IMG/VR virus record: IMGVR_UViG_3300017917_003866
Coordinates: 8,520-72,519 of that record
From: a virus
Direction: 5' to 3' (one strand)
DNA: 64,000 nucleotides
The translations under genes were made by a program, and so were the position numbers. The notes below the pieces were generated by a model. It did not search any database. It was not told the origin of the DNA and saw only the letters and a list, made by a program, of their open reading frames with translations. How positions within the stretch are numbered: position 1 is the stretch's first letter; each line of letters begins with the position of its first letter. Shown here in pieces: positions 1-64,000 of this stretch.

Positions 1-924
1 CTATCAAAGAAAATATTTGTTAACCTAAATACAGTAAATCAAGTAGCAGTTAGACAACAAGGATTTAGTGGAGGAACAAATAGTTTTACCTTAAATTTTC
101 ATTATACTCTCAGCTCAGCAGGTGAGGTGAATTCTAAATTATTATTTCTAGATCTTATGACAAATGTATTGTCGGTAGGTTCCGACTATGGACAATTTTT
201 AACGCCTGAAATAAGAGTACAGCAAACTTCTGTTGGTATGGGATTTCCCGGAGGTCCTGCGGGATATGCCAAATCTATAACTGATCCGATTAATTATATA
301 AGAGATATTGTTTCTAGAATGCTATCAGCAGGATCTGTAAATAAATTAAAAGAACAGGAGGACCTAGTTAAATCAAAAACTAGTGAAATATATCAGGATG
401 TACAAAAGTTTATTAATGATCCTGACAAGGGATTAGATCCTAATTCAAGTTTTTATAAGTCTATATCAGTCATGATATCTGAGGCTTTTTTGAAAAAAAT
501 ATACTACAGTCCAATTATGCTTAGTGGATATCCTACTGGAGAATGGCATTTAACGGTAGGGAATCCTTTGAATCCTATAGCCATGATGGGTAATCTTGTT
601 TGTAATAATGTTAAGATAAACTTTAATGACGAGTTGGGTCCTGATGATTTTCCGACAGAAATGACCGTACAGATTCAACTTATGCCAGGAAGACAAAGAC
701 ACAGGGGGGATTGGGAATCTATGCTTAACAGAGGTAATGGAAGATTATATTTAGGACAACTTATATCTAGCAAAGAATCTACACAAGCATGGGTTAATAC
801 TAAGGGTAATTTTGTTAATGACACAGAAGGTAAGGATATTTATAATATAGTTAACGAAAATATAGATCCCCTTACTGGAAGAGAACCTTTAGGATTAACT
901 GGAGCCACTGGTACTAATCAATAA
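1..924 (+). CDS. Phage structural protein, 5'-truncated (possible baseplate/tail-tube initiator-like)
   Basis: Frame is open from base 1, so the GTG at 127 is probably not the true start; lies directly upstream of baseplate genes; beta-rich C-terminal half. Confidence 0.5.
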   Translation, partial: LSKKIFVNLNTVNQVAVRQQGFSGGTNSFTLNFHYTLSSAGEVNSKLLFLDLMTNVLSVGSDYGQFLTPEIRVQQTSVGMGFPGGPAGYAKSITDPINYIRDIVSRMLSAGSVNKLKEQEDLVKSKTSEIYQDVQKFINDPDKGLDPNSSFYKSISVMISEAFLKKIYYSPIMLSGYPTGEWHLTVGNPLNPIAMMGNLVCNNVKINFNDELGPDDFPTEMTVQIQLMPGRQRHRGDWESMLNRGNGRLYLGQLISSKESTQAWVNTKGNFVNDTEGKDIYNIVNENIDPLTGREPLGLTGATGTNQ

Positions 925-935
925 AATATAATATT

Positions 936-1541
936 ATGCTATTAATAGATATTATAAACAATAAGCCATTTTTTACTAATCCTAATAATCAGGAAAGATT
1001 TTTAGATTTATTAGCTCCTTCTTGGTCTCCTAGAAATGTTAATTATACTATAAAAGCGATAGCATTTGTTACTGATGAAACTAAAATGAGACCTGATTTG
1101 GTGTCTATGCAATATCTTTCTGATACATCTAAACTTGGGACATTATTAAAACTTAATAATATATCTAATCCCCTAAGTGTGAATACAGGTGAGGTTTTAC
1201 TTGTGCCTGGCGAACAAATGATAAATGATTTATTTCAGAGTGGGAAGGCTATAACCAACCAAAAACAAAAAGCAAGATCTTTTAGAAAAGAATTGCAGGA
1301 AAAAATATCTCAGATAAGTAAAGATAGACTAGAATATTTAAATTCTAAAAATGTTTCTAATCTAGCAGAAACTCCGCTTCCTCCTAATTTATTACAAGAA
1401 GGGCAGCAACAAATTCTTGTTACTGAGGGCAGACTAATATTTGGTCCTGATATTGGACAATGTAGGAGTAGAGCTAAGAAAAATGTTTCTGTTACTGACA
1501 TAAAAACAAAATTAGCTCAAAAGAACATTTTTAAAAGATAA
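936..1541 (+). CDS. Baseplate wedge protein, T4 gp53/LysM-like
   Basis: RPDLVSMQYL...LLKLNNISNPLSVNTGEVLLVP matches the gp53/LysM-like pattern; baseplate context. Confidence 0.65.
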   Translation: MLLIDIINNKPFFTNPNNQERFLDLLAPSWSPRNVNYTIKAIAFVTDETKMRPDLVSMQYLSDTSKLGTLLKLNNISNPLSVNTGEVLLVPGEQMINDLFQSGKAITNQKQKARSFRKELQEKISQISKDRLEYLNSKNVSNLAETPLPPNLLQEGQQQILVTEGRLIFGPDIGQCRSRAKKNVSVTDIKTKLAQKNIFKR

Positions 1542-1544
1542 AAA

Positions 1545-3167
1545 ATGGCTGCAGATATAAATATAAGAAAATCTATATTACAATATAGAAATACTGATAT
1601 ATTTCTGGATGAGTTGAGTGTTATTGATACCTCTTCGCAGAGTGGAGACATACAAGCTAACGATCAAAAATCCGGGAATGTTCAGAAAAAATATTTCGGT
1701 ACTGTAACACCCTTAGTTAGAATAAACACTGAGATAATAAGCGGTATAAAATACTTTAAATTGGATCTTACTGGATTTAAACCTACATTAATTTTTAGAT
1801 TTGAAACTATAGATGAAAGATTTATATCTACTTCATATCCAAAAGATGGTGATATAGTATCAATTTATATAAGACCATTTGGTGAAATGTTTAAGCCAAT
1901 AAGAATGGATTTTATAATAAATGAGGTAATAGCTCCTTTTAACGGTGGGCCTTATACAGATTATACACCATCTACTGGTAAATATCAATCTTACACTATT
2001 ATGGCTGAGGTTAGAATACCTAAGCTTTATAAACACATATCTAAAAGCTTTAAAGGAAACAGCTCTGATGCTTTATTGAAAATATCGGAGGATCTAAACT
2101 TAGGATATGCTTCTAATGAGACTAAAACTAAGGATTCTATGAATTGGCTATCTCCTAATTTGGATTACCAGACTTTAATAAGAGATATAGTAAATAATGC
2201 TTGGCTAGGGGAGGAGGATTATTTTGATTGCTGGATAGATCAATATTATAATATAAATTTAGTAAATCTAAAAAAACAATTCGATGATGTAAATCCTAGC
2301 ATAGATACCATGAGGGTAGCATATGGTGCTGACTCTTTTGGTGATGTATTTCCTGGAGGAGGTGCTCCTGAAACATATGAGGTAGAATTTCCACTTCTTC
2401 TTACCAACTCAACTGAATTTAGTAAATCCCCTCTTTTTATTAGTGATATGTCATTAGAACAAAATGCGGGAAGTATAAATAAAGATCTTGGATATTTTCA
2501 GAAGATACAGTTTTATGACACCAAATTAGTTTCTGATAAACCGAAAAATAAGTTTGTAGAGTATGACGTAGAATCAGTTACTAATAAAAATCTAGGATCT
2601 AGGGATACTATAAACAAGGGTAGATTGGGAGAAAATATTTATAAAGAGGAAATAAAAAAGACGTACGTTGGAACAATGTATTTCGATAACGTTCATGAAA
2701 ATTTTCAACAAGCTTCTACCCAAAATATTTTAAATAGAAATGATTCTTATAAAATAATACTTAGAGTTAAAAATAGAGCATGGACTCCTTTTTTGTACAG
2801 AGGACAAACTTTCCCAGTAGCTATTTTTTCCGAGGGCAGCACTACTGCTAGTTCTTCCTCTACCTACAATCCAGTAGGAAAACAAAACTCATCCTTAGCA
2901 AACAACCCAGAAAAAAGAAATATTAACGCATTTCTTTCCGGTAATTATGTTGTATTAGGATTTACTATAGAATACGAAGGTCAAGGAATATACCAGACGA
3001 TGATCTTAGGCAAAAAACAATGGGCCCTTAATCCTGGTCTTGATTCTGAACCAATAGCTCTAGATCCTAAGATATTTGATGCTGATTTTAACGATCTTGC
3101 TAAAAACGTTTCGTTTACAGTTCAACAAAATACCCAAAATCTTAAAAGCGACATATATAATACTTAA
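1545..3167 (+). CDS. Putative baseplate hub protein (gp27/late control D-like)
   Basis: 540 aa between gp53-like and gp5-like genes; C-terminal LSGNYVV..FTIEY...YQTMIL pattern typical of hub proteins. Confidence 0.5.
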   Translation: MAADINIRKSILQYRNTDIFLDELSVIDTSSQSGDIQANDQKSGNVQKKYFGTVTPLVRINTEIISGIKYFKLDLTGFKPTLIFRFETIDERFISTSYPKDGDIVSIYIRPFGEMFKPIRMDFIINEVIAPFNGGPYTDYTPSTGKYQSYTIMAEVRIPKLYKHISKSFKGNSSDALLKISEDLNLGYASNETKTKDSMNWLSPNLDYQTLIRDIVNNAWLGEEDYFDCWIDQYYNINLVNLKKQFDDVNPSIDTMRVAYGADSFGDVFPGGGAPETYEVEFPLLLTNSTEFSKSPLFISDMSLEQNAGSINKDLGYFQKIQFYDTKLVSDKPKNKFVEYDVESVTNKNLGSRDTINKGRLGENIYKEEIKKTYVGTMYFDNVHENFQQASTQNILNRNDSYKIILRVKNRAWTPFLYRGQTFPVAIFSEGSTTASSSSTYNPVGKQNSSLANNPEKRNINAFLSGNYVVLGFTIEYEGQGIYQTMILGKKQWALNPGLDSEPIALDPKIFDADFNDLAKNVSFTVQQNTQNLKSDIYNT

Positions 3168-3173
3168 AGGGAT

Positions 3174-5657
3174 ATGGCAGATTTTTTATCAGATTTTAAA
3201 AGTGGTCCCTTAGGGAGTAAAATATTACCTAACGGAGATGCACTTAAAAGAAAAATAGACTCTAAGAGAGAAACGTGGTTAAAGGGTGTATCCTCTACTA
3301 AATTCGGAAAAAAGGAAGATCCTACATATCTTCATTTTAGATTTATTTTTGATTTTGCCGAAAGCTCCGACATGGATCCAGAGACTTTTCTTGCACCTTC
3401 TCCACTTTTTAAATCAGCATCTGCTGATGGTATAGGAGCGGCTTCCTCCGCAGCAACATCAGCTTTTACCTCTGGCGGTACTCTTGAACAACAACAGGAA
3501 GCAATAAAAAATGCGGGAGTGAATGCTTCTAATTTTAACTTTTCATCTAGTACTGATTTTTTTTATGGTAGTAAATTTGTTATAAATTCTATAGCACAGC
3601 AGGGGGCTTTTAATATAAATGGTGGTGGTGTAGGATATATGGGTGCCCAGAATTTTCTTGCACAAAGATCCACCAAAAGGAAACAAATGTTAGAGGCATT
3701 TAAGAAAGGATTGAGGTACATAAACGAAAAATGTCCTTATTATTTCCAATCCATCTCTGGATTAGATCAGATACTAAAGGTTGATATAAAGAACCTTCAT
3801 AAAGCTGCTGGAAAGCCGCAAAGAATGGGTACATTATCTATAGATTGTTTAGAGTCTATAGATATGAGAATATTTGGATTAGCTGAGCTATATAGAAAAG
3901 CAATATATGATTACACTTATCATAGAGTAATGCTTCCTGAGAATCTTAGAAAGTTTAGGATGTGGCTAGTTATATCTGAGATAAGAAACATACAGTTAAC
4001 ATATGGAATAAATGACGTATTGAATCCCTTTACTATACCATCAGTAGCGCAAGGTGCTAATTTTCTAGAGAGTTTTAATTCTCAAACAGGATTATTAGAT
4101 AATGCTGCTGGATTATTACAAAAAAGTACAAACCAGGAAGAGGACCAAAATGGATCTTATGAATTAGGACCTTATGCTTTTATTTATCAGTTTGATCAAT
4201 GTGAGTTTGATTTTGATGAATCTTATCCTTCTTTTGGTACGATAGACAATAAGGGAGGAAGTGCAGTTACAAACAAGTTTAAAATCCATGTAGGACGGGT
4301 TAAAGATTATAAAATACAATTTAATTCTCTTTCCGATATAATGCAAAAGGATGATAACATAAAATCTATGGTTTTATCTGATGTTTGGGGATCATTGAAA
4401 GAGGATTATGAGAATTATGATTATAAAGAAACGTCCGGTATAGAAAGTGCGACTTTTGATGATAAAGCAAACCCAGCTGAATATTTTGCTCAATTAGCTT
4501 CTAACTTTATAACAAATAGTGTTGCGGATCTTAAGGATCAAGGAGTGCAGGTATTGCAAGGAGCTTTACTAGGAAATATTTACGGATTGGGGGGATTTGA
4601 TCCTAGAAGTCAATTTAGAAGCTATACTAATTTTGACGATATAAATGCTAAAGCTAGTCCTTTAAAAATACCCGATCCCCGTAAAGATAATAGTCCTCAA
4701 GGATCTGGATTAGGTGGGCCAGGCCAAAGACAATATCCGGAAATCAATGAAGATGCTTACACTGGAGTACCAAGTACGACCCAACAAAATCTAGGTACTG
4801 CATACAGTGGTACACCAGGCAACCCTGGGACTGCTAGTGGCGATGTTTATTCTAACAATCCTGGATCTGATTTAGGTTTACCGGATAGACAATATCCTGC
4901 ACCTGGGGGTGACGAATATAAGAATGTCCCTGGTTCTGATTCTGGTGTTCCTGGAAGAGTTTATCCCCTAGTAAAAGGAGACGCTTATCCTACAAATCCT
5001 GGATCAGACTCAGGATTACCGGATAGACAATATCCTATACCAGGAGGAGATGAATACAACAATGTCCCTGGATCTAGTCTAGGAGTACCTAATAGAGTCT
5101 ATCCTGAGCCTAATGATGATGCTTATCCAACTAATCCGGGAGCTGATCTAGGATTACCTGATAGACAATATCCGCCTATAAATGAGGATGTTTATCCAGA
5201 TTCACAATCGGTAGAAACTGATAATATAGGAAAGGTTTATTCTGATCCTAGCAATAGCTATGGTAATATAAACGAGAAGGAATACGACGATTCACAGGTT
5301 GCTTCTTCAAATGAAAATATAGGTGACGTATATCCTGATACAGTAAGCAGGTATCCTGAAATAAACGAAAAGGTTTATAAAGAATCAAATGAGATAATAG
5401 ATGAATCTCTAGGAGAAGTATATAAGGAAGTTAGGAATGTTTATCCTAGTGTTAATGATGCTCAATACGGAGATTCTATAATACCTAACAACTCTTTAAA
5501 TGAGGATGTTTATAGAAGAGTTCCTGGAAGAGATTTAGGAGCTCCTGGAAGAAATTATGAATCTATAAACGACGATCAATATAATATTTCAAATAGACCT
5601 GTTAATATAGCTAATATAGGGAGAGTATATCCCTCATCAAAAAATGAAAACAATTAG
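3174..5657 (+). CDS. Virion structural protein with C-terminal Tyr-Pro repeats
   Basis: 827 aa ORF in baseplate module; repeated YP.NPGSDLGLPDRQYP units. Confidence 0.55.
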   Translation: MADFLSDFKSGPLGSKILPNGDALKRKIDSKRETWLKGVSSTKFGKKEDPTYLHFRFIFDFAESSDMDPETFLAPSPLFKSASADGIGAASSAATSAFTSGGTLEQQQEAIKNAGVNASNFNFSSSTDFFYGSKFVINSIAQQGAFNINGGGVGYMGAQNFLAQRSTKRKQMLEAFKKGLRYINEKCPYYFQSISGLDQILKVDIKNLHKAAGKPQRMGTLSIDCLESIDMRIFGLAELYRKAIYDYTYHRVMLPENLRKFRMWLVISEIRNIQLTYGINDVLNPFTIPSVAQGANFLESFNSQTGLLDNAAGLLQKSTNQEEDQNGSYELGPYAFIYQFDQCEFDFDESYPSFGTIDNKGGSAVTNKFKIHVGRVKDYKIQFNSLSDIMQKDDNIKSMVLSDVWGSLKEDYENYDYKETSGIESATFDDKANPAEYFAQLASNFITNSVADLKDQGVQVLQGALLGNIYGLGGFDPRSQFRSYTNFDDINAKASPLKIPDPRKDNSPQGSGLGGPGQRQYPEINEDAYTGVPSTTQQNLGTAYSGTPGNPGTASGDVYSNNPGSDLGLPDRQYPAPGGDEYKNVPGSDSGVPGRVYPLVKGDAYPTNPGSDSGLPDRQYPIPGGDEYNNVPGSSLGVPNRVYPEPNDDAYPTNPGADLGLPDRQYPPINEDVYPDSQSVETDNIGKVYSDPSNSYGNINEKEYDDSQVASSNENIGDVYPDTVSRYPEINEKVYKESNEIIDESLGEVYKEVRNVYPSVNDAQYGDSIIPNNSLNEDVYRRVPGRDLGAPGRNYESINDDQYNISNRPVNIANIGRVYPSSKNENN
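4720..5200 (+). repeat. Intragenic degenerate tandem repeat, 138 nt (46 aa) period with 23 aa half-period
   Basis: cc(g/t)gatagacaatatcc recurs at 4881, 5019 and 5157. Confidence 0.85.
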
Positions 5658-5679
5658 TAATATTTAGGTACAATTAAAA

Positions 5680-6585
5680 ATGGGATTAGTAGACAGAAAT
5701 AAATTAGAGAAACCCAATACTGAGATATCTCATTATCTTGGTGTTGTTGTAGATAATAAAGACCCTGAGTTTAAAGGGAGAGCTAAGATTAGAGTTTTTG
5801 GTATTTTTGACGAAATAGCTGACGCAGATCTTCCTTGGGCTTATCAGAGATTCGAGCAGAGTTATGGACTCGGAGGTGGATCTGGTAGGATATCTGTTCC
5901 TAAGCTTGGATCTGTAGTACACGTTCAGTTTAATAATGGGAACTATTATAGTCCCGAATATAAAGCTGTTCAGGAATTGTCTCCTGATTTAATAGACGAG
6001 ATTAGAGCTAGCTATGACGGTGCTCATTCATTAATATATGACGGTATAGAAAGACTTAAAATGTATTATACTGTAGAGAAAGGATTAGTTATAGATCTGA
6101 AGGAATCTAAAATTATTATAAGAAATGATAATTCTATATTAATAACCCATGCTGATGATACTGCATCTATAGAATTAAAAGGAGGAAAAATAACCAAGTA
6201 TGCGGATCAGGAAATAGAAAATACTGCAGTAACGAGGATAAAACATAGTTCAGAAGAAGTTTGGATGGACGGAAAAACTACCAATCTAGGACACTCTCCT
6301 CTATTTTCTGCAGTATGTGCTGAGCCATTATGGGATTTTTTAAAAAAACTAGCTATATCAGTAGATAGCAAAATGCCAGCAACCCCGGGAGTTAATTCAA
6401 CATTAGCATCTAGTTTTGAACAATTGGCTACAAGTCAAACCGTAAGGGTTACTCGAGAGAATGCACCAGAATTTCCTGTAGTACCTCTTGACGCTAATTC
6501 CCCTGTAGGTATACCTAATTCGGGAACTAGTGGTACATCGGGAACTAGTGGTACATCAGGAACTAGCGGAATAACAGGAGTATAA
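5680..6585 (+). CDS. Baseplate central spike protein, gp5-like (OB-fold, no lysozyme domain)
   Basis: YLGVVVDNKDPEFKGRAKIRVFG...LPWA...VPKLGSVVHVQF is the gp5/VgrG OB-fold signature. Confidence 0.8.
   Translation: MGLVDRNKLEKPNTEISHYLGVVVDNKDPEFKGRAKIRVFGIFDEIADADLPWAYQRFEQSYGLGGGSGRISVPKLGSVVHVQFNNGNYYSPEYKAVQELSPDLIDEIRASYDGAHSLIYDGIERLKMYYTVEKGLVIDLKESKIIIRNDNSILITHADDTASIELKGGKITKYADQEIENTAVTRIKHSSEEVWMDGKTTNLGHSPLFSAVCAEPLWDFLKKLAISVDSKMPATPGVNSTLASSFEQLATSQTVRVTRENAPEFPVVPLDANSPVGIPNSGTSGTSGTSGTSGTSGITGV
6520..6570 (+). repeat. 18-bp tandem repeat encoding (SGT)n tail of gp5-like protein
   Basis: tcgggaactagtggtaca repeated nearly 3 times. Confidence 0.85.
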
Positions 6586-6586
6586 T

Positions 6587-9500
6587 ATGGCCGGGGATAT
6601 AGGATCTAGAATAGATGATTTATTAGGGAAGGATTTTTCACAAATGTCTACCGAAGAGATATTAGGTATAATATCAGGTGGACAAGATTTTAATATTCCT
6701 TATGAGGATTTACAATCAAAAGAGGGATTTGAAAAAGAATTAGAAAAGAGTCAAAAAGAAGTAGATTCTATAATAGAAAGTTTAAAACCACAGCCCCTTC
6801 CTATATCAATAAAAGACGTAGAGGATCTTTCTTGTAAATATGAGGGAGACGATTTATATAGCAGGATATTAATAGAATCTGTAAAAAAAGAAGATCCTAA
6901 ATTATATAATGATCTTTTAAGATCTGATGAATATAGAAAGAATTTACCTATATCAGAGAACGATTTAGGTGTAAAAATACAAGGAGGAAGGGACTTAGGA
7001 TTTTCTAAAAAAATACCATCTGAAGGGATTACTAAATATTTAAAAAAAAGAAAGCCTGATCTTTTACAAAAATTAAACGAGAAAATATTTGATAACCTTG
7101 ATCCATTATTGTTAGGGAAACCTTCTAACTCTGGTTCTCGAAAAAAGAGAAAAATGAAAATATTGGGATTCGAGATCCCATTAGAATTCATAATGAATAA
7201 AACTCAAATAGTACACGTTAAAATTGGTGGTGATGAGATAAGTATAGACGGGGCTTTAGAAAGAATAAATAGTCTTTTAAAAAAACAGAACGAAAATTCA
7301 AATCCTTGTGATTTTAAAGATATAGATGAAAATACACAATCCGAAAGGATAGATGGATTTGACTCTAATTTTTATCCTGACGGGGATGATCCTATAATAG
7401 ATGATGACTGTTTACCAGGAATCCCTGAAGATCCTATAACTGGAGATCCTATTTTAACTAAATCTAGTTTTGATGAATCTTTAGATGAATTTTGTGACCC
7501 TCCTATTTATGAATTTAAGAGAGAGGAAGTAAAAGATCCAGAACCCCCTTCTGTTGATGTAAATGCTATAGATGCTTGCGTTAATTCCGCTTTAGAGAAG
7601 AGTAAAAAACTAGAGGATGATGTAAAGGTATTAGCAAGGTGGCAAATGATAGAGAGAAACTTGGAAGAGATTCTTTATCATTACGAAGCAATATACGAAT
7701 ATCAAAAATCATTATATGATAATTGGTTATCGAGAGTACCTAAAAACGAAGGAGGAGATCCTTCAGATTTTCAAATAGGTATATCAATATTAACATACAA
7801 CGATCAAATTTTGATATATCAGAAGGAGCTGATAAATCAAATACAAAATTACAATAACGATAAGACGGTATTTCTTAATAACAATAATATATTTACCGAA
7901 AATCTTTTTCTTTTAGATGTTTATGATACGGAATTAAGCGATCCTGAACTTGAACAGCTTTTTAATGATCAGATAAATGCTGGTTTATCTCCTATTAATT
8001 ACGATAATCTTTCACAATCATGGCCAATTAATGATGGTATTATTAAATTCAAGGAGAATGTAGAGGATATAAGATCTATAATGATAGAGGGCAATTTTAT
8101 ATCTGTTATAGAAAATAAAATACAAGAAACGCAAGATTTACTTGATTCAGCAATATCTTCATTATCTGAAAAAAAAGGATCTCCAGTTTCTGTAGAAGAT
8201 GTAGAAAAATCTTTTATTCCATCAAATACTGCAACATCTGATGTTTATGGGCAAGGCAATACAGCTCTTGACATAAACGCTAGGGTTTTTAAAAGTCCTT
8301 TAGAAATAACTTTAACCGGAACATCTTATACTTATGATTCGTACGGATACGATTTCTTAAAAGCATTAGAAGATTTTTCAGTAAGATATAAGACTAAATT
8401 TAATAAAGAATTAGGAGAGCTTCAGTTTGAATTATCTTTTGTTACTGATTATGGATCTCCTCTTCCGTATAAGAAAACAAAGAAACCATCTAAGATAAGC
8501 TTCACTGGGGCAAGCTCTGAACCATTATCAGAAGTAAATGAACCGGACGAGCAGAAGATAAAGATAGGAAATGAGCATGCTGATAATGGCGGATTACTAA
8601 GTGATTATTTTCCAGAGTATTTAAAGAGCTATCAATTCTTAAAGATAAAAAATATAAAAACTGGATTTCCTGACGTTGCTAAGTTTTATGATTTTATAGA
8701 AAAAATAATAAACACAAACGATTCTAAAGAAAGTATAATAGCTAAAATAGTAGAAGATAGAGGGATACTTTACGGGAATCTGATAGAGAAGTCCGCATCT
8801 AATTGGCTTTTTTTTACAGCTGAGGAAAGAGGCGATAATGATGCTAGGGATCCTTCTAAAACAAGACCTGCTAGTTTTACTGAAGATAGTGAACCTACTC
8901 CGGTATTTACAGATTTCTATAGTAACTTTAAAAATAAATGGAATTCTAAATATTTAGAAAATAAAAATGCCTATATAAAACCAGCTTTAGATAATCTTAA
9001 GAATCAAGCTAGAAAAGCTGGAGAAGGGTTAGCAAAAACATTACCAGCTTCTGATGTTATAGGAATTAGAATTCTTGAAAATTACCTGGACGTAAAGAAG
9101 AAATACGAGCAGATAAAAGAGATAATGCTTTTAGCTGCGCAAAAAATAAATGATGTAAATGAATCATTAAGTCCTGAGAATGTAGAAAAAAGATTTTCTG
9201 ATATAAAATGCGCAGGTGCAGATTCTCCACCAGCAGAAGATGATAAAGAAAATTGTCCACCTGTTTGTTGTGGTGAACCAGGCTCCGATTTTAAAAATGG
9301 TAATTATCTTATGTCTTCCCCTCCTAGCTCAGACTGTCCAACTATGTTTCAGAGATGCTGGTGGAAGCAGTTTTGTGAGGACGTTACTAAAGTAGGTCTT
9401 TTGCCTTATCCTAATGGTTTACCTCCCATAGAGGATCCGAAGTATTTTTTATCTGCTGGACCTAGCGTTAGGTTGGGACTTAAATATTGGCCTGTTGGAT

Positions 9501-11689
9501 ATTTACCACCAGCTTTTATACCTATACCTTTTCCTAATCCTATAGATGGTAATCCTTACATAAGAATACCCCTTCCTATGATTTGGACTATAGTTCCACC
9601 TATACTTATACCGCTTCCTTTTAATTTAGGTATGCTTGTTATTTTTATACCATTCATAGGTGGATTTATGCCTACACCTTTAGTTTACATAAAGGAATTT
9701 ATAACGGGGAGTTCTTTATTTTTAACAGGTATTAGAGGTCCTAGATTTATCCCTAGAAAATCTGATCCTAAAATAAAAGATCCATTAGAGAAAATAAAAC
9801 AAGCTTTATCTTTCGGTATACCAGATAAACTAATACCTCTACCGGGATTCGGATTAGATAATTTAGATTCTGCTCCTAGAGTTCTAGGAGATATTAAAGC
9901 TAATCTTACAAAAATATTTGATAGCGTTCCCCCTCCTGGTAATTTACAACAGCTTAGGGATTTACAGAATAATGAAAGAGAACTGAAAAGAAGAATAAAA
10001 GAAAAGGAAAGAGACTATAAAAGTAAATCTGCTTTATTAGATGTTCCTGAACCAGATATTTCTGCTGAGACTGAAGAATTAAAAAATATTATAAAACAGA
10101 GAAAGGATACTTTAAAATCTGTAATTAAAGACTATTTAAATAACAGTATACCAGATCCTAAATCTATATACTTTCCTAAGGACAAAGATAAATTAAAAAT
10201 AGACATTCCTGGTATAATAAAATCTCTTAGGATATTAAAAGAAATGAGAGCAAGCCTAGTTCCTGTTGATTGTCCCGATTTTATAAATTTCAAAGATGAA
10301 ATGAGGGAGGTTTTAAAACTTATGCGTATAGTTTGTCCTCCTAAATACTTTTTAGAGAACTTTGAGGTAGCTAATTCTAGCAAAATATTCATGAGAAAGG
10401 ATAAGGATCCGAGACTTATGACTGATGATGAATTTAGCGATCTAGTAAAACAGATAAGAGGTGTATCCCTTGTAATAACGAAAGTTATTCTTTGGGGAAA
10501 TAAATTTTCAGTAATAAAGAAAGTAAGAGAGGGAGCTTTCTCGCCTATTGAAAATAGCGAATATGAGGGTGTTTTTAAATTTCCTGAAATAAAAATAACA
10601 AATTCAGCTCCCAAAGCACTTAAGTTTTTAAGAAAGAAAAATCCTATAATAGAGGCTATTAAAATAAGGATAATGGATGGATTATCTAAAATAGAATATA
10701 TCCCGGAGGATTTCTCTAGATATGTTAGATATGAAGGGGAAAATCCTATATTAGTTATAAGGGTTAAAGATCTAAAGAAATTAGTTTCTAAAAAATTAGG
10801 ATTAAGTAGAATAGGACCTTTTGATCCAATTAGACCACTAGACGAAGAAGAGCCATTAATATCTAGTTTCCCTTATCCCAAAGGACCTTTATCTTGTCTA
10901 GGTTCACTTAACGGAGGATTTGGTAATGCTGTAGCTGCTTTTGAGCTTCCTACGGTTTTTCCTTTGAAACAGGATCAGCTAACACAAACTCCTGGGCTAG
11001 GCGGTATTATACAGGTTACTATTCCTGGATCTAAAGTAAAATCTTTTCTAACTGAATCTTTAATTAAGTCTTTAGACTCAGGAGCTCTTGAAGCTGCTTT
11101 CCCTGAGATAAATGATGTAAATTCTCCTAAGTTTTTAAATTTAGATCCTAATGATATACAAAAATTAAGTAAAACATTAGTTACTAATTTAATAAATCCG
11201 GAATCCCCTGATATACCTCCTTTCTTAAATATATTGAAGACACCTGTGTTTCCCCCTGCAAGGCCAACTGATATGATAGAGCAGGCTTTAATAGGATTAG
11301 GAGCACCTCCTCCTGCTAGGATAGTCTATAGTTTGTTCTGGGAATACTTTAAAAGTCTACCAAAAACTCCACTAGGAGATAAAATAGTGCTTCCAAAAAT
11401 TAGTGCTTCCTCTGAATTACTAGCCAGAATACCTTGGCCTCTTGCGGTTCTTATAGGTAGAAATGTTTTAAATATATTAAATCCTATAGCAATGAATGAC
11501 GATCATCCCGTATGGAGAAGAATGAGTTTAAAGAATACATACTATGTTGTTTATATAGATGAATTTTTAAGAAGTGCAGCGGATGTTTCTGGATTGTTTA
11601 AGTTCTTTCTTGGATCTGCAGATCCGGTATATCCTATACCAGAACTCCCTTCTGAACTTAAAAAAGCTTTTAATATAAAAAAATATTAA
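6587..11689 (+). CDS. Large hypothetical protein (1700 aa), probably virion-associated
   Basis: Long ORF directly after gp5-like gene; coiled-coil segments, a Cys cluster and a Pro-rich hydrophobic segment. Confidence 0.6.
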   Translation: MAGDIGSRIDDLLGKDFSQMSTEEILGIISGGQDFNIPYEDLQSKEGFEKELEKSQKEVDSIIESLKPQPLPISIKDVEDLSCKYEGDDLYSRILIESVKKEDPKLYNDLLRSDEYRKNLPISENDLGVKIQGGRDLGFSKKIPSEGITKYLKKRKPDLLQKLNEKIFDNLDPLLLGKPSNSGSRKKRKMKILGFEIPLEFIMNKTQIVHVKIGGDEISIDGALERINSLLKKQNENSNPCDFKDIDENTQSERIDGFDSNFYPDGDDPIIDDDCLPGIPEDPITGDPILTKSSFDESLDEFCDPPIYEFKREEVKDPEPPSVDVNAIDACVNSALEKSKKLEDDVKVLARWQMIERNLEEILYHYEAIYEYQKSLYDNWLSRVPKNEGGDPSDFQIGISILTYNDQILIYQKELINQIQNYNNDKTVFLNNNNIFTENLFLLDVYDTELSDPELEQLFNDQINAGLSPINYDNLSQSWPINDGIIKFKENVEDIRSIMIEGNFISVIENKIQETQDLLDSAISSLSEKKGSPVSVEDVEKSFIPSNTATSDVYGQGNTALDINARVFKSPLEITLTGTSYTYDSYGYDFLKALEDFSVRYKTKFNKELGELQFELSFVTDYGSPLPYKKTKKPSKISFTGASSEPLSEVNEPDEQKIKIGNEHADNGGLLSDYFPEYLKSYQFLKIKNIKTGFPDVAKFYDFIEKIINTNDSKESIIAKIVEDRGILYGNLIEKSASNWLFFTAEERGDNDARDPSKTRPASFTEDSEPTPVFTDFYSNFKNKWNSKYLENKNAYIKPALDNLKNQARKAGEGLAKTLPASDVIGIRILENYLDVKKKYEQIKEIMLLAAQKINDVNESLSPENVEKRFSDIKCAGADSPPAEDDKENCPPVCCGEPGSDFKNGNYLMSSPPSSDCPTMFQRCWWKQFCEDVTKVGLLPYPNGLPPIEDPKYFLSAGPSVRLGLKYWPVGYLPPAFIPIPFPNPIDGNPYIRIPLPMIWTIVPPILIPLPFNLGMLVIFIPFIGGFMPTPLVYIKEFITGSSLFLTGIRGPRFIPRKSDPKIKDPLEKIKQALSFGIPDKLIPLPGFGLDNLDSAPRVLGDIKANLTKIFDSVPPPGNLQQLRDLQNNERELKRRIKEKERDYKSKSALLDVPEPDISAETEELKNIIKQRKDTLKSVIKDYLNNSIPDPKSIYFPKDKDKLKIDIPGIIKSLRILKEMRASLVPVDCPDFINFKDEMREVLKLMRIVCPPKYFLENFEVANSSKIFMRKDKDPRLMTDDEFSDLVKQIRGVSLVITKVILWGNKFSVIKKVREGAFSPIENSEYEGVFKFPEIKITNSAPKALKFLRKKNPIIEAIKIRIMDGLSKIEYIPEDFSRYVRYEGENPILVIRVKDLKKLVSKKLGLSRIGPFDPIRPLDEEEPLISSFPYPKGPLSCLGSLNGGFGNAVAAFELPTVFPLKQDQLTQTPGLGGIIQVTIPGSKVKSFLTESLIKSLDSGALEAAFPEINDVNSPKFLNLDPNDIQKLSKTLVTNLINPESPDIPPFLNILKTPVFPPARPTDMIEQALIGLGAPPPARIVYSLFWEYFKSLPKTPLGDKIVLPKISASSELLARIPWPLAVLIGRNVLNILNPIAMNDDHPVWRRMSLKNTYYVVYIDEFLRSAADVSGLFKFFLGSADPVYPIPELPSELKKAFNIKKY

Positions 11690-11745
11690 TTTCTTGGAAA
11701 TTTTAATGCAATTTTACACTACAAACAAAGATAAACCCAAATAAC

Positions 11746-12855
11746 ATGAAAAACAAAAATTTTAGTTCCTTCGATTATGATACAGCTGAAAGAGAAAGAC
11801 TTGAAGCTATTTATAGTGGAACCTTTCCGGAGGAAAATAAAAAAATAACAGGAAAGGACATACAGAACAATTCTTCTGAAAGAATAACAGTAACATCGAT
11901 TGATTTCGAAAAAGGAGTTGCCCTAGGCGAGACATCCTTTGGACAAACAATTATAATTGATACGAAGAAGGAAGAAAAAAATATGAGAAAGCTAGGATAT
12001 CCTTCTATAGAAATAAGTGAAGGACAAGTACTAGATGTTGTTATACAAAAAGATTCTTCTGGTTCTTTTAATGGATCTGTTTCTGCTGGATATGAAAAAG
12101 CACTTAAGAGTGAGCTTCATAGATCTATTAAAGATGAGGATTGTGCATTTAAAGTTAAAGTTAAGAATGTTTGTAACGGTGGATTCATGGTTGATCTATC
12201 AGGAATCGAATGCTTCCTACCTGGAAGTCTTGCTGCAGCAAACAGAATTATGAACTTTGCAGACTACGTAGGTAAAGAATTAACAGTAATGGTTGAAATC
12301 TATGATCAGAAGAGAGATATTTTTGTTGTATCGTTCAAAAAATATCTTAGAAAAATTATTGATAGAGAGGTTCAAAATCTTTCGTTTGCTACTAAATACC
12401 AAGGAACAGTTACTGGATTATCCAATAATGGTGTATTTGTTGAATGGGATGAGATCTATACAGGAATAATCTCTATTGATGATTCTAACCGTGGATCGCT
12501 AGAAAAATACCAAGCAGGGGATACTGTAGAGTTCTATGTAATTGATATAAAAAATCCACAAAGAATCAATTTATCAGTTTCAGAGCCAAACGAAAAAATG
12601 AAAGCTGTCCAAGAAATGAAGGATAGTTCTTCCGAAGTTTTAGGGGAAAATACCAATTTGAAAATATATAAAGGAGAGGTTACTAAAATTAAAACTTTCG
12701 GTATTTTCGTAAAAATGGAAAACGGATTGAACGGTCTTATCGAAAAAGAGAAATTAGTAAGTTCTATTAAAGAATATGAGGTTGGGCAATCGGTTGATTT
12801 CTCGATCTTGAGTGTGGATAGTTCCTCTCTCAAAATACAATTAATAGAGAAATAA
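11746..12855 (+). CDS. rpsA: Ribosomal protein bS1 homolog (about 4 S1 domains)
   Basis: VKNVCNGGFMVDLSGIECFLPGS...YVGKELTVMV...VVSFKKYL resembles bS1 domain 2; further S1 repeats YQGTVTGLSNNGVFVE and YKGEVTKIKTFGIFVKM. Confidence 0.8.
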   Translation: MKNKNFSSFDYDTAERERLEAIYSGTFPEENKKITGKDIQNNSSERITVTSIDFEKGVALGETSFGQTIIIDTKKEEKNMRKLGYPSIEISEGQVLDVVIQKDSSGSFNGSVSAGYEKALKSELHRSIKDEDCAFKVKVKNVCNGGFMVDLSGIECFLPGSLAAANRIMNFADYVGKELTVMVEIYDQKRDIFVVSFKKYLRKIIDREVQNLSFATKYQGTVTGLSNNGVFVEWDEIYTGIISIDDSNRGSLEKYQAGDTVEFYVIDIKNPQRINLSVSEPNEKMKAVQEMKDSSSEVLGENTNLKIYKGEVTKIKTFGIFVKMENGLNGLIEKEKLVSSIKEYEVGQSVDFSILSVDSSSLKIQLIEK

Positions 12856-12858
12856 AAA

Positions 12859-14301
12859 TTGGCTAATTTACTTACTAATGATTTTTTCTACTCTTCTAAA
12901 TTGGGTTTCGAATTTGAGTTTTATAGCAACTTAAATAGGAATGAGATTGCCAATGAATTAGGAAAAGTATTAGGAAAAAAGGTATTACTTTTTAATAAAT
13001 ATCACTCTAATTTTAAACCTACTAAGGACATTTTTAAGTTAGAGCCAGATTACTCAGGAGGATCCAAGATGGTTGAATTCATCACGGGTCCTCTTCCTTA
13101 TTTTGAGGCCATAGTAATACTAATTAAGACTTTAAAATGGATAGACGAAAATGGATACACGGATAAAAAATGTGCTTTCCAATTTGGTGTGAGTATCGAT
13201 ACTTCAATTTATCCTGAAGTTCCCCCTATGGGCCAAATAAACACTCTCAAATATATTCTTGGATTTGATGAGAACTTCATATATAAAAGATTTCCTGAGA
13301 GAATGGGATCACTATATGCTAAATCCATTAAGAGAATATTACCCATTAACAAATTTGTAGATCCTACTAACATTTCATTTATAGATAAAAATCTATTTGA
13401 AGTACCTCTAGAAAAAAACATGGGAATTAATTTTCTAAAACTTCCTGAGGGGTATTTTGAAGTTAGATATCTAGGAGGTAAAGATTATCAAAAAAGATAT
13501 ACTGCGGTAAAAGAAGTAATTGATCATATAATCACTTATACTGTTGGTGTCTTAAGATACAATAACGGATTCACTGAAAATGACTTAAAAGTGTTAAGAA
13601 TGTTCTTAAATGAGATTTATAAGAACTCCTCAACATTTATAGATCCAGATACTTTCCAAAAGAATTATCCCCATATGAATATAATGGTAGATCTTAGATC
13701 TGACCCACAGATATTAAGATCTTTCTTTATTAATATCAGGGAGGTTCTCTATGATTTAATAGTAGAGAATAATATTAAAGAGGGTATAATAAATTACGAT
13801 AGCTCGCTAGGTAAATTTCAGCTTAAGGATATAAAAACAACTAGGGCTTACCTACTTAAAGATTATGATATACTCGAGGGTGAAATCTCCGGTAATGTAT
13901 TAAATTGTAGAATGTTTAACTGTAAATTAAATGATTCTACTATAGAAGAATGTGATCTTATAACTAATAACGAAATAAACAGATCCAAGGTAATGATATC
14001 AGATCTTTACTTTACTAATTCTGTACATGACAGCTATATTGATAATAAAGACAAAGAAATAAACTGCGAGGTATTTGGAGGTATAATAAGATCTGGATTC
14101 ATAGGAAAATTAGCTACGATATCACCAGAAACTGAGGTTGTTAAGGATGCTGAAGACGACAAGAAGTTAAAAGGAAGTTTAAAAAAGAAACAGTTTCCTA
14201 ATAGGAATGAAGGAGATCAACCTTCTCAGCCTACTAGATTCTCTGATAACAATTCTAAACCTTCAGGTATACCTGGTATAAACTTCAAATCAAATAATTA
14301 A
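12859..14301 (+). CDS. Putative amidoligase-like (COOH-NH2 ligase fold) protein
   Basis: LGFEFEF, LEPDYSGG..MVEFITGPL and YFEVRYLGG motifs; TTG start. Confidence 0.55.
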   Translation: MANLLTNDFFYSSKLGFEFEFYSNLNRNEIANELGKVLGKKVLLFNKYHSNFKPTKDIFKLEPDYSGGSKMVEFITGPLPYFEAIVILIKTLKWIDENGYTDKKCAFQFGVSIDTSIYPEVPPMGQINTLKYILGFDENFIYKRFPERMGSLYAKSIKRILPINKFVDPTNISFIDKNLFEVPLEKNMGINFLKLPEGYFEVRYLGGKDYQKRYTAVKEVIDHIITYTVGVLRYNNGFTENDLKVLRMFLNEIYKNSSTFIDPDTFQKNYPHMNIMVDLRSDPQILRSFFINIREVLYDLIVENNIKEGIINYDSSLGKFQLKDIKTTRAYLLKDYDILEGEISGNVLNCRMFNCKLNDSTIEECDLITNNEINRSKVMISDLYFTNSVHDSYIDNKDKEINCEVFGGIIRSGFIGKLATISPETEVVKDAEDDKKLKGSLKKKQFPNRNEGDQPSQPTRFSDNNSKPSGIPGINFKSNN

Positions 14302-14307
14302 ATTGGT

Positions 14308-15087
14308 ATGACAGAAGCAGATCTAATACAGGAAATAAGAGACGATATATCTCATTCTTGTGCCTTACCTTATAACCTAAATGAACAGGAGATAAAAAGG
14401 ATTATAAAAAGAGCTAGAGCTTATTTTTACGATAATTATCAATATGCTGTAGAGGATAGAATATTTGTTTTAGGAAGGGAATTATTTTCTACCCCTGCTT
14501 TTAGAGCAACTAGACAGATACAATTACCACAGTGTGTTAGATCTATATATGAAGTTAGGGAGGTAAACGGATCGGGATTAATAGGAACACCGGATAAAGA
14601 TTTTGGAGATTCTAAGTTATTAGGATCAGAACTTATGCTTTCTCCTTTTGCAGGAGATAACTTGGTTTATAGAACGGTTCTTTATTCTTTCTTTGATCTT
14701 GCTAAAGCATATTTATTAGAGACCTATGCTTTTAATTACAACAAAAATACTAAGAGACTTACAATACTTGGTAGAGATCCAAATAGAACATATCAAACTG
14801 ATGGAGGAAGCTCATCTACTCTATTCACTGGTACTGATGTAGGTGTTAGAGCTTATATAGATATACCAGAAGAAAACCTATATGATGATGAGCTATTTGT
14901 TAGATTCTGTCTAGCAGAAGCTAAAATAAACATCGGTAGATTGCTAGGAACATTCGAATATAATCTTCCTGGTGGTGTAAGAGTTAACTATAATAATATA
15001 CAAACTCTAGGAACCACAGAAAAACAGGAGATTATACAAATGATAAAAGACGAGAACACACCTTCATACTTCTTGCAGTGGAATTAA
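14308..15087 (+). CDS. Neck protein, T4 gp13-like
   Basis: C-terminal AKINIGRLLGTFEYNLPGGVRVNY...P.YF parallels the gp13 C-terminus. Confidence 0.7.
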   Translation: MTEADLIQEIRDDISHSCALPYNLNEQEIKRIIKRARAYFYDNYQYAVEDRIFVLGRELFSTPAFRATRQIQLPQCVRSIYEVREVNGSGLIGTPDKDFGDSKLLGSELMLSPFAGDNLVYRTVLYSFFDLAKAYLLETYAFNYNKNTKRLTILGRDPNRTYQTDGGSSSTLFTGTDVGVRAYIDIPEENLYDDELFVRFCLAEAKINIGRLLGTFEYNLPGGVRVNYNNIQTLGTTEKQEIIQMIKDENTPSYFLQWN

Positions 15088-15110
15088 TTTATTGTGTTAT
15101 TAATCCTTGG

Positions 15111-15118
15111 AATATATA
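15111..15118 (+). promoter_or_regulatory. Candidate late promoter (AATATATA)
   Basis: Recurrent RATATATA motif just upstream of the gp25-like gene. Confidence 0.45.
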
Positions 15119-15125
15119 GAACAAG

Positions 15126-15497
15126 ATGGCAAGATATTCTGAAATTTATCCAAGGAATCCTGATGATCCAAATTACAAAGAGGGACTTTTACATACTGAT
15201 GACCAAGTAGAAATACTTATTGGTATGATTAAGAATTGTATGATGACTCGTCCTGGAGAGGTTCTTGGAGATCCTTATTTTGGTATAGATCTGGAGGGAC
15301 TTATTTTCGATTTGGAAGTAGATCAAAACACTTTGACTAGAGCGATAGATTTACATCTACTTACTTATGTTCCTTTAGCATATTCTGTATTTAATGTGGA
15401 ATTTCAGGTAGGTTTTATACAAGGAGAAACTAGAGATGCTTGTATTATAGATTTTGCAATAAAAGGAAACCCTATATTAGGAATTAAAATATTATAA
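15126..15497 (+). CDS. Baseplate wedge protein, gp25-like
   Basis: MMTRPGEVLGDPYFGIDLEGLIF fits the gp25/GPW motif; 123 aa; upstream of gp6-like gene. Confidence 0.8.
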   Translation: MARYSEIYPRNPDDPNYKEGLLHTDDQVEILIGMIKNCMMTRPGEVLGDPYFGIDLEGLIFDLEVDQNTLTRAIDLHLLTYVPLAYSVFNVEFQVGFIQGETRDACIIDFAIKGNPILGIKIL

Positions 15498-15499
15498 AG

Positions 15500-17197
15500 A
15501 TGGATTTATTATCAAAGAATAGAGCAAAAATATCAGATCTAATATCTCAAACTTTTGAGCTAATACAAGCAAGATATGGGATGTCAAATCAGTTATTTAC
15601 TGTTGCATCTGTATGGGGACAAATAATATTTGTACTAGACAACCTTTCGCAGTTTGTATTATTTTTTATTGAGGATTCTATAACTGAATTAAACATAAAT
15701 ACTGCTACTCGTGAATCTTCTATATATGGTTTAGCTACATTAGCAGGGCATAACCCAACCAGAAATATATCTGCAAAAGGAGAAGTTTCAATTAAATGGA
15801 ACGGAAAAAATGTAGAATCAATTGGTGGAAGTGCTGTACTTATACCAAGGAATTCTCAGATCAAATGCGTAAACAACGGTAAAACCTATCTATTAAAATT
15901 TCCTCAGGAATATACGAGATTAAATTTAGACGGAACGTCAAAGTTAATTTGTTCTATAATGGAAGGATCTCTCTCGATTAATCAATATACAGGGAGTGGG
16001 GATTTTCTACAGAGTTTTAATGTATCGTCGAGAGGTACTTCAGGTATAGAAAACTTTGAAGTTTATGTTAAAGTTAATGGGGTAGAGTGGAAAAGGTATG
16101 ATTCATTATATGATATACCTAGAAATGGTTTAGGCTATCTAGTAAAAAGCTCACTTATTTCTGGTATAGATATATTCTTTGGAAATAGAGATTTTGGATT
16201 ACCTCCTGCTGCAGGTTCCAATATAGAGGTTACTTATTTAGAATCAGCGGGAAGCGGTGGAAATCTTTTATTAGATGATTCCTCTCAAGCAATCTTTAAT
16301 TTTGATTCTGAGGGTACTGATTTATTCGGTAATACCGTTAGCTTATCTGAGATTCTTCAGGTATCTTGTACTATAGCTCCTCAAATGGGTGCTAATCAAG
16401 AATCTGTTGATTTAACAAGATTAATAGCTCCTAAAACATCTAGAAGTTTTGTTTTGGCTAATCCAACTAATTATATAACATTCTTTGAAAAATTTGGACA
16501 GTTCTCTATAATAGAAGCTTTTACAACTTTTGATGACCAATATATTGATGATGATAATATTATTTATTTAATTCTTGTACCTGATATTCAGTTAACTTTA
16601 AAAAGTAATGAAACATATTTCGATATTCCTATTTCAAGATTTAAACTTACCCAACCTCAAAGGGATAGAATATATCAATTATTAGACGAGAGCGGACAAA
16701 AAATAGTTACCACAGAGGTTAAGATATTAGACCCTGTTATAAAAAGGTATGTGGTAAATATAGCTTTAACTATGTTTGAAGGAAACGACCCGGATACACT
16801 AAAAACAACTATAACAAATACTTTGAGCGATTATTTTCTTAACATCCGAAGAAGAGATAAAATACCTAGATCTGATTTAATTGCTGCAGTGGAAGAAATA
16901 GAGGGGGTTGACTCGGTATCTCTTTATTTTGTTGGTGAGGAAAACGAAGCAGCAAAAGCTCAAAATCCTAATTCTCCTGAAATAGGATTCGATGAATTCG
17001 GAGATATAGTAATAGGCAAGGATGAGATAGTTGTTATATCGGGAGGATGGGAAGATAGAAACGGTATATTTTACGATCTAGGTGCAGGTATGGAAACTCT
17101 TTCTTCTATAAATATAGATATTAGAGCAATTGTTCCTTATACTTATAACTCAAGAGTAAATGGATTATTAAAGAGTTCTTTAAAAACAGGTAATTAA
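15500..17197 (+). CDS. Baseplate wedge protein, gp6/baseplate J-like
   Basis: TATRESSIYGLATLAGHNP; IFFGNRDFGLPPAAGSNIEVTYLESAGSGGN. Confidence 0.8.
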   Translation: MDLLSKNRAKISDLISQTFELIQARYGMSNQLFTVASVWGQIIFVLDNLSQFVLFFIEDSITELNINTATRESSIYGLATLAGHNPTRNISAKGEVSIKWNGKNVESIGGSAVLIPRNSQIKCVNNGKTYLLKFPQEYTRLNLDGTSKLICSIMEGSLSINQYTGSGDFLQSFNVSSRGTSGIENFEVYVKVNGVEWKRYDSLYDIPRNGLGYLVKSSLISGIDIFFGNRDFGLPPAAGSNIEVTYLESAGSGGNLLLDDSSQAIFNFDSEGTDLFGNTVSLSEILQVSCTIAPQMGANQESVDLTRLIAPKTSRSFVLANPTNYITFFEKFGQFSIIEAFTTFDDQYIDDDNIIYLILVPDIQLTLKSNETYFDIPISRFKLTQPQRDRIYQLLDESGQKIVTTEVKILDPVIKRYVVNIALTMFEGNDPDTLKTTITNTLSDYFLNIRRRDKIPRSDLIAAVEEIEGVDSVSLYFVGEENEAAKAQNPNSPEIGFDEFGDIVIGKDEIVVISGGWEDRNGIFYDLGAGMETLSSINIDIRAIVPYTYNSRVNGLLKSSLKTGN

Positions 17198-17198
17198 G

Positions 17199-17444
17199 AT
17201 GGAAAAGAAAAGCTGGTATGAATTTATAAAATCTCAAAATGACGTTAGATCTAACGTTGGTTTTGATTACGAAAATAAGATATTTGAAAATACTCTTTCA
17301 AATCCTATATTACAAGGTGATGCCAATAGAATGGATATATTAGCCAGTATCGAGAGGGTAGTTTACTATTGGTTTGAAACTGCTAAGTATATAAAGAACT
17401 ATATTAATTATACAGTTCCTAAGAACAATAAATACGTGAGATAG
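17199..17444 (+). CDS. Small hypothetical baseplate-region protein
   Basis: 81 aa ORF packed tightly between gp6-like and gp7-like genes. Confidence 0.6.
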   Translation: MEKKSWYEFIKSQNDVRSNVGFDYENKIFENTLSNPILQGDANRMDILASIERVVYYWFETAKYIKNYINYTVPKNNKYVR

Positions 17445-17445
17445 A

Positions 17446-20400
17446 ATGACTCTTCAAAATCTTTTATTCTTTGATAAAAAAGGAGACCAATATATTTTTA
17501 AATGGAATGGAAATTATTGGGAAGGCTCGGTTCTTTTTCCTGTAGTTTCCGAAAAACTATTCGAGGTGCAACACATCTTCGTAATAGAAAAATTTTTAAA
17601 TACTTCAGCTGAGATAGAATATGGGTTTCCACATTCATACGGTACAAGTCCAGGAACACCAGTGTGGAGAACAAGATGGGAATCAAATTATGACGGGAAA
17701 ACCGATGTATCTAATATAATATACACTTATGAATTAGGTGTAGACGGGGAATTAGATTCACCGGTTCTAGTTAAGACCAATAGCGTAGAATTTTATCCCG
17801 AGGTAGTTCCTGGAGACATTGTAGATTCTCCTAGTGGTATTGTAGTTACCAGCGATATTAATTCTTCTTCGATGCAAATTAATATAGCATTGAACTCTGA
17901 AAACGAAGGGATATACGATAGGACTTTTATATTAGAGGATTATACAGATCCAAACAATCCTATTACTATTTTAAAAGTAGGGTTCCATGGTGAAGTAGAG
18001 GGAGAAGACAGTAGGCTCTCAGTATTATTAGGAAACTTTGGTAGAGAATTTAATCCACCTGACGCTTTAATAGTAAGAGAAGGTGATATAAAAGAAGAAT
18101 TTCCAGATTATGAAATAATCAACAAGAAAAGAAAAGAGTTATTACTTGCAGGAGAGAGCATATTTCCATATTTAGGATCTTACAAATCTCTATTTAATGC
18201 TATAAAATTCTTTGGATATTATGATTTAAGGGTTAAAGAATATTGGCTTAATATTAAAAAAGATGACGCTGACACTTTAACACCATTACAACAGAATCAA
18301 AAGATATTAAATCAATTAAGTCAGCCTAATATTGAGGGTCAAAGTAAATTGGAACTTATAAGTAGTTTAATAAAAGACGAAAATGAGGGTAAATTTAAAC
18401 AAGTAGAAATATACGGGAAAAGAAAAGACGGGACATTCGGATTGAAAAAACAATTCGAGCAATTATTTCCATCCAAGTCTTTTAAAAAGACCGCTTTATT
18501 TGGACTTTTCTATGATATAAATAGGGTGGTAGAAGATCAGGACGAGGATCAATATGGATATCCTATAGTTGAAGATTCTTTTGCTTTTAGCCCTGAAGAA
18601 GTCCTTATAAAACTTTTTGGATTAAAAGAAAGATTAAAAAGGGATTACCTTCCACTTAATGCTAGAATAATTGATATTACCGGTGAGGGTGTATATTTTA
18701 ATATCTATAAAACAAGAGGGTGGACAGACCAGGTAGATATAAGTGAAATAAAAGGTGGGATAAAGGTAGACTTTACAGTCTTTCCTGAAAATGGATACGT
18801 TGAAGATCTTAGACCTTTTTATACTAAACCAAATCAATCTGGTATATTATATCCAGCAATAAATGGTGCAGAACCAGGAATAAGCTATTATGGAAACACA
18901 GTGGATCCTTATTCTTATTTTCAAGAGTACCCAATATCTACTATTCCTACATGGGAGACTGCTATACAATCTTTTTATGATGACGTAAAAAGTGGTACAA
19001 TGCCTAAATTTTTAGGCGATGGTGATTACGATTATCCTGGATATAAATTATTCTCAAACGGTACTGAATACGTATTCCCTGCGGGATGTCCAATAATAAT
19101 TAAGGATAATACATTTACCCTTCCTTGGGACGATGTAAGTGCAACATGGAATTCTTTTGATACAACAGTAACTACCACACCATTACAAATAGCAAGTTAC
19201 AACAGTACTACTGTAAGCAATCCAGGTACACCTATTCAAACAGTTAATAGTACTAGTACTTTTACATTACCTACAACATTTCCATCGAATGTTACTATTA
19301 ATATAGGTCCAGGAAATGATTGGTTTGATACAACATTTCCTGAGGTTATATTTGTTAGAGTAGAATCTGTAAGTTCTCCTGGAAATTTGGTTCTTGGGTA
19401 TTGTAGTGCGGGAGATTATAATACTGTTACTGGTGATCTCTATATACAGATGATGTATACTAGAGGATCTGGTGAGTATTCAAACTGGAAAGTAACACCT
19501 ACTAATTTAGGATTTAGTAGCTATACTTTTGAATATTACGAAAACTTTGTACAGTCCAACGGATTTTATTCTTGGGATAGAATACCTTACCTAGATTTCT
19601 ATGAAATAGAATGGACCATATACAAGAATGATGATATTAGTCCTTACTTCTTCCAGATAAGAGGAGGATTACCAGATTTAGAGACATTAGTACATTTTGT
19701 TCCTTATGTAGGGGAATACAATATTAAATGTAGAGTTTGGGACACTCTAAATTCTATATCATTAGGAATAAAGAGATCTGTTTTAAAAGTTGATAAAAGA
19801 TCTATAGAATTAAATACGATAACTAGATTTAGAGAATCTGAGATCTATGATTGGAATAATGTTCCTTTGAAATGGGAAAGTTACCCATCTCAATGGATTT
19901 TCCCAGTAGAAAACACAAATAAGATCTTAGATATTTCTGATATGATAGAAAATTATCCGGAGTATTCTAATAATTTTAATGAGGGACAACAGTGCGAGGT
20001 ACTGGCTAAAGTTCCAGAGGTTAAAGCAACTATCGATTTTGAAATAGGAGTTAATCAAATAGATATTAACAACATTGTTAGTACTTATAACGGATCAGGT
20101 TATTCACTGGCTATCGTAACAACAAATACCCCTCATGGATATTCTTCAGGTAATACTGTTTGGATATATGATTCTTTAGGATCTCCTTATGGTCAATATC
20201 CGATAACAGTAACTGGACCCAATACTTTTGAAATACCCGAGATAATTATTACTGCTATAATTGGAGGATACGTTTACGGATCTGGTAATGTTAAGATAAC
20301 TGCTGATTCATTATTAATAGCTGATTGTAATTTTCAAGGGGATATAAATTCAACAACTAGTTTAGTTTATAGTACAATAAATTCTTCTCCCCTAACTCCT

Positions 20401-23400
20401 AAGTATAAGGTTATAAATCTAATAGATTCTACAACTCCTGGGTATAAGAAATTTACTTTACAGGCTCCTAATAATAGCGGTGCTTTATGGAATGGCAAGA
20501 TTCTTTCGATTCAAGTTACTGGATCTATTTTAAGTAATATAACAACAGGAACTTTCTCTGGTGGTGTAAACGAAACTGAAGAGTATTTAGAATACAATTT
20601 CAATACACTACCTAAAAAAGAAATGAGATTCTGGGGTACTAAGGGTCTTTCTTGGGATACTTTTGAAGACTTTCAATTCGAAAAGGCTTATGCTCATACA
20701 TGGGATATGTATGACTATCATAATGACTGGCTTGGCGGATTTGATCTCTATTCTCTCCAATATGGAGATCTGGTTAGAGTAACAAAAGACTCATTAGGAG
20801 TAGTATTTGGTGAAACTGATTCACCTGGAAATAGTTATTTGGATTTAAGTGAAGCTGCTGATCAATTAAATGATTCTATTGATGATAACGTAAAAAGATT
20901 TGATTATACTGTTAGAGGATTTTCTGAACTTCCAAATAACTTTTATATAAATAGTAATCCTATATCTCCTGATCTTAGTACTAATCCTGGACCTAAAAAT
21001 ATAAACTCAACTTTCTTTAAAGTTCCTACATATTCTCCAGTTCTTTTCCAACCTACTGGTATAGCTTGGGACGCAGATGGTGATATTTGGGTTACTGGGG
21101 AGGATGTTATTAGATTTGATGGTGCTAATTACACCGTTTATGATTCCTCTAATAGCGTTATGCCTGGGCTTTCTATTCTTACTAATTGTATAAAGATAGA
21201 CAGAAACGATGTTAAATGGATAGGAATAGAAAACAATTTAACTCCTCTTGTAAAAATAAACGAGAAAGATCCCGCACAAAGCTTTGCATATTCGGTTAGC
21301 GATTTTGTAGATAACGGAGGAAATCCCATTTCACCTGTAATAGCATCGAGTATACATGCAATTGAAATAAATCCTCAGACCGGAGATATCTTTGCTGCAT
21401 TTGTTTGTAATTCTTCGCCTTCATATGATGGACTTTTGTTCTATGATTCACATGCTAAATCATGGGGACTTTACACGACATTAAATTCTGAAATACCTTC
21501 CGATAATATTAGGGACCTTAGATTAGAATATTACGGAATCAACAAATGGTATCTATGGATAGCAACAGATGCTGGACTATCTAGATTCGATGGAGTAGGA
21601 TTTAAAAATTATACATCAACAAACTCAGGACTTCCTGATGATGATGTTTATTCTATAGAAATAGATAAATTAAAGCATAAATGGATAGGCACTGCATCTG
21701 GATTAGCATATTGGGATCATATAAGATGGGCAGTATGGAATTCATCTACTAATCCTGAAATATCTTCAGGAAGATTTGGTAATATAGTAGAAACAGGGAA
21801 TGCTAATATATGGTTTACCATAGATCCTTCTTCCTCTCCTGGTGATACTGAATTATATTTCTTTGATGGATATTTCTTTACTAAGGTTTTATATAGGAAT
21901 GACGGAACTACTTTGATTAATCCTTGTAATGTATTCCACGGAAAAACTATGCTTTCGGCTCCTTGGAAAACTATTAAAAATGGGCAAACAACTTATCCTA
22001 AGAATTTATTATTTGTTACTGATGATGGAGAAATAGGAAAGCTTGACTATGTTATACCACATATACACGCAACAGCTAAATCTCCTGGTACGGATGGATG
22101 GGATTTTGTCTATCACGACACGTCAACACCTTTACCTTCAGTAGAGAATATTCATAATTCTGGTATTGGTTCATCACAATTAGGATTTAGCTTTATAGTT
22201 GGACCTTTTAGTGATAACATAACTTTAAATTCGGATTATACTAGGCCTATCATGCCTAATGTCGATAGATATTCGTGGTACAAGCCTATTTGGCAGCGTT
22301 ATAGCATCGATCGTCTTAAAGATCAATTTCCATCTTTAAACGTTGACGATGTCTTCTTATACGCTCCATTACGCGATATTATAAACGGTAAAGCAAACAA
22401 AGAACCGTATTGGAAAAATTCACAGATTGAAAGAATAGCACAGAAAAAATCTAGAGACCTATTTGATAATTTTGAATGGGTTATAACATTAGGTAACAGT
22501 AGTCCCGATCAAGGGGTTAAGGTTACTGTAGATAATGAGGGAGATATTATAGCTATCGGAGATTTTACAGGTACTATATTTATGGGAGAGGTAAACAACA
22601 TCGGATCTCAGGATATTTATTTAAATAGCCCAGATCAAGGTGTTTATATTGCTAAATATAATAAAGGAGGAGTTATACAATGGGCTACTTCTATATCTTC
22701 TGCATCTCCTCAAGGTCCAATATATGCTAGATCTGTTATAACTGATGCTAATGGAAATATCTATGTAGCTTGTGATAATAACCTTTCAGGATTTATAGAA
22801 ATAAACAAATATAATTCTGATGGTATTTTATTAAACACTATAAGCGTACCTATTACACCAGATCAATTCCTCGGAGATATAAAAGTGGATAAGTATGAAA
22901 ATATTTATATATGTGGATCCTTTGAAGGAAATCTTACATTAGGATTATACAATCTTTCCTCCGTTGGTCAGGATTCCGCTTTTATTGCAAAAATAGATCC
23001 GTCACTAACTTTTGTTTGGGCTAAACAATTAACAACTACTACATATTCAAAAGCTTATGAATTAGCGGTTCTAAAGGAGGAATATTTATATTTAACTGGA
23101 GTTTTTGATACTCAGATTGATCTCGGTCCTGTAACACTGAATGGCGTAGGAAATCCTGATATGTTTGTAGCTAAATTCTCAACAGGGGATGGATCATGTT
23201 TATGGGCAGATAGCTTTGCATACGACTCCTTTACATCTTTTGGTTCGACTTCTATATGTATAGATCCTAAAGGACATGTTTTGGTTACTGGATCATACGA
23301 GGGAACTATAGAAATAGAAGGAGAAAAAATATCATCTTTCCCTGGAACAACCGATATATTTGTACTTAAACTTCTTTCTACGGGAAAATTAATGTGGCTG

Positions 23401-24222
23401 AAAATGTGTGGAGGACAAGGAGGAGATACATCTCATGATATAGAAAGTGATTCAGAGGAGAATGTTTATATAACAGGTTCTTATACTTCACCAGCATATT
23501 TTTCGCCCGATGAAATAGAATCTAGAGGAGGAACAGACATATATTTAACTAAGTTCAATAAAGATGGATTATTAGTTGATATAGTTACTGCAGGAGGATT
23601 AAACAATGACTCTGGAGCGGATTTAGTATTAGATAGTGAGGAGAATCTTTATATAACGGGATATTTTGAGGGTGAATCCGATTTTTCTCCTTACGTTGTG
23701 CTTTCCCCTCCTGGAGGATCTCTGGATGCTTTCTTAGGAAAAATACCTAAGCAAAGATTCCAAAGCGGATTAAAGATAGGCGGGGTTCAATCCTGGTTAG
23801 GATCTCATTCTTGGTCTTGGAAGGAAGAAAAACTATACAATAAGGAATTTGAAATTCCTTTAGCTACAACTATATTTATAAATCCGATAGATTCGTTAAT
23901 TCCAGGAAAAAAGAATCATATATGGACTCTTATAGATACAGAGACCGGAGAAACCATAGTAAAAATAAGAAGAACACCATACTTTATATGGACTTTCTTA
24001 AAGCCTGGATTCTACACCATCTCGTGTGAACTACAAGATGCTAACGGAAACATATATGAAACAGAGCATAAAGGTATGATAAGAGTAATAGATCATAAAG
24101 AAGCTTTTGCAGGAGATCTAAAACCAGAGGTTGTAAACCCTGATGATTACTTATTAAGAACTATTTACTACGATAGGAAGGAATTAGGATTCCCTCCTTT
24201 ATCTAGATTTGAAATAGATTAA
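17446..24222 (+). CDS. Giant baseplate wedge (gp7-like)/adhesin protein with two beta-propeller regions and Ig/PKD-like domains
   Basis: N-terminal GSYKSLFNAIKFFGY (gp7/gpI-like); Reg_prop-like repeats (LWIATDAGLSRFDG, NSGLPDDDVYSIEID..KWIGT); SBBP-like repeats (D..ENVYITGSY); C-terminal WTFLKPGFYTISCELQD. Confidence 0.65.
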   Translation: MTLQNLLFFDKKGDQYIFKWNGNYWEGSVLFPVVSEKLFEVQHIFVIEKFLNTSAEIEYGFPHSYGTSPGTPVWRTRWESNYDGKTDVSNIIYTYELGVDGELDSPVLVKTNSVEFYPEVVPGDIVDSPSGIVVTSDINSSSMQINIALNSENEGIYDRTFILEDYTDPNNPITILKVGFHGEVEGEDSRLSVLLGNFGREFNPPDALIVREGDIKEEFPDYEIINKKRKELLLAGESIFPYLGSYKSLFNAIKFFGYYDLRVKEYWLNIKKDDADTLTPLQQNQKILNQLSQPNIEGQSKLELISSLIKDENEGKFKQVEIYGKRKDGTFGLKKQFEQLFPSKSFKKTALFGLFYDINRVVEDQDEDQYGYPIVEDSFAFSPEEVLIKLFGLKERLKRDYLPLNARIIDITGEGVYFNIYKTRGWTDQVDISEIKGGIKVDFTVFPENGYVEDLRPFYTKPNQSGILYPAINGAEPGISYYGNTVDPYSYFQEYPISTIPTWETAIQSFYDDVKSGTMPKFLGDGDYDYPGYKLFSNGTEYVFPAGCPIIIKDNTFTLPWDDVSATWNSFDTTVTTTPLQIASYNSTTVSNPGTPIQTVNSTSTFTLPTTFPSNVTINIGPGNDWFDTTFPEVIFVRVESVSSPGNLVLGYCSAGDYNTVTGDLYIQMMYTRGSGEYSNWKVTPTNLGFSSYTFEYYENFVQSNGFYSWDRIPYLDFYEIEWTIYKNDDISPYFFQIRGGLPDLETLVHFVPYVGEYNIKCRVWDTLNSISLGIKRSVLKVDKRSIELNTITRFRESEIYDWNNVPLKWESYPSQWIFPVENTNKILDISDMIENYPEYSNNFNEGQQCEVLAKVPEVKATIDFEIGVNQIDINNIVSTYNGSGYSLAIVTTNTPHGYSSGNTVWIYDSLGSPYGQYPITVTGPNTFEIPEIIITAIIGGYVYGSGNVKITADSLLIADCNFQGDINSTTSLVYSTINSSPLTPKYKVINLIDSTTPGYKKFTLQAPNNSGALWNGKILSIQVTGSILSNITTGTFSGGVNETEEYLEYNFNTLPKKEMRFWGTKGLSWDTFEDFQFEKAYAHTWDMYDYHNDWLGGFDLYSLQYGDLVRVTKDSLGVVFGETDSPGNSYLDLSEAADQLNDSIDDNVKRFDYTVRGFSELPNNFYINSNPISPDLSTNPGPKNINSTFFKVPTYSPVLFQPTGIAWDADGDIWVTGEDVIRFDGANYTVYDSSNSVMPGLSILTNCIKIDRNDVKWIGIENNLTPLVKINEKDPAQSFAYSVSDFVDNGGNPISPVIASSIHAIEINPQTGDIFAAFVCNSSPSYDGLLFYDSHAKSWGLYTTLNSEIPSDNIRDLRLEYYGINKWYLWIATDAGLSRFDGVGFKNYTSTNSGLPDDDVYSIEIDKLKHKWIGTASGLAYWDHIRWAVWNSSTNPEISSGRFGNIVETGNANIWFTIDPSSSPGDTELYFFDGYFFTKVLYRNDGTTLINPCNVFHGKTMLSAPWKTIKNGQTTYPKNLLFVTDDGEIGKLDYVIPHIHATAKSPGTDGWDFVYHDTSTPLPSVENIHNSGIGSSQLGFSFIVGPFSDNITLNSDYTRPIMPNVDRYSWYKPIWQRYSIDRLKDQFPSLNVDDVFLYAPLRDIINGKANKEPYWKNSQIERIAQKKSRDLFDNFEWVITLGNSSPDQGVKVTVDNEGDIIAIGDFTGTIFMGEVNNIGSQDIYLNSPDQGVYIAKYNKGGVIQWATSISSASPQGPIYARSVITDANGNIYVACDNNLSGFIEINKYNSDGILLNTISVPITPDQFLGDIKVDKYENIYICGSFEGNLTLGLYNLSSVGQDSAFIAKIDPSLTFVWAKQLTTTTYSKAYELAVLKEEYLYLTGVFDTQIDLGPVTLNGVGNPDMFVAKFSTGDGSCLWADSFAYDSFTSFGSTSICIDPKGHVLVTGSYEGTIEIEGEKISSFPGTTDIFVLKLLSTGKLMWLKMCGGQGGDTSHDIESDSEENVYITGSYTSPAYFSPDEIESRGGTDIYLTKFNKDGLLVDIVTAGGLNNDSGADLVLDSEENLYITGYFEGESDFSPYVVLSPPGGSLDAFLGKIPKQRFQSGLKIGGVQSWLGSHSWSWKEEKLYNKEFEIPLATTIFINPIDSLIPGKKNHIWTLIDTETGETIVKIRRTPYFIWTFLKPGFYTISCELQDANGNIYETEHKGMIRVIDHKEAFAGDLKPEVVNPDDYLLRTIYYDRKELGFPPLSRFEID

Positions 24223-24232
24223 ACTACTAATC

Positions 24233-24904
24233 TTAAGTAGTGTATTCTCTATAAACGTCTAATATATCTGGAACTATAGGATGTCTATGGTTTTTCTTTA
24301 ATGTGATAACCTTAACTCCTGGAACCCTTGCTGATAATGTGTTCATAAAATCAAGCCCGGATTCTTTCTTGTTTTTTAAATCTATCTGAGATGTGTCACC
24401 ACATATCATTATTTTAGATCCTATACCAAGTCTTCCTAGAACCATCTCCATCTGACTCATAGTTACGTTTTGAGCTTCATCTACGATTACGCAAGAATTA
24501 ACTAATGTTCTACCTCTCATAAAAGGGAAAGGAAGTATCTCAATGATACCTTCACTCATTAATTTTTCTATTTTGGTTTTATCATAGACCATTTCTAAAT
24601 TAGCATAAATAGGAGCTAACCATGGGTCCATTTTCTCTTTTAAATCTCCTGGAAGAAATCCTATATCTTCCTTTGCAACAGTTGGTCTAGTAATAACTAG
24701 CTTTTCTATTTCTCTATTGAATAGCATATCCAAAGCTATCTGGACTGCTAATAGAGTTTTACCCGATCCTGCTGCTCCTTTTAGAACATTAACCGGGTTT
24801 TCCAATATGATGGCTTTAGCATCTTTTTGTTCCTCGTTTAAATTGATTTTGAATTTAATGGGATTTTTCGGCTTTCTTTTCTGAGTCCAATTGCTTCCTG
24901 TCAT
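24233..24904 (-). CDS. phoH: PhoH-like ATPase
   Basis: Walker A GAAGSGKT, ITRP, IGFLPGDLKEKMDPW, FMRGRT, DEAQN, GDTSQID, HRHP; the ATG at 24904 is a more plausible start than 25027, which overlaps the next gene. Confidence 0.93.
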   Translation of the reverse strand: MTGSNWTQKRKPKNPIKFKINLNEEQKDAKAIILENPVNVLKGAAGSGKTLLAVQIALDMLFNREIEKLVITRPTVAKEDIGFLPGDLKEKMDPWLAPIYANLEMVYDKTKIEKLMSEGIIEILPFPFMRGRTLVNSCVIVDEAQNVTMSQMEMVLGRLGIGSKIMICGDTSQIDLKNKKESGLDFMNTLSARVPGVKVITLKKNHRHPIVPDILDVYREYTT

Positions 24905-24920
24905 AAGATTTTTTTTATTT

Positions 24921-24945
24921 TGAGAAACATATTCGATGTTTCTCA
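24921..24945. promoter_or_regulatory. Perfect 10-bp inverted repeat in divergent intergenic region
   Basis: TGAGAAACAT-attcg-ATGTTTCTCA between the phoH start and the 25015 gene. Confidence 0.5.
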
Positions 24946-24987
24946 GTTTAATAATTAGCCTGTCTTTTCTTAAAGTAATAAATACAG

Positions 24988-24995
24988 GATATATA
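24988..24995 (+). promoter_or_regulatory. Candidate late promoter (GATATATA)
   Basis: Upstream of the structural operon starting at 25015. Confidence 0.5.
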
Positions 24996-25014
24996 TCAAA
25001 AAAAGAAAAATCAA

Positions 25015-25935
25015 ATGGCAATAACAATTACCGAAATCCTTGGAACGGATTCTATTTCAGGATCAAGATTAACTATTAATGCTAACTTTTTGCTATTAGA
25101 GAACGCTTACAACGATTTAGAGAACACTTTTAATATTAATGTGTTAACTGGATCATTGGACGTTTCTAGTGCATCCAGCGGGCAAATAAAATCTAAATCT
25201 CTTTTAACTAACAGCTTGGTGATGCCAGCTTCTGGATCTCCTACGATTCAGATATACGGAACTGGAGCAAGCGGGGGATCAATTATATTTACAAATACTG
25301 TTGCAGGAGCTACTGGTATTTTTTCGAATGTTCTTCAAGCTAATGCACTTTCTGCTTCTGGAGCAGCGAATTTTGGAGCAACAGCAACTTTCCAAAGCGT
25401 TGCTAATTTAGAAGGGAGAGTGAGCATAGGAGCTTCTGGTAATTTCGTCAATACAAATAGAAAGTCTATAGTAGGTTCTACTACAGCGTTTCCTTCTGCT
25501 CCGGGAGCAGGTGTAACCGGAACATTCTCTACACCTTATCAATTAAATTTAACTGAAAATGTTATCTATATACAATCAGACTATGTTTCAAGTGCGCCGG
25601 CTGATGCTGGATTCGCCACTGGATTTTTCTTTTATGCAACAACAGGTTCTGGAGCAACTGCTTCTACTATCCCTGCAGGTTACACAGTAACATTAATTGA
25701 TACTGCTACTACTGCAGGATTAATAGCTACAGGAGTAACTGGACCTGGTGGATCTGAATACTACACAGGATTCTCAACTGGTGATGCTTCATATTCTGAT
25801 CCTTCTATACAAACACCGGGAAATCCTTATAAATCTTCTCTTACTCTTATGTGGGAGCCAAGAATTGATCAAGGATCTCCAACACAAAAAGGATCTTGGG
25901 TGGTTGTAAACGATACTCAAGGATTTACATACTAA
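25015..25935 (+). CDS. Virion structural/fibre-like protein
   Basis: N-terminal TDSISGSRLTINANF anchor-type motif; Gly/Ser/Thr/Ala-rich. Confidence 0.6.
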   Translation: MAITITEILGTDSISGSRLTINANFLLLENAYNDLENTFNINVLTGSLDVSSASSGQIKSKSLLTNSLVMPASGSPTIQIYGTGASGGSIIFTNTVAGATGIFSNVLQANALSASGAANFGATATFQSVANLEGRVSIGASGNFVNTNRKSIVGSTTAFPSAPGAGVTGTFSTPYQLNLTENVIYIQSDYVSSAPADAGFATGFFFYATTGSGATASTIPAGYTVTLIDTATTAGLIATGVTGPGGSEYYTGFSTGDASYSDPSIQTPGNPYKSSLTLMWEPRIDQGSPTQKGSWVVVNDTQGFTY

Positions 25936-25949
25936 TTAAGGATTAATAA

Positions 25950-28133
25950 ATGGCAAAGACACCTTATATAAGACCCATAGCAGTACAAGGGGGTACATTT
26001 TATACATTTTCTTCTGCTGCGGAAGATTTATCTTTAACCTTTAATAACTCATTAAAGAAATTTACATTCTCTAAATATGCTTTATTAAAGCTTCCTGAAT
26101 TTGGATCTCCTACATATGGTGAAAACACATTACAGTTTAATGCCATTGATACTACTTTCTTAGATGCTGCTTATGGCGATTTCATACTTACAAATCCTAA
26201 TAATCTAAGTCCTTCGCCTGAGATATCTTTTCAGAACTATTGTTTAAATTTAGAATCTACTATTATATCAGATCCTAACTATAATCAGGATTTAAAAAGG
26301 AATGTCTCCGAGAGAGTTTTTTGGAAATGGGTTAAAGAATTAGGAGGCGTTAGATATAGGGCAGCAAATACAAATGAAGTGGTTGCTTCACTAAATCAAA
26401 CATTAACAACAACAAAAGACGGATATCCATATTCAGATAAAAGATGGGTAGAGGAGGATACGCTTTTAACTGGTAGCGGAAGTCCTAATCCAAGATACGA
26501 GAGAATAGTTCAATATATCGGTGATATCGACGTTGTAAATTCTGTACAAAATTCAGATAACGCATATTCTGAAGTTTATATACACATCCCTACTGGAGAT
26601 GGCGGTACTCCTTATGTTTTATTTAAAACAGTAGCAGACGAGAACTACTACCCAGATAGAACGTTTACACACTTACCTCCAGATCCTACCGATACTGAAT
26701 ACCTACAAGGAAGAGATTCTGCTTCAGGATTATATGGACCAAACGGACTTCCTAAATTGGCAATATTTGACCAAGACGTTTTAGGAGAGCCTGGGGTTAG
26801 TGGAACTTCTGCAACTGGATCTTTTACAAATAACTGGTATTCTCCAAGGGATGAAGCTAACTCATATTTTACTGAGGCTAGTTTTTTTGATAGTAGCAAT
26901 TTAGAAATACAAAAATATGTAGCTGCATCTGGACCTAGTAGTTATTCAGTAACTTACAACAGGAGTAATCTTGATGGAGTTCAAATAGATTTTGATCCTG
27001 CTTCTTATAAAGCTATTCAAAATTATGTTGGTATTTCAACTATAGAGGAATGGAACGGTACACCCGTTACTACTTCATTTGAATTTAATGCAGTTTTAGT
27101 TTATTATGATGTTTATGATCCTAATAACCCAACAGATTCTGAAACAAATTTATACGGAATTCTTTTCTTAAATGATCCAGAACCAGTTTCAACTAATTCT
27201 GCTAAATTACCTTCATTTAAGAAATTTAAACCAGATCCGATTACCAAACTTAATGGTAATTCTTACGGATTCAAAATAAATTTAAAATTCGATACTGATG
27301 TAGAAAGTACAGGAGTAGAGCAAGCGATAAACGATTATTCTTCATTCTCTCTTTCTATATTCATGGATGCTGCTACTGTCCTTCAAGACGCTGCTAAAAA
27401 TCTTAACGATAGAACGTTACAGATAGCTGCTATGCAGGAAGAGATTAATTATCTTAAGGATCTAATAATAAACACTGACGATAGTACAGAAATAAAAGCA
27501 AGATTGGATGTAGTAGAAGCTTCTTTACAAGCAAATCAGGCTCTTTTTGATAATACTCAAGATATACTAAGTCTTATCGAAAGTAACAGTGATACGATTA
27601 ATAATATATTACAGAATCAGACTTCTATTAATATGTCATACAATCTTGATTTATTAAAAGATGGCGACGGAACATCTGTGGATAGAAGCACTCCTAATAT
27701 ATTAAAAGTTAATGTAACTCAGCAAGACTATAACATATCAGGTAATTCTTTATTTACTATAAATCCTGTAGCTGGTAACACTGTACCTCTTTCAATTTAT
27801 ACTAATTATTTAAAGCATAAAAATAATGGTATCTCTATAACAGCAAACAATGATATTGTTATAAAAATAGACGATAGTATAAATAAATGGCAAAAAGGAC
27901 AGGTACTAAGACTCGTTATTGGTGACGAGATAGATTTAGGTAATTATTCATTGGTTATATTAACTGATGCTCTAGGAGAGTTTCCTAAAGATGCTCCTTC
28001 AGGAGTTCCTTATTCTTCCGTTGTTGCAGGATTTTTAAATGTGCAGTTCTCTGGATCTGGATATAAACCTATATTTGATATAGTTTGTATAGATGCTAAA
28101 AACCTAATATTTGAAGTTGATCAAATAAAATAA
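25950..28133 (+). CDS. Virion structural protein
   Basis: 727 aa ORF in co-directional structural operon; coiled-coil segment. Confidence 0.55.
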   Translation: MAKTPYIRPIAVQGGTFYTFSSAAEDLSLTFNNSLKKFTFSKYALLKLPEFGSPTYGENTLQFNAIDTTFLDAAYGDFILTNPNNLSPSPEISFQNYCLNLESTIISDPNYNQDLKRNVSERVFWKWVKELGGVRYRAANTNEVVASLNQTLTTTKDGYPYSDKRWVEEDTLLTGSGSPNPRYERIVQYIGDIDVVNSVQNSDNAYSEVYIHIPTGDGGTPYVLFKTVADENYYPDRTFTHLPPDPTDTEYLQGRDSASGLYGPNGLPKLAIFDQDVLGEPGVSGTSATGSFTNNWYSPRDEANSYFTEASFFDSSNLEIQKYVAASGPSSYSVTYNRSNLDGVQIDFDPASYKAIQNYVGISTIEEWNGTPVTTSFEFNAVLVYYDVYDPNNPTDSETNLYGILFLNDPEPVSTNSAKLPSFKKFKPDPITKLNGNSYGFKINLKFDTDVESTGVEQAINDYSSFSLSIFMDAATVLQDAAKNLNDRTLQIAAMQEEINYLKDLIINTDDSTEIKARLDVVEASLQANQALFDNTQDILSLIESNSDTINNILQNQTSINMSYNLDLLKDGDGTSVDRSTPNILKVNVTQQDYNISGNSLFTINPVAGNTVPLSIYTNYLKHKNNGISITANNDIVIKIDDSINKWQKGQVLRLVIGDEIDLGNYSLVILTDALGEFPKDAPSGVPYSSVVAGFLNVQFSGSGYKPIFDIVCIDAKNLIFEVDQIK

Positions 28134-28138
28134 AAAAA

Positions 28139-31100
28139 ATGTCGAATACTAAAAATTCATTTTCATCACTAATAGCACAATTCCTTAGGCTTCAAAAGAA
28201 TTCTTTGGAGATTATAAATAAGCTAAATGATGTTACAACATCATCTAAAGATTCAGTTGAGATTGAATTCTTAATGGATGATAACACTTCAGAAAATATA
28301 CAGGTTCCTTCCTTTGGATTTTTAAAAACTGAGATCAATAGATTAGATGAAAATATAAAAGCATTATCTGGATTGGAAGACAATAAAGCTAATGTTAGAA
28401 ATGCGGATGGTACTGTTGCTAAAATATATCAAGCTAAAACTTTAAAAGATCCCTCATCTCCTTCTAGCTTACAGGTTCCTGGAACTTTCCAAGCTAGAAA
28501 CAATTGGTTTTTTGAATCTTTCTTAAATCCTCTTCTTTATATAGAAATTGATGTAGAGAACCAAATACCAGAAAATTCAGAAAGTGTTTACGTAAAAAGA
28601 ATTATTGCTAATACCCAATCAGATGTACAAAAGCAATACTTCGACAACAATCTTAAAGGAAGGAATGATATTACAGATGCTGACTTTATAGCTTCTTTAG
28701 AAAGTCAGGGAATTCAATATTTTGTTGATGAACAAATAAACAGTCTAGATCTAAGAACAATAAGATATACTGGATCTTTCGGGGTTTTAAGAATATTTGA
28801 CGAAGAATTACAGACAACAGTAAATGGAGTAACAACAACTAATACCGTTAGAAAATATAAACTCAACACATTAAAATATAATGATGTTCTTTCAGATACT
28901 GAAAATTCTAGAACGCTAACAAAAGGAGATCTTTTAATAACAAACGGCGGTACTAAATATGAAATAACTGCTATTGATATTACAAACCAGACAATAGTAT
29001 TAAAAAGATTATTCGGATTTGAAGCAATACAACTAGGTGATTCATCCTTAACAATATATTCAAACGTTCTATCTAACAGACAGGTAGAAGTAAATGTTGG
29101 ATTCGATGAGAGACAAGGGGTATTTATTAAATCAATCGACGGAGATTTTAACGTAGCTTCTAGTAAGTATAGCCCTGGTATTTGTTTCTGGTCTAACGAA
29201 TTACAGATAACAACATCTGATGGTGTAAAAACATTAGAGGCATTTTACAATTCACAAGTTTCTGATTTTGGTAAAATATTTATAGCTTCTGCAAAAGATA
29301 ATACTATTCCTGCTATATACGGACAAACGCCTTCTGCTCCGGTGGTTTCTCCCGGTAATTTTAAGGTAGTAAGAGTAAATTCACAGATTACTAATTCTAA
29401 GGAAAGCGTTTCTTTTAAAGACAAGATAAAAATAAAGAACACCCTTAAGAATGAGATAGATTCTATCGATAGAGCTATAGATCAAACTAGGAAACAAATA
29501 TCTGAGTTAACTACTACTTCTGCAGGAAGCACTCCAACAGCAGAATACAAAAAACTTAATGATAAAATAAGTTCACTTACTAAGGATAAGGCATCTAAAA
29601 CTGAATTGGTCTCTACCACGATATCTGAGATAAACAATTTAATTATAACCGTTCCTGAAATCACAGAATCTCCTAAATACAGAGTAAGAGGATTCTGGCC
29701 TATACCTGAGCCTATAATCGATCCTAAAACAGGAGAGCAAAATATAGTTCAATTTAATGTAAGATATAGATATCTTTCCACTACTGGAAATCCTAACGGG
29801 GTAGATCAGATTGATTATATTGATAATAATGGGGTTGCAAAAACTGGACAGTTTACTAACTGGACTCAATTTAAAAGCGACGTAAGAAAGAAAATATATG
29901 ACATTAATACTGGAACATATGTTTGGCAAATAGAAGACGTTAGCGATGCTAATACGGTAAATATAAACCAGTTAGATATTCCTATTACAAAGGGAGAGAA
30001 GGTAGAAATACAGGTACAGTCTATATCTGAAGCTGGATGGCCAACTAATCCACTTACTTCCGATTGGTCAACCTCAGCGATAGTTGATTTTCCACCTGAT
30101 CTTGTTGTTCAAGTTGACAATTCTGCTTTTGCTGTACAAAATAATACTGATACTGCTGTTGCTAGAGTTCAGAGCGATTTACAAGCTAAGGGGTTAGATC
30201 AGCATTTATCGACACAGTTTACTTCAGGTGATAAATTTTTTGCACATAATTCATCTGTTATAGCATCTGGATTTTTTGATGCAACAGGTAAAGCATTAGA
30301 TCTATTCCAGAAATTAACTCAAATTGATAATGAACTTCAATCTCTAAGAGCTCTTATAGCTAAAGCAAAAGGAACTCTTGGAGTTTATTTAAGAAGCGGA
30401 AATACTTCTAACAAAGTAAATCCAGGAAGCACTGTAAACTTATTTGCTGGATACTATGATCAAATTATAGATCTATCGAATCCAAGTAATAAGGGTAAAA
30501 TTGCTAGTACAGTTTATTATATAGAATTAAGAAACGAAGCAGCAACTCCTTTAGAGCTTTCTTCTTTAATACCTGGAGGACAGGGAGTAAAAGCTCCTAA
30601 TTCTATTTCAGGACAAGCAGATTACAACAACAATAGAAAGTATGGAAATACTCCAGTCCAACTTTCAGGAATAGTTAGTGGTGATGTTAATGTTTCAAAT
30701 CCTGGATCTTTCGTACAAGCTTCGGGATATCAAAGTGCTAATGCTTATTCACAGTTTGTATATAACAGATATAAGAGCGTTGGATTAGATGAGGATCTTT
30801 ATTTTGCTCCACCTACTTCTCTAACATGGAACCCTACTACAGGTAACACCGTTAATGGATCCCCGGTAAATAATGATGGTATAATTATGCCTTATGATCC
30901 CTCAGGATCTCCTATAGGAGCTGGACCTAATGCTAACGTTTGGATTGGAACTTATGCAGGTACAACTCCAAATGGTAATGGAAATCTTAATGAATTCTGT
31001 ATACACATATCACATCCTGATATAAATGATGGAACCTCTCCTCTTTTTGGATCTTTAGTTAGACCTTCTGTTTTACCTACTGGTCCTATGGAATATCCTT

Positions 31101-31630
31101 CATTTAGACACGCTTTAGGATTTGAAACTGATACTAATATTAATAGTACTATTCCAGGATTCCAGAGCGCTTCATATCAACAACTTGAATATTATTCAGC
31201 TAATCCTGCATCTTCATTTGGTACTGACGATAACGCATATCCTAATAAATTGGGATTTGTAGAATCTGACGAATTCTTATGTGGTAAATTTTCTTGCGGA
31301 TCCTATCTATTTTTAGCTCCTACTAATCATACTGCGGTACAGATAGAAGGATCTACACAATTAGCAAAAAAGACGCTAGATTTTGGCCAGGAGAATGCTA
31401 TAACGATACCACTTGTTTTTCAAATGAGAGCACAAGATAAGCTTGGATATGTTGGAGGATGGAGATCTGCAGGTAACCTAAAGAATATTACCTATACTAA
31501 GAAAATAGGAATAGATATACAGGTAAAGAATGAGGATCTTTTTTCTTTCGATGTTCTAGTAACAGGAAGTTACACTAAGACCTCATTAGTTTCACCAGCT
31601 TATTCTCAAAGTAAGAAAACAACTATCTAG
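28139..31630 (+). CDS. Large virion structural protein
   Basis: 1163 aa; beta-rich domains with two coiled coils; structural context. Confidence 0.55.
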   Translation: MSNTKNSFSSLIAQFLRLQKNSLEIINKLNDVTTSSKDSVEIEFLMDDNTSENIQVPSFGFLKTEINRLDENIKALSGLEDNKANVRNADGTVAKIYQAKTLKDPSSPSSLQVPGTFQARNNWFFESFLNPLLYIEIDVENQIPENSESVYVKRIIANTQSDVQKQYFDNNLKGRNDITDADFIASLESQGIQYFVDEQINSLDLRTIRYTGSFGVLRIFDEELQTTVNGVTTTNTVRKYKLNTLKYNDVLSDTENSRTLTKGDLLITNGGTKYEITAIDITNQTIVLKRLFGFEAIQLGDSSLTIYSNVLSNRQVEVNVGFDERQGVFIKSIDGDFNVASSKYSPGICFWSNELQITTSDGVKTLEAFYNSQVSDFGKIFIASAKDNTIPAIYGQTPSAPVVSPGNFKVVRVNSQITNSKESVSFKDKIKIKNTLKNEIDSIDRAIDQTRKQISELTTTSAGSTPTAEYKKLNDKISSLTKDKASKTELVSTTISEINNLIITVPEITESPKYRVRGFWPIPEPIIDPKTGEQNIVQFNVRYRYLSTTGNPNGVDQIDYIDNNGVAKTGQFTNWTQFKSDVRKKIYDINTGTYVWQIEDVSDANTVNINQLDIPITKGEKVEIQVQSISEAGWPTNPLTSDWSTSAIVDFPPDLVVQVDNSAFAVQNNTDTAVARVQSDLQAKGLDQHLSTQFTSGDKFFAHNSSVIASGFFDATGKALDLFQKLTQIDNELQSLRALIAKAKGTLGVYLRSGNTSNKVNPGSTVNLFAGYYDQIIDLSNPSNKGKIASTVYYIELRNEAATPLELSSLIPGGQGVKAPNSISGQADYNNNRKYGNTPVQLSGIVSGDVNVSNPGSFVQASGYQSANAYSQFVYNRYKSVGLDEDLYFAPPTSLTWNPTTGNTVNGSPVNNDGIIMPYDPSGSPIGAGPNANVWIGTYAGTTPNGNGNLNEFCIHISHPDINDGTSPLFGSLVRPSVLPTGPMEYPSFRHALGFETDTNINSTIPGFQSASYQQLEYYSANPASSFGTDDNAYPNKLGFVESDEFLCGKFSCGSYLFLAPTNHTAVQIEGSTQLAKKTLDFGQENAITIPLVFQMRAQDKLGYVGGWRSAGNLKNITYTKKIGIDIQVKNEDLFSFDVLVTGSYTKTSLVSPAYSQSKKTTI

Positions 31631-31633
31631 TAA

Positions 31634-34600
31634 GTGGCAAGGAAAATAATTAAACAAAATTCGTCTTTCGGGGTTCTTAGAGCCAATCCAAAGATATCTG
31701 GGAATATAAAGATCACTGTAGATTCTAGTAGTGATATATGGCTTAATTCTATAGATTCTAATGCTGAGATGTCTAACAGTTATTATAAAGGATTTAGGAT
31801 ATCCCCAGAGACATCTTATGATAAGGATCTTTATAAATTTTTAAGAGAGGGTAAAACTCCATCACAGTTTGTTTTCGGGTTAATTGGTGAGGGAGATCCG
31901 GTTCAGAACCAAATAAAGGATTTATCCGATAGCTATAATTTCTTTTATAGCTCAGGTGTTTCTCCTTTAATCTCTGATAAGTACAGTGAGGATTTTTCTT
32001 ATTTAGCACCGCTTTGGCTTGGCGATGATATACCGGATCACTTTGTAATATTTAAACTTAATGATCCTATAGATTATTCATATAAGATTCCAGTAACATC
32101 ATTAGACGTTGGTAAAACATATAAAGTATTACAGGACACTACAGTAAATCCGCAAGATCCTAACTATCTTCCTTTTATTGTTTCTTCAGGATCTCAGACT
32201 TATGTTGACGGAAACGTATTTACTGCAACTGCTTTTAATTTTACCGTTGTACAAGGGCAAGGATCTGTAATTCTTTTAGATCCCCTTTACAACATAGGTA
32301 ATGTTGAAGACACTGAGAATCATTTTTATGATAAGATACTACCTAAATCTACAGTAGTAGCTAGTTTTGATTTAACTGCGGATTCTAATATAGGTAAGTA
32401 TTTAAGAAAAATAAAAACAACTCCTGGATATACAGACAGTTTAATCGATGTAAGATTCGAGGATGATCAGTTAACCACTTTTAATGGTGTTAATTATGAG
32501 GTTGGTATATTTGATAAGAGAGGTGATTTTTTAATTGACTATTACAAAAATCCAGAGACACAGATAGGATTTGAAGATTTTATAACTAGCGGATTTAGTA
32601 ATAATAGAGTAATAAGTTATAAGCTATTAAATCTTGAATTCTTATTTAATGATAATGATTCTTCAAACTACACTATAAACAGATATTTTGGACTTTATGT
32701 TAATGCTCCGGAGATAGCTAAGTTTAAATTAGACGGAAATGCACTTTATAGGAGTCAAGGAGAATCTGGAAACACCCCAATTCCTGAAAAAAATAATAAG
32801 GGATATTACGATCAGGAGACTACATATTTTCAATATAATGATAATGGAGTTAGGCTTTATTTAGATCCTTCTAAAATATCTGGTATAATACCAAATTCTG
32901 ATGACGTAAATATAGTGGAGGAAACCAAACTTTTCTGGATAAAGGACAAGAAAGGTAACTTTCATTCTCTAAAAAGATTCGAAGGATATGGCACATCGTC
33001 TCCCGATCCAATATATTCTGTATATGGATTACCAGGATACGAGAACCAATTAGTGATACAGGATACTTCGATAGATTTATCATTATTTACTGGTAAGGAT
33101 GTAGATACTAAAAAACAATATCCAGCAACAACAACAGGTGAAAAAGGAAGAGGATATAGTGTAATCAGAATCGGAAAAGAACTTAATAACTATAACGAGA
33201 ATGCTTTTATATTCTATAACCCTCTGGGATATCACGGAGTACCTGGAGCTAAATATGATATAATAAAAGCATCGGATCTTTCTTTCACTATTGATGAGTG
33301 GGGACCAGGAAGTTTTTATGCTCAGGACGGTGTTTATTATTATCATCCTTTCGGTAGCAACGAGAAAATTGCGGAAGCTTTAACAGGAATATTTAATAGC
33401 TTCAATTACAACTCATTTGAATCATTTAATTCGGGAGACGAGGTTATAATAAGAACCAATGCCACTGGAATCCAGGAGAACAATAAATATTATCTAGACT
33501 TTTTCCAAAACTTCTCGACACTTCAGAGAATGCCTGATTCAGAGAGAGGAGCAGTTTTCATAAACGAAAAAGATGCTTGTGATATAAATCAAAGACAATC
33601 TTTCTTAGGAGGTTCTAATTATGCTAATACTAGGGTTAAAGTTAAAATAGAAGACGCGAATAAAATAGAGATAGGCAAAACTTTTATAGAGACAGTAAAA
33701 AATACTTCTACTGATTCTTTTAGTAATTTGCCAGAGTATTCAAATAAAGGTGCATCTGTAGTAGTTGGTAAGTATAGGTTCGTAGATCAATATGCTAAAG
33801 ACTCAAAAGGAGAAATAGTAGGACTTAAGGATTTTGAAACTCATGCAACACTCGAGATAGCTAATTTTACGGAATCAATAGCTTTTGGTACGTCGGGAAC
33901 AATATCAGCATTCAATACTTATGATGCCACTTTAGGTATATTTTCTTTCTATGGATTAAGAGAAATTGATATGGACTTCTGGTACAGCCAGTATGGATAT
34001 ACACCTACTAAAGAGTATTATAAACATTTAGATACACAACCAGAGGGAACCACTAAAATAATACAAGGTAAAACTTACTTTGTATCATCAGGGGCTGTTA
34101 TAGAATATAATTCTAATAATATAACAGGACCTGATTTCTTTGAGGGTGTACCAGGAGAGGATCAATACTTATTAGTTACCGCATCATCCACAGGTGAATC
34201 AAACGTATTCCCAACTTTATCTTCTAGAGGGAATGTAACAACAGGAGTTAATCCGAGTAATTTTGATTACTCCTTTTATCCAGATCTTGATGCTTTCCCA
34301 GGATTTTATGGAATTCAATCTCTACAATATATAGATAATCAAATAGGGATTGATACAAAATATAAGCAATTAAATTTTGGTAAGCTAGATTCCGAATATG
34401 ATTATACACAGGACAATTATAATCCTGCTTATGCAACAAATAGTAGAGTTAGTCCTTATATAACTAAATGGGTTTATAGAGGTGGAACTGATGTTAGAGG
34501 AAATGGATATAGATTAAATTCTAATATAGCTTTTAGTCCTTTAAACTTTTCACCTAGCTTTTTTAGAAGATCTCAAGATCCTCAGTATTTTACACATGAA

Positions 34601-37252
34601 TGGTATCATTTACAAAAACCACCATATTCTTTACCAGAGGAAAGTTTACATATCGATAAAAGTTACCTTGCTGATGAGATAGATTTAAATTATCTAAGCG
34701 ATGCAAATCCTGCACTAAGAGATTACTTTTTAGATTATTTTTCTATAGAGGGAGGAGATTTTGGTACTTACTATCCAGGAAGCGATACAATAAGGGATAT
34801 CGATCTTACTGAAAGATATTCAATATTTGATTTTAATAGTGGAAGTAAATTCTGCGAAACACTTTATAGGGGAGCTAAAATAAGGATAAAGAGAACATTT
34901 ACTGACTATGCTCAAGGTGAATCTATAAATTACATAGAGGATGATAGATTCTACGACGATTATAAATTCTCATGTGTTATAGTTCCAATAAGAAATATAA
35001 TTGATGAGATACAATCACCGGTTAAAGTTAAGATCGTAGAGAATAGGACATTTAAAAACATCACATTTGTAATTGAGGTTTTAATAGATGATTCGAGAGT
35101 TTTAAATTTCGAAGATATAAGTCCAGAAAAACAATATTTAGATCTTGATTATTTCCTTTTATATTCATTAAAAGATAAACTAGATAGCTCATATTTCCCA
35201 ACTACTTCAAGTACTTGGCTTCCTTCTGGATCAATAGAACTTCCTGTTGTTGGTGACATAAAATTATCATCCGCTCTTAATATATCATCAACTCCTAATT
35301 CACAGGGTTTATTTTCTGCTGTAAATAGTGGAACAGTTGGTGCTGAGGGTGAAATTTATATAATACCTAATCCAGATTATGAAACAGACCTAAGAGATGA
35401 AATAAACTTCACGTATCTTCCTAGCGTAGTTCCTTCTTTATCTGGTCCTAACTCAACAAGTCCTGGATCTTTTTATGGAATTGCTGGACCTGCACCTTAC
35501 AATGGTTATACTCTACCTTTCCCTACAGGGGTAGGACAGGACGTAGTTAATTTTACAAATGTCATGACTACAGGAAATGTTTATATCTTTAATTTTAGCG
35601 ATATAGGTGTACCTGGACCTGTAGATATACCTACAATAGCAAATTATTTTTCCGTAGCTAATACACCAATATATCAAAGACAAGGTGGTATATCATACTG
35701 GCAAAATATCTTAGAAAAAATATCTTTTGCTAATCTTTCTCTTTGGGTAAATACTGGATATCCTTATATAGATTATTTAACCTATGAATGGGACGAAACA
35801 ACTAACACTACAAAATTATTAGAGGATCAATTTGTACTTGAATTTATAAGACCTTCATTCTTTGAGCAGAATTCTGTTATTGTAACTAAGGAAATAACTG
35901 ATAAGCCACAGGAGCTTAATGTTTTTAATGTGGGATATGAAACTGAAGATATTAATGGTGAGAGTGAACTTTATAGATACGGGGGTGAATATGTTCCTAG
36001 CTTTAGAGAGGTACTAAAATTCGAGAATGTAAAATATGATGCTCCTATATGGGTAATTCCAGAATCTAATACATTCTATGTAAAAGTTATCGAAAAAACA
36101 ACCGAATCGATAAATTATGATTTAGGATCAATTTATTGCTTAGAAATAAATGGCGTATCACAGGATGAGATAAATCTAGTAAAAGGTATTACATATTATT
36201 TTGATCTAAGTGATTCAAGCAATACTGGATATCAGCTCTATTTCTCGGAAGAAAAATTAGGTAATAATATATCATCGGATTCATTATCTCAGGGATATAC
36301 TTTATTTGGAACACCAGGGACACCAGGATCTTATATAGAATTAGTAGTTCCTTATGATTTTCCAGAAACTGTTTATTATGTAGCAGAGGGTGGAAAATAT
36401 ATGGGAGGAAATACCAAGATAATAGATTCGATAGAATATTCTTATTGTTCTTTCGGTCCTTATAAGGATGGATTCGGTGTTTCTAAAAATGTTAATTACT
36501 ATAAATATTCTCCACAGTGGATATTTAGAATCGGACAAAATTCACCTTATAATCCAGTATATACTATAATAGGAGAAACCCCAGTTGATAAGAGGAATCT
36601 TTCAATTTTTGAAAGTTCTTGGGATCCTGGATTTTATAGAGAATATTCAGGTCCTACTGGTTATACTAATCTACCAGGAACTAGAGTAATGAAGGAACAG
36701 AAATCCTTCTTTGGTAGTAAATTTATGCAAACTCCAGATCTAATAAATTCTCAGAAGCAATTAATATATCCGCAATCTTTAAAAGATGTCTTAGATCTAA
36801 ACTACAACAACTATCCTAACTACGAAATATTATGGGAGAACAATCCTAGTGAATTAAAAGGAGTTATCTTAATGGATAGGGTATTGAATAGATATTTTTT
36901 AGAAGATGGAGGTAAACAATCGTTTAATAAATTTATCGTTCCTGAATTTGGATTTGGAAGTACTTCTGATGTTGACGATGATTTTAAAGAATATATGACT
37001 CAGAATATAATTCCTATATTCCAGTCTAAATTAAACAAAGGATATCTTAAAAAAGTTCCTATCACTGCTAATCAGACACTAACTCCAGTGATAGGAGATC
37101 TAGCAGATTATCAGAAATTGATCAATGGTTATTTTAATTCAGATGAGATTAGATACACTAAAGTTAATGATCTGAGATATGAATTTAGAATACCTAAAGA
37201 TCCTTCTTTTAACTATTCTGTTTGTTTTTCTTTAGATATAGGAAAAATTTAA
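31634..37252 (+). CDS. Very large virion structural protein
   Basis: 1872 aa; GTG start; contains a cupredoxin-like module INLVKGITYYFDLSDSSN...VYY...MGG. Confidence 0.55.
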   Translation: MARKIIKQNSSFGVLRANPKISGNIKITVDSSSDIWLNSIDSNAEMSNSYYKGFRISPETSYDKDLYKFLREGKTPSQFVFGLIGEGDPVQNQIKDLSDSYNFFYSSGVSPLISDKYSEDFSYLAPLWLGDDIPDHFVIFKLNDPIDYSYKIPVTSLDVGKTYKVLQDTTVNPQDPNYLPFIVSSGSQTYVDGNVFTATAFNFTVVQGQGSVILLDPLYNIGNVEDTENHFYDKILPKSTVVASFDLTADSNIGKYLRKIKTTPGYTDSLIDVRFEDDQLTTFNGVNYEVGIFDKRGDFLIDYYKNPETQIGFEDFITSGFSNNRVISYKLLNLEFLFNDNDSSNYTINRYFGLYVNAPEIAKFKLDGNALYRSQGESGNTPIPEKNNKGYYDQETTYFQYNDNGVRLYLDPSKISGIIPNSDDVNIVEETKLFWIKDKKGNFHSLKRFEGYGTSSPDPIYSVYGLPGYENQLVIQDTSIDLSLFTGKDVDTKKQYPATTTGEKGRGYSVIRIGKELNNYNENAFIFYNPLGYHGVPGAKYDIIKASDLSFTIDEWGPGSFYAQDGVYYYHPFGSNEKIAEALTGIFNSFNYNSFESFNSGDEVIIRTNATGIQENNKYYLDFFQNFSTLQRMPDSERGAVFINEKDACDINQRQSFLGGSNYANTRVKVKIEDANKIEIGKTFIETVKNTSTDSFSNLPEYSNKGASVVVGKYRFVDQYAKDSKGEIVGLKDFETHATLEIANFTESIAFGTSGTISAFNTYDATLGIFSFYGLREIDMDFWYSQYGYTPTKEYYKHLDTQPEGTTKIIQGKTYFVSSGAVIEYNSNNITGPDFFEGVPGEDQYLLVTASSTGESNVFPTLSSRGNVTTGVNPSNFDYSFYPDLDAFPGFYGIQSLQYIDNQIGIDTKYKQLNFGKLDSEYDYTQDNYNPAYATNSRVSPYITKWVYRGGTDVRGNGYRLNSNIAFSPLNFSPSFFRRSQDPQYFTHEWYHLQKPPYSLPEESLHIDKSYLADEIDLNYLSDANPALRDYFLDYFSIEGGDFGTYYPGSDTIRDIDLTERYSIFDFNSGSKFCETLYRGAKIRIKRTFTDYAQGESINYIEDDRFYDDYKFSCVIVPIRNIIDEIQSPVKVKIVENRTFKNITFVIEVLIDDSRVLNFEDISPEKQYLDLDYFLLYSLKDKLDSSYFPTTSSTWLPSGSIELPVVGDIKLSSALNISSTPNSQGLFSAVNSGTVGAEGEIYIIPNPDYETDLRDEINFTYLPSVVPSLSGPNSTSPGSFYGIAGPAPYNGYTLPFPTGVGQDVVNFTNVMTTGNVYIFNFSDIGVPGPVDIPTIANYFSVANTPIYQRQGGISYWQNILEKISFANLSLWVNTGYPYIDYLTYEWDETTNTTKLLEDQFVLEFIRPSFFEQNSVIVTKEITDKPQELNVFNVGYETEDINGESELYRYGGEYVPSFREVLKFENVKYDAPIWVIPESNTFYVKVIEKTTESINYDLGSIYCLEINGVSQDEINLVKGITYYFDLSDSSNTGYQLYFSEEKLGNNISSDSLSQGYTLFGTPGTPGSYIELVVPYDFPETVYYVAEGGKYMGGNTKIIDSIEYSYCSFGPYKDGFGVSKNVNYYKYSPQWIFRIGQNSPYNPVYTIIGETPVDKRNLSIFESSWDPGFYREYSGPTGYTNLPGTRVMKEQKSFFGSKFMQTPDLINSQKQLIYPQSLKDVLDLNYNNYPNYEILWENNPSELKGVILMDRVLNRYFLEDGGKQSFNKFIVPEFGFGSTSDVDDDFKEYMTQNIIPIFQSKLNKGYLKKVPITANQTLTPVIGDLADYQKLINGYFNSDEIRYTKVNDLRYEFRIPKDPSFNYSVCFSLDIGKI

Positions 37253-37269
37253 TAGAGGGATGAATTTTT

Positions 37270-37277
37270 GATATATA
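37270..37277 (+). promoter_or_regulatory. Candidate late promoter (GATATATA)
   Basis: Upstream of the tail fibre gene at 37296. Confidence 0.5.
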
Positions 37278-37295
37278 ATACAACTATAATAAGCG

Positions 37296-40010
37296 ATGCC
37301 ACAGATTAATATATTAAACATTCTACAGGGAGACAACCAATCCACTATAGTTGACAAATTAAATTATAATTTTGATCAGATACTTAGTGCTGGTGGTGGA
37401 CCTCAAGGAGCACAGGGATTAATAGGACCAACTGGACCTATCGGACCTCAAGGGCCACAAGGAGTTCAGGGAGCTCAAGGACCTTCTGGAACTAAATGGT
37501 TTGTTCAAGATGCACAACCAGCATCTGGAGGAATTACTGGATCAAATCCATGGACTTATCCAACCCTCGGAGACTATTGGTTAGATCCAGATTCAGCAAA
37601 TCAGGATGTTTATGTATTTACTGCTACTGGATGGGTTAATACTGGATACGGATTAAATGCCGGTGATTTATTTCAAAAAGTAACCCCTATAAATATAAAC
37701 GGGGGTGCTACAGCCCAAGCTATTTTAATTGCTGGTGCTACCGCTGATGATAAGAGCTTAGTACTATCAGATTCTTCTGTTTCTGGATATACACCAGGAG
37801 GTACTGCTATAGATAATCTAAATTTTGAGAATTCTAAACTAAAAATAGCAACTAAGGATGATCGAACTAAATTAATAAGTTTTGGTAGATCAACCTACGA
37901 TGTAACCCCAGGGGGATCTGGTTCTTCTAGTAGTTCTTATAATCCATACTTTGCTTGGGATTTTTCTTTTAATCCCTCAGGAGCTTCTGGAGCAGGGGCA
38001 GGATTTTATGGAATTAATTTTACTAACCCTAAGGGATCTATAGGTATAGTATCTAATGGTGCAACTGCAGAATCTGGAATAAATCTTTCAAGTACAAGCG
38101 AGATATCTGCAGCATCTACTAATGATAATATATTACTTAAGACCTCTTCGATTAATAAAGGTACTTTTGTAGATGCTAGTAGCAACGGAGGATTTTTTGA
38201 ATTTTCTAATCAACCTGCAGGAACCCCTTCAAATTTATCTAATGCACCGATCTTTGCAAATTCTACTGGTTTAGGAGTAGGTTTGGGTACTGGTCAGTTT
38301 AAACAATCTGGAGATGATTCAAGAAGATTGGCAGTTAATGGAAACTTAAGTCTCGGAAAAACAGCTACAACACACACAGGAAATCTTTTTGTCGGCGATC
38401 CATCTGCACCTAATAATAATAAAGGTGTATTATTTGTAGAGGGCCATTCGATGTTTGGATATAATAATCCAACTGGAGATAATTCGGGTGGTATACAAAC
38501 TACTGGACCTGCGGAAAGAAGTGGTAGATATCCACAGCTTTTTGTTACTTCACCTAACTTTGGACCTGGTATACAAATAAAAACAGGGGGATCTAATTAT
38601 TCTCCGAGAACTGTTATAGGAGATGGTATATTTGATACTAGTGCTCCTACTAATATAACCTCAGCGGGTACTGGTCCAGATATATCTCAAGAATTTTTTG
38701 CTGGAACTGGATACAATTTTTCAGCTAACAAGGCATTGATAAGTTATCATCATAAGATAACTAATGTTTCTAATACTGGAGTAACAGGACCGGTTTTCTC
38801 TATTTCTACTTTTACTAATTCAGGTGTTTATAATCCTACTAGTACTGCTAGAAGAACATTGATACAAACCACCAATTCTAATAAGCTTTTAGAAATAATG
38901 GCTAATGGTACGGGAGGGACAAACATAATAAATATAGGATTTTCGAATCAGCCTTTATTTAGTTTGTATGGTACTTCTGGATCAGCTACAGGAAGTGTTA
39001 CTATCGGAGCTTCAGCATCGAATTTTCCAGGATTGGCAGGAAGCTTAACATCATTAGCTAATTTCCAATCTGGTAAAGCAAACCATAGTTTAGTTGTGAC
39101 GGGGGTTCAAACCATAGGAACGGTTAGCCCTTTATCTCTATTTAATGTTAATGGATCTGGCTCTGGTGGACTTGTTAGTTCTGCCAGTCATTTAAAAATA
39201 TATAGGCAATTATATACAACGACATCAACTAAGGGATCTATTATAAGTGCTGCGGGACCTGGTGTAAATAATTATCCTAACGGATTAGAGATAACTTCTC
39301 ATATACCTGCTTCGGCATCGACGGGTGCAGGATCTCCTAATCAATCGGTAGCGATAGCAGTAGGAGGTAGCAGTCAGATATACAACACCTCGACCGACAG
39401 CGATATACCTCTTCCTGCTACAGGATTTTTTGTTAGTAACACTGGACAAAATATAGCAGTTGGTCAGTATATTGATTACGCTGCTGCTATAGGAGTATCT
39501 GGAGCGGGATCGGATGCAGCTATAAGTGCAAAGGGTGCTATTAATGGTATAGGTAATCTTTCTATAAGCGGAACAGGTACTTTTGGTGGAAATGTTAACG
39601 CATCAGGTGGAAACATAACAAACTCCTTAAATGTTGGGGATAGTCTTTTCCAAGGAGGATCTCTAGCATTAAATGCAGGTACTATTATAAATGGTATGAT
39701 AGTGGGAAGAATAATAATTCCAGTAAATGGATCATCTAACCCTACTATAAAAGCAGGATCTGGATTTAGCGCTGTTACGACCGCTTCAGGAGCTTCTTTA
39801 GCAGCTAGAATTGATTTATCAGCTCCTTTCCCTGGAATAACTCCAGGATCCAATCCCGATGGAGTGGTTGTTTTATGTCAGGCGATATCTGGAGCCTCCA
39901 CATCATATTTTTATTGCTCCTCATGGACAGAGGATTCATTTACACTTAGAGGGATTGGATTTAGCTCAGGTAGTGTACAAGTTCATTTTACGGCTTATGC
40001 TGTTTCTTAA
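37296..40010 (+). CDS. Tail fibre protein with collagen-like repeat
   Basis: (Gly-X-Y)n GPQGAQGLIGPTGPIGPQGPQGVQGAQGPSG; G/S/T-rich body; C-terminal fibre-tip-like domain. Confidence 0.7.
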   Translation: MPQINILNILQGDNQSTIVDKLNYNFDQILSAGGGPQGAQGLIGPTGPIGPQGPQGVQGAQGPSGTKWFVQDAQPASGGITGSNPWTYPTLGDYWLDPDSANQDVYVFTATGWVNTGYGLNAGDLFQKVTPININGGATAQAILIAGATADDKSLVLSDSSVSGYTPGGTAIDNLNFENSKLKIATKDDRTKLISFGRSTYDVTPGGSGSSSSSYNPYFAWDFSFNPSGASGAGAGFYGINFTNPKGSIGIVSNGATAESGINLSSTSEISAASTNDNILLKTSSINKGTFVDASSNGGFFEFSNQPAGTPSNLSNAPIFANSTGLGVGLGTGQFKQSGDDSRRLAVNGNLSLGKTATTHTGNLFVGDPSAPNNNKGVLFVEGHSMFGYNNPTGDNSGGIQTTGPAERSGRYPQLFVTSPNFGPGIQIKTGGSNYSPRTVIGDGIFDTSAPTNITSAGTGPDISQEFFAGTGYNFSANKALISYHHKITNVSNTGVTGPVFSISTFTNSGVYNPTSTARRTLIQTTNSNKLLEIMANGTGGTNIINIGFSNQPLFSLYGTSGSATGSVTIGASASNFPGLAGSLTSLANFQSGKANHSLVVTGVQTIGTVSPLSLFNVNGSGSGGLVSSASHLKIYRQLYTTTSTKGSIISAAGPGVNNYPNGLEITSHIPASASTGAGSPNQSVAIAVGGSSQIYNTSTDSDIPLPATGFFVSNTGQNIAVGQYIDYAAAIGVSGAGSDAAISAKGAINGIGNLSISGTGTFGGNVNASGGNITNSLNVGDSLFQGGSLALNAGTIINGMIVGRIIIPVNGSSNPTIKAGSGFSAVTTASGASLAARIDLSAPFPGITPGSNPDGVVVLCQAISGASTSYFYCSSWTEDSFTLRGIGFSSGSVQVHFTAYAVS

Positions 40011-40027
40011 AAATAAAAATATAAAAA

Positions 40028-40234
40028 TTGGATAAAAATTGGTTCATACAAAAATACTCTGATATACATTCTGATTTGAATAAATTAGAAACCGAAATAG
40101 AGGAGCATTTAAAAAATAAAAAAGATCTTATATCAGAAGATAAAAAGCTGGAAGATCTAAAAAGAAGAACTATAGAAACTATAGATCTTCTAAATAAAAC
40201 AAGAGAAGATGAAAGAAGAATCTTTAATTACTAA
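40028..40234 (+). CDS. Small coiled-coil hypothetical protein
   Basis: 68 aa, TTG start, fills the gap between neighbours. Confidence 0.45.
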   Translation: MDKNWFIQKYSDIHSDLNKLETEIEEHLKNKKDLISEDKKLEDLKRRTIETIDLLNKTREDERRIFNY

Positions 40235-41006
40235 ATTTTCAAAAAGAAAAGATATTTTACTTATAGCAGTGATAGCTATTCTTTGTTTATTGCTGTTTAG
40301 ACAGTGTGATAGCAACTTAGATCTTAAATCCCAGATTGAGATACAGAATATGAATTTAGATGCGTTAAAAGACACAGTACGCATACAAAAGAATAAAGCT
40401 GGAGAAGCAACTTACGTCAGAAAAACCCTTTTAGCTGATAAGAAAAGCTTGGAGAAATTGAATAAAGATTTAAAGGATGAGCTTGATAAACAAAAAGGTA
40501 AAGTAATAGTGATTGAAAGAGTTGTAACAGAAACTAAAGTAGACACACAATATGTTAATAATTATTTAAGCTCTTATGGCAATAATAAGTTTAGTTTAGA
40601 TTGGAAATATGATTCAACATTCTCTGTCAACAATTACAGAAAGTTTTCTGGTAAGAGCTTCTTTATTGTTGATACTATAAATAATAAAGTCTTACCTGGT
40701 ATTACTAGAATAGATCAGGATGAAATGGGATTCTCTTTTGTTACTGGACTTAGAGAAAAAGATAAAGCTCTAGAAATTTTTGTAACTCCAAAATATCCAG
40801 GAATGACAGTTACCCAAATAGAAGGAGCTGTTATAGATCCTTATAAATCTGAGGTTCTTAAGAAAATGTTTCCTAATAAGAAATTTTCAGTTGGACCTTA
40901 TGTAGGTGTAGGTATAGGAGCTGGTGTAGGTCTAAATGGAAGTCCTATATTTGGTCCAGTTTTCAATATAGGGGTAGGTCTTCAATATTCTATCATTAAA
41001 TTCTAA
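40209..41006 (+). CDS. Membrane-anchored coiled-coil protein, spanin-like candidate
   Basis: N-terminal TM helix ILLIAVIAILCLLLF, coiled coil, C-terminal amphipathic beta-hairpin ending in Phe. Confidence 0.5.
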   Translation: MKEESLITKFSKRKDILLIAVIAILCLLLFRQCDSNLDLKSQIEIQNMNLDALKDTVRIQKNKAGEATYVRKTLLADKKSLEKLNKDLKDELDKQKGKVIVIERVVTETKVDTQYVNNYLSSYGNNKFSLDWKYDSTFSVNNYRKFSGKSFFIVDTINNKVLPGITRIDQDEMGFSFVTGLREKDKALEIFVTPKYPGMTVTQIEGAVIDPYKSEVLKKMFPNKKFSVGPYVGVGIGAGVGLNGSPIFGPVFNIGVGLQYSIIKF

Positions 41007-41008
41007 GG

Positions 41009-41016
41009 GATATATA
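41009..41016 (+). promoter_or_regulatory. Candidate late promoter (GATATATA)
   Basis: In the 14-bp gap before 41021. Confidence 0.5.
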
Positions 41017-41020
41017 AATC

Positions 41021-43348
41021 ATGGCTTACACATCTACAGAAAGATTCATAAAATTTGGTAGTTATCTACTAATGGAGTATGACTATACTACTGCTCCAAC
41101 ACCTGAGCTTTATTACGTAAATACAGGTAATCCTGCAATAGGATTTGAGAAAATAGTCAATGGATACTTTAATAATTCTGTACAGATATTAAATAATCCA
41201 GCAGCAGAATCCACAACAGGAAACGTAAGAGATCTGAGTGTTGTACAGATAGACAAGAATAGATTTGTAACTCTAGATCAAGATTATCTTGTTCCTTATT
41301 TAGATACAGATTCGAAATTAACTCCGGTAAATAATCTTCCGGTAGTTTTCCCTTCAAATATCGGAGTTTATTATGATACGATAAAATTCCATATAGTAGC
41401 AGGATACAATTTCGAGAATATAGATGGTATTATATTAAAAGGAGAATTTCAAGAAAGGACCGGGAAAAAAGCAACTATCTTTCAAAGATTAATAACAAAA
41501 TCTGATACATCTTCGGTAGTTCTTAATCCTAATCCTATTTATTTAGGAGGTGCTCTTTATGATCACTATATAGAGATTAAGATCCCTGCTTATGCTAATA
41601 TGGTTTATGAATTTGATATATTAGCAAACACACCAGCACAAGCTAGTACTTTAGCAGCTAAAATATCTTCAGACGGAAACGGATTTCTAAAAGACGCACC
41701 GGTAAATATAAGCTTATATGAAATAACCCAGAGTCTACTTAAAAATGGATACGAGAATTATATAGCTCAGTCTAGAAATTCTTTGTCTGTAATACCTAAG
41801 GATAATTTTTCATCTTTATCTGCAGTAATACAACAGAATCAATTTTACAATTACTTAGAATTTTATCCAACTTGGGATGGAAACTTCTTAGAAGATTTCT
41901 TAAATGCTGAAGGTAAGGTAGGAAATGTTTATTATGTAATAAATGAAATAGAAGTAAAAGAACAAGTTGGATTATCATATATTACAACGTACAATTTTAC
42001 TAGTACACAAACACAGGATTTTAATGCCCCTAGCATATTTAGACCTGTCCTTATAAATCCTTTAACTACATCATTCTTGGTTAATTATACTATGAGACTA
42101 GTTAACAAAGGAAATCAGAATCAGATAATTAGAAGATCTTCTTTTAGCTCTTTTGACGTAAACAAATATGGAAGAGAAAATAACATTATATCACTTACAA
42201 CTGGTGCTTACTCACAGAAGGTTTATAATAAGATAGTACAAGCACCAAATGTTATATCAGGTGGCGTTATTCCTAATCCAGCAACTCCTATCGAGAAGAG
42301 AATACCTGTATTTTACAAGGATAACAATATCTCAATAACAAAAGAAACATTGGTTGTTGATAAAAATGGAAATTTAATATCTGAGACATCCGTTCCTGGA
42401 GCAACTCAAATATTCGGACAGGGTAAAGCAAAAATAGTCGTGGATCCTTTTGACAACTTCTATAAGTTTACTGTCTATAATTATAAAGAGGGTACTTCGC
42501 CAGAAATATTAGATCTTGGAACTTCACTTAGCTATTTTATAGTTTTTCTAGATAGCAGTGGTCAGAGTGTAAGAGTTGAAAATATAAAAAATAAGAATGC
42601 GGTATCCAATCCTTCTGCAGGACAAATAGCATTTAAAGTAGTAGATACTAATTCCAAAAAGATACTAGGATTTATCTCTAGGGATTTTTATATTATAACA
42701 AAAACACAAGACGGAACAGAGACTAAATTATATTCAGGATCTTGGGAGACACAAGCTGAATATGTAGCAAGAACAACGGTAACTACGACTACAACATCTG
42801 CTACTGGAGTTACTGGAGCAGCGGTTGTTACAACTACAGAAGTTGCAGTTACAGGAGCAAGTGGATCTACTGGAGCTAGTATAAATAAAGGTAATCAGAT
42901 AGCTTCTAAAGTTCCTTTAACTAAAGTTATAAAAAATATTAAGCCTTATACATTAGGAAGCAGTTCTATCCTGAGTGTTAAACCTGCATCAATGCTTAAC
43001 ACAACGGGAGGATTTGTAAAAACCGGTAAAGGGGAAAGTACTACTCCTTTAAAAAGTAGTAGTCAAGTTAACAATATAAACATAGATGCTTTAGCAGATT
43101 CTATCTCCGGAAGAGAATCCCAAGGATTGGATGTACAAAAAGTAGTTAACTATTACTTTACACCTGGAGCACCTGGATCTAATCTATTTAAAGGACTTAA
43201 AGCAAGCCAGTTCTTAACTGCAGCTCTTCAGGTCCATCCTAAATTAGAAAATGGAGCATTTGATAAAAAATATATACAATATTGTAATGCTTTAGGATTC
43301 CCTGTTACTGATAATCCTAATTCGGCAAAAAATAATCCTAATAAATGA
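41021..43348 (+). CDS. Virion structural protein
   Basis: 775 aa, beta-rich with Thr-rich linker; GATATATA motif upstream. Confidence 0.5.
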   Translation: MAYTSTERFIKFGSYLLMEYDYTTAPTPELYYVNTGNPAIGFEKIVNGYFNNSVQILNNPAAESTTGNVRDLSVVQIDKNRFVTLDQDYLVPYLDTDSKLTPVNNLPVVFPSNIGVYYDTIKFHIVAGYNFENIDGIILKGEFQERTGKKATIFQRLITKSDTSSVVLNPNPIYLGGALYDHYIEIKIPAYANMVYEFDILANTPAQASTLAAKISSDGNGFLKDAPVNISLYEITQSLLKNGYENYIAQSRNSLSVIPKDNFSSLSAVIQQNQFYNYLEFYPTWDGNFLEDFLNAEGKVGNVYYVINEIEVKEQVGLSYITTYNFTSTQTQDFNAPSIFRPVLINPLTTSFLVNYTMRLVNKGNQNQIIRRSSFSSFDVNKYGRENNIISLTTGAYSQKVYNKIVQAPNVISGGVIPNPATPIEKRIPVFYKDNNISITKETLVVDKNGNLISETSVPGATQIFGQGKAKIVVDPFDNFYKFTVYNYKEGTSPEILDLGTSLSYFIVFLDSSGQSVRVENIKNKNAVSNPSAGQIAFKVVDTNSKKILGFISRDFYIITKTQDGTETKLYSGSWETQAEYVARTTVTTTTTSATGVTGAAVVTTTEVAVTGASGSTGASINKGNQIASKVPLTKVIKNIKPYTLGSSSILSVKPASMLNTTGGFVKTGKGESTTPLKSSSQVNNINIDALADSISGRESQGLDVQKVVNYYFTPGAPGSNLFKGLKASQFLTAALQVHPKLENGAFDKKYIQYCNALGFPVTDNPNSAKNNPNK

Positions 43349-43896
43349 TTTTAAATGCCAGGCAGAACGGCTTTATATTTAACTTCCCAAAGGGATTTAT
43401 TATACCAGAGGTCGTTCAGAAATATGAAAAATATATCAATAGGATGCCAATTCCTTATGATACTGTAGATACTTTTATAAACTCTACTATACAGCAGGTA
43501 AATTTTCCTACGCTGAGAACTATAGATAGCGTTGAGCAAATAAGACCCGGTGGTTTTAAGCAGTCTTATAAAAGTGCTACAACTCTTCAAAATTTAATTC
43601 AAAGGGATTTTACAGTCACTTTTAAATTAGGTGAGGGTTTTATAAACTATTGGGTCCTTTATGAAAATATAATAAAATTCTTAGATTTCCAGAATCCTAA
43701 CGAGTACCTTCCGGACTTTAGATTACTAATGCTAGATAATGATGGTGTAGTTATGACTAGTGTTCTTTTACAACAGCCGATATATACATCACTGTCGGAG
43801 ATACAATTAAACTATGCTAGTACTACTCCGCAATTTTCAACATTCAGCATAGGATTTAAATGTAATTATGTTAATGTCAAACTTGAAATTGGATAG
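43345..43896 (+). CDS. Tail completion/tube-fold protein (T4 gp3/gp19-like)
   Basis: FTVTFKLGEGFINYW...LLMLDNDG...TSLSEIQLNY...FSIGFKCNY pattern; 183 aa. Confidence 0.55.
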   Translation: MILNARQNGFIFNFPKGFIIPEVVQKYEKYINRMPIPYDTVDTFINSTIQQVNFPTLRTIDSVEQIRPGGFKQSYKSATTLQNLIQRDFTVTFKLGEGFINYWVLYENIIKFLDFQNPNEYLPDFRLLMLDNDGVVMTSVLLQQPIYTSLSEIQLNYASTTPQFSTFSIGFKCNYVNVKLEIG

Positions 43897-44569
43897 GATA
43901 ATAGGAATAGATTTCTCTTTAAATAGTCCAGGCTTTTGTATTTTAGAATCTGATAGCTGTAAATGGATTAGTCTACATCGAACAAAAAACATAATAGACA
44001 AGATGTTAAAAAAGGAGGGATCTCCTTTTAAAATCCTAAATGATAATTCTAGCGTAGACATAAATATTATAGAGAAGAAGGAATTCAAAGGCGAATATCA
44101 CATAATAGAAAGGGATAAAATAGTTAATGCTGTTTATTTTTCAGAGGTAGTTATGGATCTATTAAATCCTTATTTAGATGGAAGCACCATAGTAGGAATG
44201 GAAGGATTATCTTTTGGATCTTCTGGTAATTCTTTAATTGATATCTCAATGACCACAGCATTAGTTAGATCATCTATAATTAAAAAGATAGATCCTAATA
44301 ATTTTTTTGTTCTGTCCCCTACTACAATTAAAAAATATGCTCTAAAAGGCAATTCAAAAAAAGACGAGCTTTATAATACATTAATAGAAAAAAGAATAGA
44401 AGATAATAGGCTTAAGCCATTTTTAAACGTTTTAAAAGAATATAGGGATTCATGGATTAAAGGATCTAACAAAGTTGAGGGTCCTTGTTCTGACTTAGTT
44501 GATGCAACATGGATATCTTTATTCGTTGAGGAGAATTTAGAGAAACTTTTACTTGGTAAGAAGGTATAA
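43868..44569 (+). CDS. RuvC-like Holliday junction resolvase
   Basis: IIGIDFSLNSPG, VGMEGLSFGS, PTTIKKYA..GNSKK, DLVDA; the start may be the ATG at 43874. Confidence 0.8.
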   Translation: MLMSNLKLDRIIGIDFSLNSPGFCILESDSCKWISLHRTKNIIDKMLKKEGSPFKILNDNSSVDINIIEKKEFKGEYHIIERDKIVNAVYFSEVVMDLLNPYLDGSTIVGMEGLSFGSSGNSLIDISMTTALVRSSIIKKIDPNNFFVLSPTTIKKYALKGNSKKDELYNTLIEKRIEDNRLKPFLNVLKEYRDSWIKGSNKVEGPCSDLVDATWISLFVEENLEKLLLGKKV

Positions 44570-44609
44570 GTATTAAATAATAAGTAATAATTTAAATAAT
44601 TTAAGAATC

Positions 44610-45569
44610 ATGGAAGAAAATTTTGACATTTTTAATCTGGACAATGAGGCATTTGTTAAACAAGAAGTTAAAAGAGATGAGGATGAGTTTATCTATAAAC
44701 CTTATCCTGAATTAGGAAAAGATGGTGTTTATAAATCTTTGGTTAGATTTTTACCAAACATCACTAATCCAAAAAAATCAAAAATTCACCAATATTATGT
44801 TTGGTTGAAAGATCCAGTAGATGGTGCAAATCACAAAGCTATTTGTCCTTCTACAGTAGGTAAGAAATCAGTTCTTAAAGACCTATACTGGAAGCTAAAA
44901 AATTCTGCTTCTGCTAAAGATCAGGAAATTTCTAAAGCTTTCTCAAGAAAAGAAGATTTCTATTCATTAATTCAAGTAGTTAAAGATGCTAATAGACCTG
45001 ATTTAGAAGGGAAAATTATGATCTTTAAATTCGGTCGAAAAGTTAATGATATGATCGAACAACAAATTAAACCAGAATTCGGTAATCCTTCTAACCCTTA
45101 CGATTTATTCGAAGGTAAAAACTTTGGTATTCAAGTTAGAAAGGTTGGAGAATGGAACAACTATGACCTTTGTCAATTTGTTGGAGATAAAATGCCAATA
45201 ATGATTAACGGGGAAGCGGTTGAAAAAACTGAAGAAGGTAGAGAAATAGTAACAAAATATCTAAAGACTGGACCTCTAGATTTAGATAAGTATGATTACA
45301 ACGATTGGAGTGACGAAGAGACTGAAAAGATCATGAGAATTATTAGAAACACTATTCCTGACGGAAGAATGGTTTCTGAAATTATCGGTTCTAGTGTAGA
45401 TTCTAAATCTTCTCCTGCAACTTCTGTTGAGGATTTTTACGAGCAAGCTAATACCTCACAGACTACCGGATATGCTGAAGACGAAGAGACTTCTGCTCCT
45501 TCCAAACCAGCTAAAACCGCTACTAAAAAATCAGCACCATCTTTGGACGATCTTTATAATGATCTATAA
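44610..45569 (+). CDS. Single-stranded DNA-binding protein, T4 gp32-like
   Basis: LVRFLP, VVKDANRPDLEGKIMIFKFGRKV, NPYDLFEGKNF, acidic C-terminus LDDLYNDL. Confidence 0.85.
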   Translation: MEENFDIFNLDNEAFVKQEVKRDEDEFIYKPYPELGKDGVYKSLVRFLPNITNPKKSKIHQYYVWLKDPVDGANHKAICPSTVGKKSVLKDLYWKLKNSASAKDQEISKAFSRKEDFYSLIQVVKDANRPDLEGKIMIFKFGRKVNDMIEQQIKPEFGNPSNPYDLFEGKNFGIQVRKVGEWNNYDLCQFVGDKMPIMINGEAVEKTEEGREIVTKYLKTGPLDLDKYDYNDWSDEETEKIMRIIRNTIPDGRMVSEIIGSSVDSKSSPATSVEDFYEQANTSQTTGYAEDEETSAPSKPAKTATKKSAPSLDDLYNDL

Positions 45570-45583
45570 AAAAATAGATTATT

Positions 45584-46657
45584 ATGGAAACAAAGGATAT
45601 AAGTGGACTATCTGTAGATAGGGTAAAAGGAATAGTATCTTCCGCTCTACTTAAGTTCTTTGGAAATGATCCTCAAAGATTAAAAATCTACCAAGGGGGC
45701 AACAGATTAAACTTCTGTTGCCCTTATTGTGGAGATTCGAAAGATCCAAAGAAAAAGAGAGGAAACCTATACACAGACACATTAACGTATAAATGCTATA
45801 ACGGAGGATGTGGAGTTTTTAAAAATTTAAATCAATTTACAAGGGATTTTGAAATCCAATCGATGCTAACTTCTGACGAGATATCAGAGATAGCAACAAT
45901 TTCTAGAGATTCTACAATAAGGAAAAAAATAAGGAACTCTTTGGATTATTTCTTCGCAGAAAATTATAAAGACATATTAATTGACAGGGAAGAATTTAAA
46001 GAAAAATTAGGTCTAATAGAATTAGAAGGAACATACGGAGAAAAATGGTTAAAAGAAAGAAATCATTTTCCCGATTCTAAGTTCTTGTGGGATCCTTACA
46101 GAAGGAATCTTTATCTTTTAAACCTTTCAGGAGACGAGAAAAAAATCCTAGGAATACAAATACGGCCAGTAGTTAAAAAGAATGGAGGTAGCAAATACTA
46201 TACATATAAGTTAAGTGGTATTTATAAAAATCTATTAAAGATAACAGATTCGGAGATTATATTAAAGGCAGAGGAAGTAGATCCTATATCAAATGTATTC
46301 GGATTTTCAACAGTTGACCTAGATAGTATGATTACGACTTTCGAAGGTCCTTTAGATGCTTGGCTTTGTCCTAATTCCATAGCTCTCTGTTCTATAAACA
46401 ATCCATTCCCTTTTGAAGTTACAAATAAAAGATGGATGTTAGATGGGGATGATGTTGGTAGACAAAAAGCTAGAGAATTTCTAGAGAATGGGGAACAGGT
46501 TTTTCTTTGGGGTAGATTTATAAAAGAATGTGATTTACCAGAAAGAGATAAATGGGATCTTAATGATGTTGTTAATTACGTTAGATCCACTGGAAAGAAG
46601 ATAAAGAGACTTGATAATTTCTTTTCTTCCGACAAATGGGATATTATAGATGTATGA
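45584..46657 (+). CDS. DNA primase, T4 gp61-like
   Basis: Zn finger NFCCPYCGDS...KKRG...YKCYNGGC; TOPRIM FEGPLDA and LDGDDVG; DLND. Confidence 0.88.
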   Translation: METKDISGLSVDRVKGIVSSALLKFFGNDPQRLKIYQGGNRLNFCCPYCGDSKDPKKKRGNLYTDTLTYKCYNGGCGVFKNLNQFTRDFEIQSMLTSDEISEIATISRDSTIRKKIRNSLDYFFAENYKDILIDREEFKEKLGLIELEGTYGEKWLKERNHFPDSKFLWDPYRRNLYLLNLSGDEKKILGIQIRPVVKKNGGSKYYTYKLSGIYKNLLKITDSEIILKAEEVDPISNVFGFSTVDLDSMITTFEGPLDAWLCPNSIALCSINNPFPFEVTNKRWMLDGDDVGRQKAREFLENGEQVFLWGRFIKECDLPERDKWDLNDVVNYVRSTGKKIKRLDNFFSSDKWDIIDV

Positions 46658-46842
46658 GAAAGAAAAAGGAGAACAATAATAAGATAAAATTTCCAGTAGA
46701 AATCAAAGGTGATTTTGAGCTTCCTGATTTTGATGTTTCTGAAAACTTTTCAGTACCTAAACTAAAAAATAAGATAAGTTCGGAAGTTAAAGAAGTAACT
46801 AAAATAAAGAAAAATAAATGTCAGAGCAACAGTCTAATGTAG
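46636..46842 (+). CDS. Small hypothetical protein
   Basis: Lys-rich ORF bridging primase and UvsY; true start is probably the ATG overlapping the primase stop. Confidence 0.4.
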   Translation: MGYYRCMRKKKENNNKIKFPVEIKGDFELPDFDVSENFSVPKLKNKISSEVKEVTKIKKNKCQSNSLM

Positions 46843-47285
46843 AGAAAAAAGATTTCGCTAGGGATTTCCAACTAGATAGAGAAGAGTGGACTGAAAAAAT
46901 AAGAACCCTTTCTATCAGGATGAAAAATATTAGAGAACTTGCGGAGGTTCAAGTTGATCTTTATTCTAGTAGACAGATTCTTTTAGAAATGTATTCTAAA
47001 CTTGGTCAGGTGATGGTTAAACTTAATGCTAAGTATAGGAAGGATAAAGCTGAAAGACTTAGATATTATTCTGAATCAGTTCAGGTTAAATACGGAGCTA
47101 ACGAGAAGACGCCTTTAATTGAAGGAGACTTATCAGAATTAAAAGAAAGAATGGATTTAGTAGATGGACAAATATCATTCTTTAATGAGACTATGAAAAC
47201 CGTAGATCATATGCTATATGGTGTGAAGAGTCGAATAGCACTGGAGGAATATTTAAGATCCGGCGCGGTTAAAAATAATTATTAA
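46818..47285 (+). CDS. uvsY: UvsY-like recombination mediator
   Basis: Helical 155 aa protein with RLRYYS, immediately upstream of UvsW as in T4-like phages. Confidence 0.6.
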   Translation: MSEQQSNVEKKDFARDFQLDREEWTEKIRTLSIRMKNIRELAEVQVDLYSSRQILLEMYSKLGQVMVKLNAKYRKDKAERLRYYSESVQVKYGANEKTPLIEGDLSELKERMDLVDGQISFFNETMKTVDHMLYGVKSRIALEEYLRSGAVKNNY

Positions 47286-47287
47286 TA

Positions 47288-48829
47288 ATGTTAATATTTA
47301 GAGTAAGTGAGGACAACAACTGGCTAAGTTTAATAGATTATTCAGAAGAATTTGAAAGGAAACAGATAGACATATCCTTAACTAAAAAAATACATAATCA
47401 CTTTTTTCATCCCCTTGTTAAGAAAAAACATTGGGATGGGTCTATATGTTTCGTAGACAAAAAGCTTCCTGTATGGAGAGTTCCTATAGGATTATGGTCT
47501 GAAATTTATCAGATATGCGAAAAATATAAGATAGAGGTAAAGATTGAAGGACTCGAGAGATTAATAGATCAGAATTTTACATTAGAAATCTTTACTGATT
47601 GGTGTAATAATTTCTTTAAAGGAGGAGTTGGTGGGGATCCTAATAAAATGCCTAGAGACTATCAGATAGAAACTGCATGGAAAATAATAAAATTTAAACT
47701 TTCGGTTTCTGAGGTTGCTACTAGCTCAGGAAAAACACTGATTGCTTTTATTGTTATGGCTTATCTTAAGGAAGTAATGAAAGTTAAAAAATTCCTTATG
47801 ATAGTTCCTAATACTAATCTAGTTCTCCAAGGTTCCGAAGATTTTGAAGAATACGGATTAGAGAAACTGGAAGATTGCGAGATTCAGCAGATCCATGGAT
47901 CTAACAAGAAAAAAATATCGGGAGGGCTAATGATAGGTACTTATCAATCTTTGGTTAAGATGGAGCCTGAGTTCTTTGACGACGTGGAAGCGGTTTTTGT
48001 TGACGAGTGTCACCAAGCTCAAAGTGCATCGATTAAAAAAGTAGTAGCACTTTGTAAAGATTCTAAATGGAGATTTGGGTTATCAGGAACTTTAGCAAAT
48101 AAAAACACTGCGGAGTATTTAACTATTCAGCAATTCTTGGGTCCACTAATAATGGAAATATCCCCTAAGTTCCTATTTGATAATAAGTATGCTACCCCGG
48201 TTTCTATCAAGATTGTAAAGATGGATTGGATGGATCCTGAAGTAAAACAAAAACTATCATCTCTAAAGGAAAATAAAACCGAAATGGAGGGTAATGATCT
48301 ATTTAATCTGGAAAGAAAATTAGTAGTAGCATCAGATAAAAGACTTAATTATATAATAGATTTCGTTCTTAAGACCTCTAAAAATTCATTAATACTTTTC
48401 CAGTCAGTAGGAGAAGGATACGGTAAAAAGATATATGACGGAATAAAAGAAAAATCTAATGATAGAGAAGTTTATTATATAGATGGGGATACTGATCCTG
48501 ATAAGAGGGATATTTTTACTAAAAGAATGGAAGATGGTACTAATAAAATAATGGTTGCTTCTTTCGGTACAATGTCTACTGGTATTTCTGTAAAAAATAT
48601 ACATAACATATTTCTAACAGAGTCTTATAAATCGGAGGTTTTGATAAAACAAAGTTTGGGTAGGGGAATGAGATTATTTGAGGGAAAGGAGAAAGTTAAT
48701 ATAATAGACTTTGTTGATGATTTTGCATGGGAGGGAAAGGAAAACTATTTATTAAAGCATTCTAAAGAGAGAATAGAAATTTATAAGAGAGAGCATTTTG
48801 ATTATAAGATCTATAACGTCAAAATTTAG
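47288..48829 (+). CDS. uvsW: UvsW-like SF2 DNA helicase
   Basis: PRDYQ, ATSSGKT, VDECH, GLSGT, STGISVKNIH, QSLGRGMR. Confidence 0.92.
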   Translation: MLIFRVSEDNNWLSLIDYSEEFERKQIDISLTKKIHNHFFHPLVKKKHWDGSICFVDKKLPVWRVPIGLWSEIYQICEKYKIEVKIEGLERLIDQNFTLEIFTDWCNNFFKGGVGGDPNKMPRDYQIETAWKIIKFKLSVSEVATSSGKTLIAFIVMAYLKEVMKVKKFLMIVPNTNLVLQGSEDFEEYGLEKLEDCEIQQIHGSNKKKISGGLMIGTYQSLVKMEPEFFDDVEAVFVDECHQAQSASIKKVVALCKDSKWRFGLSGTLANKNTAEYLTIQQFLGPLIMEISPKFLFDNKYATPVSIKIVKMDWMDPEVKQKLSSLKENKTEMEGNDLFNLERKLVVASDKRLNYIIDFVLKTSKNSLILFQSVGEGYGKKIYDGIKEKSNDREVYYIDGDTDPDKRDIFTKRMEDGTNKIMVASFGTMSTGISVKNIHNIFLTESYKSEVLIKQSLGRGMRLFEGKEKVNIIDFVDDFAWEGKENYLLKHSKERIEIYKREHFDYKIYNVKI

Positions 48830-48836
48830 GAAATAG

Positions 48837-48844
48837 GATATATA
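48837..48844 (+). promoter_or_regulatory. Candidate late promoter (GATATATA)
   Basis: Right after uvsW, at the start of the putative head-protein cluster. Confidence 0.5.
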
Positions 48845-48862
48845 GAGTAGAAATAAAGTACT

Positions 48863-49471
48863 TTGATGCAAAAAATTAAAAACTTTAAGGATTTTTGTCA
48901 AATTAATGAGTCTAACGAGGAGCTTTTTTTTAGAAGGCATCTTGGTAATAACGCTTCAAGCTATGATGATCGTGCTAAAAATCATTATGATTTAGGTGAT
49001 AATCCTTCAGTGTTACAAAAAACTAAAAACTTCTTCCAAAAAATGGAAGATAGAATCAATAGAGCTGCTGAAATAGGTAAACAACAAGTTAGACAAAATA
49101 GAGCAAGCAGAACTCACGGAGGTCCTGATACAGGATTCGAAATTCTTTTCGGATCCTTATCTGTGGTTCCTAATGTGTTAAAAAGAGTATTTGCCCCTAC
49201 TAAATATGAGTTTACTAAGAAAGCACCTAGTGAAGATAAGGTAGATCTAGAATTTATGAGGCATACAAATGAAGATTTTGCTCAAAACGAACTTCCTAAT
49301 ATCAAAACTGAGGATCAGTTAGCTGATCATATAGGTGATTTATATAATAGAGGTGATGTTGTAATGGGCCAAGTACCAGTATTAGATGATATAGCTAGAA
49401 ATAGGGTAAATCTTTATTACCAACATCAGGCAAATCCATCCCAACCTATATTCCAAACAAATAATGTATAA
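48863..49471 (+). CDS. Hypothetical protein, putative internal head protein
   Basis: N-terminus MQKIKNFKDFCQINES (ATG at 48866); GATATATA upstream. Confidence 0.6.
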   Translation: MMQKIKNFKDFCQINESNEELFFRRHLGNNASSYDDRAKNHYDLGDNPSVLQKTKNFFQKMEDRINRAAEIGKQQVRQNRASRTHGGPDTGFEILFGSLSVVPNVLKRVFAPTKYEFTKKAPSEDKVDLEFMRHTNEDFAQNELPNIKTEDQLADHIGDLYNRGDVVMGQVPVLDDIARNRVNLYYQHQANPSQPIFQTNNV

Positions 49472-49474
49472 AAA

Positions 49475-50311
49475 ATGAAAAAATTCTCTTTAGCAGTAGA
49501 AAAAAAGAAAGAAGAACTAAAAGAAAGTCAGATAGTTAATGAAAGAAACATGTATCTTGAGTTCTCAAAGAAATATCATAAAAAACATGGTGTTTCTGGT
49601 CCTTTTGATAAAAAATTTAATGGGGACGAAAAAGAACAAGAAAAATACATGGATGGTCTATCAAAAGCTTGGACTGAGTACAAAAAAGAGAAAGGTATAA
49701 AACCTAAATCTAGCGGATCCAAGTTTGATTTTGCAAAGAAGAAGGTTAACGAATCTAAAGCACTTGAAATGGCTAAAAGCATGATAGGTGACGGAGGAGA
49801 TCCTAACTATCACTTTGTAACAATGTGCGACGATTTCTATTTTGATAAAACCGGAGAGATGGTAAGATATAGCAAAGATATGCTTTCGTCTCCTCTTAAA
49901 GTAAAAACAACTCCCGACCTAGGAGCTTATACTTTTGGTCCTTTTGCAAATTTAGAAGAATCAAAAATGTTTGCTGCAAGTATAGAATTAGACGAGATCA
50001 ACGGTCCTAGAATGGTAACAATAGAGGATAGAAAAACTGGTGAGGTTTATACTAGATATTTGACTTGTAAAATGCAACCAGTTTGGAATGAAATTGAAGA
50101 GGAAGAGGATATCGAAGACGAGGAGGAAGAATACGAAGATCCTAATTCTGAATATACTTACGGAGAAGAACACGAGGAGGATCACGACGAGACTGAGGAT
50201 GAGGAAGATGAGGACGAAGAAGATGGTGATGAATATACTGCTACTATACCTCAAGGAGACGATGATGAAGTCGAAGACGAAATTGAAGACGAATACGACG
50301 AAGAAGAATAA
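49475..50311 (+). CDS. Hypothetical protein with long acidic C-terminal tail
   Basis: 278 aa; LKES/VNE/VNES sites; last ~70 aa are mostly Asp/Glu. Confidence 0.65.
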   Translation: MKKFSLAVEKKKEELKESQIVNERNMYLEFSKKYHKKHGVSGPFDKKFNGDEKEQEKYMDGLSKAWTEYKKEKGIKPKSSGSKFDFAKKKVNESKALEMAKSMIGDGGDPNYHFVTMCDDFYFDKTGEMVRYSKDMLSSPLKVKTTPDLGAYTFGPFANLEESKMFAASIELDEINGPRMVTIEDRKTGEVYTRYLTCKMQPVWNEIEEEEDIEDEEEEYEDPNSEYTYGEEHEEDHDETEDEEDEDEEDGDEYTATIPQGDDDEVEDEIEDEYDEEE

Positions 50312-50313
50312 AA

Positions 50314-50757
50314 ATGTTTAATCCTATACAGAGTACAGCACTTTATCCAGTTTTACAGCATTATACAGGATGTAAGATATCTTCAATATCTTTAGAGGGA
50401 GATGATTTTATATTCAAAACACTTTTAGGAGAAAATGGTATACTCAAGGAGGATATTACGGGAAACTGGAGTATTAAAATAGGACAAGAGCTTGTTTATA
50501 CGATAGAAAAAGATATTTTCAATGTATTGATCAATCCGGACAAAAAAAGCTCTTTAGAAGACTACATAGATATACTAAATGATCTATTTAATAATAAGGA
50601 TATAAGTTATAGATCTAGACTTTTAGTAGTAAATATCATGAAATTTTTAGAGGAATATATAATAAGTTCAGATTTCGTCCCTAAGAAAAGCTTAAGGATA
50701 GGACCTCTTTTAATTTATAATTTAAAAGGTAGAAAAATTATTAATTGTTTAAACTGA
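50314..50757 (+). CDS. Hypothetical protein
   Basis: 147 aa ORF tightly packed in operon. Confidence 0.55.
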   Translation: MFNPIQSTALYPVLQHYTGCKISSISLEGDDFIFKTLLGENGILKEDITGNWSIKIGQELVYTIEKDIFNVLINPDKKSSLEDYIDILNDLFNNKDISYRSRLLVVNIMKFLEEYIISSDFVPKKSLRIGPLLIYNLKGRKIINCLN

Positions 50758-52775
50758 TGCCTGGAATAAAATATTTATCGGACATATACGAGAAAAAAGG
50801 AAAGTCCTTTATTGAGAATCTTTTCAATAAAAATTTAACAGTAACTGAAAATTTGGATGGTCCATCTTTTTCTTTCGAGCGAGATTTTACTGGAGACAAT
50901 ATATCTTTTTATAAAAAAGATCAAGATAATCCTATAACTAAGGTTGATAGGATTTTAATGAGATATTACGAAAAACCTATAAGTTATATAGAATCTATAT
51001 CTCCTGAAATTATGAATCAGCTTCCTAAGGGATGGAGATTCGGAATGATTTATTTTCCGAATACTAAGCCTGTTAGAATAGAGTATGATAGAATACCAAA
51101 AAACCATTTAATACTAACACATGTAATGGTTAGGGATGAGTTTGGTGAAATTATAGATAATATCCAAGACAAAAGTGAATTGGACGAATGGGCTGATAAA
51201 TTAGGCGTTGAAAGATCTCCTATTATTTTTCAAGGGAAGTTAAATAGAGATCAGAAGATATCCATAATGGATTTTCTTTCTACCCCTCTTATGGATTTAA
51301 AAAATAAATTTAAAACCGAGAGTTTTACCAAATATCTAATATCTATTTTAAATAAAAATGTTGAATCCACCACATTAGGAAAGGATTTACAGGGTGAAAT
51401 AGATTCTCTAGTTTTTAGATTTGAAGACGAGGAGGGAAAGGAAGAGACTGTTTTAGCAAAAATGGTAGATCCGGTTTTCCATGAAATAAATAAAAGCAGA
51501 AAGGTTACTCAGACCTCTTATTTTCCTAGTGATGTTTATTCTTTATGTCTTATAGACGTAATGAATTTTATATTAGAGACTGGAGTAGAAAATTTTATAG
51601 CTTATGGAAATGACCCAGAGGAAAGATACATTGGTTTTGTTTTCGATGTATTTAAAAAATTCATATACGAGGAGGGAGAAAAATACGTAGGCGCAGATTT
51701 TCAAAAACCAGAGTATTTAAAAAGCGAGGGGTTTGAAATAAATAAGGATCTAATAAAAGATGATGAGGTATTAAAGTTTATTGAGGATGACGAAGTTTAT
51801 ATAGACATACTTCAAATGATACTTAATTCATTTAGAAAGCTCAAAAGAAAACCTCATGGATTTTTCACAGAAGGCCTAATACAGCAGTTTAATATGTTAG
51901 TAGAAGAAATAGCTAATTATATAAATGCTAAGAAAAAAGAGCTTGTAGAGGAATCTTTAGGGGTTCCAAGTTTTGTATGGTTTAAAAAAGTTGGAGCTAG
52001 ATTTAATCCTATATTAAATGAAGAAGAGAGCGAAGATGAATATGAAGAATTGGAGGAGATAATAGATGGTACACTTCCTGATAATATCGTTCCACTTAAC
52101 GAGTCTGAAGATAATTCTCTTCTAAAAAAAGAGGATGATTCAGATAATAAAGACACCTCAGAATTTTTCTCGTTTAAAGATTTTAAAAAAGTAGTATCTA
52201 CTCATAAGGAAAAAAGAAAAATAAAGATATTGAACGAAAATAATAGTAAGGTAAATATAGTAATTGGGAAATTTCAACCATTTAATAATGGGCACTTAAA
52301 AATGTGTACAAGATTAAAGAAAGAAAACAATTTACCAGTTTTTCTTTGTGTAGTACATCCAGGAAGCGAGCCTGGTTCTAAATATCCCTTCTCGGAGGAT
52401 TTGATAAAAAAATCAATAGGATCTTTAACATCAGAGAATAATAAATTATTTGCTGGGTACGAAATAATACCATCTAATCTTTTGGAGGATGCCATAAATT
52501 CAGTTGCAAAACATGCTAATCCTGCTTCAATTTGCATAGGGGAAAGAGATTTTGAAAATATGGTTTTACAGAGAGAATGGGTAAGAAACAAATACGATTT
52601 AGAAGGAGGAGATATAGAAATATACAAAACCCCCCAATGGTCTAATAATAATGATATTAGAAAATCTATAAAAGATGGTGACTTTCAACAATTTAAAAGC
52701 AAAGTACCTAAATCTATAGCAGTTCTTTTCAATGAATTTACTAAACAAATAAACGGTTCTGAGGAGGATATATAA
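50757..52775 (+). CDS. Fusion of RNA-ligase-like N-terminal domain and HIGH-family cytidylyltransferase-like C-terminal domain
   Basis: VTENLDG (ligase motif I-like), PIIFQG, LVFRF, LAKMVD; C-terminal IVIGKFQPFNNGH...PFS; ATG at 50757 overlaps the upstream TGA. Confidence 0.6.
   Translation: MPGIKYLSDIYEKKGKSFIENLFNKNLTVTENLDGPSFSFERDFTGDNISFYKKDQDNPITKVDRILMRYYEKPISYIESISPEIMNQLPKGWRFGMIYFPNTKPVRIEYDRIPKNHLILTHVMVRDEFGEIIDNIQDKSELDEWADKLGVERSPIIFQGKLNRDQKISIMDFLSTPLMDLKNKFKTESFTKYLISILNKNVESTTLGKDLQGEIDSLVFRFEDEEGKEETVLAKMVDPVFHEINKSRKVTQTSYFPSDVYSLCLIDVMNFILETGVENFIAYGNDPEERYIGFVFDVFKKFIYEEGEKYVGADFQKPEYLKSEGFEINKDLIKDDEVLKFIEDDEVYIDILQMILNSFRKLKRKPHGFFTEGLIQQFNMLVEEIANYINAKKKELVEESLGVPSFVWFKKVGARFNPILNEEESEDEYEELEEIIDGTLPDNIVPLNESEDNSLLKKEDDSDNKDTSEFFSFKDFKKVVSTHKEKRKIKILNENNSKVNIVIGKFQPFNNGHLKMCTRLKKENNLPVFLCVVHPGSEPGSKYPFSEDLIKKSIGSLTSENNKLFAGYEIIPSNLLEDAINSVAKHANPASICIGERDFENMVLQREWVRNKYDLEGGDIEIYKTPQWSNNNDIRKSIKDGDFQQFKSKVPKSIAVLFNEFTKQINGSEEDI
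52767..52774 (+). promoter_or_regulatory. Candidate late promoter (GATATATA)
   Basis: Upstream of the peptidase gene; GATATATAAAATAA is identical to the copy at 54637. Confidence 0.5.
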
Positions 52776-52792
52776 AATAATTAAATGGAGAA

Positions 52793-53650
52793 ATGAAAAG
52801 AATATTATCCTTCAGCGATTTTGCTATTTTTGAATATAACGGTTTTGGATACTCAGCTAATAATTTAAATGAAGCTGTTTATCTAGACGAGAGAAATAAA
52901 ACTCCACATAATCCAGATGCTCTTAAAAAAATGAGGGCGTGTGTTTTTTTACTTAATGCTTCATATCCGTTTTTTGCTTCTATGTTATCTAGATTATTAA
53001 TCAGAGAAAATAGAAATCTTAGATTTAAAACAATGGCAACCGACGGGGTTAGTATACATTACGACCCGGATTTTGTTCTTGCCCATACAGACGAAGAAAT
53101 AATATGGGTAATCGCACACGAAGTTTTACATAACACCCTAGTTCACTTTCTAAGATGTCCTAAGGATAAAACAAAAGCTGGTGTATGGAATGTCGCTGCA
53201 GATTATGCTCTGAATCAACTCTTAACCCCAATAGATCCAGCAACAGCGGATACTACTAAGCCCACACCTGCTGGAAAAGGAGGGATAGGAAAAATGGTAG
53301 AGGGATCACTTTATCCTGGATGTGGACACGTTCCTTATGATTATGAGTTTGTAAATAGGACTGCGGAATGGATATACAACAAACTCCTGGAAAATGGATA
53401 TGTACCGGAACCTGGTGATGATCCTAAACCTACACCACCACCACCGCCACCACCAAAAGATCCCATAGTTGGAGATATTATATACGATCCAGGAAATCAA
53501 TCTTATGGGATAGTTAAATCTATAGACGAAAATTCTGGAGATCTTGAATATGACCCGATACCTAAAGAAAAAGTAAAAGAATATTTAAAAAGAAAATCTA
53601 AAGGTGAAAATATCTTAGGTGATGACATAGAAAAAGAACTAGACTTCTAA
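52793..53650 (+). CDS. Putative metallopeptidase (DUF2201 N-terminal-like)
   Basis: PFFASML, TMATDG..IHYDPDFV, IAHEVLH (HEXXH), WNVAADYALN; poly-Pro linker and small C-terminal beta domain. Confidence 0.85.
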   Translation: MKRILSFSDFAIFEYNGFGYSANNLNEAVYLDERNKTPHNPDALKKMRACVFLLNASYPFFASMLSRLLIRENRNLRFKTMATDGVSIHYDPDFVLAHTDEEIIWVIAHEVLHNTLVHFLRCPKDKTKAGVWNVAADYALNQLLTPIDPATADTTKPTPAGKGGIGKMVEGSLYPGCGHVPYDYEFVNRTAEWIYNKLLENGYVPEPGDDPKPTPPPPPPPKDPIVGDIIYDPGNQSYGIVKSIDENSGDLEYDPIPKEKVKEYLKRKSKGENILGDDIEKELDF

Positions 53651-53659
53651 TTTACCAAT

Positions 53660-54631
53660 ATGAAAGCTAAAATAACAGATATAAGAATACAGGAATTACC
53701 GGAATCAGGTACAGGTACAGGTACAGGAACTCCATCTCCAGAAAATGTTGATCGATGGGGAGAAGACGTACAGGATAATGATGTACCAGAAAGAAATCCT
53801 GATGGTACATTAGAGGATTCAGAATTTAAAAGAGTCGATAGCCCAGGACCATCAGCTCCAGAGGGGTATAACCCAGGAGAAATACTCAGACCTGGTGAAC
53901 TTGGAGATCTTGGAGGTGATTCTGGATTAAACGGAGAAAGCTTAGCTGAGGAATGGGAGGATATTTCTAGATTAGCTGAGAAAACAGCAGGTAATATACC
54001 AGGATCTCTTAAAAGAGCTTTGGCTAAGATTAAGAAGCCAGTAGTAGATTGGAAAGCTGAACTAGCTAAGTATATAGACGAGGCTATATCTAAATCTAAA
54101 TACACATTACCTGCTAGAAGATTCCTTGGAGCAGGAAAAGCTCAGTATGGATATAAGAGATACAAGGAGGATTTCGAAAATGTGGTGGTTGCTATAGATA
54201 CATCAGGGTCTATTACTAGGGATATGATAGAACAATTCCTTGGCGAGGTTATGAAAATAACTGATGTTTATACTCCACAAAAAACTGTAATATTATATTG
54301 TGATACTCAGGTTTATGAACCGGATATATTAGAGCCAGGAGATTTACCAGATCTTAATAAAATAGCTGGTGGGGGTGGGACTTATTTTTGGCCTCCTTTT
54401 AAATGGGTTCAAAAAAATATGATGGAAGAGGGTGAAAAACCTACAATATTTATATACTTTACTGACGGGGAAGCTACATTCCCTTCTGAGCAGGATTATG
54501 ATATTGCGGATTATTCTGATAGATGTATCTGGGTATTTGTTACATTCAACGATCAGCCTTACCCTAATCCACAGCCTTTCGGAGAAAGAATAGACATTGT
54601 TCTTGCTAATAAGAACGCGAAAAGAATATAA
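53660..54631 (+). CDS. vWA domain protein (DUF2201 C-terminal-like)
   Basis: PVVDWKAEL, MIDAS VVAIDTSGSI, YCDT, GGGGTYFWPPF, IYFTDG. Confidence 0.88.
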   Translation: MKAKITDIRIQELPESGTGTGTGTPSPENVDRWGEDVQDNDVPERNPDGTLEDSEFKRVDSPGPSAPEGYNPGEILRPGELGDLGGDSGLNGESLAEEWEDISRLAEKTAGNIPGSLKRALAKIKKPVVDWKAELAKYIDEAISKSKYTLPARRFLGAGKAQYGYKRYKEDFENVVVAIDTSGSITRDMIEQFLGEVMKITDVYTPQKTVILYCDTQVYEPDILEPGDLPDLNKIAGGGGTYFWPPFKWVQKNMMEEGEKPTIFIYFTDGEATFPSEQDYDIADYSDRCIWVFVTFNDQPYPNPQPFGERIDIVLANKNAKRI

Positions 54632-54636
54632 AAATA

Positions 54637-54644
54637 GATATATA
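54637..54644 (+). promoter_or_regulatory. Candidate late promoter (GATATATA)
   Basis: Upstream of the AAA ATPase gene. Confidence 0.5.
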
Positions 54645-54658
54645 AAATAAAAAAAATA

Positions 54659-56267
54659 ATGGGAAAGAGAATTTATAATTTTGACGAGTTTGTAAATGAA
54701 TCCTATATGAATGAGGGATTTTTCTCTGATCTAGGTTCAAAAATATCTACTTGGGCAAAAAATTTATATAACGCTGTTAAATCTGGTATTGTTAGATTAA
54801 TATCTTCAGGTCCTAAATCAGGAACCCCGAGAGTTGCTCTATTTGATGATTCAAAAAGTGAATCTATATTAGATCAGGTTAATAATTTTTATAAAGGAAC
54901 TGAGTACTATAATATGAATAACCTGCAAATTCCAGAGACTATGCAGGAGAGTTTCCTATGGGAAGATGCAGTTCCTCTAGAGTATCCTATGAAGGATGAT
55001 ATTCCTAATTATAGCGAAGCCGAAATAAAAACGGATATCAAGAGAAGCATGAGAGAAATCTTTAGGATAGCTGATGAAATGGATGCTGCCGCACAATCTG
55101 GAGCTAGCGAAGATGAGATAGATGATATTTACAGAGGTATATTAGATGTTAAGCCTATATTTATATACGGAGCTCCTGGAATTGGTAAAACACAAATTGT
55201 AGCTCAAGTATGCGATGAACTAGGAAAAGAACTATATGGTCACAAGCTTTCATTAGTTAACGTAGATGGTGAAAACGCAGAGCCTGTAGATTTTGCTGGT
55301 GTACCTAGTGTAGTAGACATCGAAACTCCATCTGAAGAAAACCCTATCGGTAGAGGAGTTACAAGATCTAATATTAATGCAGATATATTACCTTACGATA
55401 ACGGAAGAAACGGAAAAGGAGGTATAATATTTATTGACGAGCTAAATAGGATGCCGGAAGAGGTTATCAAAATATTTATGAAGCTAGCACAATCTAGAAG
55501 AGTTGGTAATAATTATAAAATTCCTTCTAGATGGTATATCGTTGCAGCAGGTAACAGAAAAGAGGATGATCCTAGAGGAGGAATAAAAGAATTAGGAACA
55601 GCTCTTAGAGATAGATTCGAGGCAGTTAACTTTGTTCCTACTATAAAAGGATTTAGAAAATATGTTGAGACTAGCAGATATAAAGACGTTGTTTTACCAG
55701 AACTACTAGATTTCTTAGAATTCCAACCTGACTTCTTCCATAATTTAGATCCTGGTCTTAAGAAAACTAAATATCCTACTCCTAGAGCTTGGGTAGATGC
55801 TTCAAACTCTTTAAAAAGAGCTATTAGAGAATTAGAATCAAAAGGAGTTACAGAAATTCCTGATGAGGTTATAAGAAGAGAATTTACTAAGAACGTTGGT
55901 CACGATGCTACTGCAGCTTTTATAAATTTCTATAAAATAGCTAAAGATATTCCAGTTAGGGATCTTATGCTTCCTTTTACTGATCCAGATAAAGCACCAG
56001 TACCTGCAGACAAAGGAAACAGACCTGATTATACACATGCTTTAATGGGAGCGGTTCTTAGAAAAAGTAAAGAAATTAATCTAACTCCTAAAGAAGTTTG
56101 TAATTGGGCTAAATGGCTAGAAAGAACTGATCTTGAAGAGGAAGGAGCTGCAGCTATTAATACTTTCTTTAATTTGCATCCTGCACTACAAAAAGATCCT
56201 GCAATGTACGCTTGTGTAGCACCTCTAGCTGACAGATGGGGAGCTAAATTGGGTATATCATTATAAA
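54659..56267 (+). CDS. MoxR/dynein-related AAA+ ATPase
   Basis: Walker A GAPGIGKT, Walker B IIFIDELNR, IVAAGNR, ALRDRF, PTPRAW. Confidence 0.88.
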
Positions 56268-56539
56268 TGAAAAAATATAGTCAAATAAAAGAGGGTCATA
56301 CCTACAAGTATGACCTTTCTAATAGTAAAAAACTTCTAGAAGAAGCCATAGAGAGAATAAATATGGTAAAGGAGGAGTTTTCTAAATTAGAAGATATAGA
56401 CTTACAAGAATTAGAAGAAGGTTGGAACCTTATAGATAAATACTATGGAAACGTTGTTAGAGGGGAAATATTTAAAAGAAAGAAAAAAAGATATATTCCA
56501 AATACCTCAGCAGTTTTTCCAAGAAAAGGAGATAGCTAA
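56267..56539 (+). CDS. Hypothetical protein
   Basis: 90 aa; abuts the AAA gene; N-terminus MKKYSQIKEG. Confidence 0.55.
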   Translation: MKKYSQIKEGHTYKYDLSNSKKLLEEAIERINMVKEEFSKLEDIDLQELEEGWNLIDKYYGNVVRGEIFKRKKKRYIPNTSAVFPRKGDS

Positions 56540-56541
56540 TT

Positions 56542-57078
56542 ATGAGACATATAAAATTATTTGAACAGTTTTTATTAGAGGAGGACGGATTCGGTAGAGA
56601 CTTCTTTGTTAAAAAGAAGGATGGCAAGGTTTCGAAATACTTCTTTAAGATAGAGGGCGAGGAAGACGATCATGGATTCATTGTTAATATTGGTAAACTT
56701 TCCAGAGGATCTTCTATAGACGAAGCTGAAAATAGCTACTGTGTAATATCAGTAGAGCCTATAAAAACTAGTGTACTGGATGACTATTTAGTAAAAGATA
56801 CAGATTATAAATCTAGAGAAGACGATGATTTTTCTTTAACTAAATCTGAGTTCATGAGATTTTATAGAATATTAGGTGAAGCCATAAAAGATTATCTCCA
56901 AAATAATCCTAAGGTCTCTAAAATATATGATGAGATTCCTCTTAACCTTAATATAGATATTTCAGAATATAAAGATAGGGTAACATCTTTAATGGATGAA
57001 TGGAGCTATGAAAAATGGAGTATACAGGACGGAGCTGAAGAGCGAACATTACTTTATAGTAGAAGAGACCATGATTAA
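56542..57078 (+). CDS. Hypothetical protein, putative internal head protein
   Basis: N-terminus MRHIKLFEQFLLEE. Confidence 0.6.
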   Translation: MRHIKLFEQFLLEEDGFGRDFFVKKKDGKVSKYFFKIEGEEDDHGFIVNIGKLSRGSSIDEAENSYCVISVEPIKTSVLDDYLVKDTDYKSREDDDFSLTKSEFMRFYRILGEAIKDYLQNNPKVSKIYDEIPLNLNIDISEYKDRVTSLMDEWSYEKWSIQDGAEERTLLYSRRDHD

Positions 57079-57382
57079 TAATATTCTTTCATACGAAGAA
57101 TTTATAAACGAATCTAGAATTCCAATTGCTTGGGCTAAGCCATCGAATACTGCTATAAAGGTACTTTCATTTATAGGAGAAAAAGAAAAAGTAACTAAAA
57201 GGGAGCTTACTGAATTCTTAGATACCATACCTGAGGATGCCTCAGGAAAAAAACCTAGCATGAATTGGGTTAGAGGACAGAAAAAATATATAAAATATAA
57301 AGTCCAGGAAGAAGAAGCCAACTATTTTTCATTAACTCCTCTAGGAAAAAGGATATTAAGGGTATCCAGAGTAAACGAATAA
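57071..57382 (+). CDS. Winged-helix-like protein, putative internal head protein
   Basis: Start at ATG 57071 (MINNILSYEEFINES); KVLSFIGEKEKVTKRELTEFL...YFSLTPLGKRIL fits a wHTH pattern. Confidence 0.55.
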   Translation: MINNILSYEEFINESRIPIAWAKPSNTAIKVLSFIGEKEKVTKRELTEFLDTIPEDASGKKPSMNWVRGQKKYIKYKVQEEEANYFSLTPLGKRILRVSRVNE

Positions 57383-57460
57383 AATCAATCATTTCCATTA
57401 AATCCTTTAAAAAATGAAACATTTTAATAGATTTGCTGTAAAATAATAAAATATTTAACA

Positions 57461-57640
57461 ATGGAAAATTACGAAAAAATCAAGGAATTGGTAGAAAGCA
57501 TGTCTAAAGACATCGAAGCTTTTTACGTTAAAGGAAACAAGTCTGCTGGTACAAGAGTAAGAACAGCTTGTCAGGATCTTAAAAAATTAGCTCAAGATCT
57601 TAGAGTTAACGTACAAGAAACTAAAAACACTAAAGCTTAA
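57461..57640 (+). CDS. Histone H1-like (Hc1-family) small DNA-binding protein; missing from the ORF track (59 aa)
   Basis: Hand translation: MENYEKIKELVESMSKDIEAFYVKGNKSAGTRVRTACQDLKKLAQDLRVNVQETKNTKA; KGNKSAGTRVR is the Hc1-family hallmark. Confidence 0.8.
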   Translation: MENYEKIKELVESMSKDIEAFYVKGNKSAGTRVRTACQDLKKLAQDLRVNVQETKNTKA

Positions 57641-57645
57641 TTCTT

Positions 57646-57876
57646 ATGGGTTATTACATTTGTAAGGTAAGCTTCTTTACTGGTGAAGTTTCTAAAAGTA
57701 CTGGTAAGGCAAAAGCATCTAAATCTGAAATATTAGTAGAAGCAGAAGGAGTAACTGAAGCAGAAACTAATGTTACTAAACACTTATCCGGAGATCTATC
57801 TTCTGCACATTTAGATTTCGAAGTAACTTCAGTATCTCAATCTAAGATTGAATCTGTTGTTCATCTTAAGGGATAA
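57646..57876 (+). CDS. DUF4494-like protein
   Basis: YYICKVSF...GKAK...EILVEAEGVTEAE...FEVTSVSQSKIESV resembles the Bacteroidota DUF4494 family. Confidence 0.65.
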   Translation: MGYYICKVSFFTGEVSKSTGKAKASKSEILVEAEGVTEAETNVTKHLSGDLSSAHLDFEVTSVSQSKIESVVHLKG

Positions 57877-57905
57877 TTTTTGTCATAATAAACTTGTTTG
57901 TTTTT

Positions 57906-57935
57906 ACCCTCGATATATACTATCGGGGGTTTTTT
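57906..57935 (+). terminator. Rho-independent terminator
   Basis: Hairpin ACCCTCGATA-tatac-TATCGGGGGT followed by a T-run, downstream of the Hc1/DUF4494 genes. Confidence 0.7.
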
Positions 57936-57953
57936 ATTTACCCTAAAAAATAT

Positions 57954-58127
57954 ATGGAAAAGAAAAAAACAAGATCCGCGGAGACAAGTTCATATGAGCC
58001 ACCTGTTTCACCTGTTAAAATACCTGATGGAGATACCGGTTTTAATATGGTAAAAAATAATTATCGTAGATTTATATGGACTTGGAATGAATATATAAAG
58101 AAAAAGCCAAAATTCCAAAAAACATAA
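57954..58127 (+). CDS. Small hypothetical protein
   Basis: ATG at 57954 (MEKKKTRS...), downstream of the terminator; C-terminal IWTWNEYIKKK. Confidence 0.5.
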   Translation: MEKKKTRSAETSSYEPPVSPVKIPDGDTGFNMVKNNYRRFIWTWNEYIKKKPKFQKT

Positions 58128-58131
58128 ATTT

Positions 58132-58464
58132 ATGCCAGCAGTATCTAGAACACAGCAAAGATTAATGGGACAAGCATACGGAGTTCGTAAATGGATGGAC
58201 ACTAATGGAAAGGAAGGTATAAATCCTAAAAATATAGATTCTGAGTATAGAGAAACTATTGTTGATATAGCTAATAATATGAAGAAGAAGGATCTTAAAC
58301 ATTATGCAGAAACAAAGCACAAAAAACTTCCTGAAAGAATAGAAGAGGGGATCGATACAATAATTCCACATCTTAGTCCGGAGGCTAATAAACCAAAAAA
58401 ATCTAAAAATAGGAAGATGCAGAATCTATCAGATTATAGAGAATTTATTAACAGAAAAAAATAA
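58132..58464 (+). CDS. DUF3008-like phage protein
   Basis: MPAVSRTQQRLMGQA...DLKHYAETKHKKLPE resembles the MPAKSKAQQ...ASTKHKGLPE family. Confidence 0.65.
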   Translation: MPAVSRTQQRLMGQAYGVRKWMDTNGKEGINPKNIDSEYRETIVDIANNMKKKDLKHYAETKHKKLPERIEEGIDTIIPHLSPEANKPKKSKNRKMQNLSDYREFINRKK

Positions 58465-58472
58465 ATAATAAC

Positions 58473-58940
58473 ATGAGCGAAGATTGCGGATGTGGAGGAA
58501 CCACAGATAATATAAGAAGCTACGAAAATCAAAGAGCCACTAAATACGATCAAGATCCTTTAGTAGGAAAAAAAGTATCCTTGGTAGATGGAAGAAGCGG
58601 AAGAGTTGATGATTCTATTAGAAACAGTGTGGGTGAAGTGATAGGATATGTGATAGAAGGCGAAAGAGGAATGTATAGGGTATTTAAGGATAAGATATCT
58701 TCTGAACTTGAAGAAAGTGGTGGTGCTATGGCTTCTTTAGCAGGAACACCAGGAATGGGTAACGTTATCCCTCCAGGTCCAGGAAGAACAGGGTCAGGTG
58801 ATCAATTTCCTAGCTTAACTGTAGGTACACCTGCTGCTAAAAAAAAGAAGAAAAAGGTTTCTAAAGAAAATCCTAGTCCTATAAGTAATTCGCTAATGGA
58901 TTTTAAAACATTCATGAACAATTCTAAAGCTAATCAGTAG
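58473..58940 (+). CDS. Hypothetical protein
   Basis: 155 aa; small beta domain, TPGMGNV motif, C-terminal LMDFKTFM. Confidence 0.6.
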   Translation: MSEDCGCGGTTDNIRSYENQRATKYDQDPLVGKKVSLVDGRSGRVDDSIRNSVGEVIGYVIEGERGMYRVFKDKISSELEESGGAMASLAGTPGMGNVIPPGPGRTGSGDQFPSLTVGTPAAKKKKKKVSKENPSPISNSLMDFKTFMNNSKANQ

Positions 58941-59051
58941 GGTTACATTTTGTCATTTTTAATAGTTAAAATTATCAGATACTGGAGACAAAATGTCTAA
59001 TTTTTAAAACGGTATTTGTTTTGTAATATCCTTATAAAAAATAAATAAGTT

Positions 59052-59381
59052 ATGTTTACAAAAGAATTACAATTACCAGTTTTACTTAACACCATTAGAA
59101 AATCACTAGGCGGTTATGTTTATAAGAATGGTGTTCTATTATTCGATGTTCCTGGATTTTCTAAGGAAGATATTGAAATTACTATAGAAGAAAACATAAT
59201 GCAAATCTATGGTAAGAAAGAAATCTTAGGAGAGGAATATGAAATTAGTAAGAAATTTTCTATACCTTATTATTATTTAGATTCTTCTAATCCAATAAAA
59301 GCAAAGGTTGAAAACGGTTTGCTATTCATCGAATTAACAAAAAGCGAAAAAAATAAACAAACTAAGGTTGAAATATCTTAA
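59052..59381 (+). CDS. Small heat shock protein (Hsp20/alpha-crystallin)
   Basis: FDVPGFSKEDIEITIEENIMQIYG...IKAKVENGLLFIEL. Confidence 0.88.
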   Translation: MFTKELQLPVLLNTIRKSLGGYVYKNGVLLFDVPGFSKEDIEITIEENIMQIYGKKEILGEEYEISKKFSIPYYYLDSSNPIKAKVENGLLFIELTKSEKNKQTKVEIS

Positions 59382-59390
59382 TTTAGCCTA

Positions 59391-59777
59391 GTGCAAAGAA
59401 TTAAGATAATACAGGAAGAATATTCTAATGACCCATGGAAAGTACTAGTATGTTGTATATTACTCAACCAAACTAGTAACAAACAGGTAAGACCCTTAAT
59501 AGAAAGTTTTTTTAATAGATGGCCAAATTCTCAATCATTATTGAATGAAGAGATTTTGGCCATTTCTGATTTTATAAGGTCCACTGGATTTCAAAATATA
59601 AAAGCTAAGAGAATTAAAGAATTCTCAAGTGCATGGGAGATGGGTATAAGGGATCCTTTTAAATTTCCTGGTATTGGCGATTATGGCAGGGAAGCTTGGA
59701 GAATATTTGTTGATAACGACAAATCATTTATCCCGAAAGACAAGAAGCTTAAAATGTATTTAGAATCGGTTCAGTAA
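59391..59777 (+). CDS. HhH-GPD DNA glycosylase, MBD4-like
   Basis: DPWKVLVCCILLNQTS, FPGIGDYGREAWRIF, PKDKKL. Confidence 0.8.
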   Translation: MQRIKIIQEEYSNDPWKVLVCCILLNQTSNKQVRPLIESFFNRWPNSQSLLNEEILAISDFIRSTGFQNIKAKRIKEFSSAWEMGIRDPFKFPGIGDYGREAWRIFVDNDKSFIPKDKKLKMYLESVQ

Positions 59778-59787
59778 TATATACTAC

Positions 59788-60369
59788 ATGAATCATTTAT
59801 TTACTTTCCACGAGTTATTCGAAAAACTACAAATGGTAACTGCCAATTGGTCTATAATAAGTAACGAAAGCTCATTCGATAAAAAAGAAGAAAGTGGATA
59901 TCTTGTCTTTAGTAAAAACGGAACATTCTCTATCATATACAAAAAAAAGAAAGACAAGGAAGAATCCAGAATAGAATTTTATTCAGGAAAAGAAAACTCC
60001 ACTGATAAAAAATCTGTTTGTGAGTGTAAGATAACAACAGATGCAGGTACAGATAGAGTAAAAAAAGGATTCGAAGATATAACTCCAGATAATATGTGGG
60101 ATATATTGGTAACTTTTTTTGATTATTCAGATTTGGAAAAAATAGATAAGAATTCCGTTGATAGATTCATGATGGGTTTTGCTAAATCTATAAAAGAAGT
60201 AAATAAGAGCGAGGAGAAGGATCAATTATCACCTTCATTTAAGGTTTTTTATAAGTATCTAACTGAATGGAGTAATAAATCTAAGAATATACCTCCAGTT
60301 ACTACAGACGAATATAATTTTATGGATATAGTTAATAAATTCGTTACCTACTTTAAGTCTAATAAATAA
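59788..60369 (+). CDS. Hypothetical protein, putative internal head protein
   Basis: N-terminus MNHLFTFHELFE; AATATATA upstream. Confidence 0.55.
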   Translation: MNHLFTFHELFEKLQMVTANWSIISNESSFDKKEESGYLVFSKNGTFSIIYKKKKDKEESRIEFYSGKENSTDKKSVCECKITTDAGTDRVKKGFEDITPDNMWDILVTFFDYSDLEKIDKNSVDRFMMGFAKSIKEVNKSEEKDQLSPSFKVFYKYLTEWSNKSKNIPPVTTDEYNFMDIVNKFVTYFKSNK

Positions 60370-60370
60370 T

Positions 60371-60676
60371 TTATATAGACTCTTTCTTCTTTAATTGTTC
60401 AAGATAATCTTTCCAAACCATTCCGCCTTCCTTAATAGCAGATTTTTGATACTTGTGTAATTCTGCTCTCTTGGACATTATATAGGAAGCTATTATAGCA
60501 TCTTTCAATTCTATTTGTTTACTATCAAGCATCTCCTGTACTTTCTTGACAGATCTAATTGCCTCCTCTCTGTTAGCAAATCTAAGCCCGGGTGTATACT
60601 TCTTTTCCCTGTCGAAAGGATTTATATCGTTCAGATAAACATCCTCAAATAATTTGAAAGATAGAATTTTTTTCAC
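60371..60676 (-). CDS. Hypothetical protein, putative internal head protein
   Basis: GTG start; MKKILSFKLFED; AATATATA upstream on the minus strand. Confidence 0.6.
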   Translation of the reverse strand: MKKILSFKLFEDVYLNDINPFDREKKYTPGLRFANREEAIRSVKKVQEMLDSKQIELKDAIIASYIMSKRAELHKYQKSAIKEGGMVWKDYLEQLKKKESI

Positions 60677-60728
60677 CTATTATATATTCCTTTTTGAAAC
60701 CTCTTCCCTATAATGGTATAAAATAGAT

Positions 60729-62135
60729 ATGATCATTGATATAGAGAATACAGGAAACGGGTTATTAGTATCCCATTATACTGAAGAAGGAGAAGTTAAT
60801 TTATTGAAAATTCAAGTACCAAAGCATTTACAATTTGTCTGGCAAAAGACCTCTGAAAATGATAAGAACAAGGACAAAGAATGGAGATCCTGGGATAATT
60901 TCCCTATAAAGAAGGTTTCTTCTAGCAAGTTTGACAAATATAGGGTTGTAGAAATATTAGAGGCTATAGATCCGGAGATAACCAAACCTCTGTGGGATTA
61001 TCAAACACCTAAAAAATACTTTGTCGATATTGAGGTAGAGATAACCGATAATAGAGCGGATTCTTTAGATACTGAAAATTCTAAAAACCGTGTTCTTTCT
61101 ATAGGGATGGCATCATCTCAAGGAAAGATACTGGTTATTGGGTTAGAAGATATGGAACCCGATAGAATATTAAAAATTGAAAAAAGAATAAAAGAGCACT
61201 TCAAAGATCAGCCTGGTGAATGGACTTTCAATTACAGAAAGTTTGAAACTGAATTTGATATGCTTTATACTTTCTTTTCTAAATTAGTACCTAAGATGCC
61301 TTTAATAACGGGATGGAACTGGTTTGGATATGACTGGCCTTATCTTATAAACAGAGCAAAGAGATTAGGAATAGATCCTAGGATTGCTTCTCCTAGCGGT
61401 ATACTTTTAGGAATGAATCAAATTCCTATGCACATTTTAATGGTGGATTATTTGGAGATCTATAAAAAATGGGATAGAGTAGTAAAGATAAGAGAATCTA
61501 ACTCATTGGATTATGTAGCTAACCAAGCAATAGGAATAAAAAAGATTGCTTATAATGGAACATTAAAGGATCTTTACGATTCTGATTTTGAAACATTCAT
61601 TTTCTATAACGCAGTTGACTGCGCTTTAGTTCATTACATAGACAAGAGATTGGACACACTATCTACATTCTTTAAAATTGCGGAAGTAAGTAGGGTGGAA
61701 ATAAACAGAGCTCTTTCTCCAGTTTGGACAACAGAAGTTCTAATGCTTCGTAAATTCTTAGAGAGAAAGAAAATTATAGTAAATGAAAGAAAGGGTGAAT
61801 CTCACGTAAAATTCGAGGGTGCTTACGTTAAGAAACCAGAGAAAGGATTATATGAATGGATAGCTTGTTTTGACTTTGCTTCACTATACCCAAATACTAT
61901 GATGCAGTGGGGAATTTCACCGGAGGCTTATTTAGGCAAGAATTTAAAGGAAATCCCTGAAGGAGCAATAAAAACATCATCAGGGGCAGTATTCTATAAT
62001 AAAGATGGTGAGGAGCCTATTCTTAGAGAAATATTAAAAGGACTTTATGCACAAAGAAAAGCTACCAAAAAGAAATATTTTGAATGCGAAAAAGAAATAG
62101 AAAAAATTAAAAAAGCAATAAAATCAAAATCATAA
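60729..62135 (+). CDS. Family B DNA polymerase, N-terminal subunit (3'-5' exonuclease plus motif A) of a split enzyme
   Basis: ExoI DIEVE, ExoII ITGWNWFGYDWPYL, ExoIII YNAVD, motif A FDFASLYPN; ends in the fingers without motifs B and C. Confidence 0.88.
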   Translation: MIIDIENTGNGLLVSHYTEEGEVNLLKIQVPKHLQFVWQKTSENDKNKDKEWRSWDNFPIKKVSSSKFDKYRVVEILEAIDPEITKPLWDYQTPKKYFVDIEVEITDNRADSLDTENSKNRVLSIGMASSQGKILVIGLEDMEPDRILKIEKRIKEHFKDQPGEWTFNYRKFETEFDMLYTFFSKLVPKMPLITGWNWFGYDWPYLINRAKRLGIDPRIASPSGILLGMNQIPMHILMVDYLEIYKKWDRVVKIRESNSLDYVANQAIGIKKIAYNGTLKDLYDSDFETFIFYNAVDCALVHYIDKRLDTLSTFFKIAEVSRVEINRALSPVWTTEVLMLRKFLERKKIIVNERKGESHVKFEGAYVKKPEKGLYEWIACFDFASLYPNTMMQWGISPEAYLGKNLKEIPEGAIKTSSGAVFYNKDGEEPILREILKGLYAQRKATKKKYFECEKEIEKIKKAIKSKS

Positions 62136-62138
62136 ATT

Positions 62139-62603
62139 ATGGCAAATACAGACAACAAATGTTCTGATCTTCCTGTGGAAGATTTTTACAAAGGTGCGGA
62201 AGACACCTTAGGTTTAATTTACAACAAACAAAAAGAACTTCAGGAAAGATACGGATTCGATTTTAAAGATTGGTCTATTAAACAAATAGCAGATTTTTGG
62301 ATGGTAAACAAACACGCTCTCGGCGACGAGTTAAATGAAATGTTCGATGCACTAGGGGGAATCAACGATGGAATAGGATCTGCTGGCTGGAAATATTGGA
62401 AGGGAGATAATAAAAAAACATCGGATATGAAGATATCAGATTTAAGCGAAGGTGATAAGCTTGAGCTTTTCTATGAATGGATCGATGGCCTTCATTTCTA
62501 TATGAACTTTGCTATTTCAATAGGTATGACTAGCAAAGATATTGTTAATCTTTATATGGCAAAAAATTCAGAAAATCACAACCGACAAGAGAGAGGATAT
62601 TAA
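62139..62603 (+). CDS. Dimeric all-alpha dUTPase/dCTPase (dUTPase_2, T4 gp56-like)
   Basis: ELNEMFDAL, WKYWK, EWIDGLHF, YMAKNSENHNRQERGY. Confidence 0.82.
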   Translation: MANTDNKCSDLPVEDFYKGAEDTLGLIYNKQKELQERYGFDFKDWSIKQIADFWMVNKHALGDELNEMFDALGGINDGIGSAGWKYWKGDNKKTSDMKISDLSEGDKLELFYEWIDGLHFYMNFAISIGMTSKDIVNLYMAKNSENHNRQERGY

Positions 62604-62628
62604 TATATAGATAACATAAAAAAGAGAC

Positions 62629-63609
62629 ATGGAAAAATTACTAACACCCAATCCTAGAAGATTTTCTTTATTCCCAGTTCAGCACCACGATATGTGGACT
62701 ATGTATAAAACTGCGGAGGCTTCTTTTTGGACCGCTGAAGAAATAGACCTAGCACAAGATATTACTCATTGGAGAGATAAGTTGAATGACAATGAGAGAT
62801 ATTTTATTAAGCATGTAATTGCATTTTTTAACAATTCAGATGGTATTGTTAACGAGAACCTTGCAGCTAATTTTTTTAATCAGGTACAATATCCAGAAGC
62901 AAGATGCTTCTATGGATTTCAATTAGCTATTGAAAATATACACGGTGAAACTTATTCCCTTCTTATCGATTCATACATATCAGACGAGGAAGAGAAAGAG
63001 CATTTATTTAATGCTATTGATACTGTTCCTTCTGTTAAAAGAAAAGCTGATTGGGCAATGAAATGGATAGAAAAAGGATCTTTTACTGAGACTCTAATAG
63101 CTTTTGCAGCAGTGGAAGGAATTTTCTTTTCTGGATCTTTCTGTTCAATCTTTTGGTTAAAGAAAAGAGGCCTAATGCCTGGTCTATGTTTTGCTAATGA
63201 ATTAATATCAAGAGACGAGGGATTACATTGCGATTTTGCTTGTTTACTTTACACTAGCCACATCGAAAATAAACTTCCAGTGGAAACAGTAACAGAGATA
63301 ATTACTGAAGCTGTAGAGATTGAAAAAGAGTTTGTTACATCCTCATTACCTGTTAGACTTATTGGTATGAACGCAGATCTTATGTGTGAGTACATAGAAT
63401 TTGTAGCAGATAGATTATTAGTTTCATTAGGATGTCCTAAAATTTATAATACCAGATGCCCATTTGATTTTATGGTTAATATAGCTTTAGAAAACAAGGG
63501 TAATTTCTTTGAAGGTAGAGTAGGTTCTTATCAGAAATCTGGTGTTATGGACAGCACTAAAGATAATAAAGATTCAGGTAAAACATTTACTATGGATGCA
63601 GATTTTTAA
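62629..63609 (+). CDS. nrdB: Ribonucleotide reductase class Ia beta subunit
   Basis: [54 protein letters not shown]. Confidence 0.95.
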
Positions 63610-63670
63610 TAAACGCATTTATTAAATAAAGATCCTTTGTTGGAATATATAATAGATATAATTAATAAGC

Positions 63671-64000
63671 GTGTCTCAAAAATCTAGATCTCAATTTAAA
63701 GTAATATTTTCTCAGGGTAATATACCAAATCAGCAGGATTTTCATGACTTCATAGATAGTTATTGGAACTTTACTGATGATGGTTATTTTACTGGTATAA
63801 CTGGTCCCACAGGACCCACAGGGGTAACCGGATATGGTGCTCAAGGACCTACTGGACCGACAGGATCAACTGGAGCAACTGGCCCTATCGGAATATCAGT
63901 AACTGGAGCTACTGGAGCTACCGGAGCTACTGGAGCAGACTCTAATGTTACTGGTCCTACAGGAGCTACTGGAGCTACTGGAGCTACTGGTATATCAGTA
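63671..64000 (+). CDS. Collagen-like repeat fibre protein, 3'-truncated; missing from the ORF track
   Basis: GTG start; [31 protein letters not shown] followed by (GPT/GAT)n; open to the window end. Confidence 0.8.

Follow-up and report, generated by a model that had tools for sequence, protein, structure and literature searches.

A leader-tagged MoxR-class ATPase and a split DUF2201 peptidase-vWA protein in a freshwater jumbo phage lineage: a candidate head-loaded remodelling system

The window analysed here (the whole 64-kb stretch of DNA) comes from an uncultured freshwater giant (jumbo) phage and contains three adjoining ORFs on the + strand. The first of them (52793..53650, 285 aa) matches PF13203 and phrog_1314 and is laid out as a leader (residues 1-14), a metallopeptidase domain with the HEVLH motif (nt 53117-53131), a linker rich in Pro and, at the C-terminal end, a small conserved beta element (~224-265). 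It is followed by an ORF of 323 aa (53660..54631) in which a conserved MKAKIT... strand and a Gly/acid-rich low-complexity stretch precede the DUF2201_N end (the end of PF13203) and a vWA domain (PF09967) with the MIDAS motif DTSGS at nt 54197-54211. The third ORF (54659..56266, 535 aa) encodes a MoxR-class (AAA_5, PF07728) ATPase, with the leader at nt 54659-54700, Walker A at 55169-55192, Walker B at 55436-55441 and ALRDRF at 55601-55618. The promoter-like motif GATATATAAAATAA, an exact 14-mer, lies on the same strand at 52767..52780, 26 nt 5' of the peptidase start, and again at 54637..54650, 22 nt 5' of the ATPase start. The initial annotation had recognized three adjoining genes with intact HEVLH, DTSGS, Walker A/B and ALRDRF motifs, and this is confirmed by the ORFs and by the invariant alignments described below. 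ORF calling was crude, relying on ATG only and on a greedy choice.

The ATG of a 90-aa ORF (56267..56539, +) directly follows the ATPase stop codon, and an equivalent ORF (~89-101 aa, beginning MKK[YF]S..., or MQKFS... in L009) is located 3' of the ATPase in 11 of 13 loci, the other two being L011, which stops at the ATPase, and L006, in which none was called. This ORF has no Pfam or PHROG match and is possibly a further component of the module or a co-transcribed gene. Downstream of it are two orphans on the + strand that bear the leader and are kept in relatives, one of 178 aa (56542..57078, MRHIKLFEQF..., PSSM score 25.9; no Pfam or PHROG family match) and one of 103 aa (57071..57382, MINNILSYEEFINES..., PSSM score 23.2; no Pfam match). 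Upstream of the module, the N-terminal PSSM and the motif scan located a promoter-like motif at 48837 followed by a leader-bearing orphan of 201 aa (48866-49471; the whole feature, 48837..49471, +). At 59776..60369 (+), a AATATATA motif (59776) accompanies a 193-aa protein with the weaker leader-like N-terminus MNHLFTFHELFEKLQ; its ortholog in the relative G001 scores 20.7 and the window copy is under the threshold of 9. An Hsp20 gene is found 3 kb downstream of the module, and in cyanophage S-TIM5 Hsp20 is directly 5' of a MoxR-like ATPase.

According to their profile matches, the peptidase and vWA ORFs each correspond to one half of what is usually a single DUF2201 protein, which makes this a module of two components, not three. 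In PF13203 (271 positions, cut-off 23.2 bits), residues 54-145 of the first ORF align to positions 13-100 with 63.2 bits and the second ORF covers positions 203-261 with 29.7 bits, the latter also matching PF09967 over positions 1-122 of 123 (67.1 bits, cut-off 26.4). The same is seen in phrog_1314 (394 positions), where the peptidase ORF covers 11-154 and the vWA ORF 177-390. H109-E110-x-x-H113 is invariant in 11 peptidase sequences (alignment A2, the window and 10 relatives), and D180-T-S-G-S184 together with T268-D269-G270 in 12 vWA sequences (alignment A3). Rather than one polypeptide, the two halves are separate ORFs in the window and in 12/12 relatives that reach that far (a 13th, L006, is cut and was left out), and the far relative LR756500.1 has a fused DUF2201 form of 491 aa. 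A read-through product of both ORFs was rejected, because the halves are in a common reading frame in just 5 of 11 sequences (L005 and L012, near-duplicates of L003 and L008, were omitted). Of the "triad" described in the initial annotation, therefore, the adjacency of the genes holds and the three components do not.

Complex modelling predicted that the two halves bind each other, with an ipSAE of 0.61 (runs 0.68, 0.61 and 0.60) against 0.01 for the best of three controls, a partner pLDDT of at least 71 and at least 75% of the contacts common to the runs; of 157 solved complexes, 116 attain the mark set for this tool, as do 2 of 215 mismatched pairs. In the model, vWA residues 1-11 contact peptidase residues 228-233 and 249-253 most tightly, and the halves are predicted to re-associate by strand complementation and rebuilding of the peptidase domain. 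The vWA half has no leader, and RATATATA is found upstream of it in 0 of 13 sequences.

Between the end of the vWA half and the ATPase start are 27 nt, and the gene order is the same in the 12 relatives reaching that far. Walker A (G171-x-P-G-I-G-K-T178, here GAPGIGKT), Walker B (D260-E261) and A315-L-x-x-R319-F320 are invariant in 12 ATPases, and the protein matches PF07728 (AAA_5) with 36.2 bits (cut-off 22), its score with the Pfam MoxR model AAA_3 (PF07726) being 16.7 bits, under the cut-off of 27. A first, poorer structural model gave generic AAA+ matches only in Foldseek. With the model built from 26 sequences, ranks 1-8 were NorQ (E 3e-6 to 1.4e-5, TM by target 0.49-0.55) and CbbQ2 was at rank 23, so that the modelled fold appears most like NorQ/CbbQ, in the MoxR class. 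The locus is the phage version of a remodelling system with two components, the MoxR-class AAA+ ATPase being paired with DUF2201, a Zn-metallopeptidase fused to a vWA domain, which is split in this lineage. The ATPase has an N-terminal extension of ~165 residues made of the leader (1-14), a small domain (~30-90) and a linker, and its C-terminal helical domain is common to phrog_1297. The AF2 model has a pLDDT of 77, and residues 1-28 are below 50, which is what a free peptide would give. By tblastn, the extension is missing in the 30 listed of 663 phage records, whose matches begin at residue 145-168, and a search of 1.84 billion proteins found it in only 32 clusters, so the leader proved to be lineage-specific when N-termini were compared as the initial annotation had suggested. 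All 14 full-length ATPase representatives with the extension begin in a leader-like manner, and one of them holds KTYQEF as in T4 IPII/IPIII.

The leader consists of 13-15 residues with the consensus M-K/R-x-I/L-x-x-F/Y-x-x-F-I/V/L-N-E followed by S/G/A. The F-x-x-F...NE leader that had been noticed at the N-terminus of both the peptidase half and the ATPase was borne out by the PSSM, which gives N-terminal matches in five genes of the window (48866, 52793, 54659, 56542 and 57071); that of the peptidase (residues 1-14) scores 16.6, and a second L-N-E site is present at residue 27. G001, a relative of 248 kb, has the leader on about 32 of its 343 ORFs (~9%). A strict regular expression matched 15 N-termini and 7 positions elsewhere in this genome (76,193 aa, 343 ORFs), and the PSSM gave 33 N-terminal and 3 internal matches (10.7 vs 0.046 per 1000 positions) and 0 at C-termini. 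Because the PSSM was trained on G001 this last count is partly circular, which does not apply to the regular expression, to LR756500.1 or to PTm1 and PAU, AT-rich phages from the same broad group that served as the two controls. LR756500.1, an independent far relative, has the leader in 18 of 695 ORFs, including the fused DUF2201 protein and an LRR protein, and N-terminal leaders were found in 0 of 317 ORFs of PTm1 (6 internal matches) and 0 of 297 of PAU (9 internal matches). Across distant ATPases the pattern is kept at 33-45% identity, with aromatic and acidic residues in fixed register. When 30 of the 32 G001 carriers were scanned, 24 had no Pfam family; among the leader proteins are one Tad3 Thoeris inhibitor (75.3 bits, cut-off 27) and one with a CHAP domain. 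The counts in these genomes show that the leader is a lineage-wide N-terminal signal.

The identical sequence reported upstream of both genes is indeed present in two exact copies in the 64-kb window, GATATATAAAATAA at 52767 and 54637, when 0.01 would be expected from 100 shuffles, none of which gave two. The GATATATA motif is kept 5' of the peptidase and ATPase genes in every relative, and RATATATA lies at most 45 nt upstream of the ATPase in 14/14 sequences and of the peptidase in 13/13 (the window and 12 loci). The RATATATA 8-mer itself is not over-represented in number (21 found, 27.5 expected). As to position, 11 of the 19 + strand sites of the window lie 8-45 nt before a start, a zone that makes up 2.8% of the window (binomial P 5e-13), and ATATATA occurs at most 45 nt upstream of 21 of 32 leader genes vs 37 of 311 other genes (odds ratio 14, p 6e-11). 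Written out, the motif is (G)ATATATA(A/G), 23 of 30 sites having G at -1, and by its position it behaves like a promoter. It is also found ahead of the protease ORF, of two further genes in the head region and of tail or baseplate operons, as well as of the RNR small-subunit gene, and is thus not exclusive to virion genes. T4-type late promoters, which drive late transcription, have a TATAAATA box ~10 nt before the transcript start; identity of the motif with the T4 late promoter was rejected, since it differs from TATAAATA. RNA runs were searched for this stretch, with no match.

The contig of the window is a fragment (24% complete by the CheckV estimate) with no head genes in it, so the protease and capsid context comes from relatives whose ATPases are 56-83% identical. 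Three of five relatives have Peptidase_S77 and Gp23 matches and two have no protease match, and a phrog_207 prohead protease match was obtained in the lineage (E 1.9e-37). The capsid protein of G001 and G004 contains ...HSLNE followed by SAG at residue 43, the family profile alignment beginning near residue 50, and the next head gene after it contains LNE followed by GLGD. The leaders end in [ILVF]-N/x-E and then S/G/A/Q, and the same L-N-E before S appears to close the capsid propeptide of the relatives. PMC5694885 describes how, in T4, gp21 cleaves N-terminal propeptides from gp23, Alt and the internal proteins, and gives capsid targeting sequences a length of 10-20 residues. T4 IPII and IPIII begin MKTYQEFIAE and score 2.9 and 3.4 with the PSSM in register, exceeding all 373 and 353 control N-termini (maxima 2.6 and -0.4); IPI scores -10.8, which is no match. 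The capsid-targeting likeness put forward in the initial annotation is therefore upheld, and the upstream motif that it pointed out is conserved and common to head and tail genes.

The MoxR and DUF2201 pair itself is already known in hundreds of phages, tblastn retrieving 663 phage records with the ATPase and 369 with the vWA half. The pair of group 2.2 jumbo phages, of N4-like phages (N4 gp24-like) and of S-TIM5 consists of the same adjoining families, phrog_1297 and phrog_1314, and has the HExxH, MIDAS and Walker motifs in common with the window. The window differs from it in the split DUF2201 protein, the ~165-residue N-extension of the ATPase, the leaders on peptidase and ATPase and the location of both units behind a motif of structural genes; it is the tagging of the known pair with the leader that is new. 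The nearest parallel for the tag is the T4 capsid targeting sequence (on IPI-III and Alt, cleaved off by gp21). This too is a short leader at the N-terminus of proteins that are otherwise unrelated, and its phage has the Peptidase_S77 protease and gp23-type capsid protein that three of five relatives have here. MKTYQEFIAE and leaders such as MINNILSYEEFINE have in common K, an aromatic residue, E-F, I/V, x-E and the final Glu. The leader is 3-4 residues longer in front, its targeting and cleavage are putative, and it is far more numerous than in the T4 system (~9% of G001 ORFs, T4 itself lying outside the scan). The putative cargo resembles the T4 internal proteins and is mostly without a Pfam family; unlike T4 cargo, it would include an AAA+ ATPase and a metallopeptidase.

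The initial annotation knew of no virion-borne version of such a machine, which does not hold: the virions of the Acidianus two-tailed virus (ATV) carry a MoxR-type ATPase, P618, that works with the vWA protein P892 according to PMC3466262. We liken the two systems by description; ATV is an archaeal virus whose proteins have no peptidase domain and no leader and act in extracellular tail growth. LC-MS of virions of a Staphylococcus jumbo phage detected an AAA ATPase, apparently called MoxR-like in the discussion, whose gene adjoins a metallopeptidase gene, and the authors say that confirmation is needed (PMC10638138). The cellular MoxR-vWA pairs NorQ-NorD and CbbQ-CbbO, the best structural matches of the ATPase model, also have a MIDAS partner, although their partners lack a metallopeptidase and serve enzyme maturation, and their identity to the window ATPase is 16-19%.

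We regard the loading of the leader-tagged module into the phage head as the best reading of these observations, at about even odds of being right. The leader would work like the T4 capsid targeting sequence, bringing the protein into the prohead core, where the T4-type prohead protease would cut it off after Glu, and the leaderless vWA half would enter bound to the peptidase half. Both transcription units appear to start behind GATATATA(A/G), probably active when heads are built; since this motif also precedes head and tail genes, the module is probably made during head building. Once packaged, the machine could act in the maturing head or, more attractively, exit with the DNA and use host ATP, so that upon injection targets gripped by the vWA MIDAS would be remodelled by the ATPase and cleaved at the HExxH site, beside ~30 other leader proteins. 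That the lineage in fact packs and injects an ATP-driven unfoldase-adaptor-metalloprotease with these leader proteins, the Thoeris inhibitor homolog included, and so meets the host defence complexes before any phage gene expression, is a more speculative proposal that we consider rather unlikely. Several points stand against head loading. The module lies among replication genes (SSB, primase, helicase, DNA polymerase and RNR) and its N4-like homologs in non-structural regions, and the vWA half has no leader of its own. Moreover, ~9% of all genes would be many for a head cargo, a 60-kDa AAA+ subunit would have to cross the tail unfolded and re-form hexamers, and the co-occurrence of leader and module also fits a module that reads the tag, as discussed below.

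It is conceivable, with a probability well under even, that the module is a late cytoplasmic assembly chaperone that, as suggested for T4-like jumbo phages, helps to fold, assemble or trim virion proteins inside the infected cell without being packaged, the leader having another purpose. Iyer et al. (2021; PMC7824862) reported MoxR and peptidase-vWA genes in group 2.2 jumbo phages and proposed that they act in virion assembly, with peptidolytic processing, and both the motif shared by the module with head and tail genes and the proximity of Hsp20 here and in S-TIM5 agree with this. However, such a chaperone leaves unexplained a leader that ends like the capsid propeptide and is found on two of three module proteins and on ~30 others, mostly orphans (one of them Tad3-like), and five cultured relatives make similar virions without the ATPase (0/5). 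It is improbable, in our opinion, that the leader is instead an address read by the module itself, the vWA protein and ATPase capturing pro-proteins and the DUF2201 peptidase removing the leader to activate or sort them. Leader and module are both present in the G001 lineage and LR756500.1 and both missing in PTm1 and PAU, all of which have the prohead protease, and vWA domains are described as peptide-capturing MoxR co-chaperones in PMC7159879. Nevertheless, this co-occurrence comes from four non-independent genomes, the subunits of the machine bear the tag themselves, the boundary motif of the capsid propeptide at the end of the leader points to the Ser protease, and T4 has a similar leader without a MoxR module.

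We give equally little credit to a counter-defence or host-takeover machine that is made inside the cell after infection and not pre-packaged. Bas54, a phage of the Vequintavirinae, depends on a MoxR ATPase gene against the predicted defence system DS-28 (PMC13716836), and Vequintavirus genes annotated as MoxR ATPase match the core of the window ATPase (25.8% identity, E 5e-11); the Bas54 gene is, however, at most a candidate ortholog of these, the matches begin at ~residue 165 so that the leader-bearing N-extension is missing, and PADLOC gave no match of note. Finally, it seems very improbable that the common N-terminus has no role at the protein level and reflects, for example, a preference in the translation start region of an AT-rich genome. 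The genome has 32% G+C and the leaders are written in AT-rich codons, but the two AT-rich controls have none (0/317 and 0/297) and the aromatic/acidic pattern stays in fixed register across distant ATPases at 33-45% identity.

Should the leader prove to be a capsid address, this group of uncultured jumbo phages from freshwater would have the largest known set of proteins packaged in the manner of T4, and the first such set with an AAA+ remodelling machine. It would also provide a rule to recognize injected proteins in metagenomes (the leader, the promoter motif and an x-N-E boundary before S) and would point to many candidates for anti-defence proteins, one carrier being already Tad3-like, while suggesting a concrete role for the widespread and unexplained MoxR/DUF2201 pair of phages. 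Even without packaging, the leader regulon (~9% of the genes) is a real signal, kept across lineages whose ATPases are ~31% identical.

The peptidase gene (ORF 1, 52793-53650), the vWA gene (ORF 2, 53660-54631) and the ATPase gene (ORF 3, 54659-56266), all on the + strand, are as the initial annotation described them, and the catalytic motifs named there (HEVLH, the DTSGS MIDAS, Walker A/B and ALRDRF) are invariant in alignments with relatives. They had been taken as a triad; the three genes are adjacent, but they really form a pair, as ORF 1 and ORF 2 are parts of one family profile. ORF 1 (285 aa) matches positions 13-100 of the 271 in the DUF2201_N metallopeptidase model (63.2 bits), and ORF 2 (323 aa) matches positions 203-261 of the same model followed by the DUF2201 vWA model at 67.1 bits. 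Against PHROGs, both fall in a single 394-position family, phrog_1314, ORF 1 at positions 11-154 and ORF 2 at positions 177-390; the family is labelled "HNH endonuclease", an evident misnomer.

In the window, TAA, 9 nt and ATG lie between the two halves, which are in frame with each other. IMG/VR yielded thirteen related loci, with ATPases 52-86% identical over almost their full length, and two separate ORFs are present in all 12 that reach far enough (L006 is cut). Read-through or recoding of the TAA was considered and rejected, since only 5 of the 11 sequences compared have both halves in one frame (L005 and L012, which nearly duplicate L003 and L008, excluded) and every vWA gene begins in the alignment with its own conserved MKAKIT(D/G)(V/I)... 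start. The varying frame and the conserved start indicate that the split is true and old. LR756500.1, a far relative whose ATPase is 31% identical, retains a fused 491-aa DUF2201 protein and served as the positive control of the DUF2201 search. Locus L001 carries two tandem vWA-half genes (5973-7967), 61% and 80% identical to that of the window and both keeping DTSGS, and L002 and L004 show an apparent remnant of the MKAKIT start in the spacer 5' of their single vWA gene.

The two halves are predicted to re-associate. Their modelled complex reached an ipSAE of 0.61 (0.68, 0.61 and 0.60 in three runs; best of three controls, 0.01), with a partner pLDDT no lower than 71 and at least 75% of contacts common between runs. 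Of 157 solved complexes, 116 attain the mark that the tool sets for a complex, as do 2 of 215 mismatched pairs; these rates are only a rough guide here, as our own alignments were used. The tightest predicted contacts join vWA residues 1-11 to a conserved C-terminal beta element of the peptidase (228-233 and 249-253), and vWA residues 69-124 are packed against the peptidase domain, which suggests that the cut falls within an inserted mini-domain and that the halves would rebuild DUF2201_N. A sequence search of solved structures gave no usable match for any of the three proteins.

ORF 3 (535 aa) matches AAA_5 (36.2 bits) and, across residues 165-516, phrog_1297 "ATPase"; the PADLOC matches were all weak, sub-domain AAA ones (E no better than 4e-4), and NCBIfam gave none above its cut-offs. 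A first AF2 model (12 sequences, pLDDT 66) yielded only generic AAA+ matches with Foldseek and VIA-align. With a 26-sequence alignment (pLDDT 77), the eight top Foldseek ranks were all NorQ chains, and CbbQ2 was also listed. Both of these ATPases belong to the MoxR class and act together with a vWA partner. As ORF 3 scores below the cut-off of AAA_3, the Pfam MoxR model proper, we term it MoxR-class and not a member of AAA_3. In the deeper model, residues 1-28 have a pLDDT below 50, residues ~30-90 form a small domain (70-85) and residues 92-105 a loose linker. This N-terminal extension is lineage-specific among phage homologs: the whole protein matched 663 phage records, and in the 30 listed the match begins at residue 145-168, while the first 165 residues alone found 32 clusters among 1.84 billion representatives. 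Of 16 clusters fetched, 14 are full-length ATPases (495-599 aa), every one with a leader-like start; the other two, P0018 and P0031, are unrelated repeat proteins and were discarded as spurious. Within the extension (54659-55153), residues 43-80, part of the small domain, carry a conserved (L/I)IPSGPK.G.P...F......(S)I..Q stretch in which G51 and G55 are invariant over the 26 sequences and I48, K53, I70 and Q73 almost so. A profile of the ATPase found no match in five cultured relatives (PTm1, pT24, PAU, MA9V-2 and MaF61), in a search without a positive control of its own.

The leader, a short F-x-x-F...NE stretch, opens five genes of the window (48866, 52793, 54659, 56542 and 57071) and is weak at a sixth (59788). 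In the 248-kb relative G001 (343 ORFs; those of the relatives were called crudely, as longest ATG ORFs by greedy choice), a strict regular expression found it at 15 N-termini and 7 times elsewhere in 76,193 residues. A PSSM built up from these matches picked out 33 N-termini, of which one is dubious, as against 3 internal sites (10.7 vs 0.046 per 1000 positions). As G001 was its training set, the PSSM was checked in other genomes. In the AT-rich cultured relatives PTm1 and PAU it matched 0 of 317 and 0 of 297 N-termini (6 and 9 internal matches), and in LR756500.1 it matched 18 of 695 (MKYIKEYEEFI..E; 15 internal), including the fused DUF2201 protein and a leucine-rich-repeat (LRR) protein. 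By these counts the leader is a genuine signal, specific to N-termini and shared across a broad uncultured clade. The LRR protein (L035:7475-8248; leader MKYIQTYKDFLLEA...) lies two genes past the fused gene, a 255-aa ORF standing between them, and several paralogs elsewhere in this 462-kb phage start alike. Two ORFs of the window, 58132-58464 and 58473-58940, end leader-like (...LSDYREFINRKK and ...LMDFKTFMNNSKANQ), which may be chance; a C-terminal version of the leader (...DYREFIN, ...DFKTFMN) was rejected, with no C-terminal PSSM match in G001 at thresholds of 9, 7 or 5.

Of the 32 G001 carriers, 30 were scanned with Pfam (two crossing piece borders were excluded), and for 24 of them no family was matched. 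The remainder comprises the peptidase and ATPase of the module, a protein with a Tad3 Thoeris-inhibitor domain, one with a CHAP domain (27 bits, cut-off 26), one with an OmpA match under the threshold, and an RNA ligase that scores weakly for the leader and may be a false match. The Tad3 protein (L028:11584-12351, 256 aa, leader MKRIKDFKGFINEQ...) matches the Pfam Type I Thoeris inhibitor at E 4.5e-21 (75.3 bits vs a cut-off of 27) and is a candidate pre-packaged anti-Thoeris protein. The CHAP and OmpA-like carriers (L032:6615-7385 and L028:6109-7542; OmpA 23.7 bits vs 27.2) are possible wall-acting virion proteins.

The best reading of the leader is a T4-like capsid targeting sequence. T4 IPII and IPIII start MKTYQEFIAE and IPI starts MKTFKEFTS; in the window, a 103-aa protein starts MINNILSYEEFINE and the ATPase MGKRIYNFDEFVNE, and one distant ATPase starts ...KTYQEFLNE. 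Scored in register, IPII (2.9) and IPIII (3.4) lie under the PSSM threshold of 9, but all 373 and 353 control N-termini score lower (maxima 2.6 and -0.4); IPI scores -10.8. The T4 protease gp21 cuts propeptides of 10-20 residues off gp23, gp24, Alt and the internal proteins, and the T4 targeting sequence alone suffices to package foreign proteins (PMC5694885, PMC3012670). A Peptidase_S77 prohead protease (phrog_207, E 1.9e-37) and a gp23-type capsid protein are present in the records of 3 of 5 relatives, one with an ATPase 82-83% identical to that of the window; this head-gene context comes from the relatives and not from the window's own contig. In G001 and another relative, G004, the capsid protein has ...HSLNE|SAGAYN at residue 43, just ahead of the family alignment start, and the next head gene has LNE|GLGD; the leaders close alike, with (I/V/L)-N-E and then S, G, A or Q. 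Leader genes 23117 and 23979 of G001 immediately follow the capsid gene cluster. The protease domain of G001 (~17-262) opens a 677-aa ORF (L015, 18267-20300); the long remainder, up to the C-terminus, is possibly a fused scaffold.

The identical sequence reported 5' of the peptidase and ATPase genes was borne out as a 14-mer, exact at both. Its core, RATATATA, was rejected as an over-represented word (21 copies in the window vs 27.5 expected), and only its placement is special: 19 of the 21 copies are on the coding strand, and 11 of these fall within the intervals 8-45 nt ahead of called starts, which together cover 2.8% of the window (P 5e-13). The starts so preceded are 15126, 25015, 37296 and 41021 (baseplate, tail-fibre-like and the gene before a tail-tube-like gene), the leader genes 48866, 52793, 54659 and 59788, then 57954 and 58132, and 62629 (RNR small subunit). 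In G001 the motif stands ahead of the protease ORF, of head-region genes 22136 and 24290, and of 21 of 32 leader genes vs 37 of 311 others (odds ratio 14, p 6e-11); the motif is written GATATATA(A/G), and G is found at -1 in 23 of 30 sites. Among the relatives it precedes 14 of 14 ATPase genes, 13 of 13 peptidase genes and 0 of 13 vWA genes, with variable flanks, and by this placement the peptidase and vWA genes seem to form one transcription unit, and the ATPase gene and those that follow it another. We infer from the genes in its company that it is a late promoter, although a nucleotide-metabolism gene, that of the RNR small subunit, has it too; it differs from the T4 late promoter box.

The window is the final 64 kb of a 72.5-kb virus contig (completeness 24% by CheckV), with a G+C of ~32% and nearly every gene on the + strand. 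Baseplate and tail-type genes occupy positions 1 to ~44 kb (phrog_430/37871 hub, phrog_219 wedge, a weak tail-tube match), and 44-64 kb, where the module is located, holds replication and nucleotide genes (RuvC-like, SSB, primase, helicase, DNA polymerase, pyrophosphohydrolase, RNR small subunit). Pfam, run on neighbouring and structural genes, found only HSP20 above cut-off (Collagen and DUF3008 were sub-threshold) and no name for the 775-aa gene preceding the tail-tube-like gene. The Hsp20 gene (59052-59381; PF00011, E 7e-11) follows the module at a distance of 3 kb; that of cyanophage S-TIM5 (L034) immediately precedes a MoxR-like ATPase and a 382-aa protein. Directly upstream of the module, a 676-aa protein (50745-52775), kept in all relatives extending that far, has a cytidylyl/adenylyltransferase-like C-terminal stretch (phrog_395, E 9e-6; TIGR00125 below cut-off). 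A 1163-aa protein (28139-31630) is 26-34% identical to proteins of Tenacibaculum jumbo phages PTm1, PTm5 and pT24, Chryseobacterium MA9V, Flavobacterium MaF61, Sphingomonas phage PAU and Lak-type megaphages, and ties the phage to the Bacteroidota jumbo phages, PAU and the Lak-type megaphages.

The ATPase core matched 659 phage records, including N4-like phages (one "N4 gp24-like protein"), Vequintavirus "MoxR ATPase" genes and jumbo phages; the vWA half matched 369, and all of the 40 listed matches begin at a query residue of at least 97. A MoxR and metallopeptidase-vWA pair was described in group 2.2 jumbo phages with a proposed role in virion assembly (Iyer et al. 2021; PMC7824862), and a 2026 transposon study found the Bas54 MoxR ATPase required against a predicted defence system (PMC13716836). 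The related Bas57 gene is 25.8% identical to the window ATPase. Also reported are an AAA ATPase, its gene adjoining a metallopeptidase gene, in the LC-MS list of a Staphylococcus jumbo phage, apparently called MoxR-like in a discussion whose authors want confirmation (PMC10638138), and a MoxR-type ATPase acting with a vWA protein in virions of ATV (PMC3466262). The initial annotation knew of no virion-borne version; by these descriptions the module as such is known, and ATV provides a precedent for a virion-borne MoxR-vWA system. The interpretation in that annotation is partly supported, by the lineage-specific leader and the conserved motif, but not as regards the triad or the lack of precedent.

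The gene identities, the split, the predicted re-association, the lineage-specific extension, the N-terminal signal and the positioned motif were computed here; packaging, cleavage and timing are inferred. In the reading that we propose, the module would be expressed late, the leader would target its proteins to the prohead and be cut off by the prohead protease, and the leaderless vWA half would be carried along. We see the chances of packaging in the virion as evenly balanced; the replication-type gene neighbourhood and the large cargo list speak against it. In a comparison of four genomes that are not phylogenetically independent, the leader occurs together with the module, while all four have the protease, which would also fit a rival reading in which the module itself reads or removes the leader as a tag.

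If packaged, the module could act within the maturing head, or be ejected with the DNA and act in the next cell. We weakly prefer ejection because the ATPase needs ATP, because other cargo looks counter-defence or wall-acting (Tad3-like, CHAP) and because a counter-defence role is linked to a homolog from a different phage family, although the ATPase would have to refold and re-form hexamers afterwards; that the module is an injected machine dismantling host defences we consider rather unlikely. The module is of a known kind, and what is new are its split form, the leader, the promoter context and the size of the leader regulon.
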